From contig JAVRCV020000041.1 of assembly GCA_034530615.2 (NCBI GenBank), positions 160,001 through 224,000 on the forward strand: 64,000 nucleotides of DNA, written 5' to 3'. Positions 1 to 64,000 of the stretch are shown here, in pieces. This DNA is from Aulosira sp. ZfuVER01 (lineage in GTDB: Bacteria > Cyanobacteriota > Cyanobacteriia > Cyanobacteriales > Nostocaceae). The notes under the pieces are model-generated. The model searched no databases and was not told the DNA's origin. It was given only the letters and a program-made list of their open reading frames with translations. A program made the position numbers and the translations under genes. Numbering within the stretch: the first letter of the stretch is position 1; every line of letters starts with the position of its first letter.

Positions 1-1
1 T

Positions 2-61
2 GATATCCAGTATCGCCCCGTAGCGATTACCATGTTTGAGCCTAAAGAAAGGAAATATTAA
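2..61 (+). CDS. sdhA: 3' end (partial) of succinate dehydrogenase/fumarate reductase flavoprotein subunit
   Basis: Frame +2 reads DIQYRPVAITMFEPKERKY*, which resembles the conserved C-terminus of SdhA/FrdA flavoproteins. Only 19 codons are visible. Confidence 0.65.
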   Translation, partial: DIQYRPVAITMFEPKERKY

Positions 62-244
62 GCGATTTAATCAAAACTAAGCATCAAAAAACCACAAATG
101 AACGCTGATAAACATTAGTGTTCATTTTTGGTTAAATATCTAAAAAAATTGGGCAATTTTTGTTTACCTGAACTCATACAAGGGAACTCTAGAGAAGTAT
201 ACGTAGAGTATTCAGGAAACCCAATCCGCTACGGTCACAAAGAT

Positions 245-3241
245 ATGACTCAGCTTTCTCCCAGCCACCATGAAATATCCCCAGAAAAAATACTTCTGGA
301 AACCGAGAGTGATGAAATCCTAAAGCAAGAATTGATCGCTCTCCGGCAGAGAGTGGCGCAGTTAGAGCAAGAGTTGGCAAGCAGGCGACAGTCACAATTG
401 TTTGAGCAACAGACAAATCCAGATGAAGCTGAGAAATTCTTAAAGCAAGCAAGGGAAGAACGCCAAGCTTTGATGACAATTCTAGAAGCCAGCGCTGATT
501 TCATTGGTATTGCATCAATGGAGGGAAAACCTTTCTACCTCAACCCAGCAGGAATGAAGTTGGTTGGACTCAAAGATATAGAGGAAACAAAGACCATACA
601 TATCAGTGAATTGATAGTACATGAAGATCGGGAACTATTCCATCAAAGCATTTTACCAACTGCGATTCAGGAGGGTTATTGGCAAAGTGAATTTCGGTTG
701 CGCCATCTCATTACTGGAGAGTCGATTCCAATTGACTATACCCTGTTTGTTGTCAAAGATCCCCTCACAAACCAGCCTATTGGTTTAGCAACCATTAGCC
801 GGGATATTCGCGATCGCAAATGTACCGAACAGCGTCTTTTAGAACAAGCACAGTTGTTACAAAGTGTTTGGGAAGGTGTAGATTACGGCATCGTTGTGTT
901 GGATGTTTTGGATGATGGTGCAGAGTTCCGTTTTGTCGATTACAATCCAGCGATGGCTCGTACCAGCCCTGTGCCGATGAAAAGTCTCTTGGGCAAAACT
1001 TTGACAGAATTTTTCGCACAAGATATGGCAGACCTCTACCGTCAACGCTACGCTGCGGCTGTCTACTCTGGCAAGACTAACTTTTTTGAAGAGCATTTCT
1101 GTGCCAACGGTCAAGAAACTTGGTGGTCTTTAAGTGTCACACCCCTAAGAGATGCTAGTTCGCGCATCCATCAAATTGTCATCACCGCAACAGACATTAC
1201 AGAACGCAAACAAGCCGAAAGCTCACTGGAACAACAAGAAATCCTTTACCGCAGGATTTTTGAAAATGTCAGCGATGGTATCAACATTCTCGACTTGGAA
1301 ACGGGAGAACTTGTTGCAGCTAATCCTGCTGCTTGTCAGATGCATGGCTATTCTCAGGAAGAATTTATGAGACTTCAGCCTCCAGAATTTATTCATCCAG
1401 ATAGTCTGCCCAAGTTTGCAGAGTTTATTCGCAAAATTCAAGCAAATAGTAAATTTCACGATCGCGCAGTAGACGTGCGTAAAGATGGCACGCTGATTGA
1501 TGTTGAGGTGACAGCAACTCCTTGCTTTCTCAACAATAAAATCCATGCATTAGCGGTACTTCGAGATATTAGCGAACGCCAACGTGCCGAAGCTGCGCTG
1601 GCCGAAAGCGAAGCTAAGTTTCGCAACCTTGTAGAAGGTGCTAACGATATGCTGTGGATTTGCACGCTGGATGGAGTTCTTACCTATCTCTCCCCACAAT
1701 TTCAAGTCATGTTTGGGTACAAATCATCCGACTGGCTAGGACAATCTCTGGTACCTTTGGTTCATCCAGATGATTTAGCAACAGCAATAGCGTTGTTCCA
1801 TCAAGTTCTAGAGACTGGTGAGAAAGGAGCAGGAGTAGAATTTCGGCACAAATGCCTAGATGAAAGCTGGCGGTGGGTCAATTCTAATGCTTCCCCTGTT
1901 AAGAATGCTGAGGGGCAAATAATCGGCTTTCAGGGAATTATGCGAGACATTAGCGATCGCAAACAAATAGAAACCATCCTTGCCGAAAGTGAGTGTAAAT
2001 TCCGTCGGTTTGTGGAAGATGCCAATGATGTGATTTGGTCGTCTCAATTAGATAGTACTCTCACTTATATTTCTCCCAAGTTTCAGGATATTTTTGGCTA
2101 TGAAGTTTCTGAATGGTTAAATCGCTCGTTTGTACCTTTGATTCACCCTGACGATTTAACCCATGTTATGGAATTTCTCAACCAAATTATTGAAACAGGA
2201 GAAAGTGGTGCAGGCACGGAGTTTCGCCATCCGAAAAAAGATGGAACTTGGGGATGGGTGGCATCGAACGCCTCACCAATCAAAGACGCTGATGGAAAAG
2301 TTATCGGATTGCAGGGCATTTTACGGGATCTGAGCGATCGCAAACAAGCGGAAATTGAACTCCAGCAAAAAACTAAGGAACTAGAGCAAACTCTACAAGA
2401 ACTCAAACAAACCCAACTCCAAATGATCCAAAGCGAAAAAATGTCCAGTTTGGGTCAAATGGTGGCAGGTGTTGCCCATGAAATCAATAACCCAGTTAAC
2501 TTTATTCACGGCAATCTCACCCATATTGGTGAATATACTCAAGACTTGTTAAAGTTGGTGAAACTTTATCAGTATCACTATCCTCAGCCACCACAAGAAA
2601 TTGTAGATGAAATTGAGTTGATCGATTTGGAATTTCTCATCGAAGACTTAACTAAAGCCCTCCACTCTATGCGCTTAGGTACTAAAAGAATTCGAGAAAT
2701 TGTGCTTTCGTTGCGTAACTTCTCACGCCTGGACGAAGCCGAAGTTAAAGATGTCAATATCCACGATGGCATCGATAGCACCATTACTATCTTGCATAAC
2801 CGTTTGAAAGCACATTCAGAACGGCCAGAGATTCAAATTATCAAAGAATATGGCAACTTGCCGCTGGTAGAATGCCATGCGGGACAACTGAATCAAGTGT
2901 TTATGAACATCATCAGTAATGCAATTGATGCACTTGAGGAATACAATCGGCAGCAATCCAACACAAGTATTATCTCAATTCAGACAAAAGTAATCCAGAA
3001 CAACTGGGTGCGAATTTGTATCGCTGACAATGGCCCGGGGATAAAAGAAGAAGTTCGCCAACGTTTGTTCGATCCCTTCTTTACCACAAAGCCAGTCGGT
3101 AAAGGTACTGGCTTGGGTTTATCTATCAGCTATCAAATCGTCACAGAGAAGCATGGTGGTAAGTTATGGTGTGAATCTATACTCGGTCAGGGAACAAAAT
3201 TTATCATTGAAATTCCCATAATTTTTACACACTTGAAATAG
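245..3241 (+). CDS. Multi-PAS/PAC sensor histidine kinase
   Basis: About 5 PAS-PAC repeats (ending DI[ST][DE]RK-like), H-box MVAGVAHEINNP, and HATPase N/G1/F/G2 boxes (DNGPG, DPFFTTK, GTGLGL). ATG 245 (MTQLS) is preferred over TTG 128. Confidence 0.9.
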   Translation: MTQLSPSHHEISPEKILLETESDEILKQELIALRQRVAQLEQELASRRQSQLFEQQTNPDEAEKFLKQAREERQALMTILEASADFIGIASMEGKPFYLNPAGMKLVGLKDIEETKTIHISELIVHEDRELFHQSILPTAIQEGYWQSEFRLRHLITGESIPIDYTLFVVKDPLTNQPIGLATISRDIRDRKCTEQRLLEQAQLLQSVWEGVDYGIVVLDVLDDGAEFRFVDYNPAMARTSPVPMKSLLGKTLTEFFAQDMADLYRQRYAAAVYSGKTNFFEEHFCANGQETWWSLSVTPLRDASSRIHQIVITATDITERKQAESSLEQQEILYRRIFENVSDGINILDLETGELVAANPAACQMHGYSQEEFMRLQPPEFIHPDSLPKFAEFIRKIQANSKFHDRAVDVRKDGTLIDVEVTATPCFLNNKIHALAVLRDISERQRAEAALAESEAKFRNLVEGANDMLWICTLDGVLTYLSPQFQVMFGYKSSDWLGQSLVPLVHPDDLATAIALFHQVLETGEKGAGVEFRHKCLDESWRWVNSNASPVKNAEGQIIGFQGIMRDISDRKQIETILAESECKFRRFVEDANDVIWSSQLDSTLTYISPKFQDIFGYEVSEWLNRSFVPLIHPDDLTHVMEFLNQIIETGESGAGTEFRHPKKDGTWGWVASNASPIKDADGKVIGLQGILRDLSDRKQAEIELQQKTKELEQTLQELKQTQLQMIQSEKMSSLGQMVAGVAHEINNPVNFIHGNLTHIGEYTQDLLKLVKLYQYHYPQPPQEIVDEIELIDLEFLIEDLTKALHSMRLGTKRIREIVLSLRNFSRLDEAEVKDVNIHDGIDSTITILHNRLKAHSERPEIQIIKEYGNLPLVECHAGQLNQVFMNIISNAIDALEEYNRQQSNTSIISIQTKVIQNNWVRICIADNGPGIKEEVRQRLFDPFFTTKPVGKGTGLGLSISYQIVTEKHGGKLWCESILGQGTKFIIEIPIIFTHLK

Positions 3242-3291
3242 TTATTTATCAAAAGTCAAAAGTCCAGAGTCGTTCTTACCCTTCTGTCTTC

Positions 3292-4671
3292 TTAGACAGA
3301 GTACTCTTTGATACGCGGCATTAGCCCGAATAAACTTAAAAGCGCGATCGCACTCACTGCAATTGAAGTTGTCATCTCAAAATTGTCTACATCGTGAAAG
3401 CCTTGCTGAATTGCCTTGTCGAAAGCTGCTTGGTTAATATCGAAACTCTTTTGATTAGTCGTTTTGAACTGCTCAAACGCCCAATCTGACTGTCCGGGTT
3501 TGTTACCTATGCATAAAGCGATCGCTTCTTGATGTTTGCCACTTTTCTCTAACTGACGAATTTGTTTATCGATATCAATATAGGTTCCCAAGCTGGAGAG
3601 ATTTGCCAGTGTCGCTTCTTTTTCACCTGCAAAAGTAATATTGTTGAGTTCCTCAGCCAAGTAACCTGTGAACCCATCTAGTTTGTTACCCTGAACTTTA
3701 TATGCTTCTGCTACTGACTTAAAGGTGTATCCATTAGGTAGTTGGGCAATTTGAGCTACATTTTGGAAAAAAGCTTGTTCGCGATCGCTAGCAAAAGCTG
3801 GGTCGAGCAAATAGCGACTTTTAGCAGCATTGGCAATATAGGCGATCGCCCTAGCTTGGCGTAATGCGTGCATAGAAGTAAAAGCATCTTCTTTCGCCAC
3901 TCGCAGATGTTGGGAAGCAGCAAGTAATGCCCCGACGGTGTAATTTAAAAAGCCAATAGCGATCGCGGTTGCTATCAACAACGCCGGATTAAAGGTGCGG
4001 CGCATCCGTTGGCTGAGAAATAGCTGAAGTCCAACCAGTACAAAGATCAGTGCAATACTGATTAGGAAAATGGAAAATATAGAGTTTCTCGTTGTAACTT
4101 GTTTGTGATTATAGGTATCTTCTAAAGCTTGCAGATTTACCTTGTCTAGTTCATCGGCTGCGGGTAGCAGTGTTTTATCCATGATTTCCGCAGCTGCGCG
4201 ATAAGCGACCAACATAGAATTAGTATCACTACGTGCGTGAGAGTCTCGTGCTTGCTGGATTTTGGTTAAGTAATTGCCTAACGCCAGTTGCATAGCCTCA
4301 ATCGGTTTGCGTTCTTTATCTCCAAAGGTGATATTTTCAGCAGCAGCCACCAGCCTTTCAGTAACTTTTGAATATCGCTCTTCATAACCCTGAACAGCAT
4401 CTTGGTTTTGCCCCGTTGGCACTAGCAATTCGTTAGCGAGATTAGCATCCATACCTGCAAGCCCATCTTTCAGGCGTTGAGCAGTAACGATACTTGGTGT
4501 TGAGTCTTGCCCAACAGTTTTGATGGCCTGTCTCTGGGATTGAACTCCGCTAATAATAGTAATTAAAAGTAAGACACTGGTTGCCCAGGTTAAATATAAA
4601 CCACCCTTGAGCAATTGCGGAGTCGTGAGTCCGCGAATAGCTTTGCTTGAGACTGTGATAATTTTACTCAT
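3292..4671 (-). CDS. GlnX-like membrane protein (4 TM, two extracytoplasmic helical bundles)
   Basis: Hydrophobic segments at the N-terminus, centre (two) and C-terminus. The central SQRMRRTFNPALL resembles the R-x-RR-x-x-N-P/x-G-L turn of actinobacterial GlnX. It lies in a PknG operon. Confidence 0.7.
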   Translation of the reverse strand: MSKIITVSSKAIRGLTTPQLLKGGLYLTWATSVLLLITIISGVQSQRQAIKTVGQDSTPSIVTAQRLKDGLAGMDANLANELLVPTGQNQDAVQGYEERYSKVTERLVAAAENITFGDKERKPIEAMQLALGNYLTKIQQARDSHARSDTNSMLVAYRAAAEIMDKTLLPAADELDKVNLQALEDTYNHKQVTTRNSIFSIFLISIALIFVLVGLQLFLSQRMRRTFNPALLIATAIAIGFLNYTVGALLAASQHLRVAKEDAFTSMHALRQARAIAYIANAAKSRYLLDPAFASDREQAFFQNVAQIAQLPNGYTFKSVAEAYKVQGNKLDGFTGYLAEELNNITFAGEKEATLANLSSLGTYIDIDKQIRQLEKSGKHQEAIALCIGNKPGQSDWAFEQFKTTNQKSFDINQAAFDKAIQQGFHDVDNFEMTTSIAVSAIALLSLFGLMPRIKEYSV

Positions 4672-4810
4672 TTGTCATTTGTCATTTGTCATTTGTTATT
4701 TGTCATTTGTCATTTGTCATTTGTTCTTCTTCCCCTCATCTCCTCCTTGTCTCCTTGTCCTCCTTGTCCCCCTTGTCTCCCCACACTTCCCACACTCCCC
4801 ACACTCCCAT
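4670..4810. repeat. STRR-type tandem repeats (TTTGTCA)n, (CCTTGTCCT)n, (CCCACACT)n
   Basis: About 7 copies of tttgtca/tttgtta followed by 9-mer and 8/9-mer arrays in the intergenic region. Confidence 0.9.
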
Positions 4811-4817
4811 ATCTCTC

Positions 4818-5474
4818 TCATCGAATAGCTTCGATCGCAATCCTTGTCCAATGTCCTAAAGTAAATTCATCTCCATCTTGTAGAGGAATATCTACCATTG
4901 GCTTTAACTCCACGCCTTTAAATTGTGTGCCGTTGGAAGAGCCAATATCGCGCAGCGTGAATGTACCATCTGCTTGACGGTTTAATAAAGCATGGCGGTG
5001 AGATACAGCATCATCAAAATCTAGTGCAATTTCTGGGTCAATTGCCCGGACTTGGCTATTGCGACCGATCAGGTTAGTTGCCTTTTCTAAAGGAAATATC
5101 ATCGGTGCTCGATCGATTGGGGGTTCGGGGCTTTCGGGATGACGCAGAGATGGGTCGATTGTCACCACCAACTGCCAACCTATAGGGGGAGACGCGGAGA
5201 CAGAACTTTGTTTTTGTGTTACCTTCTCTTCTTGTTTTGGGGTTTTGGCGATCGCTAATTCGCCATGTGCCTTAGTAACAAAGTTGTAACCACAAATTTC
5301 ACAATAGACACCGCTATCGGTTTCGTGGGGCGCACTGCAATCTGGGCAGGTTTCAAAATTGGTTGTATTCTGAGCTATGGTTTGTTCAGATATACCGAGA
5401 ATTTTGGCTCCACAGTCCGAACAAAAATCTGATTCGGTTGATTCGTGTCCTTTAGGACATTTATATGTAGACAT
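4818..5474 (-). CDS. Double zinc-ribbon + FHA domain protein
   Basis: N-terminal CPKGH..CSDC..CPDC..CEIC. The C-terminal FHA has intact pThr-binding motifs IGR, VSHRHA and DIGSSNGT. Confidence 0.9.
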   Translation of the reverse strand: MSTYKCPKGHESTESDFCSDCGAKILGISEQTIAQNTTNFETCPDCSAPHETDSGVYCEICGYNFVTKAHGELAIAKTPKQEEKVTQKQSSVSASPPIGWQLVVTIDPSLRHPESPEPPIDRAPMIFPLEKATNLIGRNSQVRAIDPEIALDFDDAVSHRHALLNRQADGTFTLRDIGSSNGTQFKGVELKPMVDIPLQDGDEFTLGHWTRIAIEAIR

Positions 5475-5546
5475 AATTGCTTTGTTCTTTGTTGTTTGTC
5501 ATGTGTCTTTTGTTTTTACAAACCACCAATGACTAATGACAAATCA

Positions 5547-6830
5547 CTAATTTGGAGATTTAGGAATCCGAGTAGTTTTAGTAGAACGAGTTTCTAATGC
5601 CATTGCATCTTCCTTTGCTATTTCTCGTTTGAGCCGTACTGTACCTGTAGGCGCATCCTGAACATCAACCACAGTTTTAAGTAGTTTGGCTGTGGCTTCG
5701 TTACCAGATTCATGCGCTAATTTCACTGCTTTGCCCAATTTAGCAGTAGCCGCTTCAATATCACCCCTAGCACGGGCTTCTAATCCTTCTTGAATTGACT
5801 GAGCTAGTTCTGCTTGTCCTGTGTAGTGAGCAACCCGGTTATTAATTTTGGTAGATTTGGCGTCATCATCTGTCCAAGTTGCCAAAATCCGGGCTTCTGC
5901 AACTTTGGTTTCCGTACCGTTGAGAGCGTACACTAAGCTGGCTCGACCTGCTAACATTTCATCACCAACATTACCGGGATTGACTTCGATGCAGAAGTGG
6001 TAATCGCGGGACTCATTGCTACCCCAAGCACCAGTAGGGTAATCCAAAATCTGCGGTTTGACGGATTTAGCACGGTGGGTAAGGTCAACAATATCGGGAC
6101 TTACTTGTTTGCAGAAGAGTACTTTTGCTCCTTGGGGTGTCCACAAACGCAAGGTGACATCGCTGAGATCCTTACTCATGGCTTTTTCTAAAATTGCGCG
6201 AAAATCCACTTCAATCATCGCTGCATTGGGAATGATATCAGTTGTACCGAGGAGTTTGCCTGCAATTTGTTGGAGTTGGGCGACTCGCCAATCAGTACCA
6301 ACACCCCGGCAATCACACTGAAACACACCTTCACACTGCTGTAAAATCTTTTTCAGTGCTTGCTCATCGGAATCGTCGTTCATGCCATCAGTGAGCAGTA
6401 ATGCTTGTCTAACAGCGTCGGGTTTCTTTTTGAACTGTGCCAGCGCTTCAGTGAGCCAGGTAGACATGAGAGTGCCACCATTAGCCACGATTTTTTTAAT
6501 TGCGGCGATCGCCTGCTCTTTCTTTTCAGGTATAGCTTTAGATACGGGGAAAACTACGCTAGCCTTACTTGAGCCAGTCACAATAAAGAAGTAAGCATCC
6601 TCTGGTAGCAAACTCACAACTTTTTCCATTGCATCCTTAGCAGCGTGAATCTTACCACCACCCATTGAACCGGAGACATCACAGATAATCCCAAATAGTC
6701 TGCCGTTGTGGGGAGTGGCGGGTACTCCATCACCTTTTTCCACGCTGACAGTCATGATGGCATGAACTTCTTTGGCACCTTGGTGTAAATATTGGTTTTG
6801 GAAAACTTCGGCTTTAAATTGGTTAGACAT
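5547..6830 (-). CDS. VWA (von Willebrand factor A) domain protein
   Basis: MIDAS DVSGS, GGT and LLTDG motifs. ATG 6830 (MSNQFKAE) is chosen because the longer ORF runs through STRR repeats. Confidence 0.9.
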   Translation of the reverse strand: MSNQFKAEVFQNQYLHQGAKEVHAIMTVSVEKGDGVPATPHNGRLFGIICDVSGSMGGGKIHAAKDAMEKVVSLLPEDAYFFIVTGSSKASVVFPVSKAIPEKKEQAIAAIKKIVANGGTLMSTWLTEALAQFKKKPDAVRQALLLTDGMNDDSDEQALKKILQQCEGVFQCDCRGVGTDWRVAQLQQIAGKLLGTTDIIPNAAMIEVDFRAILEKAMSKDLSDVTLRLWTPQGAKVLFCKQVSPDIVDLTHRAKSVKPQILDYPTGAWGSNESRDYHFCIEVNPGNVGDEMLAGRASLVYALNGTETKVAEARILATWTDDDAKSTKINNRVAHYTGQAELAQSIQEGLEARARGDIEAATAKLGKAVKLAHESGNEATAKLLKTVVDVQDAPTGTVRLKREIAKEDAMALETRSTKTTRIPKSPN

Positions 6831-6904
6831 ATTAGGGTATTGGGAATGGGGCATTGGGCATTGGGCATTGGATGAGGGAATAGTCCATCTGCCATCTGCC
6901 TTGT

Positions 6905-7864
6905 TCATAAAGCGAGAATTGCTACGGTAATGTTGTCATGTCCGCCGCTTTGGCGGGCAAACTCCACCAAGTTACGAGAGACACTAATTGCATCTTTACT
7001 GGATGATTGCTGGATTAATTTAGCCAACTGCCAAGGTTCAGGGGTATAGTTCCATAACCCATCAGTACACAAAAGCAGGTATCCTGAACCGGGAATCGTA
7101 AAGTTCACAATTGAGGGGATAGCATCTGCAACTGCATCTGCTCCTAACCAGCGAGTAATTGCATGAGCTTTGGGAGATTGTCTAGCTTCAGCTTCAGTCA
7201 TTTCTCCTGCTGCTACTACTTCATATAACCAGGAATCATCCTGAGTTAACTGTTGGGTAGCGTTGGCAGAAATCCAGTAAGCGCGGCTGTCACCCAGCCA
7301 ACCAATAGTAGCGGTATGATTATGTACAATAGCAGCAACAATAGTAGTTGATGGTGGATCGGAATTTACACTAGATACATAAGGAATTTTACATACAGAG
7401 TTGAGAGCAGCGACAAAGGCAGATTGAATCGCTAACTCTGGTTTCTCTTTTGTTTGCCAAACAGTCGCTAGTTCTAAAGATGCAGTTTCAGCAGCAGTGC
7501 GGGCTGCTAGATCGGGTTGCTCGGCACTGGAAACGCCATCACAAACTACGAGAATATTTACCTGAGAGTTATTGATCTGTTGGAGAGCGAAAAAATCTTC
7601 ATTGCGGTGATGTCGAAAACCGCGATCGCTCGCTCCTGCTAACTGTGAATTAATTATTACTTCTAGATAATCTCGCTCCTTGAGTTCTCTACGAAATCCG
7701 CAATTAGTACAGTAGCCTTCTATATCAATTGCTTCAATTCCTGCACCGCATTTTTCACAGCCTTGTGTAGCTGTTGGCGGTTTACTTGCGGTCAAAGGTG
7801 TACCGCATTCTTCACAAAAACGATCGCCTGCTAAGATAGATGCACCGCAACTCAAACATTGCAT
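6905..7864 (-). CDS. PP2C-family Ser/Thr phosphatase with N-terminal double zinc ribbon
   Basis: Motifs NEDF, VCDGVS, LGDSRAY, LLCTDGLW and GGHDNIT, plus four N-terminal CxxC pairs. Confidence 0.93.
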   Translation of the reverse strand: MQCLSCGASILAGDRFCEECGTPLTASKPPTATQGCEKCGAGIEAIDIEGYCTNCGFRRELKERDYLEVIINSQLAGASDRGFRHHRNEDFFALQQINNSQVNILVVCDGVSSAEQPDLAARTAAETASLELATVWQTKEKPELAIQSAFVAALNSVCKIPYVSSVNSDPPSTTIVAAIVHNHTATIGWLGDSRAYWISANATQQLTQDDSWLYEVVAAGEMTEAEARQSPKAHAITRWLGADAVADAIPSIVNFTIPGSGYLLLCTDGLWNYTPEPWQLAKLIQQSSSKDAISVSRNLVEFARQSGGHDNITVAILAL

Positions 7865-7883
7865 AAATATCTCCTCACCACAC

Positions 7884-10064
7884 TTAAATCAAAGTTCTCG
7901 GACGTATTCTATTTGCCTCATCAACTAAGTGAATTTTTTCTTTACCAGTTGCTAGATGGGCCATATCCCGCAAAGCTTTTTCTAGCCCTTTTCTCAGATG
8001 TACTTCTTGCAATGGTTGTCCTAGAATCTTCAAATTGTTAGCAGCTTGTAGTTGCTTGGAAGTTAGTAAATTCAAAGTTGTTTCTAATACTTGTTGAGTT
8101 AGCCGATGGCGATCCATACCTTCCAAGGTGAGTGTTTCAATGGCTGCGGAAGCTGTTTGCAATTCTTGGAAACTGGGAACAGAACGATCGCGGTTAATTA
8201 AAGTCCGGGCAATTTCGACTCGCGATCGCGTAAATAAACTAGAGGCTGGCGGTACACGTTCTAATGCTTCTACTGCACCTTTGCGATCGCCAGTTGCAGC
8301 TAGACAACGCGCTAAACCAAAGGCTGCTGTTACATAACTGAGATCGGTACGCGATACCAAATCGTACATTTTAACTGCTAGTTGATAATTTCGCGCCTGT
8401 TCTGCGGCTAACCCCAGCGCTAGTTTGGGTGCTAACTCTCCTGGTAAGTCAAAATAAACTTGATCGAAAGCTTTTTGAGCTTCTTCGGCTTTATTCTGCG
8501 CCATCAAAGCACGCCCTCGATACCAAAAAATTCGCCAGTCCCAAGGGTCTTTTTCTTCGACTTTTGCTAAAGATTGCTCTGCTTCTTCATAATCAAATGC
8601 ATCAATCAAGGTATTTGCTAATCGCAATAATGCTTCTCTAGAATTAGGAAATTGCTTAACGACTACATCTAAACTTACAGCTCGCTTGACTGGATCGGCG
8701 ATCGCACTGGCGTTAATCACTGCATTCAAAGCAGAATCGCTAGAATCTAATATTGGTAAAGGTAATTGTTGATATTCAGGTTTAATAGGTTCAAAGCTAC
8801 CACTATAAGTCATAGCCAACATATCTCCACCCAACAAATTGCTGGAAGCTGGACGAGGTACATTAGTTTCAACAGCGACAACTTCCCTCAACACACCCAA
8901 TAACTGATCTGCCATTTCATCGGCTGATTGAAACCGATCGTCGGGATTTTCCGCAGTTGCTTTAATTAGGAAGCGATAAAGAGATTCTTGGCCAGCAAAT
9001 AGCGGTTCTTCTTGAGGACTGGGTAATGTATAAAGATGTTCTTTACTAAAGCCTTTAATATCAGTTAGCAGTACTGCCAAAGTTCTCCCAACAGTAAATA
9101 AATCAGAAACGACTGTCGGGCCTTCACCTGCTTCTGGGGCACTATAACCTACTGTGCCGTAAATATCGCCATCTAAGTCGTCTATGCGGCGGACACCACC
9201 TAAGTCAATTAGTTTGACATCGCCGCCTTCGACCATAATATTGTCTGGTTTGAAGTCGCAATATACCATTCCTAAGGAATGCAAATAAGCAAATGCACTA
9301 AGAATACGGTGAATATAAGCGATCGCTTCTGGTACTGGTAAAGGCCCCCGACTTTTGCGAATTTCCCTGAGGGTTTTACCGCCGACATATTCCATGACAA
9401 TAAAACCCTCAGTACCGTGGTTGACAAAGTTGTAAATTCCCACGATATTGGCGTGTTTTACTGCTGCGAGGAACTGTCTTTCAGCCACAGCCACCGCCGC
9501 ACTAGCTGCATCTTCAGTATTCAGTAGTCCCTTTAAAACAACATAGCGAGATAGAGTTTTATCAAAGCCTAAATAAATCCAACCTAAACCACCATAAGCG
9601 ATCGCTCCTTTAACTTCGTATTGCCCGACAACCACATCACCAGGATTCAGACTCGGAATAAACGAATACTTCTGTCCGCACTTGCTACAAAATCCCTTTT
9701 CTCGCCGCAAAGGATTATTGCAATTACTACAAAAGCGCTTATTCTCCGGCACCATTGGGTTAGGAATAATCGCTTTTTCCGGCTCAGTTGAAGGTAATTC
9801 TGGTACAGAGATTAACCCTGCTCCCAATTGTCTGCGGCTACTACGAGCAGAAGTGCTACTAGTACGCCGCGAACCTTTGGAACGGTTGGTTAACGGTGAG
9901 GAACCCGTACCCGTAGTCACTGGAGAACTTCTAGCTGTAATAGTTGCGCTTTGCTTCTGGCTGCTGACATTTTGAGATTTCACCGCCGCCAACCCGCAGA
10001 CATTACAATAGCCATCTTCAATAATGCCAGTACATCCATTTCGCGTGCAGCGATCGCTGTTCAT
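7884..10064 (-). CDS. pknG: PknG-type Ser/Thr protein kinase (Zn-ribbon, rubredoxin-like, kinase, TPR)
   Basis: PMVPENKRFCSNC..GFCSKCGQKYSFIPSLNPGDVVVGQYEVKGAIAYGGLGWIYL..VLKGL..AERQFLA closely parallels mycobacterial PknG. Non-RD YCDFKPDN, DLG in place of DFG, and a TPR region (DWRIFWYRG, PGELAPKLAL). Confidence 0.9.
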   Translation of the reverse strand: MNSDRCTRNGCTGIIEDGYCNVCGLAAVKSQNVSSQKQSATITARSSPVTTGTGSSPLTNRSKGSRRTSSTSARSSRRQLGAGLISVPELPSTEPEKAIIPNPMVPENKRFCSNCNNPLRREKGFCSKCGQKYSFIPSLNPGDVVVGQYEVKGAIAYGGLGWIYLGFDKTLSRYVVLKGLLNTEDAASAAVAVAERQFLAAVKHANIVGIYNFVNHGTEGFIVMEYVGGKTLREIRKSRGPLPVPEAIAYIHRILSAFAYLHSLGMVYCDFKPDNIMVEGGDVKLIDLGGVRRIDDLDGDIYGTVGYSAPEAGEGPTVVSDLFTVGRTLAVLLTDIKGFSKEHLYTLPSPQEEPLFAGQESLYRFLIKATAENPDDRFQSADEMADQLLGVLREVVAVETNVPRPASSNLLGGDMLAMTYSGSFEPIKPEYQQLPLPILDSSDSALNAVINASAIADPVKRAVSLDVVVKQFPNSREALLRLANTLIDAFDYEEAEQSLAKVEEKDPWDWRIFWYRGRALMAQNKAEEAQKAFDQVYFDLPGELAPKLALGLAAEQARNYQLAVKMYDLVSRTDLSYVTAAFGLARCLAATGDRKGAVEALERVPPASSLFTRSRVEIARTLINRDRSVPSFQELQTASAAIETLTLEGMDRHRLTQQVLETTLNLLTSKQLQAANNLKILGQPLQEVHLRKGLEKALRDMAHLATGKEKIHLVDEANRIRPRTLI

Positions 10065-10131
10065 TTAAATCTCCTGATTGGTAATTGGGCATGGGGCATG
10101 GGGAAAGAGTCAAACTCGAAATTTTGGTTTC

Positions 10132-10394
10132 AAACGTGCAAGTTTCGGGTTCAAAGGCGCAACTTCGAGCATAAAAGGCGCAACTTCGAGGCTAAAAGGC
10201 TCAACTCTCAACCTCAAAGGCTCAACTCTCAACCTCAAAGGCTCAACCCTCAACCTCAAAGGCTCAACCCTCAACCTCAAAGGCTCAACTTTCAGCCTCA
10301 AAGGCTCAACTTTCAGCCTCAAAGGCTCAACCTTCAACCTCAAAGGCTCAACCTTCAGCCTCAAAGGCTCATCATCCAACCTCAAAGGCTCAAC
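10132..10394. repeat. 21-bp tandem repeat array, about 12.5 units, consensus AAAGGCTCAACYYTCARCCTC
   Basis: Units begin at 10153, 10174, 10195 and so on to 10384 with exact 21-nt periodicity and no spacers. Confidence 0.95.
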
Positions 10395-10447
10395 AGCTAT
10401 CATAAATTCACCACCTTGTTTGTCAACCTTGTCACCCTCAACCCCCG

Positions 10448-10470
10448 GTTGGTGAGCGAAGTCGAACCAC
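10448..10470. repeat. Small palindromic dispersed repeat (GGTGAGCGAAGTCGAACC)
   Basis: REP-like GAGCGAAGTCGAA core of a kind common in Nostocales intergenic regions, next to a GCCCCAT STRR. Confidence 0.55.
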
Positions 10471-10491
10471 ATCCCCACCATGCCCTATGCC

Positions 10492-11709
10492 CTATGCCCC
10501 ATGCCCCATACCATTCAAACGCTTTTCATATTGAGAGACTAATTCCGCGGCTTTATCTAAAGCAGTAGGGCGTGTATATAAAAGTTGCTTTGCTTGTTCG
10601 GCTAAATTGGAAAGTTTGGTATCTTCAATCAATCCTTTAGCTAATGCTTTGGCTTTGAGAGCATCCAAGCGTCCCCTTAACTCCCGACGACTCTCTAAAA
10701 GAGCGCTATTAGCAGTATATGCTCGTTGTTCTGATGCCATGTACTCTTTAGCTTTGTTTGTCCAATTGTCTAAACCGATTGTGACTGGATTGACTAAACC
10801 CTCCGCTAGCTTAGTTTCTAACCTTGTTAACCATTGACTGAGCGCATCTAATTCCACATCAGTCAATGGAGTCTGCTGTATTAAATAATCCACAATTTTT
10901 TCTTTGCTTTCCGCAAATGCAGCCAGAGAACTTGAGTGAAGTGTAGTTAATTGTTGTAACAAATCGTGAGCGATCGCAAATTTCTCTCGGATTTGGCGTT
11001 GCTGTTTCAGTGCTTGTTCGAGAACCAATTTCAGTTTTGCCAACATTGGCTGAATCTGTTGTTCAACCTCTGCACTCACCCCCAGAGGATCTTGTTCTAT
11101 CTGTTCGTGCAAAGATGAGATCGCCGCCTGACTTTGTACCAGTTCGCTTAGAGAATTCGGATCTAGGGATTCCGCTAAGTTTTGCAGTGAGTAGATTTGA
11201 GATTCTACATCCGCCAGTATGCGATCTAGATTAGCCCAAGCGACATCCACAGCTAAAACTGCATCTCTAGCCACAGAAAAAGCATGATTCATTACTTGCA
11301 ATAACTGTGCAGGTGCGATCGCATTTGCTATGTGAGTAGCAGTCAGTAGTTCTCTTTGTGCAAGCGGCGTTTGTACAGATGGTAGCTCAATTGAGGCTCC
11401 TGTTAGCAGTTGTTTTATCTCATCAATCTTTTGTTCGCTCACCAAAAAGCGTGGTAATTGCTGGCGCAACTTACTCGCCTTCTCCACTACCTCCACTAAT
11501 AAGTCGAAGTATTGAAACAAATCATTCATCGCCTCCAATGCAGGAGTTACTCGTGTCGCAGTAATTCCTTTCAAATCAACTTTAGGAAAGCCAGGGCTAC
11601 CACAAAGGCATTGATATGTTTGTAACTCTTGTAATTCCAAGAGATTTTGGCTGACAACTTTGATTTTATGTTTCCAGTCAGCTAAAAGTCGATCGATTTC
11701 ATCTGTCAC
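10492..11709 (-). CDS. Alpha-helical/coiled-coil hypothetical protein, first gene of the PknG-like operon
   Basis: 405-aa ORF, Leu/Gln/Glu/Ala-rich, with a C-terminal RRELRGRLDALKAKA motif. GTG start preceded by AGGAG. Confidence 0.8.
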   Translation of the reverse strand: MTDEIDRLLADWKHKIKVVSQNLLELQELQTYQCLCGSPGFPKVDLKGITATRVTPALEAMNDLFQYFDLLVEVVEKASKLRQQLPRFLVSEQKIDEIKQLLTGASIELPSVQTPLAQRELLTATHIANAIAPAQLLQVMNHAFSVARDAVLAVDVAWANLDRILADVESQIYSLQNLAESLDPNSLSELVQSQAAISSLHEQIEQDPLGVSAEVEQQIQPMLAKLKLVLEQALKQQRQIREKFAIAHDLLQQLTTLHSSSLAAFAESKEKIVDYLIQQTPLTDVELDALSQWLTRLETKLAEGLVNPVTIGLDNWTNKAKEYMASEQRAYTANSALLESRRELRGRLDALKAKALAKGLIEDTKLSNLAEQAKQLLYTRPTALDKAAELVSQYEKRLNGMGHGA

Positions 11710-11774
11710 AGCGCTGACTCCTGTATCAAAAAGGTGGTTGCGATAATGAGCGATCGCTCTCTACTAACCCAGCT

Positions 11775-11780
11775 ATTATA
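11775..11780 (-). promoter_or_regulatory. Candidate -10 box (TATAAT) for the PknG-like operon
   Basis: Perfect TATAAT on the minus strand about 65 nt upstream of the first gene. No TSS data available. Confidence 0.35.
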
Positions 11781-12282
11781 TGTATCTTTTTTTATAACAA
11801 CTCATACTTAATTAATCTTGAAGATTACAACCAACAGCCACAGGTTATCAGCATATTCAAAAGTTCACTAGCGGTCAAACCTTATCAATTCAAGCCTTAC
11901 CCGACGTAACCATTAGCGTTACCGAAATCTTTGGTAGATAAACCGAAACATTAGGCGATCGCTCCCTTTTATCTCTTAGTTGGTTTTCTCTGCATCCTTG
12001 GCGGTTAGATTCTTATCCCAACTTATTAAATACGTAGACATCACCTAGATATTTTGACTGATGAAAAGGCGCGACATTTTTCATCACAAGTCACTATAAA
12101 AGAATCAAAATGTTAAATTCAATACTGAAATTTTTTAAATAAATACATTATGGAGCGTGCAACTTATCTCAACAGCCTTAGTAGAATAAACCATTCACTT
12201 AAGGTTCGGGTTTGCTGACTTTGCTGCCATCAATAACTCGATAAATTGATTAATAAGTAAAGCGCGAGTTGAGATAAAAACT

Positions 12283-12633
12283 ATGAGTAACCTTTCTCAT
12301 TACAATCCAGATAACTTTGAATTTGAATTAACTAACCACAATAATTTGTGGGAATACGTACAGTCTCTCAATCCCGAAACTGTTACCCAACTTTCCAAAC
12401 CATCTTCACCTGAAGTATTGCACTTAATTCAACGCGCTATTGTGGAGATATTAGGTAACTTACACAATGACAGATATCAGTCCGTCATCACCACTAGCCG
12501 CGACGAACTAGGCAGACTTCTAGGTTCTGCAATGGTAGACGGCTATTTCCTACGCAATATCGAACAGCGATTAGAAATGGAAAAATCATTACAACTTATA
12601 GGTGTTAAATCCCAAGACACCGAACAGTCATAA
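12283..12633 (+). CDS. DUF760 family protein
   Basis: NNLWEYVQSLNPETVTQLSKP..ITTSRDELGRLLGSAMVDGYFLRNIEQRLEMEKSL is typical of cyanobacterial DUF760. Confidence 0.85.
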   Translation: MSNLSHYNPDNFEFELTNHNNLWEYVQSLNPETVTQLSKPSSPEVLHLIQRAIVEILGNLHNDRYQSVITTSRDELGRLLGSAMVDGYFLRNIEQRLEMEKSLQLIGVKSQDTEQS

Positions 12634-12784
12634 TGCTGCAACTAGTATTGGTTTACAGAAATCAAATATTTCAGGGAGATGAGAGCTAATAAGTCCCCCA
12701 TCTCCCCGATTCTCTTATGCCAATTCTCTAAAATTCGGCAACAGATTATTTCCGATTTTCGTAATTACGAATTACGAATTTGTA

Positions 12785-15178
12785 TTATCGCTTGTTGGAA
12801 GGCTGCCAACCGCGACGCTCAAGCATTTGCCGCACCTCTGGGCTGGGATTATAGTTATAGCCATAGGAAGAACGCTCTGAGTCATCCATAATTTGAGGTG
12901 TGAGCATTACAATTACCTCTCTGCGTTCATTGCTTCTGTTGGTTTTTCTAAACAGCGAACCAATTAAAGGAATATCGCCTAAGATGGGAATTTTTGAAAC
13001 AGTTGTCCGGTCTTGGTCTTGAATAATACCTGAGAGAATTAGTGTCTGACCATCTCGCAAACGAATCATCCCCGAAGTCAGAGAGCGTTCAGACACTAAA
13101 ATGATTTGTCCATTTCCTGTATTTTCCGCGGCTGTAGGTGCGCTGACAGTCGGAGCAACCGATAGAGAAACAAAACCATTATCATCAATCCGGTCAATTT
13201 TCACATTCAGGGTTAAGCCAACTTTTTGCTTTTCTATTTGCCTCTCAGTTCTAGAGCCACCAGAAGTATCCGTTGTTTGAATAGTTATGTTTCCTACTAC
13301 TTCCTGAGTCAAGTTAACAAGAGCTTGCTGCCCTTCTTGCACAATTAAAGTTGGGTCAGTCAAAATCTTGGCGTTGCCATTTGTTACCTGAGCCTGCAAA
13401 CTTGCAAGTAACCGTTTGGGGAATTGGTATAGAGATGGCAAGCTGTATGTGTATTTAGCAGGAGTCTGACCAGTTATCTGATTACTATATGCTGTTGGTT
13501 GACCAGTAACAGGATCAAACTGAGTTGGTACAGATGTAACTGTTCCTGGAGTTCCTTCTGTATATGCTGTCAGGCCTGGTTGTAGTGGATTAGAAGTTGC
13601 GCCAGCACTAGGTACTCCTAAATTTGGATTTTGTGGATTGAGAAAAATATTTGAGCTTTGAAGCGGATTCTGAGTAGTAGGTGTCTGAGTTACACTACTT
13701 GCCACTTCAGAAGCAGTAGCTGGTCTAGAACCACCAAAATTCAGAGATGCTGCACCACCATCATTGGAAAAGAAGTTGTTCCCCACTCCAAAAGAAAAAC
13801 TGGTGTTGTAATCGTGGGTTCCTGTAAGATTCACATCAACAATTTTGACGTTAACTACCACTTGACGACGGCGGATATCAAGCTGAGTCAGTTGAGCCAT
13901 CGCAATATCAATTAGCCTAGGAGAACCAATCAAGGTAACGGAATTAGTGCGCTCATCGCCTAATGCCTGTAAACCTCTCAGTAATGGATTAGAGTCTTTA
14001 AAATCAACCCGTTGAGTTTCTAATTTAGTTTCTGTGGTGGTTTGAGTTTGGGTAACTGCGGCGGCTGAATTACCCACAGGTACAGCACTAACACTAGTAA
14101 CCAGCCGTTCACGGCTAATGGCACTTTCTGCTCCCAAACCTACTAAAAAGTTAAGGGCGACTCCCACTGTTACTTGATTCAGCCGTAGGCTACGCATTAC
14201 CGTGTCACGGGTGGAAGTAGGTAGTTTCGATCCCACAAAAACGGTGCGACCGCTACGATTCGCTTCTAAACCGCTCAAGCGCAAGACGTAATTAAACACA
14301 TCTTGTACTGGTTCGTTTTCTATATCTAGGGAGATTGTTTGAGAGATTGCTTGTCCATTAGCAGCAGTACCACCTCCTGCGCCCTCTCCTCCCACATAAG
14401 CCAAGTTAAGACCAGCCGCACGAGCTAGTAGTGACAAAACCTCGCGCACTGGCGCATCTCGCAGCACTAACCGAGGAACACGTTCCTGAGTTGCTAGATC
14501 AATGGTGCTAGGAGACGCATCAGTATTAGAGATAGCAATATCCCCTACTGGTGGGGCGACAGCTCTAGGTAAGAAAGGTGGTCCCTGATTTGGCGGTTGA
14601 CCTGGGCCAGCTGGTAGTGCAGGCTTCCCGTCAATCGTGACTTCTGGGTTGGGGACGAGAACATCTGGTTTTGTACCAGGTTGCGATGGGGTCGGAGTAG
14701 ATGGGGTTGTTGCTATGGGTGTTGTTGGTATGGGTGTGGGTGCTGTCGGTGTTGGTGTTGATGCTGTACTACCTGTGGATGGGCTAAAGCCGAGAGTAAT
14801 GCCATTTTGCTGACGCATCACAGGTTGATTGCTAGGGGCATTATTGCTTCCAGTTACCACCACCCGGATGCTATTGGCATCAAGCTGAAGAATTTCAACT
14901 GAGGCAATTCCTGAAGTGGGGTTGTCTTTGCGGAAATTATTGCCTTGTGGTAAACGTAGTTGAGTATTAATAATATCTGTAACTAAAGTGTTGCCCCTTT
15001 TGGTCGTGAAAACTTGGGGGCGCGAACCTGAAGACGTTTTCAAAACAACATTAATTCCACCATTAACCGTATTTAGCTGTACGTCAGTAATTTGGGTAGT
15101 GTTTGCCCAAACTGGTTGAGCTGCCAAAAAGACGAAAGCGGCGGTACCTAATAATAAATTACCGTGAAGCTGTTTCAC
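12785..15178 (-). CDS. pilQ: Type IV pilus secretin with AMIN domain
   Basis: Signal peptide, AMIN domain, Pro/Thr linker and secretin C-terminus (KIPILGDIPLIGSLFR). It lies downstream of pilMNO. Confidence 0.93.
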   Translation of the reverse strand: MKQLHGNLLLGTAAFVFLAAQPVWANTTQITDVQLNTVNGGINVVLKTSSGSRPQVFTTKRGNTLVTDIINTQLRLPQGNNFRKDNPTSGIASVEILQLDANSIRVVVTGSNNAPSNQPVMRQQNGITLGFSPSTGSTASTPTPTAPTPIPTTPIATTPSTPTPSQPGTKPDVLVPNPEVTIDGKPALPAGPGQPPNQGPPFLPRAVAPPVGDIAISNTDASPSTIDLATQERVPRLVLRDAPVREVLSLLARAAGLNLAYVGGEGAGGGTAANGQAISQTISLDIENEPVQDVFNYVLRLSGLEANRSGRTVFVGSKLPTSTRDTVMRSLRLNQVTVGVALNFLVGLGAESAISRERLVTSVSAVPVGNSAAAVTQTQTTTETKLETQRVDFKDSNPLLRGLQALGDERTNSVTLIGSPRLIDIAMAQLTQLDIRRRQVVVNVKIVDVNLTGTHDYNTSFSFGVGNNFFSNDGGAASLNFGGSRPATASEVASSVTQTPTTQNPLQSSNIFLNPQNPNLGVPSAGATSNPLQPGLTAYTEGTPGTVTSVPTQFDPVTGQPTAYSNQITGQTPAKYTYSLPSLYQFPKRLLASLQAQVTNGNAKILTDPTLIVQEGQQALVNLTQEVVGNITIQTTDTSGGSRTERQIEKQKVGLTLNVKIDRIDDNGFVSLSVAPTVSAPTAAENTGNGQIILVSERSLTSGMIRLRDGQTLILSGIIQDQDRTTVSKIPILGDIPLIGSLFRKTNRSNERREVIVMLTPQIMDDSERSSYGYNYNPSPEVRQMLERRGWQPSNKR

Positions 15179-15417
15179 AGTTCATTCCTCACCTGATAAA
15201 ATCTTGTTGACAAATAATTTTTGAGTAGATATGTTGCCACATACTAGATGAGCAACTTTGTATGCCTAGAACTCAATTGCTAGGGCTAGTAACTGAAGTC
15301 TACTCAGGTAGACTCTGAAGAGAACTTTCGCTATGCAGCCCTGTATTGGCAACCGCTGATGGTTGTTATAACTGGTGCAAGATGTATTGATAATTGTTCT
15401 TCTGTTACTACTCAGAA

Positions 15418-15589
15418 ACGCCACTTGCTACCCTGCGGGAAGGTGCTACTCTACCCTACTCTTCGAGAACGCCTGACGGCGAACGAGAACGACTTCGTCG
15501 AACGCTTCTACAACAGGGACAACCCCAAAGAACAGTTTGCTCAAGTCAGCGGAGCCGCCCACGAAACTGTCCTCCACAATGCAGTGGCT
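15418..15589. repeat. Nested composite of small dispersed repeats
   Basis: The outer ACGCCACTTG...GCAGTGGCT element is interrupted by a second family member (CAGTTTGCTCAAGTC..GCCCACGAAACTG) and GAACG-type mini-repeats. Confidence 0.7.
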
Positions 15590-15607
15590 TCTCAGCAATA
15601 TTTGCTG

Positions 15608-16366
15608 TTATTTCTTAGGAGCAGGGTTAGCAGCAGCTATTTCTTCTGGACTAAGTGGCATTAATGCCTGTATTTGGAAAATTGTATTAATTGATGCAGG
15701 CCCAATCTTCCGGACTTTTTTGTCTGATGATGGGTCAACCGGTACTCTAGCTAATGTCGATTGATAATCTTTAACTATCAACAAAGGCTGTAAACGCTCA
15801 ATGTTACGAAGAATTGATTGCGTTTGTTCATAAGTACCCACAATTTCAATATTGATACTGCTGCGTTTTAGCTTGCCATCGACCAGTTTTCCCAGACTGC
15901 CATCATTAATCGCTTCTGATTTACTTGAAGCTGGCACAAACTTTTTCAGTGCTCCTCTCACTAAATTGGCAGGAATTTGAGCATTACTAGTTTCAATCAA
16001 GCGATTCAGATCCAGTAGCAAGGTATCCAAGGTTTTTTCATTAGAAAATAAACTTAAAACCTGTACTTGTTGAACTTTTGCCTGTTCTAGCTCGGCTTTG
16101 ACCTGATCGATCTTTTTGATGCTAGCTTTCTTTTGATCGACTTGTCCTTGCAGTTCGCTAATTTTTGCTTGCTTTTGTTGATAGGTATCCCAAGCTGGCA
16201 TTAACAGATTTAGAACTATATAAACGCCTCCAGCCAGACCTATGACCCCTACCAAAATCCCAATGATTTTGGGTGTAAAGCTAATCCCAAACACTACAGG
16301 GTAGGCAGGAGATTCGCCAAATTCCCCACTGTGTTCTGAAAAGTTTAAATCATCACTCAGCGTCAT
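15608..16366 (-). CDS. pilO: Type IV pilus assembly protein PilO
   Basis: N-terminal TM, coiled coil and LRNIERLQPLL motif. Position in pilMNOQ, overlapping the pilN stop. Confidence 0.85.
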   Translation of the reverse strand: MTLSDDLNFSEHSGEFGESPAYPVVFGISFTPKIIGILVGVIGLAGGVYIVLNLLMPAWDTYQQKQAKISELQGQVDQKKASIKKIDQVKAELEQAKVQQVQVLSLFSNEKTLDTLLLDLNRLIETSNAQIPANLVRGALKKFVPASSKSEAINDGSLGKLVDGKLKRSSINIEIVGTYEQTQSILRNIERLQPLLIVKDYQSTLARVPVDPSSDKKVRKIGPASINTIFQIQALMPLSPEEIAAANPAPKK

Positions 16367-17127
16367 TTTGAAATGACTCCTGTTTGTTGCAAACTACGAA
16401 TTCGAGTCACTAGTCCCACAGTACCTTTTTGCTCTAGCTCCCGGATTAATTCAGAAGCTGGAACATCACTTAAACTTGATTGAATAGTGTATTTGACTAT
16501 TTGAATTGGCGGAGTTTTGTCATCATTTTTCGCAGCACCTTCTGGTAATGGTGCATTAACCAACTCTGCTGTAATAATTTTGCTTTCTGACGACTTTAAA
16601 AATCGAGACTGTTGCAGAGTGAGCAAAAAATCATTGACATCGTTAAAAGAGCGAGCCAATCCAGTAATTTCTATTCCGCCAGCTGGATTTCCTGGTGGTT
16701 GCCCTGGGGCAGGAGCAACAGGTGGGATTTGCTTGACAGTTTCAATTTGCACTTTGGCAGGTATGCGATCGCGCAAATCTTGCAACATCGCTGACCACGG
16801 ACGAATCTGGTCAAACACTGTAACTAAAGCTTGTGTTTCCCCTTTGATTTTGTTGGTCTGTTCTTTAATTTTGTTAATATTTCCGATTTCTGTGTCTAAC
16901 CTCTTGTTTTCCTGATCTAGTTGTGCTACTTTTTGCTCTAATTCAACATTTTTGGCTTCCAACAACCACCAAGCGCCGCCCGCGACTGCCGGGAAGCATA
17001 TACCAATGGCTACTCCCAAGTACATTGGTGTTAAGTTCCCAACAGGAAGTTTGATGCCTCCTTGTTTGCTAGACTTTTTCTGAAAACTTGGACGGTCCTT
17101 AAGAAAGTTAATATCCAGACTGTACAT
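16363..17127 (-). CDS. pilN: Type IV pilus assembly protein PilN
   Basis: N-terminal DINFL motif, TM segment and PilN domain (PWSAMLQDL, GLARSFNDVNDFLLTL). Confidence 0.9.
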   Translation of the reverse strand: MYSLDINFLKDRPSFQKKSSKQGGIKLPVGNLTPMYLGVAIGICFPAVAGGAWWLLEAKNVELEQKVAQLDQENKRLDTEIGNINKIKEQTNKIKGETQALVTVFDQIRPWSAMLQDLRDRIPAKVQIETVKQIPPVAPAPGQPPGNPAGGIEITGLARSFNDVNDFLLTLQQSRFLKSSESKIITAELVNAPLPEGAAKNDDKTPPIQIVKYTIQSSLSDVPASELIRELEQKGTVGLVTRIRSLQQTGVISK

Positions 17128-17131
17128 TCTG

Positions 17132-18238
17132 TTACACCTCCCTCATTCCTAAACCCAGTACTGTCGCTAAACCAGAGCGTTGTACTACAGGGTATTTATC
17201 TTCGCTAACTTCTAAGGACAAAGATGCTATGGGATCAATTTGGGCAGTGGGCAAGCTCAATCGTTGCGTGAAGAACTCATCTAGCTGTTGCAGTCCACCT
17301 CCTGGACCAGCTAGGAAAATTTGCGCTACCTCCAAGTTTTCACTCTGATTGAGATAAAAATCGATGGAACGACGCAGTTCATCAGTGAGTTCTCCCAATA
17401 CCCTTAATAGGGCTGCCATACCCGGATTAATTTCGGTAATCCCAGTTTTCCCCCCGTCTACAGGAGTGGTCATAATCGTCATTCCCTGCAACAATTCCAT
17501 ATCCCGTGATGCCGGTAAACTCATGGCTTTCGACAGGGCTTGTTGCATTTGATAAGTGCCTATTGGCACGGTGCGCGAAAATTGTGGTATTCCGTTAACA
17601 ATGATGGCAATTTCTGAACTGTCAAACTCTATATCCACAAGTACTGCTGCTTCTTGTGGCCCGAATTGTCGCAGTTGATCGCGAATTGTCCGAATCAGCG
17701 CAAAACTGTTAATCTCTAAAACATCGATTTGCAATCCTGCTTGCTCAAATGTACTGATATATGCGTCTGTCACCTCCTTACGTGTAGCCACTAAGAGTAC
17801 TTGTACTTTTTCAATGCCATCCTCATCTACAAAGTACCCAAGTTTTTGATAATCTACATCAGCTTCTTCACGAGGATAGGGTAAATACAAAGCTGCTTCA
17901 TGGTTTAGTACCATCTCCCGCAGTTCTTTATCATCTAACTCTGCTGGTACAGGTATTAAACGTACAATTGAATCTCGTCCTGGTACAGCAGTAGCAACCC
18001 GAGAAGCTTTAATTTTACTCTCAGCTAGCGCCTGCTGAATTAATTGCGCCATTGCTGGAGGGTCGGTGATTTGACCATCGGTAACTAGTCCTTCGGGAAC
18101 TGCTACTGATGTTAAGGCTTCTATTTTAAAGCCTTGACGCTGTTTGCGTAGTTGAACTATACTCACCCGTTCTGGCGCTAGTTCAATACCGACTCCTTTA
18201 TTAGATTTGCCAAACAGACTATTGAAGCTTTTCACCAC
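17132..18238 (-). CDS. pilM: Type IV pilus assembly protein PilM
   Basis: Actin-like fold motifs GIEL, LTDELRRSIDFY, LAGPGG and GLGMR. Confidence 0.93.
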   Translation of the reverse strand: MVKSFNSLFGKSNKGVGIELAPERVSIVQLRKQRQGFKIEALTSVAVPEGLVTDGQITDPPAMAQLIQQALAESKIKASRVATAVPGRDSIVRLIPVPAELDDKELREMVLNHEAALYLPYPREEADVDYQKLGYFVDEDGIEKVQVLLVATRKEVTDAYISTFEQAGLQIDVLEINSFALIRTIRDQLRQFGPQEAAVLVDIEFDSSEIAIIVNGIPQFSRTVPIGTYQMQQALSKAMSLPASRDMELLQGMTIMTTPVDGGKTGITEINPGMAALLRVLGELTDELRRSIDFYLNQSENLEVAQIFLAGPGGGLQQLDEFFTQRLSLPTAQIDPIASLSLEVSEDKYPVVQRSGLATVLGLGMREV

Positions 18239-18379
18239 TTTTTTGCCCGTCGCACTGCTAAATTGAAAAGTTAAATGATACTAAAAAACGATCTTGGTAC
18301 TAGGTAATGGATTTAGCCTATAATCTCGACAATTCTGCATAAGCTTTTGAATGTAAGCAAGCGTAAATATACTAGTAAA

Positions 18380-19681
18380 ATGTTTAAAATTCACAAATTC
18401 AAACGATTGTCTGTATTTGTACTGCTCGGCTTATTAACCAGCTGGATTGTGAGTTGCAGCACAAGTAATGTTGGCACAGTCACAAAACAGAATCCTTCAG
18501 AAACAGCAAAGATTGAGTTTTGGACTATGCAACTCCAACCTCAATTTACTGGCTACTTCCAAAACCTAATTGCAACTTTTGAGTCGCAAAACAAAGGTAT
18601 AAAGATTAACTGGGTTGATATACCTTGGGCTGCGATGGAGAACAAAATCTTAACAGCTGTCTCAGCAAAAACGCCACCTGATGTTGTAAACCTCAATCCG
18701 GATTTCGCTTCTCAACTTGCAGGACGAAATGCCTGGCTAGATTTAGATACGAAAGTTCCTAATGAAGTACGTTCCTCCTATCTGCCCAATATTTGGAAAG
18801 CTAGCACACTCAATGGCAAGAGTTTTGGCATTCCCTGGTACCTGACCACACGGCTAACCATTTATAACACTGATTTATTAAAACAGGCAGGTATCAACAA
18901 ATCACCGAGTACCTACGTAGAATTAGCACAAGCGGCACAACAAATTAAAGATAAAACTGGTAAATACGCCTTTTTTGTAACTTTTGTACCGCAAGATTCC
19001 GGTGAGGTTTTGGAATCTTTTGTGCAAATGGGAGTCACCTTAGTAGATACCGAGGGGAAAGCGGCTTTTAACTCCCCACAAGGCAAAGCAGCTTTTCAGT
19101 ATTGGGTAGATTTGTACAAAAAAGGATTGCTACCTAAAGAAGTATTAACCCAAGGTCATCGTCATGCTATCGATTTGTACCAAGCCGGAGAAACAGCATT
19201 TCTCGCTTCTGGCCCGGAATTCCTGAAAACGATCGCCAATAATGCTCCGAAAATTGCTCAAGCGTCTGCGATCGCACCGCAAATTACAGGTGAAACAGGC
19301 AAGAAAAACGTTGCTGTCATGAACGTAGTTATCCCCAAAGATAGCAAAAATCCAGATGCGGCGGTTAAATTTGCTTTATTTCTCACTAATGATGAAAATC
19401 AATTAGCTTTTGCCAAAGCTGCTAATGTTTTGCCCTCTACAGTAAAAGCATTATCTGATAGCTACTTTAAAGATGTTCCTGCTACTGCTACCACAGTGGA
19501 AAAAGCGCGAGTTATTAGTGCCCAACAACTACAACAAGCAGAAGTATTAACACCCACTTTGAAAGATTTCAACAAATTGCAAAAGGCAGTTTATGAGAAC
19601 TTGCAAGCGGCAATGTTAGGGCAAAAGACGGTAGATAAAGCCGTAGAAGATGCAGCGCAACAGTGGAATAATCGTACATAG
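18380..19681 (+). CDS. ABC transporter sugar-type substrate-binding lipoprotein
   Basis: Lipobox IVSC and SBP_bac_1-like motifs (IEFWT, PPDVV, GIPWY, YNTDLL). ATG 18380 is preferred. Confidence 0.88.
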   Translation: MFKIHKFKRLSVFVLLGLLTSWIVSCSTSNVGTVTKQNPSETAKIEFWTMQLQPQFTGYFQNLIATFESQNKGIKINWVDIPWAAMENKILTAVSAKTPPDVVNLNPDFASQLAGRNAWLDLDTKVPNEVRSSYLPNIWKASTLNGKSFGIPWYLTTRLTIYNTDLLKQAGINKSPSTYVELAQAAQQIKDKTGKYAFFVTFVPQDSGEVLESFVQMGVTLVDTEGKAAFNSPQGKAAFQYWVDLYKKGLLPKEVLTQGHRHAIDLYQAGETAFLASGPEFLKTIANNAPKIAQASAIAPQITGETGKKNVAVMNVVIPKDSKNPDAAVKFALFLTNDENQLAFAKAANVLPSTVKALSDSYFKDVPATATTVEKARVISAQQLQQAEVLTPTLKDFNKLQKAVYENLQAAMLGQKTVDKAVEDAAQQWNNRT

Positions 19682-19695
19682 TAGAAATTTTAGTT

Positions 19696-19725
19696 TAGGG
19701 TGCGATCGCAAAGTAACGCACCCTA
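19696..19725. terminator. Hairpin between convergent genes
   Basis: TAGGGTGCG / CGCACCCTA inverted repeat that includes a HIP1 site. Confidence 0.6.
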
Positions 19726-19737
19726 CAAGAATTTAGA

Positions 19738-20808
19738 CTATCCTATTGGGATTTGAATGACAAATTCTGCTCCCGCTCCTGGTTCTGAATAGCAATCCAA
19801 TTTACCACCATGTAGTTCATTAATAATTTGATAACTGATTGATAAACCTAACCCTGTACCTTTACCAACTGTTTTGGTTGTAAAGAAAGGATCGAATAGT
19901 TTCGTTCGCACTTGCTCATTCATTCCCAAACCATTATCAGCAATCCGAATTTCTATCCAATTATTATTAATAATGCTAGTGTTAATTTGAATTTGCGGTT
20001 GCTTAGTTATTGGTTGTTCTGTATCAGTTTTTATTTCACTCAAGAATAAATCTGCTAAAGCATCAATTGCATTATCAATAATATTCATAAAAACCTGATT
20101 GATGTGCCCAGCGTAACACTTGATTAATGGTAATTTGCCATAATTTTTAATAACTCTAATTTCCTGAAAATTCTTTGCTGCTAGTTTAAAACGATTGTTT
20201 AAAATTACTAAGGTACTGTCGATGCCTTCATGAATATCAACTGCTTTAAATTCTGCTTCATCTAAACGAGAAAAAGTACGGAGTGACTTGACAATTTCAC
20301 TAATTCTCTCTGCACCTACAGTCATAGAACGGAATACTTTTTCTGAGTCTTGTTTGAGAAAATTTAGTTCAATTGCTTCTATTTCTTGTTTAATTGCTAA
20401 TGCTGGTTCAGGGTAATACTCTTGATATAGCTCAATTAGTCTCAATAAATCTTGAAAATATGTTTGGGCATAATTTAAATTACCGTAGATAAAGTTGACT
20501 GGGTTGTTAATTTCGTGAGCAATTCCTGCTACCATAACGCCAAGAGCAGACATCTTCTCAGATTCCACAAGTTTCATTTGTAAAGTTTTGAGATTTTTGA
20601 GTGCTTTTTCTAGCTCATCACCTCGATTTCTTAAAGCTATTTGCGACTCTTCTAACTCGCAAATTACATTTTTTAAGACTATTTCTCTACGTTCGCTGAC
20701 TTGCTCAAGTTGTTGTCGATCGGCTTCTGAACGCTCTAGTTTCTTTGTCAGAATCCGAACTGTCTTTTCTAACTGTTTGAGTCTGCTGTCATTATCTGTT
20801 GGTTCCAT
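19738..20808 (-). CDS. Histidine kinase lacking its own sensor domain (N-terminal coiled coil)
   Basis: Coiled coil followed by MVAGIAHEINNP, DNGLG, DPFFTTK and GTGLGL. It starts 6 nt after the FIST gene ends. Confidence 0.92.
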   Translation of the reverse strand: MEPTDNDSRLKQLEKTVRILTKKLERSEADRQQLEQVSERREIVLKNVICELEESQIALRNRGDELEKALKNLKTLQMKLVESEKMSALGVMVAGIAHEINNPVNFIYGNLNYAQTYFQDLLRLIELYQEYYPEPALAIKQEIEAIELNFLKQDSEKVFRSMTVGAERISEIVKSLRTFSRLDEAEFKAVDIHEGIDSTLVILNNRFKLAAKNFQEIRVIKNYGKLPLIKCYAGHINQVFMNIIDNAIDALADLFLSEIKTDTEQPITKQPQIQINTSIINNNWIEIRIADNGLGMNEQVRTKLFDPFFTTKTVGKGTGLGLSISYQIINELHGGKLDCYSEPGAGAEFVIQIPIG

Positions 20809-20814
20809 AAGCCT

Positions 20815-21981
20815 CTACTTTGTTCCTAAAAGCAGAGTTACAAAAGTTTCTTGGTGGTAATAAGAAGAACCTTGAGGTTCTAAGGGAGCAAATTCACCAT
20901 AAGTATAAAATCCACAAATAGGGATTTCAGAAGAGAGTGCATTATGAACGAGCTGATATTCTTCTTTTGCTCTTGTGCCTAAAAGCCAACGACGGCAGCA
21001 ACAAGAAAATAACAAAACGGCTTCTGGTTCGGTTCCGGGATAATTTGCTAGAGCCTTATGCAAGGAAGTTTCAGCCGCAGCAATCACTTCATCCCTGCTA
21101 ATATCTGTGACTTGAACTATAGCTTGCACCGGAATATTACCGAGAAAATTGATACTACCAGTTTCAATGTCGTAAGTGTTAGGCACCCGCATATAGTAGC
21201 GATCGCTATCTCCTTCGTATACTGCTAATGGATGCTCCGCAGTTGGTGGGCGATCGCCTAAATACCGTTGATAATATTCCAATGCCGATTTGCCATCAAT
21301 CTCGTGAAGGACGGTTCCCTGAGCCTTGGTGACAATGCTTTTGTGTCCAATGGGTTGCCAACCACAGGCGATTCCATAGGAAAATTGGATATCTCCAGAA
21401 AGTATCAGAACTGGTAGAGAATCAGTTAGCACTTCATTGCGGAAAAATTGGTAGGTTTTTTGAAACCTAAACTGATCTCCCGCAGTACCACCTAAAATTG
21501 GCATCTGGGAACCCAAAGCTAGTTTTAGTCCGTGGAGAATTAACTCTCCATTAGTCGTTGAACCATCTTCTATATAGCTGGCTGGAACAGTAATACATAA
21601 TTTCGCACTATTATTACTTTTCGCTGTCGCTTGTTGCACAGCTTGGTGAGCAGCCGCAAAGGGGTTTTCTTTTACTCCATATCCTACACCAGCATGAATT
21701 TCTACAGTATCAGAGCTAAAGAGCATTAGCGTCAAAGAATCTTGTTGGAACCCTAAAACTGAAGAGGCTTCACCATCTGTGGTGCAACCAATCAAATCAA
21801 TTTCGGGAAACACCCGGTTAATTTCTTTGAGGATTAACTGATGCTCAAAATCAATACCAGCAAATAAAATACCTGCCTGGGGTATAACCTCTGCTAAATC
21901 GTGAACACACTGTTCTAAAATTTCTGCAATTGCACTTTGAGAATCTGGGTCTTCGCTATGACCAACAACAACTTTTAACAT
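20815..21981 (-). CDS. Stand-alone FIST-N/FIST-C (NosP-like) sensor protein
   Basis: Motifs IGCTTDGE, GGTAGD, GWQPIG, FSCCCRR, GFYTYGEFAP and HQET. Confidence 0.9.
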   Translation of the reverse strand: MLKVVVGHSEDPDSQSAIAEILEQCVHDLAEVIPQAGILFAGIDFEHQLILKEINRVFPEIDLIGCTTDGEASSVLGFQQDSLTLMLFSSDTVEIHAGVGYGVKENPFAAAHQAVQQATAKSNNSAKLCITVPASYIEDGSTTNGELILHGLKLALGSQMPILGGTAGDQFRFQKTYQFFRNEVLTDSLPVLILSGDIQFSYGIACGWQPIGHKSIVTKAQGTVLHEIDGKSALEYYQRYLGDRPPTAEHPLAVYEGDSDRYYMRVPNTYDIETGSINFLGNIPVQAIVQVTDISRDEVIAAAETSLHKALANYPGTEPEAVLLFSCCCRRWLLGTRAKEEYQLVHNALSSEIPICGFYTYGEFAPLEPQGSSYYHQETFVTLLLGTK

Positions 21982-22311
21982 TAATTGTCTCCTATTAACG
22001 AGAGCGTGCTACTGGAGCATAAATTTCTCAGTTAATTTTGCCCATAAGTTTAGTTGTGATCTCAGCTACAAATTAAATTTACATAATAAATTTAATTATT
22101 TAGTATTAGCTTTAAAACTAAGCGAAACCATAACCATAAGCGACTTGGAACTCTTTTATAGTAGACTTTTTGCCTCGTTCCACCGAGCCTTAGCTGTACT
22201 TAGAATTGGTAATTTATTCAGGAAGTGTGTTAAAATTAAGTTAAATAAAGTTGAAAAAATTTTAAAAATTTATCTCTAGCAATAGATGCATAACCTAAAA
22301 GCTGTATTGCA

Positions 22312-23565
22312 TCAATCATATGATTGCAAAAAATGTCCTATTAAATATAAAGAACCGCACAAAACAACTAAATTCTCAGTAGAAGTAAAAGCAGCTTCTA
22401 GGGCTGAAGATAAATCTGGATAAGATTGGCAAAAATCTAAGCTTGGGCAAACATTAACAGCTAACTTCGCTAATTCATCAGGAACGGCTGAAGAAGTATC
22501 TGGTATTGGTACGAGAAATAATCTATCTCCTTGGCGTAACAAGGCTTGGAAAATATCAGCATGGTCTTTATTTGCCATCATTCCCATAACCCAAGTTACT
22601 GTGGGAGCCTTCAATGTATCCACATAATCGCGTAATACTTCAGCGCCCGCAGGGTTATGGGCACCATCGAGTAATAATTTATGTTTTTTCCAAGTAACCC
22701 ATTGGATACGCCCAGGCCATTTGGTTTTTGCCATGCCATTAATTATCGCTGTTTGAGAAATTTGCCATTTTTGCTTTTGGAGAATTTCTATAGCAGCTAA
22801 AGCTAAGGCAGAATTAGTTAATTGAATTTGTCCCTGTAAAGGTAGAGGATATTGAATTAATTTAGAATTTTCCAGAGTTTGATACTCAGCCCATCCTGAA
22901 GATATTGGACGCGCAGGCTGAGGCGTAAACATTGGGCATTGTAATTCTTGAATTCGCGATCGCACAACTTCTTGGGCATCTTTGGGTAATGGCCCCACAA
23001 CCGCAGGACAACCATTTTTGAGAATCCCGGCTTTTTCTCTAGCAATATCCGCAACAGTAGGGCCTAATTGCTGCCAGTGTTCGCGGCTGATAGAGGTAAT
23101 TATCGTCACCAAAGGTTGTTCACAAACATTAGTCGCATCCAAGCGCCCTCCCAATCCAACTTCTACCACCGCCACATCGACTTGCTGCTCGGCAAAATAT
23201 AACCAAGCAGCGGCTGTAATTACTTCAAACTGAGTTGGCGATTCATCATCAGGAGCGTTCGCATCTTGAACTTTTTGTAATAATTGGTACAATTTCTCGG
23301 CAGAAATTGGCTGTTCATTAATACAAATACGTTCTGTCCAATCAACTAAATGAGGCGAGATATAACGTCCTGTACGATAGCCAGCTTCAGTCAGAATCGA
23401 GGAAAGATAGGCGCATACAGAACCTTTGCCATTAGTACCCGCAACATGAATTATCGGAACTTGGTGATGAGGATTCCCAAGATTTGCCAATAGTTTGACA
23501 ATACGTGAGAGTCCCAGATTGATGCCAAAGGGTTGAAAGGATTTTAGTAGAGTGTCAATATCCAC
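22312..23565 (-). CDS. folC: Folylpolyglutamate synthase/dihydrofolate synthase
   Basis: HVAGTNGKGS, EVGLGGRLDATN, WPGR, LDGAHNP and GSLYLIG. Confidence 0.96.
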   Translation of the reverse strand: MDIDTLLKSFQPFGINLGLSRIVKLLANLGNPHHQVPIIHVAGTNGKGSVCAYLSSILTEAGYRTGRYISPHLVDWTERICINEQPISAEKLYQLLQKVQDANAPDDESPTQFEVITAAAWLYFAEQQVDVAVVEVGLGGRLDATNVCEQPLVTIITSISREHWQQLGPTVADIAREKAGILKNGCPAVVGPLPKDAQEVVRSRIQELQCPMFTPQPARPISSGWAEYQTLENSKLIQYPLPLQGQIQLTNSALALAAIEILQKQKWQISQTAIINGMAKTKWPGRIQWVTWKKHKLLLDGAHNPAGAEVLRDYVDTLKAPTVTWVMGMMANKDHADIFQALLRQGDRLFLVPIPDTSSAVPDELAKLAVNVCPSLDFCQSYPDLSSALEAAFTSTENLVVLCGSLYLIGHFLQSYD

Positions 23566-23569
23566 GATT

Positions 23570-23745
23570 GGGGGATGAGGGGGATGAGGGGGATGAGGGG
23601 GAGAAGAGGGACAAGGAGGATGGGGGAGTGTGGGGAGAGAGGGTAGAAACGAACCACACTTTCTTGATTAGCTCCCCCCCCGTCTTCCCCATCCTCCCAC
23701 ACTTCCCACACTCCTTGTTTGCCCCATGCCCAATGCCCCATTCCC
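23570..23745. repeat. STRR-type arrays (GGGGATGAG)n, (CCCACACT)n, (GCCCCAT/GCCCAAT)n
   Basis: Tandem purine-rich and pyrimidine-rich arrays in the intergenic region. Confidence 0.85.
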
Positions 23746-23758
23746 TAAATACCAATAA

Positions 23759-23791
23759 ACCGACTGTTCCTGTAAAAAGAAACAGTCGGTT
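23759..23791 (-). terminator. Stem-loop downstream of psbY
   Basis: AACCGACTGTT / AACAGTCGGTT inverted repeat followed by TTTATT on the minus strand. Confidence 0.65.
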
Positions 23792-23816
23792 AAAGTATGT
23801 TAATTTTTATTCGAGT

Positions 23817-23942
23817 TTAGGCTTCTCTGTTTAAAAAGTTTTGAACTTGTTGTAATGCAGCAGCACCAATGTTAAATAAAGCCCAACCAGCAGCAATGGC
23901 GACGGGTGCTAAAACGAGTGCTACGCGGAAATCAATGTCCAT
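23817..23942 (-). CDS. psbY: Photosystem II protein PsbY (41 aa, absent from the ORF track)
   Basis: Manual translation gives [41 protein letters not shown], with the D-x-R and W-A-x-FNI PsbY signatures. Confidence 0.92.
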
Positions 23943-24145
23943 ATTCAGAACCCTCTGTTAAATAAATTAAAGTTTTGTCAACTGCTCTCATTTTTATTGT
24001 TAGCTGAAGTGGGCAATTTTGCCAGCCCTATATGTAAAGAATGTTTACAATTTTGTCATTGGTCATGGGTCAAGAGTCAAAAGGCTATAGTAGTTTCTTC
24101 CTTGTCCTCCCTGTCCTCCCTGTCCCCCTTTTACCCTCTTCTCCC

Positions 24146-24676
24146 TCACTGGGGCTTGGGAAATCCAATATCATTTCCCTTACCAGCATGAACCAAAGCT
24201 AACTTTTGATAACGTTCAGCGTGTTCGAGCAGTTCTGCGGCTTCGGTATCTGTGATTTGGCGTAGCACTTTGCCAGGAACGCCCACGACCAAGGAAAATG
24301 GTGGTATATCCTTAGTTACTACAGCACCAGCACCAATTATGCTACTAGCACCTACCCTGACCCCATCTAAAATTATTGCGCCAATACCAATCAAACTACC
24401 TCGTTCAATATAGGCAGAATGTATCACAGCGCGATGTCCTACGGTGACACGATCTTCTAAGATGGTAGGAAAACCAGGGTCGCAGTGTAGGATAGCGCCA
24501 TCTTGTATATTCGTGCATTCACCAATATCAATGCGTTCTACATCTCCTCTGACTACTGCTCCATACCAAATACTTACCCCTGCCTTGATGTTTACCGAAC
24601 CGATAACGATCGCATTGGCTGCAATAAAGGCAGCAACAGAAAAATCAGGAGATGGCCAGTAAGAAGCTGTAGACAC
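24146..24676 (-). CDS. Gamma carbonic anhydrase-like hexapeptide-repeat protein (YrdA/PaaY family)
   Basis: IWYGAVVRGD, TNIQDGAILH and VGHRAVIH. GTG 24676 (STASYWP) is the probable start. Confidence 0.88.
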   Translation of the reverse strand: MSTASYWPSPDFSVAAFIAANAIVIGSVNIKAGVSIWYGAVVRGDVERIDIGECTNIQDGAILHCDPGFPTILEDRVTVGHRAVIHSAYIERGSLIGIGAIILDGVRVGASSIIGAGAVVTKDIPPFSLVVGVPGKVLRQITDTEAAELLEHAERYQKLALVHAGKGNDIGFPKPQ

Positions 24677-24915
24677 GATAGAATATGAATATGGTACCCA
24701 GGAACACTGGAGAAACTCCAACATTTCAGGCTGGTTGCAAAACCAGAATATCACAGGGTCAAGCTTCTATGCTGAGGAAGACCATAGTGAATAATGTTCC
24801 GTCAGCCAGTCACTGACTGTGTAGCCGTGAACAGATAAACCAAAGTGGTGGAGCCGAAGTGTAAAATCCAAACCACTGGTGCTGGTGAAGACAAAACTAT
24901 GTTTCTACGCACTTC

Positions 24916-25431
24916 ATGATGAATCCAGGCTTGCAGTACCCAATATTTGGTCCCGAAATTCAGTGTCCCCACTGTCGCCAAACCATTCCGGCGCTGACAC
25001 TCACAGATACCTATTTGTGTCCGCGTCATGGGGCGTTTGAGGCTAATCCGAAAACTGGTGAATTAATTCATTTACAGTCGGGGCGGCATTGGCGAAAGTG
25101 GAATAGTGAATGGTACAGACAACATACCCATCCTGATGGTATTAGGTTTGAAATTCACGAAGCCCTAGATAAGCTATATACCCAAGGTTATCGAGCAACG
25201 CGGGTGATTATTGCTCGTCGATATCAAGAATTGATGAGTGGCTATTTAGAACGCAGCACTCCTTGGCGTTCTGGACAACAGCCGGAAAATACATCAGCGC
25301 GACTGTACGGTTTACCTGTGGAGTTTAGCCCCGATCCCACAGATGAGCCCTGTTGGGAAGTGATTAATTTTGATTTGGAAAAAGAGCCTGGTGTCCCCGT
25401 GCGCTATCCTTATTTCCGATTATTTGAGTAG
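24916..25431 (+). CDS. TIGR02652-family conserved cyanobacterial protein
   Basis: YPIFGPEIQCPHCRQ..YLCPRHG..WYRQHTHPDGIRFEIHEALD. Confidence 0.8.
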   Translation: MMNPGLQYPIFGPEIQCPHCRQTIPALTLTDTYLCPRHGAFEANPKTGELIHLQSGRHWRKWNSEWYRQHTHPDGIRFEIHEALDKLYTQGYRATRVIIARRYQELMSGYLERSTPWRSGQQPENTSARLYGLPVEFSPDPTDEPCWEVINFDLEKEPGVPVRYPYFRLFE

Positions 25432-25446
25432 TAAGTCAGTGCTGAG

Positions 25447-25491
25447 GAGCCAGTTGCGTGGGCGGATCTCCCGACTTGAGCAAACTGGCGT
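25447..25491 (+). repeat. 45-bp small dispersed repeat (GAGCCA...TGGCGT) inserted in a TGCTGAG STRR
   Basis: Same family as 31861-31905, 37175-37219 and 54976-55020. Confidence 0.8.
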
Positions 25492-25635
25492 TGCTGAGTT
25501 TTGATTAATAATACCTAGTGGTTGCTCTTATTTAAAAAGTGTCCAGAAACCTTTAAAAAAGAGTATTTCTGAGGTGGTGAAACAAAATTTTTCACTGACA
25601 ACTCAAAACTCAAAACTCGTGACTCAGCACTGCTT

Positions 25636-26061
25636 ATGCACCACGCTTCGATTCGGACTGCGAATATTCATCAGGCGATCGCCTTCTATGAACAATTGGG
25701 GTTTACAGTTTGTGAACGCTTCACTACAGGCTACACCCTAGCTTGTTGGATGGAAGGATTGGGTGGCAGAATTGAACTCATCCAAATTCCTGAACCGAAA
25801 CCAGCCCCAGATGCTTTTGCAGACGAACATTATGTGGGCTACTATCATCTGTCATTCGATTTAACGGCAATAACTCCAGATTTACCCAGTTGGTTAAATA
25901 TTTTACAACAACGATTGGTAACAGCAGACCTACAACCGCTGAAAGTACTTTTACAACCTACACAGCAGCAAATAGGCGATCGCATTTTTGAAGTTGCTTT
26001 TATCGCAGATACTGATGGCTTACCCCTGGAATTCATTCGGATTTTAGCAAAACTCAACTAA
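25636..26061 (+). CDS. VOC/glyoxalase family protein
   Basis: MHHASIR..AIAFYEQLG..IELIQ..GYYHLSF..DTDGLPLE. Confidence 0.88.
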   Translation: MHHASIRTANIHQAIAFYEQLGFTVCERFTTGYTLACWMEGLGGRIELIQIPEPKPAPDAFADEHYVGYYHLSFDLTAITPDLPSWLNILQQRLVTADLQPLKVLLQPTQQQIGDRIFEVAFIADTDGLPLEFIRILAKLN

Positions 26062-26193
26062 TTTTGATTATTTCTCCTGGTAGAATAGCTGATCTCGGTA
26101 GTTTTGCTTAGGTGACAAAGGGATCGCAAAGATTAGACTATAGTCATCAAGACAAATAAATGTAACTTAGTTTACAGAGTATCTGCAAAATCC

Positions 26194-29022
26194 ATGTCTC
26201 TGTTTTCCACCTTATATCGATATCGTTTTCCATTGTTGCTGTTAAGTCTATGGATGATTGCAGTGTTTTTATTTGGTGGTAAACCTGCTGATAGCCAACA
26301 CATAGTTGTGTCCCAGCAGATACATACTCAATCAAGCGTACATGCACAAACAATCAAACTCCCAACAGTGACAGAAAACGTCCGCAAGACATTGCTAGAG
26401 AATGGTCTCACGGTACTGACAAAGGAAGTGCATACTGCGCCAGTAGTAACTGTACAGGTTTGGTACAAGGTAGGTTCGCGCAACGAAGAACCTGGAGTCA
26501 ATGGGATCGCTCACCAGTTAGAACACATGATGTTTAAAGGCACGCAAAATCGTCCAGTGCAATTTGGGCGATTATTTAGTGCTTTAGGCAGCGACTCCAA
26601 CGCTCTCACCAGCTACGATCAAACCGCATATTACAGCACTGCGGAACGGAATAAGCTCAAAGCACTGCTAATTTTGGAAGCAGATCGGATGCAAAACTCG
26701 CTAATTGAGACAGAGCAACTAGCAAGTGAAAAGCGAGTAGTGATTTCTGAGTTACAAGGTTACGAAAATAGCCCGGAATACCGCCTGAACCGCGCTGTGC
26801 TCCGAGCAGCTTTTCCCAATCATGCTTACGGGTTGCCTGTAGGTGGTACAAAAGCTGATGTGGAAAAATTTACAGTTGAGCAGGTACGGCATTACTATCG
26901 CAAATTTTACAGTCCCGACAATGCCATTTTAGTGATTGTCGGAGATTTTCAAACTGCCCCAACTCTAGAAGCAGTTGAAGAGATATTTGGGAAATTACCA
27001 AGCAACAGTACTGAGGAACAAGTCACGAGTGGCGAATCAAAACCACTCAGCACTAAAAACTCAACACTCAACACTCCCATTGTGCTGCGAGAAGCAGGAG
27101 CAGGGGAAATGTTGCAAGCAGTGTATCCCCTACCCGATGTGCATCACCCAGATATGCCAGCTTTGCAAGTGATGGATTACATTTTGACAGAAGGACGAAG
27201 TTCTCGGCTTTACCAGGCATTAGTGGAATCAGGTTTAGCTAACGAGATCAGCGCTTCTGTAGCTAGCTTGCGAGAATTTGGCTGGTACGAACTTTTAGTG
27301 ACAGCTGCTCCTAATCAAAATTTAACCAAAATCGACTCCGTGCTGAAAAGAGCGATCGCCAATGTCATAAAAACAGGAGTGACAGCAGAGGAAGTCAATC
27401 GAGCTAAGACGCAATTAGAAGCGACAGTCATTTTAGCTAACCGTGATATCACCGATCAAGCAATGCAATTGGGCAATGATGAGACAACTACTAGCGATTA
27501 TCGCCATACAGAACGCTTCTTAGCAAATGTTCGCAAGGTAAATCCGGCGGATGTGGTGGCGGTGGTAAACAAATACCTCACACCAGAAGCGCGTGTAGTC
27601 GGCTTGTTTGAACCAACCCAAAAAAAGTCAAAAGCAAGTACAGCTAAATCACATTCCACACAAACTACAGAAAATTTCTCTCCAGGAGCACCTGTAGCCT
27701 CAGCCGAGCTATTAAAGTACCTGCCTCCTGTCGATGAAGCAATAGAAATGGGTAAGCGAGAATTACCACAACAATTTACCTTTGCTAATGGTTTGCGCTT
27801 ATTACTATTGCCCGATCGCAGTACTCCCACAGTTACCCTCAGCGGCCACATCAACGCAGGTACAGAATTTGACCCAGAGGATAAAGCTGGATTAGCGTCT
27901 TTGGTAGCAGATAACTTAATGAATGGTACTAAAACCAAAGATTTTTTAACAATTGCCAAAACATTGGAAGAACGAGGAGCCGCTCTAGAGTTTAGGGCAT
28001 ACCGCGAAGGCGTGCGGATTGAAGGTGATAGTTTAGCTGGGGACTTGCCTGTACTCTTAAAAACCCTAGCAGACGTAGTTAAAAATAGTACATTTCCCGC
28101 TAGAGAGTTGGAACTGGATCGCAAACAAGCTGTAACTTCTCTAAAAATAGAACTGGACGATCCAGATGAAGTCGCAAATAGAACATTTATTCAGTCGATT
28201 TACCCGAAAAACCATCCCTTGCATACTTTCCCTACAGAGAAAAGCCTCAAGCAGATTAAGCGTCCGGATGCGATCGCTTTTAAGACCAAACATTATCGTC
28301 CAGACACAACAGTGTTAGCACTGGTAGGAGATTTCGATCCAGCAAAAGTGCGATCGCTCATTCAACATGAGTTTGGCGATTGGCAAGTTAGCGGTCAACC
28401 GCCAACATTACAATATCCTCAGGTATCGCTGCCAGAAGGAGTAGTACGTGTAAACTCAATTATCCCAGGCAAAGCCCAAGCCAGTACTTATATGGGTTAC
28501 AAGGGCATTAACCGTCAAGATCCTCGATATTACGCAGCCTCTGTTTTAAATCAGATTTTAGGAGGCGATACCTTATCCAGTAGACTTGGTGCAGAAGTTC
28601 GCGATCGCCAAGGTCTGACTTATGGAATTTATAGCTACTTCCAAGTTGGCAAGAATTTTGGGACATTTTGGATTGAAATCCAAACTAGCCCAGAAGATAC
28701 CAGTAAAGCGATCGCCAGCACTCACAAACTCTTAAAACAAATTCATCAGCAAGGCGTCACTGCATCAGAAATTGAGGCGGCTAAACAAACTCTGATCGGC
28801 AACTACAATGTTTCTTTAGCTAACCCAGAGGAATTAACCAAAAGTATTTTGATGAATCAGGTGTATGGACTTGATGAAGTCGAACTGCGCTCTTTTACAG
28901 AAAAAATTCAGGAAGTAACCCTGGCTCAAGTCAATCAAGCTGCGCGTGAGTTACTTCATCCAGATAAAATTGTGGTAGTGACTGCTGGCCCTGCTGTATT
29001 AGCAGAGCAAAACATTAAGTAA
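26194..29022 (+). CDS. M16 (pitrilysin/insulinase-like) zinc peptidase, exported
   Basis: Signal peptide, inverted zincin HQLEH and two M16 halves (RQGLTYG in the C-terminal half). Confidence 0.92.
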   Translation: MSLFSTLYRYRFPLLLLSLWMIAVFLFGGKPADSQHIVVSQQIHTQSSVHAQTIKLPTVTENVRKTLLENGLTVLTKEVHTAPVVTVQVWYKVGSRNEEPGVNGIAHQLEHMMFKGTQNRPVQFGRLFSALGSDSNALTSYDQTAYYSTAERNKLKALLILEADRMQNSLIETEQLASEKRVVISELQGYENSPEYRLNRAVLRAAFPNHAYGLPVGGTKADVEKFTVEQVRHYYRKFYSPDNAILVIVGDFQTAPTLEAVEEIFGKLPSNSTEEQVTSGESKPLSTKNSTLNTPIVLREAGAGEMLQAVYPLPDVHHPDMPALQVMDYILTEGRSSRLYQALVESGLANEISASVASLREFGWYELLVTAAPNQNLTKIDSVLKRAIANVIKTGVTAEEVNRAKTQLEATVILANRDITDQAMQLGNDETTTSDYRHTERFLANVRKVNPADVVAVVNKYLTPEARVVGLFEPTQKKSKASTAKSHSTQTTENFSPGAPVASAELLKYLPPVDEAIEMGKRELPQQFTFANGLRLLLLPDRSTPTVTLSGHINAGTEFDPEDKAGLASLVADNLMNGTKTKDFLTIAKTLEERGAALEFRAYREGVRIEGDSLAGDLPVLLKTLADVVKNSTFPARELELDRKQAVTSLKIELDDPDEVANRTFIQSIYPKNHPLHTFPTEKSLKQIKRPDAIAFKTKHYRPDTTVLALVGDFDPAKVRSLIQHEFGDWQVSGQPPTLQYPQVSLPEGVVRVNSIIPGKAQASTYMGYKGINRQDPRYYAASVLNQILGGDTLSSRLGAEVRDRQGLTYGIYSYFQVGKNFGTFWIEIQTSPEDTSKAIASTHKLLKQIHQQGVTASEIEAAKQTLIGNYNVSLANPEELTKSILMNQVYGLDEVELRSFTEKIQEVTLAQVNQAARELLHPDKIVVVTAGPAVLAEQNIK

Positions 29023-29056
29023 AAATTCTTGAATTTACATTACTAATTTTCCTAGA

Positions 29057-29515
29057 ATGCAAGCAATCAAGCGGATTTACATTATCCTGTTGTTAATGCT
29101 GTGCTTTAGTATTAGCAATACTAATTCGGCTTTAGCTGCAAATGTATCTGGCGATTTACTCAAGCAAGCTGCTATCGAAATTCCAGTTAGCTTGGGAAAC
29201 GCAGCTAACGAACTCAAATTTGAGCCAAACAACTTGAAATTTGTGACTGGTAAACGCTACAACCTCCGGCTCACCAATCCTAGCCAACAAAAGCATTATT
29301 TTACCGCCAAGGACTTTGCTGATGGCATCTGGACGCAAAAAGTTGAAGCAGGCAAAGTAGAAATTAAAGGAGCCATCCACGAAGTAGAACTGAAACCAGG
29401 TGCTACAGCCGAATGGGTATTTGTACCGCTGAAACCTGGAAAATATACTCTACGTTGCTCTGTAGCAGGACATACAGAAGCAGGCATGACTGGTGAAATT
29501 ACCGTCAGCAATTAA
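29057..29515 (+). CDS. Cupredoxin (plastocyanin/azurin-like) copper-binding protein
   Basis: Signal peptide, upstream His (QKHYF) and C-terminal C-x3-H-x4-M (CSVAGHTEAGM). Confidence 0.87.
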   Translation: MQAIKRIYIILLLMLCFSISNTNSALAANVSGDLLKQAAIEIPVSLGNAANELKFEPNNLKFVTGKRYNLRLTNPSQQKHYFTAKDFADGIWTQKVEAGKVEIKGAIHEVELKPGATAEWVFVPLKPGKYTLRCSVAGHTEAGMTGEITVSN

Positions 29516-29734
29516 AAATTCCCAAGTTAAAATTATTGGACTAAACAAGACGAGGTGACGCAAACAATGAATGTACGCCATCTCCCAAATTTTATGCTGC
29601 GGAGTGGTTCACTGGCCGTAAACAGCAAATTCGTAAGTAAAAAATAAGTTAATTTAAATATAGATATTATTTCTCAACTAACGTAGAAAAAATTTCACTT
29701 TCAGCGTTCCTGCGCCAATTACTTTGAATTTCCC

Positions 29735-30562
29735 ATGAACATCCTCAGTAACTTACTTGGTCAAACAACTCAACCGCCATCACCAAAAAAACAACGCCGA
29801 GGTATCGAAATAAAATCGCCGCGAGAAATTGAAATTATGCGGCAATCAGCAAAAATTGTCGCAACTGTACTCAAAGAAATTTCTGAATTAGTACAGCCAG
29901 GAATGACTACAGCTGACTTGGATGCTCATGCGGAAAAACGTATCCGAGAAATGGGTGCAACACCAAGCTTTAAGGGATATCACGGATTTCCTGCTTCGAT
30001 CTGCTCCAGCATTAACAATGAAGTTGTACACGGAATTCCTAGCCCAAAGAAAGTAATTCGCACTGGGGATGTATTAAAAGTAGATACGGGCGCTTATTAC
30101 CAAGGTTTTCATGGCGATTCTTGCATTACAATTGCCGTGGGTGAAGTTACCCCAGAAGCCGCTAAATTGATTCGCGTAGCTGAGGAAGCTCTCTATAAAG
30201 GTATTGAACAAGTGAAAGCAGGTGTATATTTGCTGGATCTTGCCGGGGCAATTGAAGACCATGTAAAAGCTAACGGTTTTACTGTGGTTGAAGAATTTAC
30301 CGGACACGGCGTAGGACGTAACCTACACGAAGAACCTTCAGTATTCAACTTCCGCACCAGAGAAATGCCAAATGTCAAATTACGTGCGGGAATGACTTTG
30401 GCAATTGAGCCAATTTTAAATGCAGGTTCAAAGCATACAAGAACTTTAGCCGATCGCTGGACAGCGGTGACAGTTGATAATGCTTTATCAGCACAGTTTG
30501 AGCATACTGTTTTGGTGACAGAAACGGGCTATGAAATTTTGACCGATCGCACGAAAGTTTAA
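29735..30562 (+). CDS. map: Methionine aminopeptidase type I
   Basis: [24 protein letters not shown] and AQFEHT. Confidence 0.96.
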
Positions 30563-30675
30563 TAGCCCTTTGGGCAAGGCAGAAGGCAGAAGGAGTTTTA
30601 GATTTTTATCCAGCTAAGTGATAGTTACAAAACTCTAGCCACTGCTTACCCAGTGGGAATACCTGAGGGTGAACT

Positions 30676-32868
30676 CTACCCTCTGCCTTTTTGCGGTAAA
30701 TAACGAATAACTTCTGCAACCGACCAAGCTTGAGCGATCGCCCCTTTGGGTTGATGGGGTGCGTCGCCATCGAAAATTTCAGAAATTGACCCAATACAAG
30801 CATCATACAAGAAATGTTCTAGTAGGGGTTGCCAATCAAAAGGCGGTGGTGTTTCTGGATGAAAACGCTGCCAAGCACGAATAAACGGGCCAATCAGCCA
30901 ACTCCAAACAGTACCTTGGTGATAGGCGCGATCGCGCTTCTCTGGAGCGCCTTGGTATTTACCGATATATTGGGGATCGGCTGGATCGAGGCTGCGCAGT
31001 CCATAGGGGGTGAGCAACCTGGAAGTTGCTACTGCAAGTACTTGACGCCCTTGTTCTGGTGAAAACCCACAATGATGTAGGGATAGAGCGAAAACTGCGT
31101 TGGGGCGAATTTGGGAATTACGGCGATCGTCCAGCTCGATGGTGTCGTATAAGTAGCAGAGTTTGGGATTCCAAAATTTTTGTAGCGAATCTTTGACCTG
31201 TTGTGCTTGCTGGGCGTAACGCTGTGCTTGCTTTGCCAGACGTTCTGAGGAATTGCTATCTGGAATTTGGCTTAATTTTTCTGCCCATTGACTTAGCCAA
31301 CACAAGGCAGAATACCACAGGGCATTAATTTCCACTGGCTTACCGAGGCGAGGAGTCACAGGCTCCCCTCCCACTAGTGCATCCATCCAGGTCAAGGCTA
31401 CATTACGAGCATTCCAACTCACCAGCCAATCAGTAGCATCAACATGAATATTGTAGCGAGTGCCACTTACAAATGCTTTATGGATTTGCTGCACTACAGG
31501 GAATTGCTCTGCCAAAAACTCCCAGTCTTGCGTAGCTTGCAAATAAAGGCCTAGAGTTTCAATCCACAACAGTGCAGCATCAATACTGTTGTAAAAAGGC
31601 TCACCACCAACATCAGGAAAGGCATTTGGAATCAGACCTTGGCGACAGTAATGCCCAAAAGTTCGCAATAGCCCTTTTGCCAGTTCAAAGCGTTGCGGAA
31701 CTAGTGCTAACCCAGGTAAAGCAATTAAAGTATCGCGCCCCCAATCATTAAACCAATGATAACCAGCAATCACAGTCGGCCCGGCAATTGAGGCTCGGTA
31801 GACAATAAAGCGATCGCTGGCTTTTAATAATTGCTGCCAAATTAAGGATTGGGCATGGGGGAGCCACTGCGTTGGACGGGTTTCCCGGCTTGAAGCAAGT
31901 GGCGTCATTGGGCATGGGGCATTAGTTTGTTTACCGTCTTCCCAATTTTGAATTTTGAATTTTGAATTTTGAATTGGTATGTCCTCCTCATCCCCTCGAT
32001 CCCATCCAAAAATCTGCGCCAGTCTCTCTTCCTCCGCCTCTATAGCTTCTGCAAAGGTTTCACAAGTAAGAGGATCTGCCTGTGGATTGGGAAAGCCGAC
32101 TCGGGCTTCTAGAGTTACGACATCACCTGGTTTGAGAGTAACCGTTAAGTAACCAGGGCTATAAAGGTCTTCGCGATCGCCTAATCCCCGTTGAGTCTCT
32201 TCTGGTAATTGATAATCCCAGTACCATACTCCATCAGGTCGATAGTCTCCATGCGTCCAGCGTAAATGCCAAGGTGTGCCAAAGTGCTTGCCATGAATCG
32301 CTTGCAAGCAAATTTGCTGGGGTAACAGCACTTGAGAAAAGTGTAATTCTGGAGAGGCTGTTTGTTGATGGTGAAAGTCGCGATCGCCAATCAGCAATCG
32401 TAGTCTCAAAATGGCTACTTCTTTACCTTCGTAGCGATACTGAATCAAAAGGCGATCGCACAAGGTTGGGGGGGACAAGGGAGACAGGGGAGAAAATGAT
32501 CCCTTATTTGCAGCGTTCTCCGGCTCTACTAACCCATAGGGCATGATGAATTGTCTACTTAGTTGCCAATTATCCTTGCTCCAAATCCATTTTGGAACTG
32601 GGTTAATCTCAAAAGAGCGTAGAAGTTCGTAGCCAGTAGGTTCAATTCGCCCACTACTCCAGTAATTTGTCCCTAGTGCGACAACTTGCCCTTGGACTTC
32701 TAGGCTAGCTTCTAAGTGCGATAGCAGCAGGGTACGCCCAGAAGGTGGATTTGTCGCCGCAAATAACCAACCGTGATAAGTGCGTGTACGGACATCCGAA
32801 ACTGTACCACTGGCAAAACTACCTAAGCCATTGGTTAGTAACCACTCTCTTTGATCTAAATCTGCCAT
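30676..32868 (-). CDS. Amylo-alpha-1,6-glucosidase (glycogen debranching enzyme-like, GH133)
   Basis: EWLLTNGLG, IAGYHWFNDWGRD, TWMDA, GKPVEINALWY, YHQGTVW and QAWSVAE. It carries repeat-derived in-frame inserts. Confidence 0.92.
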   Translation of the reverse strand: MADLDQREWLLTNGLGSFASGTVSDVRTRTYHGWLFAATNPPSGRTLLLSHLEASLEVQGQVVALGTNYWSSGRIEPTGYELLRSFEINPVPKWIWSKDNWQLSRQFIMPYGLVEPENAANKGSFSPLSPLSPPTLCDRLLIQYRYEGKEVAILRLRLLIGDRDFHHQQTASPELHFSQVLLPQQICLQAIHGKHFGTPWHLRWTHGDYRPDGVWYWDYQLPEETQRGLGDREDLYSPGYLTVTLKPGDVVTLEARVGFPNPQADPLTCETFAEAIEAEEERLAQIFGWDRGDEEDIPIQNSKFKIQNWEDGKQTNAPCPMTPLASSRETRPTQWLPHAQSLIWQQLLKASDRFIVYRASIAGPTVIAGYHWFNDWGRDTLIALPGLALVPQRFELAKGLLRTFGHYCRQGLIPNAFPDVGGEPFYNSIDAALLWIETLGLYLQATQDWEFLAEQFPVVQQIHKAFVSGTRYNIHVDATDWLVSWNARNVALTWMDALVGGEPVTPRLGKPVEINALWYSALCWLSQWAEKLSQIPDSNSSERLAKQAQRYAQQAQQVKDSLQKFWNPKLCYLYDTIELDDRRNSQIRPNAVFALSLHHCGFSPEQGRQVLAVATSRLLTPYGLRSLDPADPQYIGKYQGAPEKRDRAYHQGTVWSWLIGPFIRAWQRFHPETPPPFDWQPLLEHFLYDACIGSISEIFDGDAPHQPKGAIAQAWSVAEVIRYLPQKGRG
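31861..31905 (+). repeat. 45-bp small dispersed repeat inside a CDS (in-frame)
   Basis: GAGCCACTGCGTTGGACGGGTTTCCCGGCTTGAAGCAAGTGGCGT, flanked by GGGCATG STRR. Confidence 0.85.
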
Positions 32869-33006
32869 TTGCTACTCAAAATCGTTATGACTATGATATA
32901 GTCGTAACAGATCGTAATTAAACTGTGACGGCGTGGATCGGTAAGTTTTTACTGACCCGAATTCCAACGCTAGTAAATGGATATAAGTTGAAGGAGAATT
33001 AGGTTC

Positions 33007-33618
33007 ATGTCCCTCACTTACGGAACAGAAGGATGCCTCCGCGTTGGTCAACAGGCTCCAGACTTTACAGCAACAGCTGTCGTGGATCAAGAATTTAAGA
33101 CCATCAAACTTTCCGACTATCGCGGTAAGTATGTTGTTCTATTCTTTTATCCCCTAGACTTTACCTTTGTTTGTCCCACTGAGATCACAGCATTTAGCGA
33201 TCGCTACGAAGAATTCAAGAAAATTAACACGGAAATTCTTGGTGTTTCCGTTGATAGCGAGTTCTCTCACCTAGCTTGGATTCAAACCGACCGCAAATCT
33301 GGTGGCGTTGGCGACCTGAATTATCCCTTAGTTGCCGACATCAAGAAAGAAGTCAGTGCAGCTTACAATGTTCTTGACCCAGCAGCAGGTATTGCTCTGC
33401 GCGGTTTGTTCATCATCGATAAAGATGGTGTCATCCAGCACGCTACCATTAACAATCTAGCTTTTGGACGTAGTGTTGATGAAACCCTGCGGACATTACA
33501 AGCAATTCAGTATGTACAGTCTCATCCCGACGAAGTTTGTCCTGCTGGTTGGCAACCTGGGGATAAAACCATGAATCCCGATCCAGTAAAATCTAAAGTT
33601 TACTTCTCTGCTGTCTAG
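33007..33618 (+). CDS. 2-Cys peroxiredoxin (AhpC/TSA)
   Basis: [24 protein letters not shown] and C-terminal YF motifs. Confidence 0.96.
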
Positions 33619-33892
33619 ATTGGTCTTGCCAGAAAACGGCAACGCAGTATACTGGATTGAAGAGCAGTATCATTAATCACCACAGATAACCACGGATGAA
33701 CACAGATACATAATGAATCAGTGTCAACTTCAGTGCCTATCTGTGGTTTTTTCATTGTGCTTCCTTACAGGATGCTACGCGAACGTGTGTCATTGGTCAG
33801 TTGCCATTAATCATTAAATTTTGCATTCTTGACTATGGACTTTTAGCTCTTGAATTTTGATTATTTGCATTTAAATAAACAGGAATAAAAAT

Positions 33893-34441
33893 ATGCTAAC
33901 TTCAACAGATTTTAGCGGCTTAATAAATGAACGATTCTTCCGTAATTTTCTGCCAATTCCAGCTATAACTCAGTTAAGGCTGGATGTAGGAACACCAGAT
34001 TTTCAACTACCAGATATTACCAACGGCAGTATAGTGAAGTTGTCGGATTATAGAGGCAAGCAACCAGTTTTACTGGCTTTTACACGGATATTTACAGAAA
34101 AGCAATATTGCCCTTTTTGCTATCCTCACATCAAATCTTTGAATGAAAACTACGAGCAATTTAAAGAGCGTGGTATAGAAGTTTTGCTGATTACTAGCAC
34201 TGACGAAAAGCAAAGCCAGATAGTGGTCAGAGATTTAGGGTTAAAAATGCCTTTATTAAGCGATCCTAATTGTCGAGTATTTCGTAGATATCGAGTAGGG
34301 CAAGCTTTAGGAGCACCTTTGCCAGCACAGTTTGTATTAGATCAACAAGGCAAACTCCGCTACTTTCATTTATTTTCTTTTTTGGATCATAACGCCAGTG
34401 TTGAGACATTGCTAGAAAAATTCGATTTATCAGTTCAGTAG
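33893..34441 (+). CDS. AhpC/TSA-like thioredoxin-fold protein
   Basis: PDFQL, LSDYRG, YCPFC (CxxC) and LLSDP. Confidence 0.85.
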   Translation: MLTSTDFSGLINERFFRNFLPIPAITQLRLDVGTPDFQLPDITNGSIVKLSDYRGKQPVLLAFTRIFTEKQYCPFCYPHIKSLNENYEQFKERGIEVLLITSTDEKQSQIVVRDLGLKMPLLSDPNCRVFRRYRVGQALGAPLPAQFVLDQQGKLRYFHLFSFLDHNASVETLLEKFDLSVQ

Positions 34442-34642
34442 ATAGAAGTTAATTAAACTCACTCTTTTGCCAAGAGTAATCAGGAAAGGGAACAGGGAAA
34501 AATCTTACCTTGTATCTTTTTCCATTTTTATTTCAAAAATTTTTCGAGAAAAATTTACATAATTTATTTGAATTTGCCGAATTACTTGTAAAGTATAAAA
34601 TTGACATTGCTTTGCATACTTACAAGGCTTTGAGATTTGCTT

Positions 34643-35287
34643 ATGCTGAAACTTTATCACTCCCCCATATCTCCAAACTCCCGCCGAGTCTGGATTACCC
34701 TGCTGGAAAAAGGCCTGGATTTTGAACTAGTAGAGGTAAAACTTGATGGAGAGCAGTTTCAACCAGATTTTTTGGCAATTAATCCTTTTCATCATATTCC
34801 AGTTTTAGAAGATGAAGGTTTTCATATAGTAGAATCAATAGCAATTTTGGACTATTTAGAGGCAAAGTATCCCACACCTGCGATGCTGCCTCAAGATGCC
34901 AAGGATTTAGCGATCGCGCGGATGGTACAAATGGTAACGATAAATGAGTTGTTATCGGCCATTATGCCGTTGACTCCGCAAATGTTGGGCTTGCCTGGTG
35001 GCGATCTAGAAAAGATGGAGCAGGCAAAGCAAAAAGCCTCAACCGTACTGAAGTTTTTCGAGAATTTACTAGACGATCGCCCTTACTTTGGTAGCGATCG
35101 CATAACTTTGGCTGAACCTGTAGCGGGAACCTTAGTACCTTGGTTGCCAAAAGGAGGTGTCTCCTTAAAAGACTATCCCAAACTCAGTGCTTGGTGTCAT
35201 CGCTTACTTGCACGTCCAACATGGCAAGCTACGGAAGTGCCTTTAGAAGTGCTGAAGGCTCGCATGGCTGCGAGAATGGCACAGTAG
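34643..35287 (+). CDS. Glutathione S-transferase
   Basis: LKLYH..SPNSRR, NPFHHIPVL and ESIAILDYL. ATG at 34643. Confidence 0.92.
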   Translation: MLKLYHSPISPNSRRVWITLLEKGLDFELVEVKLDGEQFQPDFLAINPFHHIPVLEDEGFHIVESIAILDYLEAKYPTPAMLPQDAKDLAIARMVQMVTINELLSAIMPLTPQMLGLPGGDLEKMEQAKQKASTVLKFFENLLDDRPYFGSDRITLAEPVAGTLVPWLPKGGVSLKDYPKLSAWCHRLLARPTWQATEVPLEVLKARMAARMAQ

Positions 35288-35335
35288 CAGGTTAAAGGAT
35301 TAAGCTCATACTGATGACAGCAGAGGGAATTTCTG

Positions 35336-35992
35336 ATGCTCAAACTTTACCACCAGCCGATTTCGGTGAACTCCCGTCGTCCTTGGATTGCCTTACTCGA
35401 AAAGGAACTGGATTTTGAATTAATAGAAATGAAACTGGATGGCGATCAGTTTCAGCCAGAATTTGTGGCGCTCAATCCTTTCCATCATATTCCGGTGTTA
35501 GTTGATGATGGCTTTAGGGTAATAGAATCCTTAGCAATTCTGGATTATTTAGAAGCCAAGTATTCCACGCCTGCTTTGTTGCCAAAAGAACCGAAAGCTT
35601 TAGCAATCGTGCGGATGGTAGAAATGCTGACGATAAATGAGCTACTACCTGCCATGAATCCACTGTTTAGGCAAATGATTGGCTTTGACGACGATCCCCA
35701 AAAGGGAGAAGAAGCAAAGCAGAAATCAGCCACCGTACTGGCTTTTTTTGAAGAACTATTAGGCGATCGCTCTTACTTTGGTAGTGAGCAATTAACTCTT
35801 GCTGATATTGTTGCCGGTAGTAGCATTCCCTGGCTACCGCAAATGGGAGTAACTTTAAATCCCAAACTCCAAGCTTGGTGCGATCGCATCATGCAACGTC
35901 CATCCTGGCAAAGTACTCAACCTACCCCAGAGGCAATTGAAGCGTTTAAGTCTCGGGTAAAAGTTTTAATGGCGAAAAATCAACCCCAATAA
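35336..35992 (+). CDS. Glutathione S-transferase (tandem paralog)
   Basis: Same motifs (NPFHHIPVL, ESLAILDYL, TLADI) and clear similarity to the upstream GST. Confidence 0.92.
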   Translation: MLKLYHQPISVNSRRPWIALLEKELDFELIEMKLDGDQFQPEFVALNPFHHIPVLVDDGFRVIESLAILDYLEAKYSTPALLPKEPKALAIVRMVEMLTINELLPAMNPLFRQMIGFDDDPQKGEEAKQKSATVLAFFEELLGDRSYFGSEQLTLADIVAGSSIPWLPQMGVTLNPKLQAWCDRIMQRPSWQSTQPTPEAIEAFKSRVKVLMAKNQPQ

Positions 35993-36046
35993 TTAGGCAG
36001 GGGAGCAGGGGGAGAAAAACTCCAGAAATTAAATAATTAAAATGGC

Positions 36047-36078
36047 TTCGCGCCTCAGATGCAAATTCTGGGCGCGAA
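36047..36078. terminator. Hairpin between convergent GST and DnaJ-like genes
   Basis: TTCGCGCC / GGCGCGAA inverted repeat. Confidence 0.6.
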
Positions 36079-36086
36079 ACATGATT

Positions 36087-37079
36087 TTATAGCTTGACCT
36101 GTTGCAAATGACTACGGGGATTATAGGTACGTATAGCTCGGATTTTTTCATAGTATTCCCGTTCTTGTTGGCTAAGGTCTTTTGGTGGGACAATCGCCAC
36201 CTTCACCAACTGATCGCCACGTCCACCCTTTGCCAAAGGCCAGCCTTTGCCACGCAAACGTAGGGATTGACCAGAACGCACTCCTGCAGGTAACTTGACG
36301 TTCACCGAACCATCAGGTGTGGGAACATCGATCGAAGCTCCCAGAGTTGCTTCATCTGGTGTAATCGCAACTTCACAAACAAGATTATCGCCTTCCATTT
36401 GGAAGAAAGAGTGAGGCTGAAATTCAACTTTTAAGTACAAATCACCACGTTGTTGGGTCATAGGATTTACTTGTCCTTTGCCCCGCACGCGCAGGCGAGT
36501 ACCGGGTTTAGCACCAGCAGGAATACGCACATCAATCGTTTCATTGCCGAGGCTAAAGCGCTTTTGTACACCTGCAAATGCTTCCGCAAAAGTTAGTGCG
36601 ATCGTAGCTTCGCTATCTTGGCTAGCACCTGCACCCGCACCTACATCTTGAAAACCAAAATCATTAAACCCGCCAAAACCACCAGGTCTCCCTGTGGAAG
36701 TACGATAAGAATAGCTTTGGCGACTGCTGCGAGGGCCAGCACCACCAAACAACTCATTGAGGAAATCATTAAAACTACCGTATTGGCTGAAGTCAAAGCC
36801 GCCCATATCGGCCCCAACGCCACCACCTGGGAAACCTTCACCAGCTTGTTTCCAGTATTGACCAAATTGGTCATACTTTTTGCGCTTGTCTGGGTCTGAC
36901 AAAACCTCATAGGCTTCGTTCACTTCTTTGAAACGCGCTTCTGCCTGTTTATTGCCTGGATTGACATCGGGATGAAACTTACGGGCTAATTTACGAAAAG
37001 CTTGTTTAATTTCCTCTGGAGTGGCAGTCTTACTAACTCCCAAAATTGAGTAATAGTCTTTGAAGTCGGTTGCAGCCAT
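36087..37079 (-). CDS. DnaJ-class (type II, CbpA-like) chaperone
   Basis: J domain with HPD, G/F-rich region and DnaJ_C domain, without a Zn finger. Confidence 0.92.
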
Positions 37080-37156
37080 CTACCAGCCTCCTCTAGAAAT
37101 TTCTGTTATGTTATTCTTACAAAGTTCTGTTCGTCACAGACGTTGGCGAAGCCATC

Positions 37157-37229
37157 GGAGGAAACCTCCGCTCAACGCCAGTTCGTTCAAGTCGGGAGAC
37201 CCGCCCACACGACTGGCTCGACTTTGCGC
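37157..37229. repeat. Nested small dispersed repeats (45-bp element 37175-37219 inside CGGAGGAAACCTCCGCTCA|GACTTTGCGC)
   Basis: A reverse-orientation copy of the GAGCCA..TGGCGT family sits within a palindromic CGGAGG/CCTCCG element. Confidence 0.7.
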
Positions 37230-37318
37230 TTTTTCTAAGATATGAGATTTGCGATTCTGCCAGGTATAATACCGGGCAATATAGATTCTGATTTTAAATT
37301 AACAAACATCATAGAAAA

Positions 37319-37903
37319 TCAAGTGGGGTTCTCGCTCGCCGGATGAGGGCAATTTCCGCACTCCCGCAATTGGGAAAAGCGAATTAGGCAGTCTAGACCT
37401 TCTTCTAAGTTTGGCGGGGCATCTCGGAGTTGACAATGCATTCTCAAGATGATTTCTTCAGGAACCTGGCGATCGCGTTTTTGATTACGTGCCAAACACA
37501 GCCACAATGGAGTATCTGCCCAAATCCCAATAATTTGGCTAAAACCCAAGTCGCGTGCTAGGGCAATGATCTCCCGACGATAGCCACGCTGGGCGTTAGT
37601 AGCGTCGTAAATCGTTGTTTTCCCTAGGATAGTAGCCTGCTGTAGTTGCCGCTGAATTTCCTGCCAAATGAGCAGCCACGACCCTTGAATCTCTTCATCG
37701 CCAAACAGAAGCCCCCGAATCGCATCTGTAGAAATCAGCAGCATTTGGGGGCATTTTGTCGCTAGTTTTTTTGCCCAGGTTGACTTACCACTCCCAGGAA
37801 GACCAATCATTAATAAAAGTGCTGAGTTGTGAGTAGCGAATGCTGAGTTGGGAATTAAGAGTGAAGAGTGATTAAAAGTTTTACTCATAAACTCAAAACT
37901 CAT
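37319..37903 (-). CDS. AAA_33 / predicted P-loop kinase
   Basis: GLPGSGKST, STDAIR, YDATN and RDRQVPEEII. The start is uncertain because the N-terminus overlaps STRR-like sequence. Confidence 0.82.
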   Translation of the reverse strand: MSFEFMSKTFNHSSLLIPNSAFATHNSALLLMIGLPGSGKSTWAKKLATKCPQMLLISTDAIRGLLFGDEEIQGSWLLIWQEIQRQLQQATILGKTTIYDATNAQRGYRREIIALARDLGFSQIIGIWADTPLWLCLARNQKRDRQVPEEIILRMHCQLRDAPPNLEEGLDCLIRFSQLRECGNCPHPASENPT

Positions 37904-37929
37904 AACTCAGCACTCAGCACTCAGCACTG

Positions 37930-39219
37930 TTAAATAATTGTTCCATCGGGAATGACAGCATTTTTTAACACAACCACAATACCACTGCGGATATAGAATC
38001 CCTGACTTTCGCGATCGGCTTCTTGTACGTTGTCTTTATTGATAATTTTCACATCTCGACCGATGCGGGCGTTTTTATCAATAATTGCGCGCCGAATAAT
38101 GGTATCTGCACAAATGCCGACAGAAACCTCATCTTTTCCTATATTACACTGACGTTCAACAGAAGCTTGGTAATAGTCGGCACCCATAATTAGGGATTCT
38201 TCGATGATACTGCCAGATTCAACACGCGATCGCACTCCTAACACCGAGTGTTGAATGCGGCAATTTTTCAGAATACAACCTTCACCAATGATTGATTGGG
38301 TGATATTACAATCTAAAAGCTTAGTCGGAGGTAAGTAACGAGCGCGGGTATAAATTGGCGCTTCTTCGTCATAAAAGCTAAAGGGTGGTTGGGGTTGTTG
38401 AGTCAGCGCTAAGTTGGCATTATAAAACGCTTCGATGGTTCCAATATCTTCCCAGTAACCATCAAATAAGTAGGCTTGAACGTTGTAATCTTTAGCAGCA
38501 TCAGGAATGATTTCTTTACCAAAATCCGTACTTTCTAAAGATTCTCGCAATAACTTGATCAAAACATCTTTCTTAAAGACATAAATCCCCATCGAAGCGA
38601 TGTAGGGTTGGAGTTGAGCTTGTTCTTTGCTCAATCCGAGTATGGTGGTATCAACGCGCATTTGCGCTAAAGCTTCACCTTTAGGTTTTTCGCTAAAGTC
38701 AACCACCCTACCGGATTCATCAATTTTCATCAAGCCAAAATCGGAGGCGCGGCGATCGTCAATAGGAATAACTGACAAAGTAATATCCGCACCTGTTTCT
38801 CTATGGCGTTGGATAAACTCGCGGTAATCCATCCGATAAAGGTGATCCCCTGATAGAATCAAATATTCCTCTGCGTCCCATTCCTCCAATAGCCAGATGT
38901 ACTGACGCACGGCATCAGCTGTACCTTGGAACCAATTGGGGTTTTCTGGGGTTTGTTGTGCTGCCAAGACTTCAACAAAGCCTTCGCTGAAACCACTAAA
39001 ATTGTAGGCACGAGCAATGTGGCGGTTCAGAGACGCTGAGTTGAATTGTGTCAGGACGTAGATTTTAAATATTTCAGAATTTATGCAGTTGCTGACAGGG
39101 ATATCGATTAAGCGGTACTTTCCTGCAACTGGTACGGCGGGTTTTGCCCGTAGTTTCGTTAGCGGGTAAAGGCGAGTACCTGCACCACCACCAAGAATGA
39201 TTGCTAAAACTTTTTTCAC
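37930..39219 (-). CDS. glgC: Glucose-1-phosphate adenylyltransferase (ADP-glucose pyrophosphorylase)
   Basis: [38 protein letters not shown] and YWEDIGT. Confidence 0.97.
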
Positions 39220-39661
39220 AAAATGTCTCCCGACTCCCTTTCAACTCTCACCTTCAGTTTAGGACTGTATGTGGCAGCTGATAAGGGGGGATCGCAGATT
39301 CTGCTTAGTGAATTTTACAGAATGCTGCCGGTAATCAATGTCGCTGCCAATAACTACAGCCTTAAGAATTGTGTATTATCCAGCACTTAATAAATTGCAG
39401 CTATCGCTACACTGGTTTGACAATTAACCAATCTATTAAATGTAAAATCTCAGCTTTTTTTAACAAAACAGAATTTTGTAGACAGTACCACATACTGTTA
39501 CTCAGGTTATACAAACAACAAGATAGATACTTATAAAATTAAGAATAATTGTCAAATTCTGTTCACAAGTTTTTACTTGCTGGCTGTCAACCCTCGCTTA
39601 CAGTTTTGGGCAAAGTAAATTTGAGATTGTGGTTACACCAGAGACGCGATCGCCAAATATA

Positions 39662-39967
39662 TTAAACACTCAATTTACGAAAATTTAACCTTGTATTAAC
39701 CAAATGCAATTTCTGCGATAACTTAAGATATTGCACCCAAGGTTGCTCAGATAACTGGGCAATAGCATTTGCAGAAAGGTTTGCGGTAAAAACATCCTTT
39801 CCCTCAGCGATCCCACTGATACCTAAATTTTCTAGCACAGCAGTAGCAGTCGAGTCTATAACAGGTTCAGTATGGATAAAAACTGTCAAACTCGGTGTTT
39901 CTGGATCTTGTACTTCATTGAGTGCTGTCGCCAGTGCTGCGTCTAGCTTCTGATAATTCATAAGCAA
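39662..39967 (-). CDS. Small hypothetical protein, possibly subtilase-propeptide/I9-like fold
   Basis: Plausible 99-101 aa ORF with AAGGA RBS. The pattern KLDAAL..VFTANLS..IAQLSEQPWVQYL recalls S8 propeptides (inference). Confidence 0.65.
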   Translation of the reverse strand: MLMNYQKLDAALATALNEVQDPETPSLTVFIHTEPVIDSTATAVLENLGISGIAEGKDVFTANLSANAIAQLSEQPWVQYLKLSQKLHLVNTRLNFRKLSV

Positions 39968-40061
39968 TTCCTTGGTGAGCGGGGCAAATATTGTTAACCT
40001 ACCCTATCACCAAGCTATCAAATTTATCAGATCTTATTACCTATCTTGATACAGAGGTAAT

Positions 40062-40325
40062 TTACAGGTGTCTACCTCTAATTACAGATTTTGGATTTTG
40101 ATTTGGGAAGTTTGTGAGAACTTTTACAGTTGAATTTTCACTCCAAATAACTGGAAACAGACATCTTGGGCTTTTACGACCACCTTTAGGACAGTCACGA
40201 TCGCAAAATTCTATTAGGTTCATTGATTTGGAACTTGCTTGGGCATCATTTTTATTCCCAAATTTTTTGCCTATTTCTGAAAAATCTTCTGATATTGCAG
40301 TTAATAAAATGAACTCCATATCCAT
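40062..40325 (-). CDS. Small hypothetical Cys-containing protein (87 aa)
   Basis: Strong RBS (GGAAAGGA) upstream of the ATG, co-directional and downstream of the WD40 genes. No family recognised. Confidence 0.45.
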   Translation of the reverse strand: MDMEFILLTAISEDFSEIGKKFGNKNDAQASSKSMNLIEFCDRDCPKGGRKSPRCLFPVIWSENSTVKVLTNFPNQNPKSVIRGRHL

Positions 40326-40454
40326 TAATTCCTTTCCATCAAAATACTTGTTGTTTCAGTATATGCTTAATACTTTCAATTCCAAAAATTTGACTCCTAT
40401 CTATAAATTGTATATTTCAATTTGGGTATTTTAAATTATAAAATTTTTATTAAT

Positions 40455-41729
40455 TTATAAATTTTTAAATAAATCTATAAAATCACTAACAGTATCTTTC
40501 ATCTTTACTCCTAGGATTTTATTTGGAGAGTTATCTAAAACATTATTTAAGATATCAATAATTGCTAATCCTTTCATACTTATTAAATAATCATAGGCAT
40601 CTGTTGATAGTCTTTCTATAAGTGCTTCTTTACTCTCACCCATGTGTATAGTATCCCAAATTCTCACATTTTTATCGTCACCGCCAGAAGCGATAAATTT
40701 ACCATCATAGCTAAAACTAACGCTATTGATTTGGACTCCATGCCAAAATTCTGCAATTGGTTGTGAATTTTCATAATCTGGATTGGTGGTACTCCAAACT
40801 CTAACAAATCCATCTTTACTACCAGAGACAAGCATATTAGCATCAGCATTAAAACTGACTCCAAAAACTGCATCTTTATGTAGACAATTTTTAATAACCT
40901 GCTCTGTAGTTATATCCCATATCCGTACACGTTTATCTTTATAAGCTGCACCGATCATCTGACCATTTGAACTAAATTTAACATCATAGACTGCATTTTC
41001 TGTGTCTTCTAAATTTTCAGATTTATCTACTAAAGATTTTAGAAATTTCTTATCAGCAACATTCCAAATTTTTATTTCACTATTTCCACCAGCAGAAGCA
41101 ATTTTAGTACCATCATGACTAAAACATACTCCATAAACTTTAGGATCGTGCTGGCCAATCTCTATAAATTCATGCCGATTATCATCTAAAAGCTGCCAAA
41201 GTCTTACTCTATTATCCCAGTTAGCTGATGTAATTAACTTACTATCAGGACTGAACATCAGCTTTAAAGCTATTTGTTCTTCATCATCTGCTTCTGGCAT
41301 AATTGTTATATCAACACTATTACCATTTATGCTTTTTATTTTGATGATTCCGTCAGCATCACCCGAAGCAATCAATTCACCATCGTAACTAAAATTAACA
41401 GCCCAAACCGGACTATCATGTTTAATCTGCAAATTTTCAATAATTTTCCAGGAAGTTGGTAAAAAAATGTCGTCTTTTTGCTTGCGCCAAACTTTGACAG
41501 TTTTATCTACACTTGCAGATGCAATCATACTCCCATCATAGCTGACTCTTACATCATTTACATTCCCATCATGTGCGGGAACTTCACCATTTTCTCTTGG
41601 TAAGCGCCGACCATATTTACCTTCATATATCATTTCCTGAATATAATAAACAGCATTCGGATTTTGTTCAATTATATATTTAATTAATTCGTACAAAATT
41701 TTTTGGAATTCACTGTTGCGCTGTATCAT
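40455..41729 (-). CDS. Stand-alone WD40 beta-propeller protein (about 7 blades)
   Basis: Repeats of H..V..V.FS.DG..IAS...D..V..W in AT-rich sequence. Confidence 0.9.
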   Translation of the reverse strand: MIQRNSEFQKILYELIKYIIEQNPNAVYYIQEMIYEGKYGRRLPRENGEVPAHDGNVNDVRVSYDGSMIASASVDKTVKVWRKQKDDIFLPTSWKIIENLQIKHDSPVWAVNFSYDGELIASGDADGIIKIKSINGNSVDITIMPEADDEEQIALKLMFSPDSKLITSANWDNRVRLWQLLDDNRHEFIEIGQHDPKVYGVCFSHDGTKIASAGGNSEIKIWNVADKKFLKSLVDKSENLEDTENAVYDVKFSSNGQMIGAAYKDKRVRIWDITTEQVIKNCLHKDAVFGVSFNADANMLVSGSKDGFVRVWSTTNPDYENSQPIAEFWHGVQINSVSFSYDGKFIASGGDDKNVRIWDTIHMGESKEALIERLSTDAYDYLISMKGLAIIDILNNVLDNSPNKILGVKMKDTVSDFIDLFKNL

Positions 41730-41773
41730 AGTTTTGTTTTTATATCAAAATATTTTTGTTACAAAAAAATACG

Positions 41774-44700
41774 TCACATCAAACCATCACAAATATGTTT
41801 ATCTTCTTGTGAAATTTGCAAGTTAGTATTTAAATAATCATGCAAATAACTACAACTTATTTTCAACAGATTGTTTATTGAATTAGTATCTTTGGTGTTG
41901 ATACTTGGACTGACACTCCAAATTCTCACAAGTTTGTTATCAGCCGAGACTATTATTTGCTCTTTAGGACTAAAATAAACACTGTTTACAGTATCATTAT
42001 GCCAAAACTGCCATAATATCTTGTTATCAGGAATGCTCCAAATACTGACAGTTTTATCTTTACTGGCAGCAGCTACCATTTTACTATCTGGACTAAAACT
42101 GACTCCATAAACTGTATCTTTGTGAAGAAAATCTCTGATTAATTTACCATTAGTAACATTCCAAATTTTCACACTTTTATCCTTACTGGCAGAAGCTAGC
42201 ATGGTATCATCTGGACTAAAACTGACTCCATAAACTGTATCTTTATGTTTCGCTAAATCATTGATTATTTTCTTATTGGCAAGATTCCAAACTTTGATAC
42301 GCTTATCTTCACCTGCTGAAGCAATTTTTTGACTATTTTTGTTAAAACTTACTCCCTGAACAATAGCACCATGAGGTAATTTATGAATTAATTGTGCGTC
42401 TGCAACTCTCCAAATTCTGACATCATTATCAAAGTTAGCAGCTGCAATAGTTTTATCGTCATGACTAAAACTCAGTTTCAAAACACTTCTATTGTCTTTT
42501 TTGAGATCCTTTTGTGGAATTGTTGTTTTTAGGCTACCGTCTTTACTGTTCCAAATTCTGATGACTCCATCACCATCACCGGTGGCTATTAATTTACCAT
42601 CATGACTAAAACTCACAGTCCAAACTGGATAGTTGTGTTGTAGAGGCTCTGTAAATTGTTTACCTTCCCTAGTCCATAGCCTGACAGTTTGATCGGCACT
42701 AGCAGAGGCAATCATTTTACCATCAGGGCTAATGCTAACATCATTAACTCTATCAGTATGTCCTGCTAGGCGATTACGTTCTTGAGATTGATAAATGATG
42801 CTTTGGAGACTAGTAAGCGCATACTGCTGTTTTCCACCAATTTCTTTTAATTTTTTCAGTGCTTTTACACTTTCTATTAGTGCTTCAAGTTGATAGTGAA
42901 CTGTAAATAATTGTTGTGGTTTAGCAATTAAAACTTCCACAACAGCTTTTTCACGTTGTTCTGCTTGTTGCTTCAATCCAATCGCTAAAACAGTAACTAC
43001 TAATAATCCAGCAACTACTAACGACAGCCACCAATTTTTTTGTTTTTCAGCGTGAACTCTATTTCGCGCTTCCTGAGTTTTTTCAGCTTCAGCTTTGGCT
43101 CTTGTCTCTGCTTCTTGTTGACGATATTCTGCTAGTTCTCTGAGTAGCCGTTCTTGGTCTAATTGTGATTGTATTTCTCTATCTTTTTTTGCCAAACTCT
43201 TATCTAAAAACTCAGCTTCCTGTGGTGTCAGTCTTGGCTGAGTTCTCTCTACCCACTCAGCAATTATTGCCAGCTTTGCACCAGTCAATAGAGCATCATC
43301 CGATTTATTAAATCTTTGTTGCCATTCGTGGCAATCTTCATCTAAGGAGCGACTTAGACGAATATTCTCTTGATTTTCAGCAATCCAACTATTGAGTAAT
43401 TTCCATTCAGATAAAAGTGCTTCATGAGCTACCTCTACTGTATTAGCATCAGTAATAATCAAGCGTTGTTGGGAACCCGCTAGTAATCCCACAACTCGTT
43501 GCATTTGTGGTTGTGAATCTGCAACTGCTTCTAATCTCTCCCAGCTAGCACGCCGTCGAGTTACTTCCCCAGCTTCACCTAACTGCACCAATTCCATAAA
43601 CAGGCGACGTACAAATGCTTGATCTAAGCTAGTTAAACTTTGATACAAAATTGTAGCTCGCTTATCTAAAGCTCCTTTAACTCCACCAATTTCTTCATAG
43701 CCTTTATGAGTTAAAAGTGGTTCTGGAAATTCAGGTTTTTCAATACAAACTCGCCACAACTCTTTAAGTGCGTATTGCAGTATAGGTAATGCACCCGGAC
43801 GATTAATAACATCGGCAGCAATTTGTGAGACTAAACTATTTTCAAAAGTCACACCATGTAAATTTGCCGGTTTTTCAATTGCTTCCTCTAAATCGGTAAA
43901 AGACATTGGCGTGACAATGAACGATGTGGGAGGAACACTATTAATTAGATCAGCTATTTCTAAATAGTCAGCACATCTATTTAAAAAATCACCACGAATT
44001 GTGAGAATTATCCGTGTTTGTCGTTCATTAGTTTTAACTTCCTCTACTACTAATTTAATAAAAGCTTTGCGTTCTGCTTCATCTTGACAGAGAGTAAATA
44101 TTTCTTCAAATTGATCGATAAACAACAGATAGAGTTTATTTTGCTGCTGTTGTTGAGTTAGAACTTCAACAAGTTTGCCTAGGGGATTTTCTCCAGGGGT
44201 AAAAGATGCAATTTCCCATTGACTACTTCCAGGGAGGCGAGCGCTTTTTAGTTGCGGTAACAATCCTGCTTTCACTAAGGACGATTTGCCACTACCTGAA
44301 TAGCCGATGACAGCTAGAAAACGACTCTCTGCTAAACGCGCAATTAGAGTACGAACTGCTTGCTCTCGTCCACAAAAATATTGTGCTTGTTCTAATTCAA
44401 AAGCATAAAGTCCTCGATAAGGGTTTTCACGATTGAAAGCTGATGTTTCTTCTGTGGGAATATCTGAACGAGGATATGTCACCAGAGTTATCGAACGTCC
44501 CCAACCCATGCGAATCGGTTCCTGTACTGAACCTTTAAGTTCGTTACTGACAAAATCAAACAAGCGATCGCCACTAATTCGCTGACTGCTACTCGCATTT
44601 TCCGGTGCTAATCCCTTAATAACTGCACCTGTGAAAATGCTATATTCTTCACTTTTAATTACGCCTGCTAGTTCAAAACCACGACAAGCTGTAATTAAGT

Positions 44701-45235
44701 AATAATCCTTCTGCGAACTGAAAGTAGTCAAAGTACGTTCTACCAACTGTCTTTCTAAGAAATAGCCGCTATGACAGCAATCCAGTAGCATCACCAAACT
44801 ACTCAATTGCGAATCTCTAATTAGTTCGTTGAGGCTATCTAAGGGAATGGCATATTTTTGTTCGACAATCTGGTTGTTTGCAACTTCAATCTGACAATCA
44901 GAAGTTGCTAAATATCCTTTTTGCTGTCCTAAATTGTCCGATATCGTAAAACCATGTCCACTAAAATAAATTAGCGCTTCATTTTTAGTAGCTTGTTCTA
45001 GTAAGAATGTTCTCAGTTCTTGACCAATTTGAGCGCCAGTCAACTTTGATGCTGCTATTTCATAACCGTTTTTGTCTTTGTTCCAGCGTTGCGGTAGCCT
45101 TTGAACTGACTGAAAATCACCATACTTTTCTAGTAATTGCGCTACGGCTTCAGCATCATTTGTGGTCTTTGACAAACGGGGTAATGAAGGGCTTTGATAC
45201 TCCCCAATGCCAATAACAAGCGCGTATCGTGCCAT
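41774..45235 (-). CDS. Caspase (peptidase C14) - nSTAND1 NTPase - TM - WD40 protein
   Basis: YALVIGI, FSGHG and LDCCHSG give an intact His/Cys dyad. Also NPYRGL, Walker A GYSGSGKSS, Walker B LFIDQFEE, PGALPILQYAL, VEVAHEAL, hydrophobic WWLSLVVAGLLVVTVLAIGL and about 7 WD40 blades. Confidence 0.92.
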   Translation of the reverse strand: MARYALVIGIGEYQSPSLPRLSKTTNDAEAVAQLLEKYGDFQSVQRLPQRWNKDKNGYEIAASKLTGAQIGQELRTFLLEQATKNEALIYFSGHGFTISDNLGQQKGYLATSDCQIEVANNQIVEQKYAIPLDSLNELIRDSQLSSLVMLLDCCHSGYFLERQLVERTLTTFSSQKDYYLITACRGFELAGVIKSEEYSIFTGAVIKGLAPENASSSQRISGDRLFDFVSNELKGSVQEPIRMGWGRSITLVTYPRSDIPTEETSAFNRENPYRGLYAFELEQAQYFCGREQAVRTLIARLAESRFLAVIGYSGSGKSSLVKAGLLPQLKSARLPGSSQWEIASFTPGENPLGKLVEVLTQQQQQNKLYLLFIDQFEEIFTLCQDEAERKAFIKLVVEEVKTNERQTRIILTIRGDFLNRCADYLEIADLINSVPPTSFIVTPMSFTDLEEAIEKPANLHGVTFENSLVSQIAADVINRPGALPILQYALKELWRVCIEKPEFPEPLLTHKGYEEIGGVKGALDKRATILYQSLTSLDQAFVRRLFMELVQLGEAGEVTRRRASWERLEAVADSQPQMQRVVGLLAGSQQRLIITDANTVEVAHEALLSEWKLLNSWIAENQENIRLSRSLDEDCHEWQQRFNKSDDALLTGAKLAIIAEWVERTQPRLTPQEAEFLDKSLAKKDREIQSQLDQERLLRELAEYRQQEAETRAKAEAEKTQEARNRVHAEKQKNWWLSLVVAGLLVVTVLAIGLKQQAEQREKAVVEVLIAKPQQLFTVHYQLEALIESVKALKKLKEIGGKQQYALTSLQSIIYQSQERNRLAGHTDRVNDVSISPDGKMIASASADQTVRLWTREGKQFTEPLQHNYPVWTVSFSHDGKLIATGDGDGVIRIWNSKDGSLKTTIPQKDLKKDNRSVLKLSFSHDDKTIAAANFDNDVRIWRVADAQLIHKLPHGAIVQGVSFNKNSQKIASAGEDKRIKVWNLANKKIINDLAKHKDTVYGVSFSPDDTMLASASKDKSVKIWNVTNGKLIRDFLHKDTVYGVSFSPDSKMVAAASKDKTVSIWSIPDNKILWQFWHNDTVNSVYFSPKEQIIVSADNKLVRIWSVSPSINTKDTNSINNLLKISCSYLHDYLNTNLQISQEDKHICDGLM

Positions 45236-45384
45236 CTAATACACCTTGAGTTGGTAAATGCGAGTTAATTTTGACAGGTACACATTGATGGTGGTATTAA
45301 GAAAAACAATACCACAACCAAATTATTCCGCAAGCAGGCTGAAATTTTTCACACACGATACAAAAAGTTTAATTGAGGCAGCCC

Positions 45385-45756
45385 ATGTCAGAAGTGCAGC
45401 GTCTATTTTTTGAAGCGGACGGAGAAATTGACCAGATTGAGATTAATCTCTCAGCAACTGAAACAACTCCGGAAATTGATGAAGAAGATGACGGTATAGA
45501 ATACAAGGATGTACGCACAGATGCGATCGCACGTATGCAACAAGCTCGTCAAATGATTCGTGGCTATACCACGTATGCTCTTAGTGCCTTTAAAGACTTC
45601 AATAGTGCTGAAATTGAGGAAGTAACCCTGAAATTTGGGATTAAGATGGGTGGCAAGGCTGGCATTCCTTACATTACAGAAGGTTCAGCTGAAAGTAATT
45701 TGGAAATTGAAGTGAAGTGCAAATTTCCAGACAAACAAAAACCAATTTCTCAATAG
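45385..45756 (+). CDS. Trypco1 / CU044_2847-like small protein
   Basis: Acidic N-terminus, a helix, then EEVTLKFGIKMGGKAGIPYITEGSAESNLEIEVKC. Divergent from the caspase gene. Confidence 0.78.
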   Translation: MSEVQRLFFEADGEIDQIEINLSATETTPEIDEEDDGIEYKDVRTDAIARMQQARQMIRGYTTYALSAFKDFNSAEIEEVTLKFGIKMGGKAGIPYITEGSAESNLEIEVKCKFPDKQKPISQ

Positions 45757-45829
45757 TAAACACAAGCCTTACCGAATTTTAAATTTTGGATTGAAGATGA
45801 AGGATAAACAAAACAAATACAAATGAGTA

Positions 45830-46702
45830 ATGACCAATGGAAAAATCTATCGTGGTTTATTTGTGGGTTTAGTAACCTTAGATTTCATTTATCTGGCTGA
45901 GTCTGCCCCACAAAATAATCAGAAGATAGTGGCAATTGACTATACTGTAGCAGCAGGTGGCCCGGCGACAAATGCGGCAATCACTTTTAGCCATTTAGGA
46001 AACCAAACCACAGTGTTGGGTGTAGTAGGTTCTCACCCGATGACGCAACTAATTCGCACAGATTTAGCAACTTACAAAGTAGCGATCGCAGATCTTGAGC
46101 CTAACACTACAACATCTGTACCAGTCTCTTCGATTATTGTCACCCAATCTACAGGTGAAAGGGCTGTAGTTTCCATTAATGCAGTTAAAACTCAAGCTAG
46201 TACTGCATCTGTGCCGTCAGATATTTTGCAAAATATTGATATAGTTCTGATTGATGGACATCAGATGGAAGTTGGGATAGCGATCGCTCAAATGGCTAAA
46301 GTTAAGAATATCCCAATTGCAATCGATGGTGGTAGCTGGAAGCCTGGGTTTGAAAAACTCTTACCTTTTGTGGATTACGCTATTTGTTCTAGTAATTTTT
46401 CTCCCCCCAACTGTCACACAGCAGCAGATGTGTTCGCCTATCTCAGTTCTTTGGCAATTCCCCACATCGCCATCACTCATGGAGAACAGCCAATTGAATA
46501 CTTAAGTTGTGGTAATACTGGTATTCTAGATGTGCCGAGCATTTCAGCAGTTGATACACTGGGGGCTGGAGATATTTTTCACGGTGCCTTCTGCCATTAC
46601 ATCTTACAAGCAAGTTTCACTGATGCACTGGCTCAGGCAGCTAAAGTAGCCGCTAAAGCTTGCCAATTTTTCGGCACTCGTCGTTGGATGGATGCACAGT
46701 AG
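45830..46702 (+). CDS. PfkB-family carbohydrate kinase
   Basis: AGGPATNAA and VDTLGAGDIFHG. Confidence 0.92.
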   Translation: MTNGKIYRGLFVGLVTLDFIYLAESAPQNNQKIVAIDYTVAAGGPATNAAITFSHLGNQTTVLGVVGSHPMTQLIRTDLATYKVAIADLEPNTTTSVPVSSIIVTQSTGERAVVSINAVKTQASTASVPSDILQNIDIVLIDGHQMEVGIAIAQMAKVKNIPIAIDGGSWKPGFEKLLPFVDYAICSSNFSPPNCHTAADVFAYLSSLAIPHIAITHGEQPIEYLSCGNTGILDVPSISAVDTLGAGDIFHGAFCHYILQASFTDALAQAAKVAAKACQFFGTRRWMDAQ

Positions 46703-46733
46703 TGATTAAATGTACTACCAGAAGGTTGAATTA

Positions 46734-47597
46734 ATGAAAGATTTACAAGAAATATTAGCGATCGCTCGTCAGGTAGGATGGGGAGCAGCAGATATACTTC
46801 GGTCTTATTATCACGGGACGGTGAAAGACTCTAATCTCGAAGTGCAATATAAACAAAATGAGCCTGTCACCGTTGCAGATATAGCTACCAGTCAATATAT
46901 TTTAGATAATTTACAAGCAGTTTTAGGGAATGAAGATTTTACTTACATTAGTGAAGAAACTTATAAATCACAACTAAATCACAATAATTCTACCTGGGTA
47001 TGGATTATCGACCCTTTAGATGGCACGCGAGATTTTATCGATAAAACAGGGGACTATGCAATTCACATTGCTTTAGTCAAAGAAACCCGCCCAGTACTTG
47101 CTATTGTTGCAATACCAGAGGCAGAAAAGTTGTATTTTGCTACCAAAGGCGGGGGTACATTTGTCGAAACCCGTAATGGTTCTGCTGCCTTGCAGATGTC
47201 GTTAGGTTTCAGCAAAAAGCGCCTTGAAGATTTAACTTTAGTTGTTAGTCGCTCTCATCGCAATCAAAGATTAAATTACCTGCTGGAAAATTTACCTTGT
47301 AAGAATCAAAAAGCAATTGGCAGTGTAGGTTGCAAAGTTGCAGCTATTGTTGAGCAACAAGCAGATGTGTATATTTCTCTGTCTGGTAAATCTGCGCCTA
47401 AAGATTGGGACATAGCTGCACCAGAATTAATTTTGACAGAGGCTGGCGGTAATTTCACACACTTTGATGGCTCGCCTTTGCAGTACAACACCGATGATAT
47501 TAATCAATGGGGTGGATTGCTAGCCAGTAATGGTCAGTATCACGAAATGCTGTGTAAACAAGCAGAAAGTATTTTAGCCCAATTCCCTAATAGCTAA
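46734..47597 (+). CDS. Inositol monophosphatase / CysQ-family 3'(2'),5'-bisphosphate nucleotidase
   Basis: PVTVAD, SEE, WIIDPLDGTRDF and WDIAA. ATG 46734 is preferred. Confidence 0.9.
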   Translation: MKDLQEILAIARQVGWGAADILRSYYHGTVKDSNLEVQYKQNEPVTVADIATSQYILDNLQAVLGNEDFTYISEETYKSQLNHNNSTWVWIIDPLDGTRDFIDKTGDYAIHIALVKETRPVLAIVAIPEAEKLYFATKGGGTFVETRNGSAALQMSLGFSKKRLEDLTLVVSRSHRNQRLNYLLENLPCKNQKAIGSVGCKVAAIVEQQADVYISLSGKSAPKDWDIAAPELILTEAGGNFTHFDGSPLQYNTDDINQWGGLLASNGQYHEMLCKQAESILAQFPNS

Positions 47598-47880
47598 AGA
47601 GTTGAAGAAGCGGGATTATATCTTAATTTAGGAACTATTCAATTTTTATCGTAGGTAATTACTTTTTGGCAAAAATTTTATGTTGAAAAATGCGACAATC
47701 GTGCAATAATTGGATACGTGCAAAAATATAGCCGTAAACATCAGCTTTCGTGAGCTTGCCTGACGATTTATACCTTTGAAATCCAACTCCGTAGGAGTTA
47801 ATTTTCAAATGCTGTGCTACACTAGCGGATATAAAGATTATTTTCGGTTGAGTTATTCGTTTTGATTTCTCAAAAGCGTC

Positions 47881-47919
47881 TCTCCGAATTTAACTCTCCA
47901 CACTTTCTGAATTCGGAGA
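47881..47919 (+). promoter_or_regulatory. Conserved cyanobacterial rbp 5'-UTR element (TCTCCGAA ... TTCGGAGA) able to occlude the RBS
   Basis: TCTCCGAAT at 47881-47889 is complementary to ATTCGGAGA at 47911-47919, just upstream of the ATG. Confidence 0.75.
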
Positions 47920-47925
47920 CAGAAC

Positions 47926-48228
47926 ATGTCGATTTACGTTGGAAACTTGTCTTATCAGGTAACTGAGGAAGACCTGAAGAGGGCTTTTGCAGAATATGGA
48001 ACGGTGAATCGCGTTCAACTACCTACTGATCGGGAGACAGGTCGGCCACGTGGTTTTGCATTTGTAGAAATGGAAACCGATGCTCAAGAAACAGCTGCTA
48101 TCGATGCACTTGACGGTGCTGAATGGATGGGACGCGATCTAAAAGTTAACAAGGCTAAACCTCGTGAAGAAAGAAGTTCCCCCCGTGGTAACTGGGGCAA
48201 CAACAACCGTAATAATCGCCGCTTCTAA
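47926..48228 (+). CDS. rbp: RRM RNA-binding protein (Rbp family)
   Basis: MSIYVGNL (RNP2) and RGFAFVEM (RNP1), with an Asn/Arg-rich tail. Confidence 0.95.
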   Translation: MSIYVGNLSYQVTEEDLKRAFAEYGTVNRVQLPTDRETGRPRGFAFVEMETDAQETAAIDALDGAEWMGRDLKVNKAKPREERSSPRGNWGNNNRNNRRF

Positions 48229-48260
48229 GCCTGACGCTGAAAACTTAAAAATCTAGAGTC

Positions 48261-48296
48261 TCCAGCAGATAAGGCCAAAGGCTCGTTTCTGCTGGA
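48261..48296 (+). terminator. Stem-loop between rbp and rpsU
   Basis: TCCAGCAGA / TCTGCTGGA inverted repeat followed by a T-rich tract. Confidence 0.6.
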
Positions 48297-48342
48297 ATAT
48301 TTTATTTTGTCTATTCATCCATAATTTAGAGGAGGAATGAGA

Positions 48343-48537
48343 ATGACACAAGTAGTACTAGGAGAGAATGAAGGTATTGAATCAGCTTTACGAAGATTTA
48401 AGCGGGAAGTTTCAAAAGCAGGGATTTTCCAAGATATGCGCAAAAAGCGTCACTTTGAGACACCTCTAGAAAAAGAAAAGCGCAAGGCAGTTGCCAGACA
48501 CAAGCAAAGTCGTAGACAACGTTCTCGCTACAGATAA
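48343..48537 (+). CDS. rpsU: 30S ribosomal protein S21
   Basis: [26 protein letters not shown], with GGAGGA RBS 6 nt upstream of ATG 48343. Confidence 0.94.
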
Positions 48538-48755
48538 AATTTCTTAGAAATTTGCTTTTCGACTAGCTTTTTGTGTTGAACTACTATGCTTGGTGGCTTG
48601 AGGCTCAAAAAGCTCAAATAAGTAGTCAAGACATCAATAAATAAAAATTTTGGTAGTAGCACTGTCTTTGCTTTCAGTGCTACTACAAATTTATGAGCTA
48701 AATGCAATTGGTTATATATCATCACGCAATCTCTGACTCTAGATTTTCAGAACAA

Positions 48756-49493
48756 ATGTTGCGCCTTTATCATCTATTAATTGGTGCTACCTTAGTAGCA
48801 TTGATCCCTGTGGGGGTAAAATATGGTTCTGGGCTAATTTCTGGGAATAATCCAGAGCAGAAACCCCCAGTGGTACAGACATCAACAAAACCTAACCCTA
48901 TTCCTACTGAGGGGAATATTTGGCAGAATCTCCTGGGTAACACCTCAGCACCCAGCGATTGGCAAGTTGCACCTTGTAAGGGTAACGCACCGCTTTTATG
49001 TGTCACCAGCAAAGGAAAACTTTTAGGTACAGTTGAGATTGGGGTTTACCCGTTAGACAAAAATCCGGCTTTCCAAAAGCAGTTAGAAGCAGCTGGTATT
49101 CCACCGGAGAGCAAAGTAGATTACCAAAACCCTCAGTATCAAACCCAACTATTGACAGCACTGAAGGCTTGGGTAGCAGACAACTATAACACGATCGCCA
49201 AAGACCGTCAGGTTACTTATAAAAACCAGATTATTTTCTCACCCCTGCCCCCACAATCAGTAACAATTGGTAAACTTCCTGGAATCCGCTATGGGTTTGC
49301 CGGACTCAAGCAGCAAGGTGGAGTACAGGAGCAACATATCGGTCATGTTACCTTCGATGGTAAGTCACTTTACGTCATTAGTAGCGCCTTTGATCCAGCC
49401 TCCCAAACAGGCAAATTTGATAAGTTAGAAGATTGGGCTATATTCCAACCTTATCTCTATGCGATCGCCACCGATCTGCGCTTACCCAAGTAA
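48756..49493 (+). CDS. Hypothetical exported/membrane-anchored protein
   Basis: N-terminal hydrophobic segment after ATG 48756 and a Cys pair (PCKGNAPLLC). Confidence 0.65.
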   Translation: MLRLYHLLIGATLVALIPVGVKYGSGLISGNNPEQKPPVVQTSTKPNPIPTEGNIWQNLLGNTSAPSDWQVAPCKGNAPLLCVTSKGKLLGTVEIGVYPLDKNPAFQKQLEAAGIPPESKVDYQNPQYQTQLLTALKAWVADNYNTIAKDRQVTYKNQIIFSPLPPQSVTIGKLPGIRYGFAGLKQQGGVQEQHIGHVTFDGKSLYVISSAFDPASQTGKFDKLEDWAIFQPYLYAIATDLRLPK

Positions 49494-49512
49494 ATTTGTG
49501 GTTGGTATTCTC

Positions 49513-50106
49513 TCAAAAAGATCCTACTACCTGTAGCCCAACAAGCGATCCGCCCGCATCATCACTGCTAATTATGGGAAATAATATCAGCCCATGCTTT
49601 TGGCTTAACTCCAATTTCGCTGTCAGATATCCCAGTGCAGCACCCGCCAGCACTTCTGTAATCCGATGACGATTGAGATTTACCCGTGAATAGGCGATAA
49701 GAGACGCACCAGAGTACCAGAGGATCGCAGAACCGGGGTGATAGTGACTTTGTACAGTTGCGATCGCAAATGCTGCTGTTGCATGACAACTAGGGAAACT
49801 ATCGCGGGAGTCGGAATCGGGGCGTTTCACATCGGTGACTTCTTTTAAAGCTATACAAAGTAGAGTACTTGTACCGAGGGAATCTAACGCCCGCAGGGAA
49901 TGTTGTCCGCCTTGTTTACCATCCAGCAACAGCGGTAGGGCGACACCAGCACCTAAATAGAGCGCAGTACCACCTCCAGAGACAAACTCAGACACGTCTT
50001 TGTCAAAAGTATCAGCGATCGCTTTAGGTGGAGACATTATGCAGTATAAGGCAATAAAGGCAGGCCATACTGTTTTGAACCAAGATACAAAAAGCCTATT
50101 CTGCAT
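49513..50106 (-). CDS. PAP2-family phosphatase
   Basis: K..RP, SFPSCH and SRVNLNRH motifs. Confidence 0.85.
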   Translation of the reverse strand: MQNRLFVSWFKTVWPAFIALYCIMSPPKAIADTFDKDVSEFVSGGGTALYLGAGVALPLLLDGKQGGQHSLRALDSLGTSTLLCIALKEVTDVKRPDSDSRDSFPSCHATAAFAIATVQSHYHPGSAILWYSGASLIAYSRVNLNRHRITEVLAGAALGYLTAKLELSQKHGLILFPIISSDDAGGSLVGLQVVGSF

Positions 50107-50268
50107 TTAATTAATGTATAGTAATTTGCAAGATTTACTCATGATTTCGCTCAGATAAAAGCTAAAGAATTATACTATTTTTTAAACATTTATCAACTCA
50201 TATATAGGATTTTTGGTAATGGATAATTGCAAGTATTACCCATTACCTATTAACAACTACGGAGAAGC

Positions 50269-51156
50269 TTAAATTTCAGCTACAGCTCGTTCAATCAGTC
50301 GACGGGCTAGAGTTTGCGTACCAGTGTGTTCGTAGTAATTGGTTGCCACATCCAAAAATGCAGCTAAGTAATCCAATTTGCTATCAGAAAATTCGACAAA
50401 ACTTTGCAAATGACTGACAACTTTTTGTGGTGTTAAATTATTGGAGGCAACAAGACCACCCATCCAACCTTTCACAGAATCAAAGCTTTCACCAATAAAG
50501 TTTAGTTTACTGCCAGCATTGTTGCCGGGGATGACATCTTTGATACTTTGAAAAGTCGAGTTTTGTTCTAACTCTTGGGGATTAGTTTGGCTTATTCCAG
50601 ATATAGCTTTGCTGATGAAGTCTGGCCCCAAGGGGATTAAACCATCAACGCAGACTAAAGCCACCATGCGAATTAAAGACTCACCACTATACTCACCCAA
50701 AGAGGCGACAAAATCGCCAATGCTGTCCCCAGGAATGCCATTGATTTGGCAGAAGGCTACCAACTCAGCCACTAATTTTAAAGTTAAGTCAATGGTTTGG
50801 GCTTTGTCAGGTTTGGGAGTGACAGCGTTTAAAAAACCTAACAAAGGAACTTTCTCTCCCACCTTATTGGCTAAAGCTGCTGCACCAAGAGCTTTATCTG
50901 TGCCATCAACGGTTTGATAAAGCCACAAAGCTGTTTGATATCCTTGGGATTTATCGTTGAAAAGATAAATTGCCCGTTCGCCAATTTGTTGAATTAAGTC
51001 TTCGTCAGTTTCGCCCGTCACAGTTTTAATAGTGTTGACAAAGCCTACAGTATTTTGCCACTGACCTGGAGCCACAAAATCAAGGGCATTCAACATAGAA
51101 ATAGTCAAACCACTGGTTGGGAGTTGATCTACCAACTCAAAAATTGATTTGCTCAA
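50269..51156 (-). CDS. Conserved hypothetical protein
   Basis: 295-aa ORF with AGGAG RBS before a TTG start. No family assigned. Confidence 0.75.
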   Translation of the reverse strand: MSKSIFELVDQLPTSGLTISMLNALDFVAPGQWQNTVGFVNTIKTVTGETDEDLIQQIGERAIYLFNDKSQGYQTALWLYQTVDGTDKALGAAALANKVGEKVPLLGFLNAVTPKPDKAQTIDLTLKLVAELVAFCQINGIPGDSIGDFVASLGEYSGESLIRMVALVCVDGLIPLGPDFISKAISGISQTNPQELEQNSTFQSIKDVIPGNNAGSKLNFIGESFDSVKGWMGGLVASNNLTPQKVVSHLQSFVEFSDSKLDYLAAFLDVATNYYEHTGTQTLARRLIERAVAEI

Positions 51157-51203
51157 AACAATCTCCTATTTAGCTGTTGTAATTTTGATTTCTGTAGTGC
51201 AAG

Positions 51204-51713
51204 TTATTTGAGTTTAGCCAGACCATCAAGATTGAACTTTTCTATCCAAGCTTCCCTGTCTGTTGCTGTAAATGTTGGATCTTTAGAGATGACTTTTACT
51301 TGGTACTTACCTACCAAAATCGAAGTTTGAGTATTACCAAGCGTGACTGCGGGATAACCGCCGACTTTTTTGGTGCTTTTGGAGAATTTCGCGGCTGAAC
51401 CAGGAATACTAGTAGTGTCGGAAATAGCCAGTTGTGCTAAAGTTTTGCCACCTTTTTTCAAGTTTGCTTCCGAAAAGCCTTTTTTCTCTTGAGTATAGAC
51501 GCGCTGATAACCGTCTCCCCCAGTAGGGAAGAATTTGTTCAATTTGCTACCTTGAGTCGCATTTTTAGCAACTGCTTGACCGCTTTTCTGGCGAGTGCTT
51601 TCTTGCTGTGCCTGGTCAAAACGTCCAGGGGTTTTTGGCGTACAGGCTGATGTCAGTAATAATACTGAGATTAACACAGCAGCTAAAATCCTACGTCCAC
51701 GAGGGAAAGTCAT
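51204..51713 (-). CDS. Hypothetical lipoprotein
   Basis: MTFPRGRRILAAVLISVLLLTSAC signal peptide and lipobox. Confidence 0.78.
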   Translation of the reverse strand: MTFPRGRRILAAVLISVLLLTSACTPKTPGRFDQAQQESTRQKSGQAVAKNATQGSKLNKFFPTGGDGYQRVYTQEKKGFSEANLKKGGKTLAQLAISDTTSIPGSAAKFSKSTKKVGGYPAVTLGNTQTSILVGKYQVKVISKDPTFTATDREAWIEKFNLDGLAKLK

Positions 51714-51825
51714 GTTTAGTTTGTCCTTATGCTTGAGCATTGAGGCAATTATCAGCGCTTGTTTGTTCTTTCGCCACAAAATTTACTTTTTGATAATTAT
51801 TGCTGGGTATTTAGAATTACAGAAA

Positions 51826-51881
51826 GTCGGTGGGAAAGCCCACTCCTTCAAAGAGTAAGAAAAACCATCGCCCACCGACTT
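51826..51881. repeat. Short inverted-repeat element (MITE/REP-like)
   Basis: AAGTCGGTGGG ... CCCACCGACTT terminal inverted repeats. Confidence 0.6.
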
Positions 51882-51921
51882 GGGGCATAGAGTATGGGGA
51901 AAGCCACCAATGTCCTATGCG

Positions 51922-52572
51922 CTATTTTGTAGTCCGGGAAGCGATGACGGCATAAAACGGATCTCCTCCAGGTGCGCCCAACCATTGAAGTACAGCCGGG
52001 ATGCTTGGTTTACTGACAATGACTTCTGGGTTAGAAAATCCGGGGACAGAGGCAAAATAGCTTTTGACTAGTTCAACTCTGCTTTCTTCGGATGCATCTC
52101 GCCAAGCTTGAATTGCTTTTTGAAAAAACATCCGGTTAGAAAAGCTGATAATAGCTACACCACCAGGTTTAAGGATGCGGTGGATTTCAGAAAAGACTGC
52201 TTCTGGATATTGCACATATTGTACGGAAACACAGTTGAGAACAGCATCAAAATCTCGATCTTGTAAAGGCAACTGTGGATTATCATTGATATCTTGTACA
52301 AAGTAATGATTTAATCGGGGATTACGTGCTAATTCTTCAGTATTGAGTCCGTGTCCCTCAACATGGGCAAACTGCATTTCTTCCGGCAGATGAGATACCC
52401 AACTGCTCATCATGTCTAAGATGCGTGTGTTAGGTTTGAGACGAACGCGATATACATCTGTTAGCTGTTTAATAAACGCTTCATCAACATGGGTAACAAA
52501 GCGTGGATAGTCATAAAACAGTTTGTCATTTGTGTCATCTAACTTTAGGCGTTGATTTGGTCGAAGTATCAT
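51922..52572 (-). CDS. Class I SAM-dependent methyltransferase
   Basis: FYDYPRFVTH, ILDMMSSWVSH and RILKPGG..SFSNR. Confidence 0.88.
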   Translation of the reverse strand: MILRPNQRLKLDDTNDKLFYDYPRFVTHVDEAFIKQLTDVYRVRLKPNTRILDMMSSWVSHLPEEMQFAHVEGHGLNTEELARNPRLNHYFVQDINDNPQLPLQDRDFDAVLNCVSVQYVQYPEAVFSEIHRILKPGGVAIISFSNRMFFQKAIQAWRDASEESRVELVKSYFASVPGFSNPEVIVSKPSIPAVLQWLGAPGGDPFYAVIASRTTK

Positions 52573-52725
52573 AGCTTAAATGTCTATTTGGGAGGATTTT
52601 TTACCTAACTGAGTTAATTTCAGTTAGGATTTTAATCGAGTAATTTGGATGCTGCTTTACATATTTTAAAAGTAGGATTACAAATAAATAAAATTTACTT
52701 CGCAACATTCAATTCGTACTAATTA

Positions 52726-54399
52726 ATGTTGTACAAAAAACGAGTATTTCCGAGTTTAGAGCGGCAAATTCACCTTTTGGTGAGATTTCCCTATGTCAGT
52801 TTGTTAATTTGGCTACTTCCTTTACTGCTCTGCAATTCTGGACAAAGTAGCTTGATAGCACATGATGAAGGTTATTATGCTGGGCGCGCTCGCCAGATGT
52901 TTGAATCTGGCGATTGGATAGCTCCTTGGGGTAATGCCCATCATAAAACTCCGGGGCCTTATTGGTTAATTGCTAGTTTTTATAGATTATTTGGTGTGAG
53001 CGAATTTAGTGCGCGACTTCCGAGTGCGATCGCAGGGATTTTTTGCTTATTGACTCTATATGAAATTGGCAAAATTCTCTTAGGTCAAAGAATAGCATGG
53101 CTAGCAGCTACTATTTTAAGTGTGGAATTTCTCTGGCTACAATCATGCCGATTAGCTGCACCAGATATTCCGATGATTCTCTTGGTACTTTTAGCTATTT
53201 TATCTTTCTTAAAAGCTGAAATAAATCCTAAACAAAGCTCTTATTGGCTTTTTATTGCTGGGTTAAGTTTTGGTTTGGGCTTCTTAATGAGAAGCTTTAT
53301 GATTTTTTTGCCCATGATGGCTTTATTACCTTATTTAATTGGCGAGCATCGCCGTCATTATCATCTTGCTAATCCAATGTTGTATTTAGGATTGGCAGTG
53401 GGTTTAATTCCTACATTAGCTTGGGTTTGGTTAAGTTGGTTACGCTATGGTTATGAAAGTTTTGATCGGTTGTTAGGATTTGTGGTAGAGCTAGGTTCTG
53501 AAGACCGCAACCATAATGGAGTATTGTACTATTTCTGGAATATTCCTTTAAAAGCCTTTCCTTGGGGTTTTTTCAGTATTTTAGGAATTGCTGTGGCGCT
53601 GCGTCATCCAATTCCTCGCTACCAGTTGATTTTAGTTGGGGTTCCCTTAGTTTGGTTTACTGAACTAAGTATTTTCTCAACACGTCTTTCTCACTATGCT
53701 CTTGGTCTTTATCCTTTTATAGCAATGTTTGCGGCTTTAGGTTTAGACTGGTTGGGCAAAATTTACCAAAGAGGATTTAGACACCAAACAGCTTTTCATC
53801 AAGAGGATAAAGGAAATATTTTAGTTTCATTTATTAGAGAAACTAGAGAGAATCTTCCTCGGAACCTCAGTTATGCTTTTGGTGTACTAGGTATTGTAGT
53901 TTTGCTAGTAAGTACTATTGCCTTAACTTTCAGCAGTAATTTTTTTATTAACCAACGTGCAACCTTAGGTTTAATTTTAGGATTAGGGTGGCTAATGTTA
54001 CCTTTTATGTGGATCGGTCATTACTACTTGGGTAAAAAGTTCTTGACTGATAATTGGTGGATAGCTTGTTGGTTACTTCCCTGCTGGCTAACTTTAGCTA
54101 TGGCTGGTAGCTTAGGCTTGTTAAGCGACTATAACCCTGAATTTAAAGCTTTTTTCCAAAAACCAGCGATCGCCCCTCTTCTCCAGACTCATCCTGTCTC
54201 TTTTGCCCAAGTAGAAGATAAAAACTCTGTACTACTAAATTTCTACACTCCAATTCCTGGCCCTAGGGTAGATGCAATTTCCCAATTACCAGCTTTGAGC
54301 TATGCTTGGATATCTGCACCACAGAACCCGCAATTATCCACTTCTTACCGCGTTATTGCTACACTACAAGAGTACCAGCTGATTCAAGTCCTTCCCTAA
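52726..54399 (+). CDS. ArnT/PMT-family (GT39/GT83) membrane glycosyltransferase
   Basis: HDEGYY, GDWIAP, KTPGPYW, ARLPS and multiple TM segments. Confidence 0.88.
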   Translation: MLYKKRVFPSLERQIHLLVRFPYVSLLIWLLPLLLCNSGQSSLIAHDEGYYAGRARQMFESGDWIAPWGNAHHKTPGPYWLIASFYRLFGVSEFSARLPSAIAGIFCLLTLYEIGKILLGQRIAWLAATILSVEFLWLQSCRLAAPDIPMILLVLLAILSFLKAEINPKQSSYWLFIAGLSFGLGFLMRSFMIFLPMMALLPYLIGEHRRHYHLANPMLYLGLAVGLIPTLAWVWLSWLRYGYESFDRLLGFVVELGSEDRNHNGVLYYFWNIPLKAFPWGFFSILGIAVALRHPIPRYQLILVGVPLVWFTELSIFSTRLSHYALGLYPFIAMFAALGLDWLGKIYQRGFRHQTAFHQEDKGNILVSFIRETRENLPRNLSYAFGVLGIVVLLVSTIALTFSSNFFINQRATLGLILGLGWLMLPFMWIGHYYLGKKFLTDNWWIACWLLPCWLTLAMAGSLGLLSDYNPEFKAFFQKPAIAPLLQTHPVSFAQVEDKNSVLLNFYTPIPGPRVDAISQLPALSYAWISAPQNPQLSTSYRVIATLQEYQLIQVLP

Positions 54400-54444
54400 G
54401 AGAGATGGCAATCAACTGTTGCCAAGAAAGCTTTGTCTAGTTAG

Positions 54445-54469
54445 AATAATATTACGCACACTAAATAAT
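54445..54469. promoter_or_regulatory. Candidate MarR operator upstream of marR
   Basis: AATAATATTACGCACACTAAATAAT, with related copies at 55194-55214 and 55242-55263. Confidence 0.55.
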
Positions 54470-54477
54470 TAGTTGAC

Positions 54478-54945
54478 ATGGTGTCTATATCTAAGGATTC
54501 TGAAGTTTTGGAGTCGTGGCAGCAAGTTCTGGCACCATATAACATTGGCTACCGAATCAAGTTGCTCTCGCAACTGCTGACTCGTAAGTTTACTGAAAAG
54601 CTAGAACCTTTCGGATTGACACCCTTTCACTGGTTAGTATTGTGCTGTTTGTGGGAAGAAGATGGTTTACCAACTTCCAGTATTGGCGACAAGCTCAAAC
54701 AGGTGGGAGGGACTTTAACTGGCGTATTAGATCGCATGGAAGAACGCGGTTTAGTGCGTCGAGAACGAGATATTCACGATCGCCGCATCTGGCGAATTTG
54801 GCTAACGGATGCTGGTAAGGAACTAGAAACAGTTTTACCCCCCCTAGCCGCAGAGTTACGCGATGAAGCCATGTCCGGTATTTCTCATGCTGAACGAGAA
54901 TTATTTTCCCAATTATTGAATCGAGCGATCGCTAATTTGAGTTGA
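54478..54945 (+). CDS. MarR-family transcriptional regulator
   Basis: GLT..WLVL, LTGVLDRMEERGLVRR..DRR..LTDAG. Confidence 0.93.
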   Translation: MVSISKDSEVLESWQQVLAPYNIGYRIKLLSQLLTRKFTEKLEPFGLTPFHWLVLCCLWEEDGLPTSSIGDKLKQVGGTLTGVLDRMEERGLVRRERDIHDRRIWRIWLTDAGKELETVLPPLAAELRDEAMSGISHAERELFSQLLNRAIANLS

Positions 54946-54975
54946 AGGGAACAGGGGGACAAGGGGGACAAGGGG

Positions 54976-55020
54976 GAGCCACTGCGTTGCGCGGGTTCCC
55001 CGCGTTGTAGCAAGCGACGT
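54976..55020 (+). repeat. 45-bp small dispersed repeat within a GGGGACAAG array
   Basis: GAGCCACTGCGTTGCGCGGGTTCCCCGCGTTGTAGCAAGCGACGT. Confidence 0.8.
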
Positions 55021-55193
55021 TGACAAGGGAGCAGGGGAGAAATAACCAATGCCCAATGCCCAATGCCCTTTGACTCTTGACAACCTGAGCGCGAAATCTC
55101 CAAGTTTATTTACGTAACACCTGAGGAAGTCTATCTGTAGAAGAAGCTACAATCACCCAATTGGGTGAAGTACTGTAAAGTTTTGTTTTGCAT

Positions 55194-55263
55194 AATAATA
55201 CTACGCATACGAAGGGAACGATAGATGAAGGCTAGCAATTAAATAATACGTACTCTAAGTAAA
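55194..55263. promoter_or_regulatory. Two candidate MarR operators upstream of the emrA-like gene
   Basis: AATAATACTACGCATACGAAG and AATAATACGTACTCTAAGTAAA resemble the site upstream of marR. Confidence 0.5.
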
Positions 55264-55301
55264 AATCTTAATTTAATCATTGAGTAAGTGGGTTAACAAT
55301 C

Positions 55302-56810
55302 ATGGGCGCTAATTCTTGGAACGGACACAAAAAAGGCAATACCTCTGTTATCGACAAAGAACTAATTACTGATGTAGAGAGTTTAGAGGCTGTTACCGCC
55401 AAGACTTCCGCCAGTGCAGAAGCAACCGTTGTAACTCCCGAAGCTCCTACAGAACCGCAAACTGATGTCCATCAAGAGCCAGAGATAGAGAAAAAGGTTG
55501 ACAAGAAAGGTAAAAAACCGATTGGTTTGATTTTAGCTGGCGTGGGTTTAGGTGCGATCGCTGCTGGTGGTTTTGGTTATCACTACTGGCAATATGCTTC
55601 TACCCACGAATCAACAGATAACGCTACTGTAGTGGGAAACATTCACCAAGTTTCTAGCCGGATTCCTGGAACTGTCAGTCAGGTACTAGTGAATGATAAC
55701 CAACTGGTACAACCAGGACAATTATTAGTCAAACTCGATCCACAAGATTATCAAAGTAAAGTACAGCAAGCGCAAGCAGCGCTAGAAACTGCACGTGGAC
55801 AGGCGCAAGCTGCACAAGCAAATATTGCGTTAGCTTCACAAACCTCTAGTGGTAAAACAACTCAAGCGCAAGGAGATGTCAGCAGTGCTGTCGCCGCAAT
55901 TTCCACAGCGCAAGCCGCAGTTAAAGAAGCCCAAGCTGGGATACCCGCAGCCCAAGCTGAAGTCCAACTAGCGCAAGCCGGGATACCCGCCGCCCAAGCC
56001 CAGGTAGCGCAGGCTGATGCTAATTTGGCAAAAGCCCAAACAGACTACAACCGTTACAACAGTTTGTTTAAAGAAGGCGCAATTGCGCGGCAGCAGCTAG
56101 ATACAGCCAAGGCAGCTTATGATGTAGCCGTAGCACAGAAAAATGCGGCGGTTCAGGGAGTAGAACAAGCACAAGCGAGGTTAGCCTCTGCAAAAGTGGG
56201 TGTAGCAAAAGCCCAATCTCAACTTGCGCAAGCACAACAAGGTGTAACCAGCGCCCAAGCTAAACTAGCAGCCTCTAAAGGAGGATTGCAACAAGCCACC
56301 GCTACCGGACAAGACACCGCAGTTAAACAGAGTCAGTACGAAGCAGCAAAAGCTGCGATCGCGCAAGCGGAAGCATCCCTCAAAGACGCGCAGCTACAGC
56401 TTTCTTACACCAACATTACCGCGCCTAGCGCCGGACGGGTAGGTAGAAAAAACGTGGAAGTTGGGAACCGGGTGCAAGTAGGAACACCATTAATGGCGAT
56501 CGTAGATAACAGCTATTGGGTAGTAGCGAACTTTAAAGAAACCCAATTGAATAAAATGCAGCCCGGAGAACCAGTAGAAATCAAGCTGGATGCTTTTCCT
56601 AATCACCCCTTTACAGGTCGTGTTGACAGTATATCCCCAGCCTCTGGTGCGCAATTTGCTTTATTACCACCAGATAACGCCACTGGTAACTTCACCAAAA
56701 TTGTCCAACGCATTCCTGTCAAAGTAATTTTCGACCAAAAGAGTATCCAGGGATATGAGTCTCGAATTACGCCTGGGATGTCTGCGGAAATTGCTGTAGA
56801 GGTTAAATAA
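55302..56810 (+). CDS. HlyD/EmrA-family membrane fusion protein
   Basis: TM, STDNA, long Ala/Gln coiled coil, ANFKETQL and LLPPDNATGNFTKIVQRIPV. Confidence 0.93.
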   Translation: MGANSWNGHKKGNTSVIDKELITDVESLEAVTAKTSASAEATVVTPEAPTEPQTDVHQEPEIEKKVDKKGKKPIGLILAGVGLGAIAAGGFGYHYWQYASTHESTDNATVVGNIHQVSSRIPGTVSQVLVNDNQLVQPGQLLVKLDPQDYQSKVQQAQAALETARGQAQAAQANIALASQTSSGKTTQAQGDVSSAVAAISTAQAAVKEAQAGIPAAQAEVQLAQAGIPAAQAQVAQADANLAKAQTDYNRYNSLFKEGAIARQQLDTAKAAYDVAVAQKNAAVQGVEQAQARLASAKVGVAKAQSQLAQAQQGVTSAQAKLAASKGGLQQATATGQDTAVKQSQYEAAKAAIAQAEASLKDAQLQLSYTNITAPSAGRVGRKNVEVGNRVQVGTPLMAIVDNSYWVVANFKETQLNKMQPGEPVEIKLDAFPNHPFTGRVDSISPASGAQFALLPPDNATGNFTKIVQRIPVKVIFDQKSIQGYESRITPGMSAEIAVEVK

Positions 56811-57109
56811 GCCATTTGTTATTGATGAAGGGAACAGGGAACATTCTTATGGGAATCTCTCTGTTCCCTTTTAATTATCAGTTGCTAATTAGCTATAACT
56901 AATGACCGATGAATTTTGAGTAAAAAAATTTCTATGATGTCCGGTAAATTATCCTGAATTTTCTCTAAACAACCCCGCATCAAAGCCATGCTTTTTCTAC
57001 TTTCTATGCAAGCAAGAATGGTTAGAAAATGAGGAGGATTTATTATGATAAATTGCCGAAAATAATTATTTTTTGGTGCTATCTAGCTAGAACAAACAAC
57101 TAATGAGCA

Positions 57110-58381
57110 ATGAGAAAACTAAAGCTGCTTCTACCTGCATTAAAATCCAAAAACTACCGTTTGTTTTTTGCCGGACAAGGTATTTCCCTAATTGGAACTT
57201 GGATGACGCAACTGGCTACGATTTGGCTAGTTTATAGTTTAACTAACTCTCCATTAATGTTGGGAGTTGTAGGATTTACCAGTCAAATCCCTAGTTTTTT
57301 TCTCGCTCCCTTTGGGGGTGTTTTTGTAGACCGATTTTCGCGTTATCGTACCTTAATTGGTACGCAAATTATGGCGATGATTCAGTCGTTAGCATTAGCG
57401 GTACTGGCGCTAACTGGTGTGATTCAGGTATGGCACATCATTGCTTTAAGCTTATTTCAGGGATTTATTAACGCCTTAGATGCACCAGCCAGACAAGCAT
57501 TTGTACCAGAACTAGTGGAAAAAAGAGAAGATTTAGCCAATGCGATCGCCATCAACTCAACCATGATTAATGGAGCGAGATTAATTGGCCCGGCGATCGG
57601 TGGTTTGCTTATTGCTAAAATTGGCGCTGCTTACTGTTTTCTTATTGATGGTTTAAGCTATATTGCTGTGATTGCTGCTTTATTGGCAATGAAAATTAAA
57701 CCTTGGCAAGTTCCAGTAAGTAATGGCAATCCTCTACAAAAAGTTAAAGAGGGATTTGTTTATGCTTTTAGCTTTCCACCAATCCGAGCAATATTGTTGC
57801 TATCAACTTTAGTTAGCTTAATGGGATTACAAAATACTATTCTTGTACCCATTTTTGCTGAAGAGATTCTTAAAGGAGGAGCAGAAGCATTAGGCTTTTT
57901 GATGGCAGCCTCCGGAGTAGGAGCATTATCGGGTGGTATTTATTTAGCTACACGGCGGACAATACTAGGAATTGGGAAATTAATTGCTATAGCTCCTGCA
58001 ATTTTAGGAGTAGGTTTAATTGGTTTTTCTCTATCTCGATTTTTACCACTTTCTTTATTTACAATGTTGTTTATTGGCTTGGGAACAATTCTCCAAATTG
58101 CCGCCAGTAATACATTTTTACAAACAATTGTAGAAGAAGACAAACGCGGTAGATTGATGAGTTTATATACAATGTCATTTTTAGGAATGATACCTGTAGG
58201 TAATTTATTAGGAGGGTTCTTAGCAAGTCGCCTTGGTGCTCCTAATACATTAATTATTGATGGTATCGCTTGTATTATCGGCTCTATTATTTTTGGCAGA
58301 CAACTACCTGGATTAAGACGACTAGTTATGCCACTCTATGAGCAGAAGGGCATTGTAAAAAGTGTAGAATCTTCAGGATAG
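57110..58381 (+). CDS. MFS transporter (MFS_3/DHA3-like)
   Basis: NYRLFFAGQ..GTWM, DAPARQAFV, RGRLMS and about 12 TM segments. Confidence 0.9.
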   Translation: MRKLKLLLPALKSKNYRLFFAGQGISLIGTWMTQLATIWLVYSLTNSPLMLGVVGFTSQIPSFFLAPFGGVFVDRFSRYRTLIGTQIMAMIQSLALAVLALTGVIQVWHIIALSLFQGFINALDAPARQAFVPELVEKREDLANAIAINSTMINGARLIGPAIGGLLIAKIGAAYCFLIDGLSYIAVIAALLAMKIKPWQVPVSNGNPLQKVKEGFVYAFSFPPIRAILLLSTLVSLMGLQNTILVPIFAEEILKGGAEALGFLMAASGVGALSGGIYLATRRTILGIGKLIAIAPAILGVGLIGFSLSRFLPLSLFTMLFIGLGTILQIAASNTFLQTIVEEDKRGRLMSLYTMSFLGMIPVGNLLGGFLASRLGAPNTLIIDGIACIIGSIIFGRQLPGLRRLVMPLYEQKGIVKSVESSG

Positions 58382-58599
58382 ATGAGCTGCTATGCATGGA
58401 TATATAACTCCTAAAGCATTCGTAAAAAACAAGATTACCAAATTCCCTAGGAAGTTGGTAATCTGAGCTTTTCAATCCTCAACCACCAATAAAAACTATT
58501 TCTTTTATCTGTTTTGCGTTACGGACATTTTGCTTTAAAGTTTAAAAATAGATACATATTCCTCCTTGCGCGCCTCAATTCTAAAACTGGAGCAATTTT

Positions 58600-60186
58600 A
58601 TGGCTAATACAGGTGCTATCCAGCAGAATACTGCTCTACCACCGGAAAAGATACCTTTAAGAACTTGGATTGGTGTATTAGCCAGTATGCTTGGCGCATT
58701 CATGGCGGTTTTAGATATTCAAATTACTAACGCTTCATTACAAGAAATTCAAGCAAGTTTAGGCGCAACTTTAGAAGAAGGTTCTTGGATTTCGACTGCT
58801 TATCTAGTAGCAGAAATTGTAGTCATCCCACTTACCGGATGGTTATCGCGGGTGTTTTCACTGCGACGCTATCTAATAGTAAATACAGTACTATTTATCT
58901 TTTTTTCTATATGCTGTGCTTGGTCATGGAATCTCAATTCTATGATTATCTTCCGTGCTTTACAAGGCTTCAGTGGTGGGATTTTAATTCCTTCGGCCAT
59001 GACGGTTGTACTGACAACTTTACCGCCATCTAAGCAATCAGTAGGACTAGCTGCATTTGCTATTACCGCAGTTTTTGCACCATCAATTGGCCCGACATTA
59101 GGAGGTTGGTTAACAGAGAATTTTAGTTGGCAGTATAACTTTTATATAAATGTGTTTCCCGGGGTGTTAATGCTGGCCGGAGTATGGTATGGCATTAAAC
59201 AAGACCAACTCCAATTACAGTTGCTAAAACAAGGTGACTGGTGGGGAATTATTTCAATGGCTATTGGGTTAGGTTCCCTACAAGTTGTATTAGAAGAAGG
59301 TAGCCGCAAAGATTGGTTTGGTTCGGCTTTGATTGTCCGCTTAAGTGCGATCGCGGTAATTTTTATAGCATTATTTCTATTTATAGAATTGACTCGCAAG
59401 CAACCATTTATTAATTTAAGATTGGTCCTACGACGTAATTTTGGTTTAGCCAGTATTGTTAACGTCTCCCTAGGGGTGGGATTATATGGTTCAATTTATA
59501 TTTTGCCTTTATATCTTGCTCAAATTCAAAAATATAATGCACTACAAATTGGTGAAGTCCTAATTTGGGCAGGTATTCCTCAATTATTTATTATTCCCTT
59601 TATCCCCAAATTAATGCAGCGCATTGATGTCCGATTAATGGTAGGAGTCGGTGTTTCTCTGTTTGCTGTAAGTGCTTTTATGAACGCCGGGATGACATCT
59701 CAAACGGGGTTAGATCAATTAAGATGGTCACAACTAGTACGCGCAATGGGACAACCATTAATTATGGTTCCACTGAGTAGTATTGCTACAGCTGGATTGA
59801 ATCCTAAAGAAGCGGGTTCGGCAAGTGGTTTATTTAATATGATGCGTAATCTGGGCGGTTCTTTAGGTATTGCAGCCTTAGCAACTTTATTAACTAATCG
59901 AGAGCAATTTCACTCTAATAGATTGGGCGATAGCGTATCTTTATATAATCCAGAAACTCAACAGCGAATCGATCAGATGACCCAATATTTCATCAGTCGA
60001 GGAGCAGATTTGAGTACAGCGCAAAATCAGGCGATCGCATCTATATCTAATATTGTGCGTCGAGAAGCTTTTGTGATGGCTTTTAATGATTGTTTTTACT
60101 TTATTGGCATCGCTTTATTATTAAGCGGGCTGGCTATTATTTTTATCAAAAAAGTAAAAGCTACTGGTGGTGCTGTTGCCCATTAA
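58600..60186 (+). CDS. DHA2/EmrB-family efflux MFS transporter
   Basis: FMAVLDIQIT, WISTAYL, FRALQG, GPTLGGWLT, FYINV and MRNLGGS. Confidence 0.93.
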   Translation: MANTGAIQQNTALPPEKIPLRTWIGVLASMLGAFMAVLDIQITNASLQEIQASLGATLEEGSWISTAYLVAEIVVIPLTGWLSRVFSLRRYLIVNTVLFIFFSICCAWSWNLNSMIIFRALQGFSGGILIPSAMTVVLTTLPPSKQSVGLAAFAITAVFAPSIGPTLGGWLTENFSWQYNFYINVFPGVLMLAGVWYGIKQDQLQLQLLKQGDWWGIISMAIGLGSLQVVLEEGSRKDWFGSALIVRLSAIAVIFIALFLFIELTRKQPFINLRLVLRRNFGLASIVNVSLGVGLYGSIYILPLYLAQIQKYNALQIGEVLIWAGIPQLFIIPFIPKLMQRIDVRLMVGVGVSLFAVSAFMNAGMTSQTGLDQLRWSQLVRAMGQPLIMVPLSSIATAGLNPKEAGSASGLFNMMRNLGGSLGIAALATLLTNREQFHSNRLGDSVSLYNPETQQRIDQMTQYFISRGADLSTAQNQAIASISNIVRREAFVMAFNDCFYFIGIALLLSGLAIIFIKKVKATGGAVAH

Positions 60187-60187
60187 G

Positions 60188-60997
60188 TTACACTTTTTGT
60201 TCTGTGACTAAGGTGAGGCTTACCCATTCGCCTTTGTCACTGTAGCTGCGAATCATTCTTTGGCGTAGATTTGGCTGAATTAGCCAACCCGCCTCTAGGA
60301 TAAAACTTTGGCGTAAATTTACTTTTAGTGGAGAAGTAGCAGAAGCGCCATGAGGTAACAGCAATACTTGCATCTGCTTTTGTGGATCTCGATCGAAGTG
60401 AACGATCGCTCCTTTAACAGTAGCACTGGAGGTAATTGTGCGATCGCCATAAGACAGAGTTTGCACAAATCGCCCAGCGTCATCTAGTTCTAATTTCAAG
60501 ATTGTTGAGACAGTGTTAGGAGAACGAAAATCTGTATATATTGTGATTGCTTCACCTCGCCATTCTCCCAACAAATCATCTACCTTGACAGCAGGGCTTT
60601 CTACGGCTTCAGTACCAGCTAAATGTTCAGGAATTAGGGTGAGTTGATCTAGTTGACAGTTTTTATCAAACAGTTGCACCAGACGCAAACGGCGGTTTTC
60701 ATGAATCAAACCTAGTTCCGCGCCAAATTCAGTAAATGGCGCTAATTGAATTGAACCTTGAGAAAATGCACCATTTTCAAAAAACAGAGTACTCTTTCCC
60801 AGAGAACTGTATTCCAGAACTAAATCTTCTTGTCCTTGACGGCGAACAATCTGGCGAATTGTCTGGTTATTATTCAACCCTTCCAGAGAGACAACACTTT
60901 TCACATCTTGCAGTAGTTCACCTTGGGGAGAGAAACGGGTGAATGAACCTTGCCATTCACCCAGATTTTTCAGCAACCGTTCCCATTGAGATGTCAT
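60188..60997 (-). CDS. DUF3598-family protein
   Basis: WERLLKNLGEWQGSFT, with a duplicated lipocalin-like GEW motif. Confidence 0.78.
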   Translation of the reverse strand: MTSQWERLLKNLGEWQGSFTRFSPQGELLQDVKSVVSLEGLNNNQTIRQIVRRQGQEDLVLEYSSLGKSTLFFENGAFSQGSIQLAPFTEFGAELGLIHENRRLRLVQLFDKNCQLDQLTLIPEHLAGTEAVESPAVKVDDLLGEWRGEAITIYTDFRSPNTVSTILKLELDDAGRFVQTLSYGDRTITSSATVKGAIVHFDRDPQKQMQVLLLPHGASATSPLKVNLRQSFILEAGWLIQPNLRQRMIRSYSDKGEWVSLTLVTEQKV

Positions 60998-61102
60998 AGT
61001 GATTTTGTCCTTTGTTTTTTGTCCAGACGATCTGGTAATTGGTTATAAATAAAAATATTTCCAAGGGCAATTTATCTTCTACCCTGGATTTTTATTTTTA
61101 GG

Positions 61103-61234
61103 CTATGGGCTACGTTTAAGACTGCCATCAGCATAAAGTTCCAAAGCAATTAGTTCTAATTTACCGTTGACGACTTGTTTGGAATAAACAATTTTTACAA
61201 AATCTGAGTGTTCATGATGGTTACGAATTAACAT
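61103..61234 (-). CDS. Small hypothetical protein (43 aa, absent from the ORF track)
   Basis: MLIRNHHEHSDFVKIVYSKQVVNGKLELIALELYADGSLKRSP*, with strong RBS AGAGGAGGA about 6 nt upstream. Confidence 0.55.
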   Translation of the reverse strand: MLIRNHHEHSDFVKIVYSKQVVNGKLELIALELYADGSLKRSP

Positions 61235-61360
61235 ATTACTTCCTCCTCTTTGATGAACCTATTTCAACCTCCTTTTAACCTTTCTATTTATTTAGTAGGT
61301 TGGTTTTTTGGTTTTATGCAGTTTTGACCAAGATGTCGGCTACTTTTACTGTTGACTGCG

Positions 61361-61410
61361 TTCTGCCAAAATCACCCCTAAAGCTTTGCATATCGTGGGG
61401 TGTGGCAGAA
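61361..61410. other. Long stem-loop downstream of ftsX
   Basis: TTCTGCCA..CACCCC / GGGGTG.TGGCAGAA. Confidence 0.55.
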
Positions 61411-61471
61411 TTGGACAAAAGCACCGGGTGGGAAGTCAAAACAAATCACGCAAAAAGTTGATAGATTCAGA

Positions 61472-62374
61472 CTAACTTCTGGCAAAACGCCGAACAGCAA
61501 ATAAACTCCCCATTAATCCCACAGATGCACCAAAGCTCAAGAGAATTAGGGGTAATAATAAGATTTGTACGGTAGTTAGTTGCAAACCTTTGGTAATAAA
61601 TTGAATAAACTCAGGCTGATTGGCGACTAGGTTTCCGAGAAACTGTTGAACTAGAGAAATCAAACTCCAGGCGATCGCACCGCCGATTACACCAAAAGTT
61701 ATACCTTGCAAAATAAAAGGTAAGTAAATCCAAGCACTAGTTGCACCGACTAACTGCATGATTTCTATTTCTTGTCGTCGCGCCATCACAATTAAGCGGA
61801 TGGTAATGCTAGTGACTGCGATCGCAGTTAAGGTGAGGAGGATGGTAATTGTCAAAGTAATCCAGTTGAGACCTTCGTGCAACTGAGCAATGCGTTTAAC
61901 TGCTTCATCGACATATTGCACGGTACTCACTCCCGGTAACTTAGCCAACTGCGTTGCTAACTTCGGCACAACTTCAGTGTTCCGGGCTTTTACCTTCACT
62001 TCATCAACTAGAGGATTTTCTCCTAGCTGCTGGTTAGCACCTTCAATATCAGAAATTCTCAGTTCCTTAACTAACTTACTCCAAGCTTGCTCTTTGGTAA
62101 TTGTTTTTGTTGCTACCACCTCTGGCATTTTTGTCACCAGTGGTTCAATAGTTGCCGCTGATGTACCTGAATCAAGATACACTGAAACTTCCATCTGGCT
62201 ACCGAACTGGTAAAGGAGTTTTTCTAATTGCCAGGAAGTTTGCAGACTCATCCCAAATAAAAACAGCAATACCGTTACAGTACTCACAGCTGCCCAATTC
62301 ATCCAACCCCCGCGCAGCAAGCCTAGGAAAGTTTCTTTGAGCAGGTAGTCAAGTTTATTTAAAAATTTCAACAC
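61472..62374 (-). CDS. ftsX: Cell division permease FtsX
   Basis: 4-TM layout, ENPL and RRQEIEIMQLVGATSAWIYLPFILQG. Confidence 0.92.
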   Translation of the reverse strand: MLKFLNKLDYLLKETFLGLLRGGWMNWAAVSTVTVLLFLFGMSLQTSWQLEKLLYQFGSQMEVSVYLDSGTSAATIEPLVTKMPEVVATKTITKEQAWSKLVKELRISDIEGANQQLGENPLVDEVKVKARNTEVVPKLATQLAKLPGVSTVQYVDEAVKRIAQLHEGLNWITLTITILLTLTAIAVTSITIRLIVMARRQEIEIMQLVGATSAWIYLPFILQGITFGVIGGAIAWSLISLVQQFLGNLVANQPEFIQFITKGLQLTTVQILLLPLILLSFGASVGLMGSLFAVRRFARS

Positions 62375-62416
62375 ACATTATGACTCCGATATGCGAATTT
62401 CGCACCCAGATGTAGA

Positions 62417-62506
62417 AGACGCGGAGACTGTGGGACGCGGTGACGCGGGGAAAATTTATTGAAAAATATCTCCGTGTCCCCGCGTCTTCCCCTCTCCGTG
62501 TCTTCT
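62417..62506. repeat. Inverted array of GACGCGG(A/T) 8-mers
   Basis: GACGCGG repeats are mirrored by CCGTGTC/CCGCGTC repeats. Confidence 0.7.
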
Positions 62507-62653
62507 TCGTAGTGCGACATCACATTTATACTCGACGGTAGAGAGTTTGGGTATTTTGTGTCAATTACCGCAGAGTATGGAAGATTTCTCCCCTAAGGAG
62601 ATTGATAGAATTAGATGTAGTAGGAATTTTCACAATCTAGCCGATAAGGAATC

Positions 62654-63217
62654 ATGCCCTCCGAAATTGCTGTCGAGAAAAAAAAGTTAAAAAATCCTCC
62701 TTTGGAACTTCACTATTTAGGCGATCGCGTTTTACGTCAACCTGCAAAGCGGATTGCCAAAGTAGATGATGAATTGCGCCAACTGGTACGCGAAATGCTG
62801 CAAACTATGTACAGCAAAGATGGCATTGGTTTGGCTGCACCCCAAGTTGGAGTTCATAAACAACTAATTGTCATCGACTTGGAACCAGATAACCCTGCTA
62901 ATCCACCACTGGTATTGATCAACCCCACAATTAAACAGGTAAGCAAAGACATCTGCGTTGCTCAAGAAGGATGTTTGAGCATTCCCAACGTTTACATGGA
63001 TGTGAAGCGCCCTGAAATGGTGGAAATTGCCTATAAAGATGAATATGGCCGTCCTAAGACATTAAAAGCTAATGACTTACTCGCACGCTGCATTCAGCAC
63101 GAAATGGATCACCTCAATGGCGTGGTATTTGTAGATCGTGTGGATAATTCCTTGACTTTGGCCCAGGAACTATCTAAAAATGGCTTCTCGTATCAAGCGG
63201 TGAAACCTGTAGCATAG
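62654..63217 (+). CDS. def: Peptide deformylase
   Basis: GIGLAAPQVG, EGCLS and QHEMDHLNG. Confidence 0.97.
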   Translation: MPSEIAVEKKKLKNPPLELHYLGDRVLRQPAKRIAKVDDELRQLVREMLQTMYSKDGIGLAAPQVGVHKQLIVIDLEPDNPANPPLVLINPTIKQVSKDICVAQEGCLSIPNVYMDVKRPEMVEIAYKDEYGRPKTLKANDLLARCIQHEMDHLNGVVFVDRVDNSLTLAQELSKNGFSYQAVKPVA

Positions 63218-63229
63218 GGTGGTTTAGTA

Positions 63230-63433
63230 GTGTATTTAACTCCAAAAAGCGGTTTATTCCTAGGCGGTTCTTGTGTAGCTGCGATCGCGGCTGTCGGTTC
63301 GATTTTTGAACTCAGTTACGGACAACCAGATTTAGGCGTTCAAGCCACGGCGATTATCCTAATTTTGAGTATTCCACTCACAGGATTATTTTTCTTTGCC
63401 GCAGTGAGGGACGCAAGGGATAACATTAAATAA
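63230..63433 (+). CDS. Small 2-TM membrane protein downstream of def
   Basis: Two hydrophobic segments with AVGSIFEL, starting 12 nt after the def stop. Confidence 0.7.
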   Translation: MYLTPKSGLFLGGSCVAAIAAVGSIFELSYGQPDLGVQATAIILILSIPLTGLFFFAAVRDARDNIK

Positions 63434-63494
63434 GCATCAGGTACATAAAAAGGTGAAGGGATGGAAAAATAAAGTAAATTCATCCTTTTACCTT

Positions 63495-64000
63495 TTATTT
63501 TTTCTCCTCTGTCACTGCTCCTAAAGCTTTGAGTGTTGCTAATTGCGCTAGTGTTAACCCTGTGACCTCAGTTATATTCATCCCTTCATATGGTCTAGGC
63601 GATCGCAGTGTTTGCCAACACTCGCCTGTTTCAATAGCCCACAGCCTAATTGTTTCGTCTTGGCTACCACTAGCTATATTTCTACCATTCGGGCTAAATG
63701 CCACTGACCAAACTCCCATTGTATGCCCGAACAAAGTCATCAAGTCTTTGCTGGCATTCATATTCCAAAGCTTCACTGTTTGGTCTACACTACCACTAGC
63801 AAGTTGCTTACCATCAGGGCTGAATGCGACAGACCATACCCAATGGCTATGAAATTGAGCTATTCCTAAGCTTTTTCCTGTGTCAACTTCCCACAGTCTT
63901 ACTGTTTTATCTAAACTACTACTCGCTAATATCTCTCCTTGAGGATTAAAAGCAATAGCTCTCACAAAATCGGTATGTCCAGAAAGAGTTTTTTCGCATC
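63495..64000 (-). CDS. C-terminal part of a WD40-repeat (probably NB-ARC/NACHT-WD40) protein, truncated by the window edge
   Basis: WD40 blades and terminal [23 protein letters not shown], a tail typical of cyanobacterial STAND-WD40 proteins. The frame stays open to the window end. Confidence 0.85.

Follow-up and report, generated by a model that had tools for sequence, protein, structure and literature searches.

Positions 3292-11709 of the window, the whole 64,000-nucleotide stretch of Aulosira sp. ZfuVER01 DNA analysed here, hold six co-directional open reading frames on the minus strand, as the original prediction had it, and all of them are intact. From the high-coordinate end, they encode CC, an all-helical soluble protein of 405 residues that belongs to no named family (10492-11709); a PknG-type Ser/Thr kinase of 726 residues (7884-10064); a PP2C phosphatase of 319 residues with two N-terminal zinc ribbons (6905-7864); an ArnB-shaped VWA protein of 427 residues (5547-6830); an ArnA-shaped FHA reader of 218 residues, also with two zinc ribbons (4818-5474); and a GlnX-family membrane sensor of 459 residues with four transmembrane helices (3292-4671). 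The VWA gene is present as first read, but its start most likely lies at 6830 and not at 6908: the former is where its homologues start, and the additional codons coincide with 7-bp repeats. The 427-bp gap between CC and the kinase gene is filled with repeats. This intergenic stretch (10110-10509, no strand) combines 7-bp repeats with a 21-bp tandem array of 11.6 copies (10151-10394) and is not part of the system; similar arrays occur on five other contigs of the same genome. A promoter scan returned 19 sites where 16.7 would be expected and a terminator scan 7 where 8.1 would be, which is uninformative.

By its domain content, the kinase is assigned to the PknG family, as first proposed. It matches PF16918 (E = 1.2e-66), PF16919 (E = 2e-19) and Pkinase (E = 1.9e-31), and it scores above the cut-offs of both PknG_TPR (225.3 bits; cut-off 27) and PknG_rubred (69.8 bits; cut-off 28.5). 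Mycobacterium tuberculosis PknG is matched at E = 6.1e-140 (2PZI, over kinase residues 78-724), compared with E = 5e-23 for PknB. The characteristic motifs are in place (GGLGWIY at 158, AERQFLA at 194, a non-RD catalytic loop at 268 and DLG at 287). In a quick tree, the protein stands apart from six kinases of the same genome (SH-aLRT 99), falling outside the ordinary Pkn2-type kinases and with actinobacterial PknG. From the N terminus, it consists of a zinc ribbon (C6-C23), a Ser/Thr-rich linker (8 Thr in residues 26-80), the rubredoxin ribbon starting at C112, the non-RD kinase domain and the PknG TPR region. The first of these, a second ribbon besides the rubredoxin one, had been overlooked in the earlier reading. 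Nonomuraea has this extra ribbon too, as do 115 of 120 further homologues, but none of the three PknGs at loci without a VWA gene carries it. Two ribbons each are carried by 76 of 77 kinases, all 61 FHA proteins and 54 of 66 phosphatases, the other 12 phosphatases having one.

The four-transmembrane protein, originally read as GlnX, passes the cut-off of that family (NF058618, 294.7 bits; cut-off 250). It reaches 42.3 bits with the strict equivalog NF041460, "protein kinase G-activating GlnX" (cut-off 780), a model that is narrow, since the classical Tsukamurella GlnX also fails it (229.3). The protein has four hydrophobic segments, and its AF2 model (pLDDT 90.9) predicts two extracytoplasmic four-helix bundles, the first of which resembles the LytS sensor (5xsd; Z 18.1, rmsd 1.4, 120 aligned) and McpS (2yfa; Z 16.4). 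A Foldseek search with GlnX returned nothing at E ≤ 0.001, and a GlnX profile search gave no matches. Of 13 conserved cytoplasmic positions, 10-11 are common to this GlnX and GlnH-bearing GlnX.

Also overlooked earlier was the absence of GlnH from the cluster. No glnH orthologue occurs at any of the 82 related loci, 54 of the 61 GlnX-bearing ones having at least 1200 bp downstream. SBP-like matches at two loci (L060 and L068) were rejected as GlnH, being ligand-gated-channel-like genes on the opposite strand. GlnX might nevertheless act only via a GlnH-like protein encoded elsewhere, so that the system would perform ordinary amino-acid sensing and differ in gene order alone, a reading that we take seriously while giving it less than an even chance. 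GlnH works through GlnX in mycobacteria, LytS, the best fold match, works together with a binding protein, and the GlnX of the GlnH-bearing cassette has 38-39 of the 60 conserved periplasmic positions in common with this one. The genome does encode unlinked amino-acid-binding proteins (SBP family 3), but these are only 22-32% identical to GlnH. In addition to the lack of an orthologue at the 82 loci, GlnX precedes CC with nothing between them at L055, L062, L066 and L117, whereas GlnH occupies that place at L128. Direct ligand binding by GlnX has been raised as a possibility in published work (PMC9769921, PMC6069109).

The VWA protein combines a beta-sandwich, a vWA domain with an intact MIDAS, a C-terminal helical bundle and a Thr-rich tail, and it matches VWA_3 (E = 1.4e-19) and VWA_3_C (E = 4.5e-21). 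The latter Pfam entry is presumably equivalent to InterPro ArnB_C (IPR040929). The available text of the paper on ArnB_C names the InterPro entry alone. Full-length similarity extends to 4FX5 (E = 4.9e-106), reported to have the same tripartite fold as the ArnB paralogue vWA2 (PMC6509490), while ArnB itself (8S05_A) is matched at E = 1.8e-7. In a further comparison, ArnB reaches E = 3.6e-12, with the alignment confined to the vWA domain, and scores no better than ITIH4; likeness to ArnB in sequence is weak and confined to that domain. Of the six proteins, VWA shows the highest conservation (mean identity 78.7%). D51, S53, S55, T120, D148, T419 and R421 are kept in 43 of 43 sequences, and 61 of 63 orthologues have the tail motif.

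Its neighbour, the FHA protein, has two zinc ribbons, a variable linker and an FHA domain (E = 6.8e-14) whose predicted phosphothreonine-binding residues (R138, S158, H161 and N181) are kept in 42 of 42 sequences. The FHA profile aligns with ArnA (8S05_C, E = 3.3e-6) over ribbon and FHA domain, and among its FHA-protein matches only the ArnA chains align across both; GarA/OdhI chains score on a par with ArnA. An assignment to FraH was not adopted; a zinc-ribbon FHA paralogue that looks closer lies elsewhere on contig C41. These features point to an ArnB-shaped VWA protein beside an ArnA-shaped zinc-ribbon FHA protein, a pairing missed in the earlier reading. According to the published accounts, ArnB is Thr-phosphorylated in its C-terminal bundle, the ArnA zinc finger is bound to unphosphorylated ArnB in structure 8S05, and switching by multiple phosphorylation is not a property of most ArnB-shaped proteins (PMC12852372).

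The cluster is not the classical GlnH-GlnX-PknG-GarA/OdhI pathway. The OdhA domain (PF16870), detected in 6 of 14 controls, has no match in this 99.99% complete genome, which confirms for this genome the expected lack of an OdhA-type 2-oxoglutarate dehydrogenase. With the GarA/OdhI model NF041660 (cut-off 200), the best score in the genome is 45.3 bits and that of the cluster FHA protein 29 bits, and an ETTS-like motif is found in none of 61 cluster FHA proteins. A GarA-like logic would have PknG phosphorylate the FHA protein, whose free form would bind and control metabolic enzymes at the 2-oxoglutarate/glutamate node, with the VWA protein as an accessory. Characterised PknGs are described as working in this way, with an FHA protein as the substrate (PMC8546545, PMC9769921); the Thr-rich linker, which recruits the FHA substrate in PknG, is retained here, and the level scores of GarA/OdhI and ArnA would also fit. 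We consider this logic unlikely, however, given the low NF041660 score, the missing motif, the absence of OdhA and the conservation of the VWA protein, the highest in the cluster, with its invariant tail threonines.

The two remaining members are a phosphatase and CC. The former matches PP2C_2 (E = 6.7e-13) and Zn_Ribbon_1 (E = 3.9e-7), and its metal-binding motifs are present and kept in 62-66 of 66 orthologues. CC has no match in Pfam or NCBIfam, and the family comprises 2011 representatives at 50% clustering. It was first read as a coiled coil; its AF2 model (pLDDT 87.4, pTM 0.61) instead predicts tandem helical bundles. Searches gave nothing at E ≤ 0.001 in Foldseek and only weak coiled-coil matches when the CC profile was compared with PDB sequences. 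Fold matches to EzrA (4uy3, Z 12.3, rmsd 4.3, 166 aligned; 4uxv, Z 10.8, rmsd 8.1, 322 aligned) offer an EzrA/spectrin-like lead, with Z scores within the usual range for helical proteins. CC is probably a scaffold.

According to our neighbourhood survey, which left out the kinases of Burkholderiales and Desulfobacterota, all six genes lie together on one strand in 52 of the 82 related loci, so the gene set is conserved as proposed. L112-L115 were excluded as duplicates of L078, L048, L038 and L076, and two unrelated vWA matches in L077 were removed ahead of counting. One locus, L053 (G404), is labelled Acetobacteraceae. Where clusters are split, all 15 look-ups located the absent gene at another place in the genome; the PP2C gene is missing from the cluster in L078 and L109. 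Identities of the six genes covary (Spearman 0.88-0.98), and a re-sampling within this phylum recovered the VWA gene in 6 of 6 other PknG-bearing genomes. The suggestion that filamentous actinobacteria hold a similar set is borne out by Nonomuraea gerenzanensis (L118), where all six recur in identical order. Within the large heterocyst-forming family to which this strain belongs, the cluster is present in 40 of 201 sampled genomes, about a fifth, and in one relative (G1064) it has been lost as one block, the flanks being joined with only a 3' remnant of glnX left. The six genes are a real signalling unit, retained together and lost together.

The cluster had been thought probably horizontal in origin. 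As a recent import, this is not supported: GC3 of the six genes (0.31-0.39; genome median 0.355) and HIP1 density (16 sites, 1.9/kb vs 0.96) are native, the 13 kinases sampled from oxygenic cyanobacteria group in a single clade next to Acidobacteria, and the patchy distribution is at least partly due to loss. An ancient transfer may have taken place. Both trees were quick, with SH-aLRT as sole support, four named actinobacterial rows and Chloroflexota left out; therefore, we claim no donor. That the cluster is a recently acquired, unused foreign island, as its absence from 8 of the 15 genomes of the genus among those listed might suggest, is highly improbable, since besides this composition all six frames are intact and more distant relatives share the chromosomal site, while a closer relative carries the deletion scar.

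Patchiness could also be the mark of conflict, with the cluster working, like TerY-P modules, as a phospho-switch against stress or phage. Three domain types are common to both, such modules are described as stand-alone defence (PMC11090510), and one copy (L089) sits on a scaffold labelled as a plasmid. Yet PADLOC has no match for the VWA, FHA or GlnX proteins, and its kinase matches, judged by the best 25 of 34, are generic. No defence genes appear among the recurring neighbours listed, and the 45 largest neighbour clusters include no ter or restriction genes, going by their representative sequences. Viral contigs hold no relatives of the VWA alignment, and the covarying identities and single cyanobacterial kinase clade also speak against this reading, which we regard as improbable.

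Our preferred model, to which we assign a probability of about 60%, is that GlnX activates PknG, the VWA tail is phosphorylated, the FHA protein binds it, and PP2C resets the switch. Together the six proteins would make up a phosphothreonine switch that is complete in itself and takes its input at the membrane. GlnX would sense an extracytoplasmic small molecule, bound by GlnX itself or via an unlinked binding protein, because the cluster contains no GlnH. Its conserved cytoplasmic face may engage the TPR domain of PknG, by analogy with actinobacteria, where this contact is itself a proposal. PknG would then phosphorylate itself on its Thr-rich N-terminal linker and the VWA protein on threonines of its C-terminal tail. 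If the pair behaves like ArnA and ArnB, the FHA-protein ribbons would hold unphosphorylated VWA loosely and the FHA domain would hold the phosphorylated form tightly; similar ribbons may dock kinase and phosphatase on one VWA hub, with CC as a kinase scaffold. The VWA protein, already suggested as the output and still its probable bearer, would relay the signal, probably via its MIDAS site.

What is controlled can be proposed only tentatively. Our first candidate is a change of lifestyle cued by nutrients, such as type IV pilus motility, hormogonia or biofilm; nitrogen or carbon metabolism is somewhat less likely, on a level with some other output, and envelope stress or defence is less likely still. 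The pilQ gene adjoins the cluster here, but only 5 of the 82 loci, all closely related, show this link. A wider and doubtful proposal is that the cassette represents old cross-phylum PknG signalling with an ArnA/ArnB output, in which the cyanobacterial GlnX acts without a binding protein to control type IV pilus motility or the formation of hormogonia. If true, the mycobacterial GarA/OdhI pathway would be a reduced, rewired derivative of the six-gene cassette, and one mechanism would lie behind the control of type-IV-pilus-like motility in bacteria and archaea.

Our literature search found no paper on the six-gene operon and no characterisation of the seven-gene actinobacterial cassette. One paper mentions SCO2666, which we take to be a Streptomyces locus tag, simply as a kinase that is phosphorylated. 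Published work places PknG mostly within Actinobacteria, coupled to GlnH and GarA/OdhI, and mentions a Calothrix PknG (PMC8546545). New here is the GlnH-less cyanobacterial form: a PknG without GlnH or GarA/OdhI, in an OdhA-less genome and in 40 of 201 genomes of a heterocyst-forming family. It provides a non-pathogenic system for asking whether GlnX binds ligands directly, and a way into the downstream role of ArnB-shaped proteins, described as an open question even in Sulfolobus (PMC12852372). It also suggests what 4FX5, a structural-genomics protein, and the unnamed helical family of CC, with about 2000 representatives, may do.

Among known systems, the mycobacterial and corynebacterial pathway shares, by published descriptions, the PknG rubredoxin, non-RD kinase and TPR arrangement, an FHA protein in the circuit, and a GlnX with four transmembrane helices, two four-helix bundles and conserved cytoplasmic residues (PMC6069109, PMC9769921, PMC8546545). 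Unlike that pathway, the cluster lacks GlnH, GarA/OdhI and OdhA, has an extra N-terminal zinc ribbon on its kinase, and adds its own PP2C, VWA, zinc-ribbon FHA and helical proteins. The seven-gene actinobacterial cassette (N. gerenzanensis L118; Catenulispora Caci_2163, the source of PDB 4FX5) differs in having GlnH after GlnX, and the Nonomuraea kinase lacks the rubredoxin ribbon, judged by pattern. The DRA0331-DRA0334 operon of Deinococcus radiodurans also unites a vWA protein, a Ser/Thr kinase, FHA and PP2C (10.64898/2026.01.23.701218), but its four genes include a transmembrane kinase and an FHA-fused phosphatase and neither GlnX nor CC, and the available text mentions no PknG. TerY-P triads likewise combine vWA, PP2C and a kinase with a zinc ribbon; as described, however, their ribbon/OB-fold is C-terminal on the kinase and they lie beside ter or restriction genes (PMC11090510), whereas our kinase ends in PknG_TPR, has N-terminal ribbons and is joined by an FHA reader and a membrane sensor. 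The ArnA-ArnB system of Sulfolobus acidocaldarius, an archaeal motility switch that represses the expression of motility structures, is reported to have a similar tripartite vWA protein with a MIDAS and a Thr-bearing C-terminal bundle (PMC6509490, PMC12852372), a vWA gene adjoining a zinc-finger FHA gene, and a kinase and a phosphatase in the circuit. The cluster differs from it in being bacterial, in its low sequence identity, in the two ribbons on its reader, in pairing PknG with PP2C where Sulfolobus has ArnC and PP2A, and in holding a membrane sensor within the same putative operon.

The ORF listing of the window places six minus-strand genes between positions 11709 and 3292, encoding, in order, an all-helical protein of 405 aa (CC), a PknG-type kinase, a PP2C phosphatase, a VWA protein, an FHA protein and a GlnX-family membrane protein. 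The domain search bore out the PP2C, VWA and FHA genes of the original prediction and gave the kinase PknG_rubred, kinase and PknG_TPR domains; in the PDB search, this protein matched Mycobacterium tuberculosis PknG (2PZI) at an E value of 6e-140, versus 5e-23 for PknB. The membrane protein has four hydrophobic segments and scores above the NCBIfam GlnX-family cut-off. The first outer domain of its predicted model (pLDDT 90.9) resembles four-helix sensor domains in fold comparison, LytS scoring best at Z 18.1 and McpS reaching Z 16.4. CC matched no family in Pfam and NCBIfam searches; its all-helical predicted model has EzrA as top fold match (Z 12.3), and EzrA clusters are listed in the Atlas too, a likeness that we take as a lead.

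Consecutive genes are separated by 427, 19, 74, 72 and 146 bp. Since short tandem repeats make up most of this intergenic sequence, and since the counterpart genes abut or overlap in six Acidobacteria loci, we infer that the six genes are co-transcribed. A 21-bp tandem array at 10151–10394, similar to arrays on five other contigs, produces spurious reading frames on both strands.

The cluster is real and conserved, and its six genes are one unit. We compared 82 loci, comprising two from a second search and, from the kinase search, the 80 top-scoring of 472 stretches that matched, a selection that makes the set lean to close relatives. In 52 loci the complete set of six shares a strand, arranged as in the window in 49 and permuted in 3; a contig edge terminates many of the remaining 30. 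For split clusters, the missing VWA, CC or GlnX gene was located elsewhere in the genome in 15 of 15 look-ups; PP2C is missing from the cluster neighborhood in loci L078 and L109. Whichever of the three gene orders is present, CC sits immediately ahead of the kinase gene, and the identities of the six proteins to those of the window covary (Spearman, 0.88 to 0.98 over 52 loci, whose kin are not independent). Among the rows listed, 7 of 15 genomes of the genus carry the cluster. In G1064, a relative lacking it, flanks 87 to 92% identical to the window's are joined, with the glnX 3' end as sole remnant. The cluster occupies the same site in relatives more distant than G1064, which therefore lost it by block deletion. 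The multi-PAS histidine kinase gene that converges on glnX (128–3241) is still present there.

Some loci hold additional or altered genes: a GNAT acetyltransferase gene between kinase and phosphatase in nine (L048:7205–7762 and eight others), a ParA/MinD-like gene following the phosphatase gene in three (L038:13189–13848 and two others), and, in a few, split kinase, VWA, GlnX or CC frames reflecting decay or sequence error (L116:9622–11782; L097; L066; L111). CC also occurs as the rear part of fusion proteins (P0255, P0334 and P0314) whose leading domain is a peptidase M48, a class 3 cyclase or an unnamed one; these single cases may be assembly artefacts.

The genes upstream make a motility reading tempting: type IV pilus assembly genes adjoin the cluster there (12785–18238), namely a PilQ-like secretin gene (12785–15178) and pilM (17132–18238), with a DUF760 gene in between. 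However, pilQ has this position in just 5 of the 82 loci, and these all belong to close kin. Elsewhere in the window, a low-GC stretch (0.31 to 0.39) at 40001–45235, which contains long ORFs of 424 and 1153 aa, is possibly an island.

A PknG_TPR match better than 1e-30 occurs in 7 of 401 phylum genomes (next best, 1.8e-9). Of 201 family genomes, 40 have a VWA orthologue, as do 17 of 67 genera; CC turned up in 2 of 201 genomes sampled from the phylum to which Granulicella belongs, the centre genome counted. Kinase relatives with a taxon name come from Burkholderiales, Geobacteraceae, Syntrophobacter and Sericytochromatia. The six-gene set recurs in identical order in Nonomuraea gerenzanensis, where GlnH follows it; Tsukamurella and Nocardia farcinica have glnX-glnH-pknG only. 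A solitary PknG, next to genes for an amino acid permease and an NAD-glutamate dehydrogenase and without glnX or glnH, lies on a Nocardia plasmid (L119:9719–12100). A quick full-length kinase tree with 39 rows places the 13 kinases of oxygenic cyanobacteria in a single clade (SH-aLRT 99) that Acidobacteria kinases join (98). Both belong to a 30-row group (100), from which actinobacterial and high-GC metagenome rows are separate. Because of this single clade, a GC3 (0.31 to 0.39) near the median of 0.355 and HIP1 sites at twice the genome average, we conclude that the cluster is long resident. It may derive from an ancient transfer. Homologues of PknG are noted for Ktedonobacter and Calothrix sp. 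in PMC8546545, which, in its available text, leans towards an ancient origin. Non-oxygenic relative G698 (L142 and L143, on the same contigs as G094) apparently has two copies of the VWA-FHA-GlnX segment, and its kinase groups with proteobacterial rather than oxygenic cyanobacterial ones. A Nostoc-like cluster (L053) comes from a record labelled Acetobacteraceae, probably wrongly; its genome samples as cyanobacterial phylum.

This is not the classical GlnH-GlnX-PknG-GarA/OdhI pathway. GlnH is present in the three high-GC loci with the slot visible (L118, L127 and L128), but the 82 loci yielded no orthologue of it; of the 61 with GlnX among them, 54 extend at least 1200 bp downstream. This genome has no OdhA domain by domain search and no OdhI above the cut-off, and an ETTS-like motif occurs in 0 of 61 operon FHA proteins. 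Four GlnH-bearing GlnX proteins share 10 to 11 of 13 conserved cytoplasmic positions and 20 to 39 of 60 periplasmic ones; judged from these alignments, the cytoplasmic face of GlnX is kept. Since the genome encodes unlinked binding proteins with 22 to 32% identity to GlnH, a borrowed partner is possible. In two of the 82 loci (L060:94–1233 and L068:50–1195), a gene running divergently from CC encodes a protein that resembles ligand-gated ion channels and has an amino-acid-binding domain.

Along its full length, the VWA protein is homologous to Catenulispora 4FX5 (E value, 5e-106); it is a distant homologue of Sulfolobus ArnB (8S05), with sequence likeness limited to the vWA domain. That limit, and a GarA score in the FHA-protein search as high as that of ArnA, count against the ArnA/ArnB reading. 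According to the accessible part of PMC6509490, 4FX5 has both the three-part fold and the MIDAS seen in vWA2, an ArnB paralogue, and the phosphothreonines of ArnB lie in the C-terminal bundle; that of PMC12852372 has the ArnA zinc finger on unphosphorylated ArnB, with FHA binding after phosphorylation. All 43 aligned VWA orthologues keep T419, R421 and the MIDAS residues, and 41 to 42 keep T414, S416 and T417; the FHA pThr-binding residues are kept in 42 of 42. Two ribbons are found in every one of the 61 FHA proteins, and kinase and phosphatase bear similar ones. The extra kinase ribbon occurs in 115 of 120 further homologues versus 0 of 3 PknGs from loci without a VWA gene, and the Nonomuraea and L117 kinases keep it while lacking the rubredoxin pattern.

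We favour, at a probability of roughly 0.6, a mechanism whose steps beyond gene content are drawn by inference or analogy: GlnX would activate PknG, which would phosphorylate the VWA tail; the FHA protein would then clamp it, PP2C would reset the switch and CC would scaffold the kinase. Going by their conservation, the ribbons of kinase, phosphatase and FHA protein may all dock on the VWA protein.

A description of the operon was not found in the mostly non-subscription literature searched; the accessible parts of PMC11032199, PMC1262709, PMC7541494, PMC9600765 and 10.1101/2025.06.19.660341 hold nothing on it. As far as their available text goes, PMC6069109, PMC9769921 and 10.64898/2026.07.02.735984 cover the three-gene pathway, and PMC11090510 defines TerY-P. 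The Deinococcus vWA-kinase-FHA-PP2C operon, as partly described, differs in arrangement. The cluster is a full member of neither the ArnA/ArnB system nor the classical PknG pathway; we read it as a new PknG-signalling variant in which, by analogy, a GlnX-PknG input would feed an ArnA/ArnB-type switch.

Follow-up and report, generated by a model that had tools for sequence, protein, structure and literature searches.

Cyanobacterial caspase homologues have long been without defined substrates and triggers. A locus of Aulosira sp. ZfuVER01, contained in the window analysed here (the whole stretch of 64,000 nucleotides), raises both questions at once: which protein would a caspase fused to a STAND ATPase and a WD40 propeller cut, and what might the propeller sense? 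We consider it probable that the locus encodes a cell-death module that spans the membrane and is set off by a protease. The WD40 propeller would bind a ligand located outside the inner membrane, and the nSTAND1 ATPase would then oligomerise and bring the caspase domains together, as is suggested by STAND biology. The caspase would cut the neighbouring Trypco1 protein after Lys41 and remove its acidic N-terminal 41 residues. By analogy with SsPepco, the remaining helix and beta-hairpin may assemble into a Pepco-type beta-barrel pore, which would kill the cell and protect the rest of the filament. The features of the locus are collected in Table 1.

Table 1. Features of the receptor, Trypco1 and partner genes (positions refer to the window)
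Feature	Position	Strand	Remarks
Partner gene	40455..41729	-	424 aa; stand-alone acidic WD40 protein; 44 bp downstream of receptor
Receptor ORF	41774..45235	-	1153 aa; Peptidase_C14-nSTAND1-TM-WD40
Cys1128 and Cys1149	41789..41854	-	putative disulfide at receptor C-terminus
WD40 sensor, hypervariable	41906..42775	-	residues 821-1110; seven WD40 stretches (Pfam)
Single membrane helix	42974..43030	-	residues 736-754; Kyte-Doolittle mean 2.56; predicted N-in/C-out
nSTAND1 ATPase	43307..44422	-	residues 272-643; PF20703 379.9 bits; Walker A 311-318, Walker B from 371
Peptidase_C14 domain	44534..45229	-	residues 3-234; Pfam 62.4 bits, cut-off 21.4
Catalytic dyad of receptor caspase	H94 44954-44956, C154 44774-44776	-	motifs S92-G-H94-G and D152-C-C154
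Ser92 of receptor caspase	44960..44962	-	two residues N-terminal of catalytic His; covaries with Trypco1 linker residue
Divergent intergenic region	45236..45384		149 bp; receptor and Trypco1 head-to-head
Trypco1/Pepco effector	45385..45756	+	ATG 45385, stop at 45756; 123 aa
Candidate cleavage site K41-D42 (K41|D42)	45505..45510	+	inferred from covariation
Alternative cleavage site R44	45514-45516	+	invariant in 11/11 close homologues

A caspase receptor encoded head-to-head with a Trypco1 protein

The receptor consists of a caspase-like protease, an nSTAND1 ATPase, a coiled linker, a membrane helix, a helical cap, a 7-blade WD40 propeller and a C-terminal Cys pair. The initial annotation had read an intact caspase, an nSTAND1 domain, a hydrophobic helix and a WD40 propeller from the DNA, and this architecture is confirmed by Pfam matches above the curated cut-offs and by the presence of dyad and Walker motifs. 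H94 and C154 are kept in all 115 aligned caspases, and 56/56 full-length relatives show no change in the catalytic or Walker residues. A profile search with the caspase matches Yca1, TbMCA2, AtMC4 and MALT1, with His-Cys dyad and caspase fold both present, while a single-sequence PDB search gave no useful match. The pocket of the receptor caspase carries the acidic residues D27 and D152. All 56 receptors have at least two Cys within the last 55 residues, and the aligned positions hold Cys in 56/56 and 54/56; this conservation makes a disulfide between Cys1128 and Cys1149 probable.

The small divergent gene had been called Trypco1-like, and both family models agree (PF19493, 69.1 bits against a cut-off of 24.6; NF041216, 89.6 bits against 23). 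Its product comprises an N-terminal hairpin (residues 2-23), an acidic linker (23-42), a helix (41-70) and a beta-hairpin (76-113). The acidic, probably disordered segment noted earlier in front of the hairpin corresponds to residues 30-44; in an AlphaFold2 monomer with an overall pLDDT of 60, values drop below 50 over 23-42 and the hairpin is placed at 76-113. Residues 1-41 have a net charge of -12. The monomer model found no VIA-align match at Z >=5 among 48,161 chains.

The head-to-head arrangement around the 149-bp gap stands as first described. Conservation of the pairing had been set beforehand as a point on which the idea could fail, and a divergent caspase lies beside 114 of 134 related Trypco1 ORFs. 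In an unbiased survey with the family HMM, which yielded 64 cyanobacterial Trypco1 genes, 42 had a caspase or trypsin neighbour; the Pfam caspase neighbour was divergent in 14/14 cases and the trypsin neighbour tandem in 28/28. Related gaps have a median length of 146 bp (101 distinct gaps), the 50 closest share a strong consensus, and the gap is presumably a shared control region. An 8-bp inverted repeat in the gap of the window was considered as operator and dropped, its pattern occurring in only 1 of the 101 distinct gaps. A promoter and terminator scan did no better than chance, with 17 sites where shuffled sequence gave 22.7 and none in the gap, and no RNA holder came up. Among 58 close loci with enough flank, both genes are intact in 36, the receptor is broken in 13, and a truncated Trypco1 gene stands without receptor in 9; a truncated Trypco1 gene next to an intact receptor was found in 0/58, a pattern of decay shared by the two genes.

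Covariation points to an N-terminal cut

Mutual information with the Trypco1 linker residue, which lies at the end of the acidic segment noted earlier, is higher at column 92 than at any other caspase column. Ser is paired with Lys (12/12), Ala or Gly with Arg (8/8) and Thr with Tyr, Met or Gly (18/22), so that 38 of 42 representatives fit the rule and 4 break it; all 17 held-out loci obey it. Twelve survey sites were placed by eye, and 31/34 representatives fit when these are omitted. A tree-aware test, which is underpowered, recovered two to three supported independent pairs and none in the opposite direction (p = 0.5). Ser92 of the receptor aligns with the Ser of the HYSGHG motif in TbMCA2 and Yca1, a residue that we take to line the S1 pocket. 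The literature search found no paper naming this pocket serine of TbMCA2. Loss of the TbMCA2 pocket residue Cys92 lowers activity, as stated in the available part of the study (PMC5756287), and the receptor caspase carries Thr at that position, which counts against the proposed cleavage.

On these grounds Trypco1 is predicted to be cut N-terminally at K41 and not in a C-terminal tail. R44 was demoted as lead site since a wider alignment keeps it in only 11/57 distant homologues. The idea that P1 is always basic in caspase-linked Trypco1 proteins was rejected, and many caspase relatives are predicted to cut after Tyr or Met. Linkers with Val or Ile plus a small residue occur in 28/28 trypsin-linked and 5/14 caspase-linked Trypco1 proteins; the trypsin-linked pattern agrees with the preference for Ile that Evans et al. 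(2025) report for SsAvs4. The earlier proposal that the caspase cleaves Trypco1 and sets free an oligomerising hairpin effector gains support from the covariation and, as far as that report was available, from experiments with another Pepco protein.

A Pepco-type pore as probable output

In the parts of the report at hand, proteases activate beta-barrel pores of the Pepco family (Trypco1/2), and Pepco is described as a companion of serine or cysteine proteases and of transmembrane STAND ATPases, and as present in cyanobacteria (Evans et al., 2025; 10.1101/2025.11.14.688446). According to the same parts, the SsPepco-SsAvs4 system uses a trypsin-like protease, Pepco is encoded immediately upstream, a cut after Ile97 removes a C-terminal tail, and a phage portal protein is the trigger; an SDS-resistant 9-10-mer barrel and toxicity that depends on cleavage are the marks of a Pepco pore effector, and the cut of the C-terminal tail after a conserved Ile is tied to serine-protease-linked Pepco proteins (10.1101/2025.11.14.688446).

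The Aulosira locus resembles this system in the small Pepco protein beside a protease-STAND fusion and in the helix with amphipathic hairpin. It differs in the caspase, the head-to-head genes, the near absence of a C-terminal tail, an N-terminal pro-piece that is predicted to be cut off at K41, a WD40 sensor predicted to face outward and a co-varying third gene. When the features of Pepco proteins were compared, the hairpin had the charged-lumen, hydrophobic-outer pattern, and the layout for activation by a cut in a C-terminal tail after a conserved Ile was lacking. Polar and apolar faces alternate over 77-92 and 98-114 (moments 0.51 and 0.55), and the helix has a moment of 0.46 for 54-71 and of 0.23-0.26 for 43-64, its first half being weakly amphipathic. 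The last strand ends around 113-114 and leaves a tail of 9 residues that is unconserved and often absent. A pore formed by helix and hairpin would be an extrapolation from SsPepco, because that protein is cut in its C-terminal tail and the layout, judged by eye, differs.

Another possible output is non-lethal signalling, in which the caspase would steer differentiation or an envelope response, with Trypco1 as an inhibitor or adaptor that forms no pore. The low confidence of the monomer model would fit this, as would the fact that, in the parts examined, Evans et al. did not include Trypco1 itself among their test proteins. However, the polarity of the hairpin suits a barrel, the same parts unite Trypco1 and Trypco2 as one family, Pepco, and conflict loci typically show such patchy presence, are often broken and swap cassettes. 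We give this explanation little credence and favour the lethal pore.

A sensor, predicted to face outward, exchanged together with its downstream gene

The membrane helix is found in 56/56 receptors, each with an excess of Lys and Arg on its N side, and for all 56 a non-cytoplasmic propeller (periplasmic or lumenal) is predicted. The ectodomain of the window has a pI of 9.2 and a net charge of +9. The initial annotation, which spanned 41774..45756, had overlooked this probable outward sensor, the already characterised kind of module and a third gene beyond that span.

The third gene is co-oriented with the receptor, and its product is a collinear paralogue of the receptor's own propeller without the hydrophobic helix and the Cys pair. 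Its GC content is 0.327 against 0.413 for the genome, and the protein has a net charge of -16. It lies at the same place in genomes G012 and G269. It has few orthologues: within the genus of G079 they occur in 1 of 127 genomes, and the 33 proteins returned by a search included 4 close relatives. No usable ESM Atlas feature match was obtained for the C-terminal 70 residues, and structure matches all stayed below threshold.

We show here that in 40 receptor orthologues sensor and downstream gene are exchanged together on a conserved chassis. Partner class changes 7 times on the ectodomain tree (shuffled mean 19.3; 0/200 as low) and 18 times on the chassis tree; two of the partner classes were set post hoc from data already in view. 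Propeller and downstream gene probably make up an exchangeable specificity cassette; the third gene probably belongs to the module and may supply or tune the signal.

The partners are diverse. BLAST linkage gives 24 families, and an automatic rule leaves 6 of 71 receptors without partner. Repeat-rich disordered ORFs accompany 17/17 clade-4 sensors; other partners are papain-family peptidases with hypervariable C-terminal tails, or have Cys-rich tails, and a clade-14 partner had no usable ESM Atlas match. An NEH motif occurs in three peptidase tails and in three ORFs of 45-52 aa left where the peptidase was lost, and the five of these six loci that are present in the tree make up one supported sensor sub-clade. 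Two separate sensor clades, 7 and 16, have stand-alone copies of the propeller; for four of five the best match is the receptor at the same locus or the nearest relative of that receptor, and the copy in the window scores 223 bits against its own receptor (median 100).

This heterogeneity, the receptors without partner and the post hoc classes would suit a system of receptor and Trypco1 alone, with a foreign ligand, where downstream genes ride as passengers in a recombined tract and duplication has left the propeller copies as debris. We regard this as unlikely. The partner of the window is intact in five proteins (64-100% identity) with dN/dS of 0.34-0.39; it has lost helix and Cys pair, yet many of its positions remain invariant, among them an N-terminal stretch and a loop insertion, and the NEH motif is retained in short ORFs.

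If the partner is taken as functional, it may be the source of the signal. The downstream gene would encode the receptor's ligand or a ligand carrier, held in the cytoplasm, which would meet the periplasmic propeller only upon membrane breach or lysis of a neighbouring cell, with alleles acting like pherotypes. Such sensing of self or damage is suggested by the tracking of the ectodomain tree by partner class, by the peptide-like partners, by the NEH motif kept within one sensor sub-clade where the peptidase is gone, and by dN/dS, which reaches about 0.39 in both partner and ectodomain against 0.07-0.12 in the chassis. Recombined tracts, however, carry neighbours together anyway, and co-variation alone does not prove binding. 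The partner of the window lacks a peptide-like or Cys-rich tail, and its acidity beside the basic ectodomain is a weak match because most ectodomains are basic whatever the partner. The clade-16 receptor L107 has no separate partner gene, and the Lys-Gly enrichment of clade-4 peptides (25 against 12.8 +/- 3.2 shuffled) comes mostly from two loci. Complex prediction of ectodomain and partner scored 0.00 in two runs and speaks neither way. We hold this self or damage reading only tentatively and think it rather doubtful.

Equally to be weighed is a foreign ligand, with the propeller detecting a periplasmic phage, predator or toxin protein and the partner serving as decoy or regulator, for example a soluble sensor copy that buffers ligand, sets a threshold or acts as bait. 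The propeller copies in clades 7 and 16 and the rapid change of the sensor, as in an arms race, point this way, as do the characterised protease-Pepco and STAND systems, which answer to phage proteins in the accessible parts of the reports. If the topology is as predicted, however, a copy in the cytoplasm could not come into contact with a ligand in the periplasm, and it would be left unexplained why most sensor clades have peptides or peptidases and not propeller copies. Foreign sensing with such a partner is a serious possibility, short of probable; some further arrangement is less likely than any of these three.

Relation to known systems

PADLOC returned a generic caspase model and weak MADS/HEAT matches, and no named system. 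In VMAP ternary systems, as far as the source was available, Trypco pairs with trypsin and caspase with an alpha/beta-hydrolase in MoxR-vWA loci (Kaur et al., 2020; PMC7159879). Like the Trypco1/Trypco2-trypsin pairs, our locus places Trypco1 beside a peptidase in a multicellular bacterium; unlike them it combines Trypco1 with a caspase, and no adjacent MoxR or vWA gene was seen by eye. The EACC1-caspase two-gene systems, in the parts consulted, have a constant N-terminal caspase and variable C-terminal domains, including STAND and transmembrane segments (Kaur et al., 2020; Evans et al., 2025). They share an effector activated by loss of an autoinhibitory piece, here predicted. Such a system is marked by an EACC1 gene 5' of an NF047832-type caspase; the receptor caspase, however, scores 93 bits on NF047832, below the cut-off of 140, the effector is Trypco1, and EACC1 had no match among the four proteins scanned. 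Cyanobacterial orthocaspases and Apaf-1-like STAND proteins have WD40 as commonest accessory domain, and an acidic pocket and basic P1 are expected, according to the available parts of these sources (PMC8283722; PMC3501461; 10.64898/2026.01.04.697583). Our receptor shares their caspase-STAND-WD40 architecture; unlike the orthocaspases described there it has a predicted substrate, a divergent Trypco1 gene and a partner cassette, and Tyr or Met cuts are predicted in many relatives.

Relative to the literature searched, the predicted N-terminal cut at K41 with its pocket covariation, the predicted outward-facing propeller and the co-swapping of sensor and partner are new. Divergent pairing, N-terminal cut and partner cassette had no description in that literature, which held few subscription papers; Fig. 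5A and the supplement of Evans et al. may show such loci.

Allele-matched receptor-ligand cassettes are familiar from staphylococcal agr, Bacillus ComQXP and fungal het-e/het-c. As in these, a conserved signalling chassis carries a hypervariable sensor co-inherited with a neighbouring gene, and in our receptors sensor and downstream gene are co-inherited independently of the chassis.

Implications

The locus offers a named candidate substrate, a cut site predicted at the residue level and a swap rule (Ser/Ala/Thr92 versus Lys/Arg/Tyr-Met), and by the column 92 rule some proteases of family C14 should cut after hydrophobic residues. The Trypco1 branch would come under the Pepco mechanism too, though activated with opposite polarity. 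The sensor-partner cassettes provide candidate ligands for a family of orphan outward-facing bacterial STAND receptors. That filamentous cyanobacteria possess a family of cell-surface death receptors which sense the product of their own neighbouring gene as a danger or self signal is a conjecture, and one more apt to fail than to hold. That product would be a peptide in the cytoplasm, a tail borne by a peptidase, a Cys-rich tail or, at this locus, a soluble propeller. Receptor and ligand alleles would be swapped as cassettes on a fixed caspase-STAND chassis, firing a Trypco1 pore via a lock-and-key code of a single pocket residue. If the partner is the ligand, a multicellular bacterium would have a system that recognises damage or self, and if the self-signal reading is true, bacteria would have their own counterpart to damage-peptide signalling and allorecognition.

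Results

The receptor combines a caspase, an nSTAND1 ATPase and a WD40 propeller in one protein, its catalytic and Walker residues are intact, and the small divergent gene is Trypco1-like. The HMM matches (see table) therefore bear out the initial annotation, as does the head-to-head arrangement, in which the two start codons are separated by 149 bp. Neighbouring genes and relatives assign the window to a filamentous cyanobacterium of Nostocaceae type. The partner is 40% identical to the receptor propeller and collinear with it, and this propeller is its best paralogue within the genome (225 bits; next 164). All 56 full-length receptors contain one hydrophobic helix with more Lys/Arg on its N-terminal side, and two Cys within the last 55 residues; thus, caspase and ATPase are predicted to lie in the cytoplasm, while the sensor propeller would face outward, into the periplasm or the thylakoid lumen. 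Neither a hydrophobic helix nor such a Cys pair was found in the partner family (five proteins), which is hence predicted to be cytoplasmic.

Genes of the module and a nearby open reading frame in the window
Feature	Position	Strand	Description
Receptor	41774-45235	-	1153 aa; Peptidase_C14, nSTAND1 and WD40, all over Pfam cut-offs
Trypco1 gene	45385-45756	divergent from receptor	matches Trypco1 and NF041216
Partner gene	40455-41729	-	424-aa WD40 protein, 44 bp behind receptor, same strand
Small ORF	39662-39967	-	101 aa; no significant Pfam match

The caspase-Trypco1 pairing is real and conserved. Among 138 related loci, 114 of 134 Trypco1 ORFs lie beside a divergent caspase, the other 20 being truncated copies without receptor, contig edges or distant homologues. 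This set is biased towards the window query, hence PF19493 was searched separately in 201 cyanobacterial genomes; 34 gave a match, and the Trypco1 ORF was recovered in 64 of the 65 places listed. In this survey (65 of 111 neighbour N-termini checked against Pfam, those judged unrelated by eye left out) the caspase neighbours are head-to-head in 14/14 cases, one being the window's own, the trypsin neighbours follow Trypco1 downstream in the same orientation in 28/28, and 22 Trypco1 genes have neither; these loci include kin and are not independent, so that the Fisher value for the orientation split is too strong. Of 58 close loci (duplicates kept), 36 have both genes intact, 13 a broken receptor and 9 a truncated Trypco1 without receptor; none combines a truncated Trypco1 with an intact receptor.

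By the PF19493 tallies, Trypco1 occurs in 19/24 genomes of the window's family vs 0/73 of family f35. A short-linker subgroup (L004, L269, L280, L284, L285, L288, L292) has no protease neighbour within 1.5 kb, and four of these seven loci sit downstream of one same SWIM-finger gene. At L038:1003-8515 and L047:8128-15025, a caspase head-to-head with Trypco1 leads what by eye is an apparent MoxR-vWA-FGE operon, adjoining a reverse-transcriptase-like gene at L038. Homologous caspases with divergent Trypco1 but no nSTAND1 hit in the ORF (L117, L127, L128, L144, L157, L158, L160, L193, L225, L229) partly measure 324-381 aa, others 585-1678 aa with further C-terminal parts. In related loci, a 575-aa subtilase gene on the far side of Trypco1 is directly followed by the homologue of the 101-aa ORF; the counterpart of that subtilase (81% identity) is on contig C16 of the window's genome, and the ORF could be a propeptide or inhibitor that has become detached.

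The Trypco1 linker carries Val/Ile before a small residue in 28/28 trypsin-linked vs 5/14 caspase-linked proteins. Just ahead of the helix, caspase-linked Trypco1 has X-[Gly/Asp]-hydrophobic, X being Lys41 in the window. Among 42 caspase representatives (<80% identity, out of 115), X varies together with caspase residue 92, which stands two positions ahead of the catalytic His: Lys goes with Ser (12/12), Arg with Ala or Gly (8/8), and Tyr/Met/Gly with Thr (18/22). Column 92 has the highest mutual information with X (0.74 bits vs 0.51 for the next caspase column). Twelve survey sites, nine of them within the representatives, were positioned by eye; without by-eye sites, 31/34 representatives obey the rule. 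In the alignment with TbMCA2 and Yca1, residue 92 falls on the HYSGHG Ser, which we take to line the S1 pocket. Of 48 held-out pairs, 17 remained once duplicates, one broken locus and five sequences nearly identical to training ones had been removed; all 17 obey the rule, though they come from about six lineages only. On the caspase tree the residue-92/X states recur at separate places (10 changes), and a tree-aware test yields 2-3 supported independent pairs, none in the opposite direction (p = 0.5); co-evolution is thus suggested, not proven.

The window's genome holds three additional Trypco1 genes, at C74:421-4391 (L042), on C65 (L043:6114-8036) and on C31 (L044:2033-2395). One, with a Lys-Gly linker, is divergent from a caspase-nSTAND1-pentapeptide protein that likewise has Ser92, so that cross-cleavage with the window module is possible. 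One is in tandem with a trypsin-AAA_35 protein, and one is an orphan beside a SWIM-finger gene.

In 40 orthologues, most adjoined by glgC, mean identity is 89% for the caspase, 87% for nSTAND1 and 41% for the propeller (33% between sensor clades), the drop falling in the coil ahead of the membrane helix. Sensor clades are scattered on the chassis tree as at random (19 changes vs shuffled 20.2), and the downstream-gene class needs 7 changes on the ectodomain tree vs shuffled 19.3 (0/200 shuffles as low), with the low-complexity threshold and short-ORF class fixed post hoc on data already seen. Sensor and downstream gene behave as one exchangeable cassette. The downstream gene encodes a repeat-rich disordered peptide in clade 4 (17/17), convergent papain-family peptidases with variable tails (12/14, Pfam) or short convergent ORFs (2/14) in clades 19 and 20, Cys-containing helical proteins in clade 14 (2/2), and propeller copies in clades 7 (2/2) and 16 (3/4). 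An NEH motif is present both in the tails of three peptidases and in three short ORFs. Clade-16 propeller copies have a Cys-rich C-terminal tail, and one receptor without partner gene itself ends in such a tail. Genome G012 has the window's three-gene set at another chromosomal location, and G269 has it with a receptor broken up into three ORFs. With G012 as comparison, Trypco1 and caspase of the window's genome have a dN/dS of 0.07, nSTAND1 one of 0.12, the propeller 0.38 and the partner 0.39 (dS 0.45-0.76); GC is 0.345 in the ectodomain and 0.327 in the partner vs 0.413 genome-wide. Papain-family peptidases stand behind many receptors (L111:2152-3339, L171:500-2578 and 19 other loci); they have no signal peptide evident by eye, and a conserved Gly-rich junction precedes the hypervariable tail, making them candidate self-processing peptide precursors.

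Discussion

Protease-activated Pepco pores, Pepco being the joint name of Trypco1 and Trypco2, have been published, and this class of system is therefore already known (Evans et al., 10.1101/2025.11.14.688446). In that preprint, SsPepco forms 9-10-mer beta-barrels and is activated by the trypsin-like Avs4, which cleaves behind Ile97 so that a C-terminal tail is lost; named partners include cysteine proteases and transmembrane STAND ATPases. By eye, the SsPepco sequence (Table S1) has its helix at the very start and a long tail at the end, and it is taken as Trypco2-like. The window Trypco1 has the reversed layout, with an extension before the helix: an AlphaFold2 monomer model (pLDDT 60) places an N-terminal hairpin at 2-23, a disordered acidic linker at 23-42, the helix at 41-70 and a hairpin at 76-113, with almost no tail. 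Our literature search turned up three papers that name Trypco1 and, in the passages covered, no account of a caspase paired divergently with Trypco1, of an N-terminal cut that obeys a pocket rule or of a cassette of sensor and partner, although figures or the supplementary PDF of Evans et al. may show such loci.

A cut at K41 would strip off a piece of net charge -12, leaving helix and a hairpin with alternating polar/apolar faces, the layout that Evans et al. describe for the Pepco barrel. Against this reading count the weakly amphipathic first half of the helix and the absence from the window caspase of the TbMCA2 pocket Cys, whose loss is reported to lower activity (PMC5756287).

What the partner does may be read in several ways. 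If the ligand is foreign, the partner, a propeller copy, could tentatively be a decoy or regulator. With only slightly lower odds it may be a hidden self signal that meets the sensor upon damage alone. That the partner is a passenger seems rather unlikely to us. Co-variation of sensor and downstream gene can arise from linkage alone. For the module as a whole, an outside ligand would oligomerise the receptor, the caspase would cut Trypco1 at K41 and the fragment would form a lethal pore, a chain that we consider reasonably probable.
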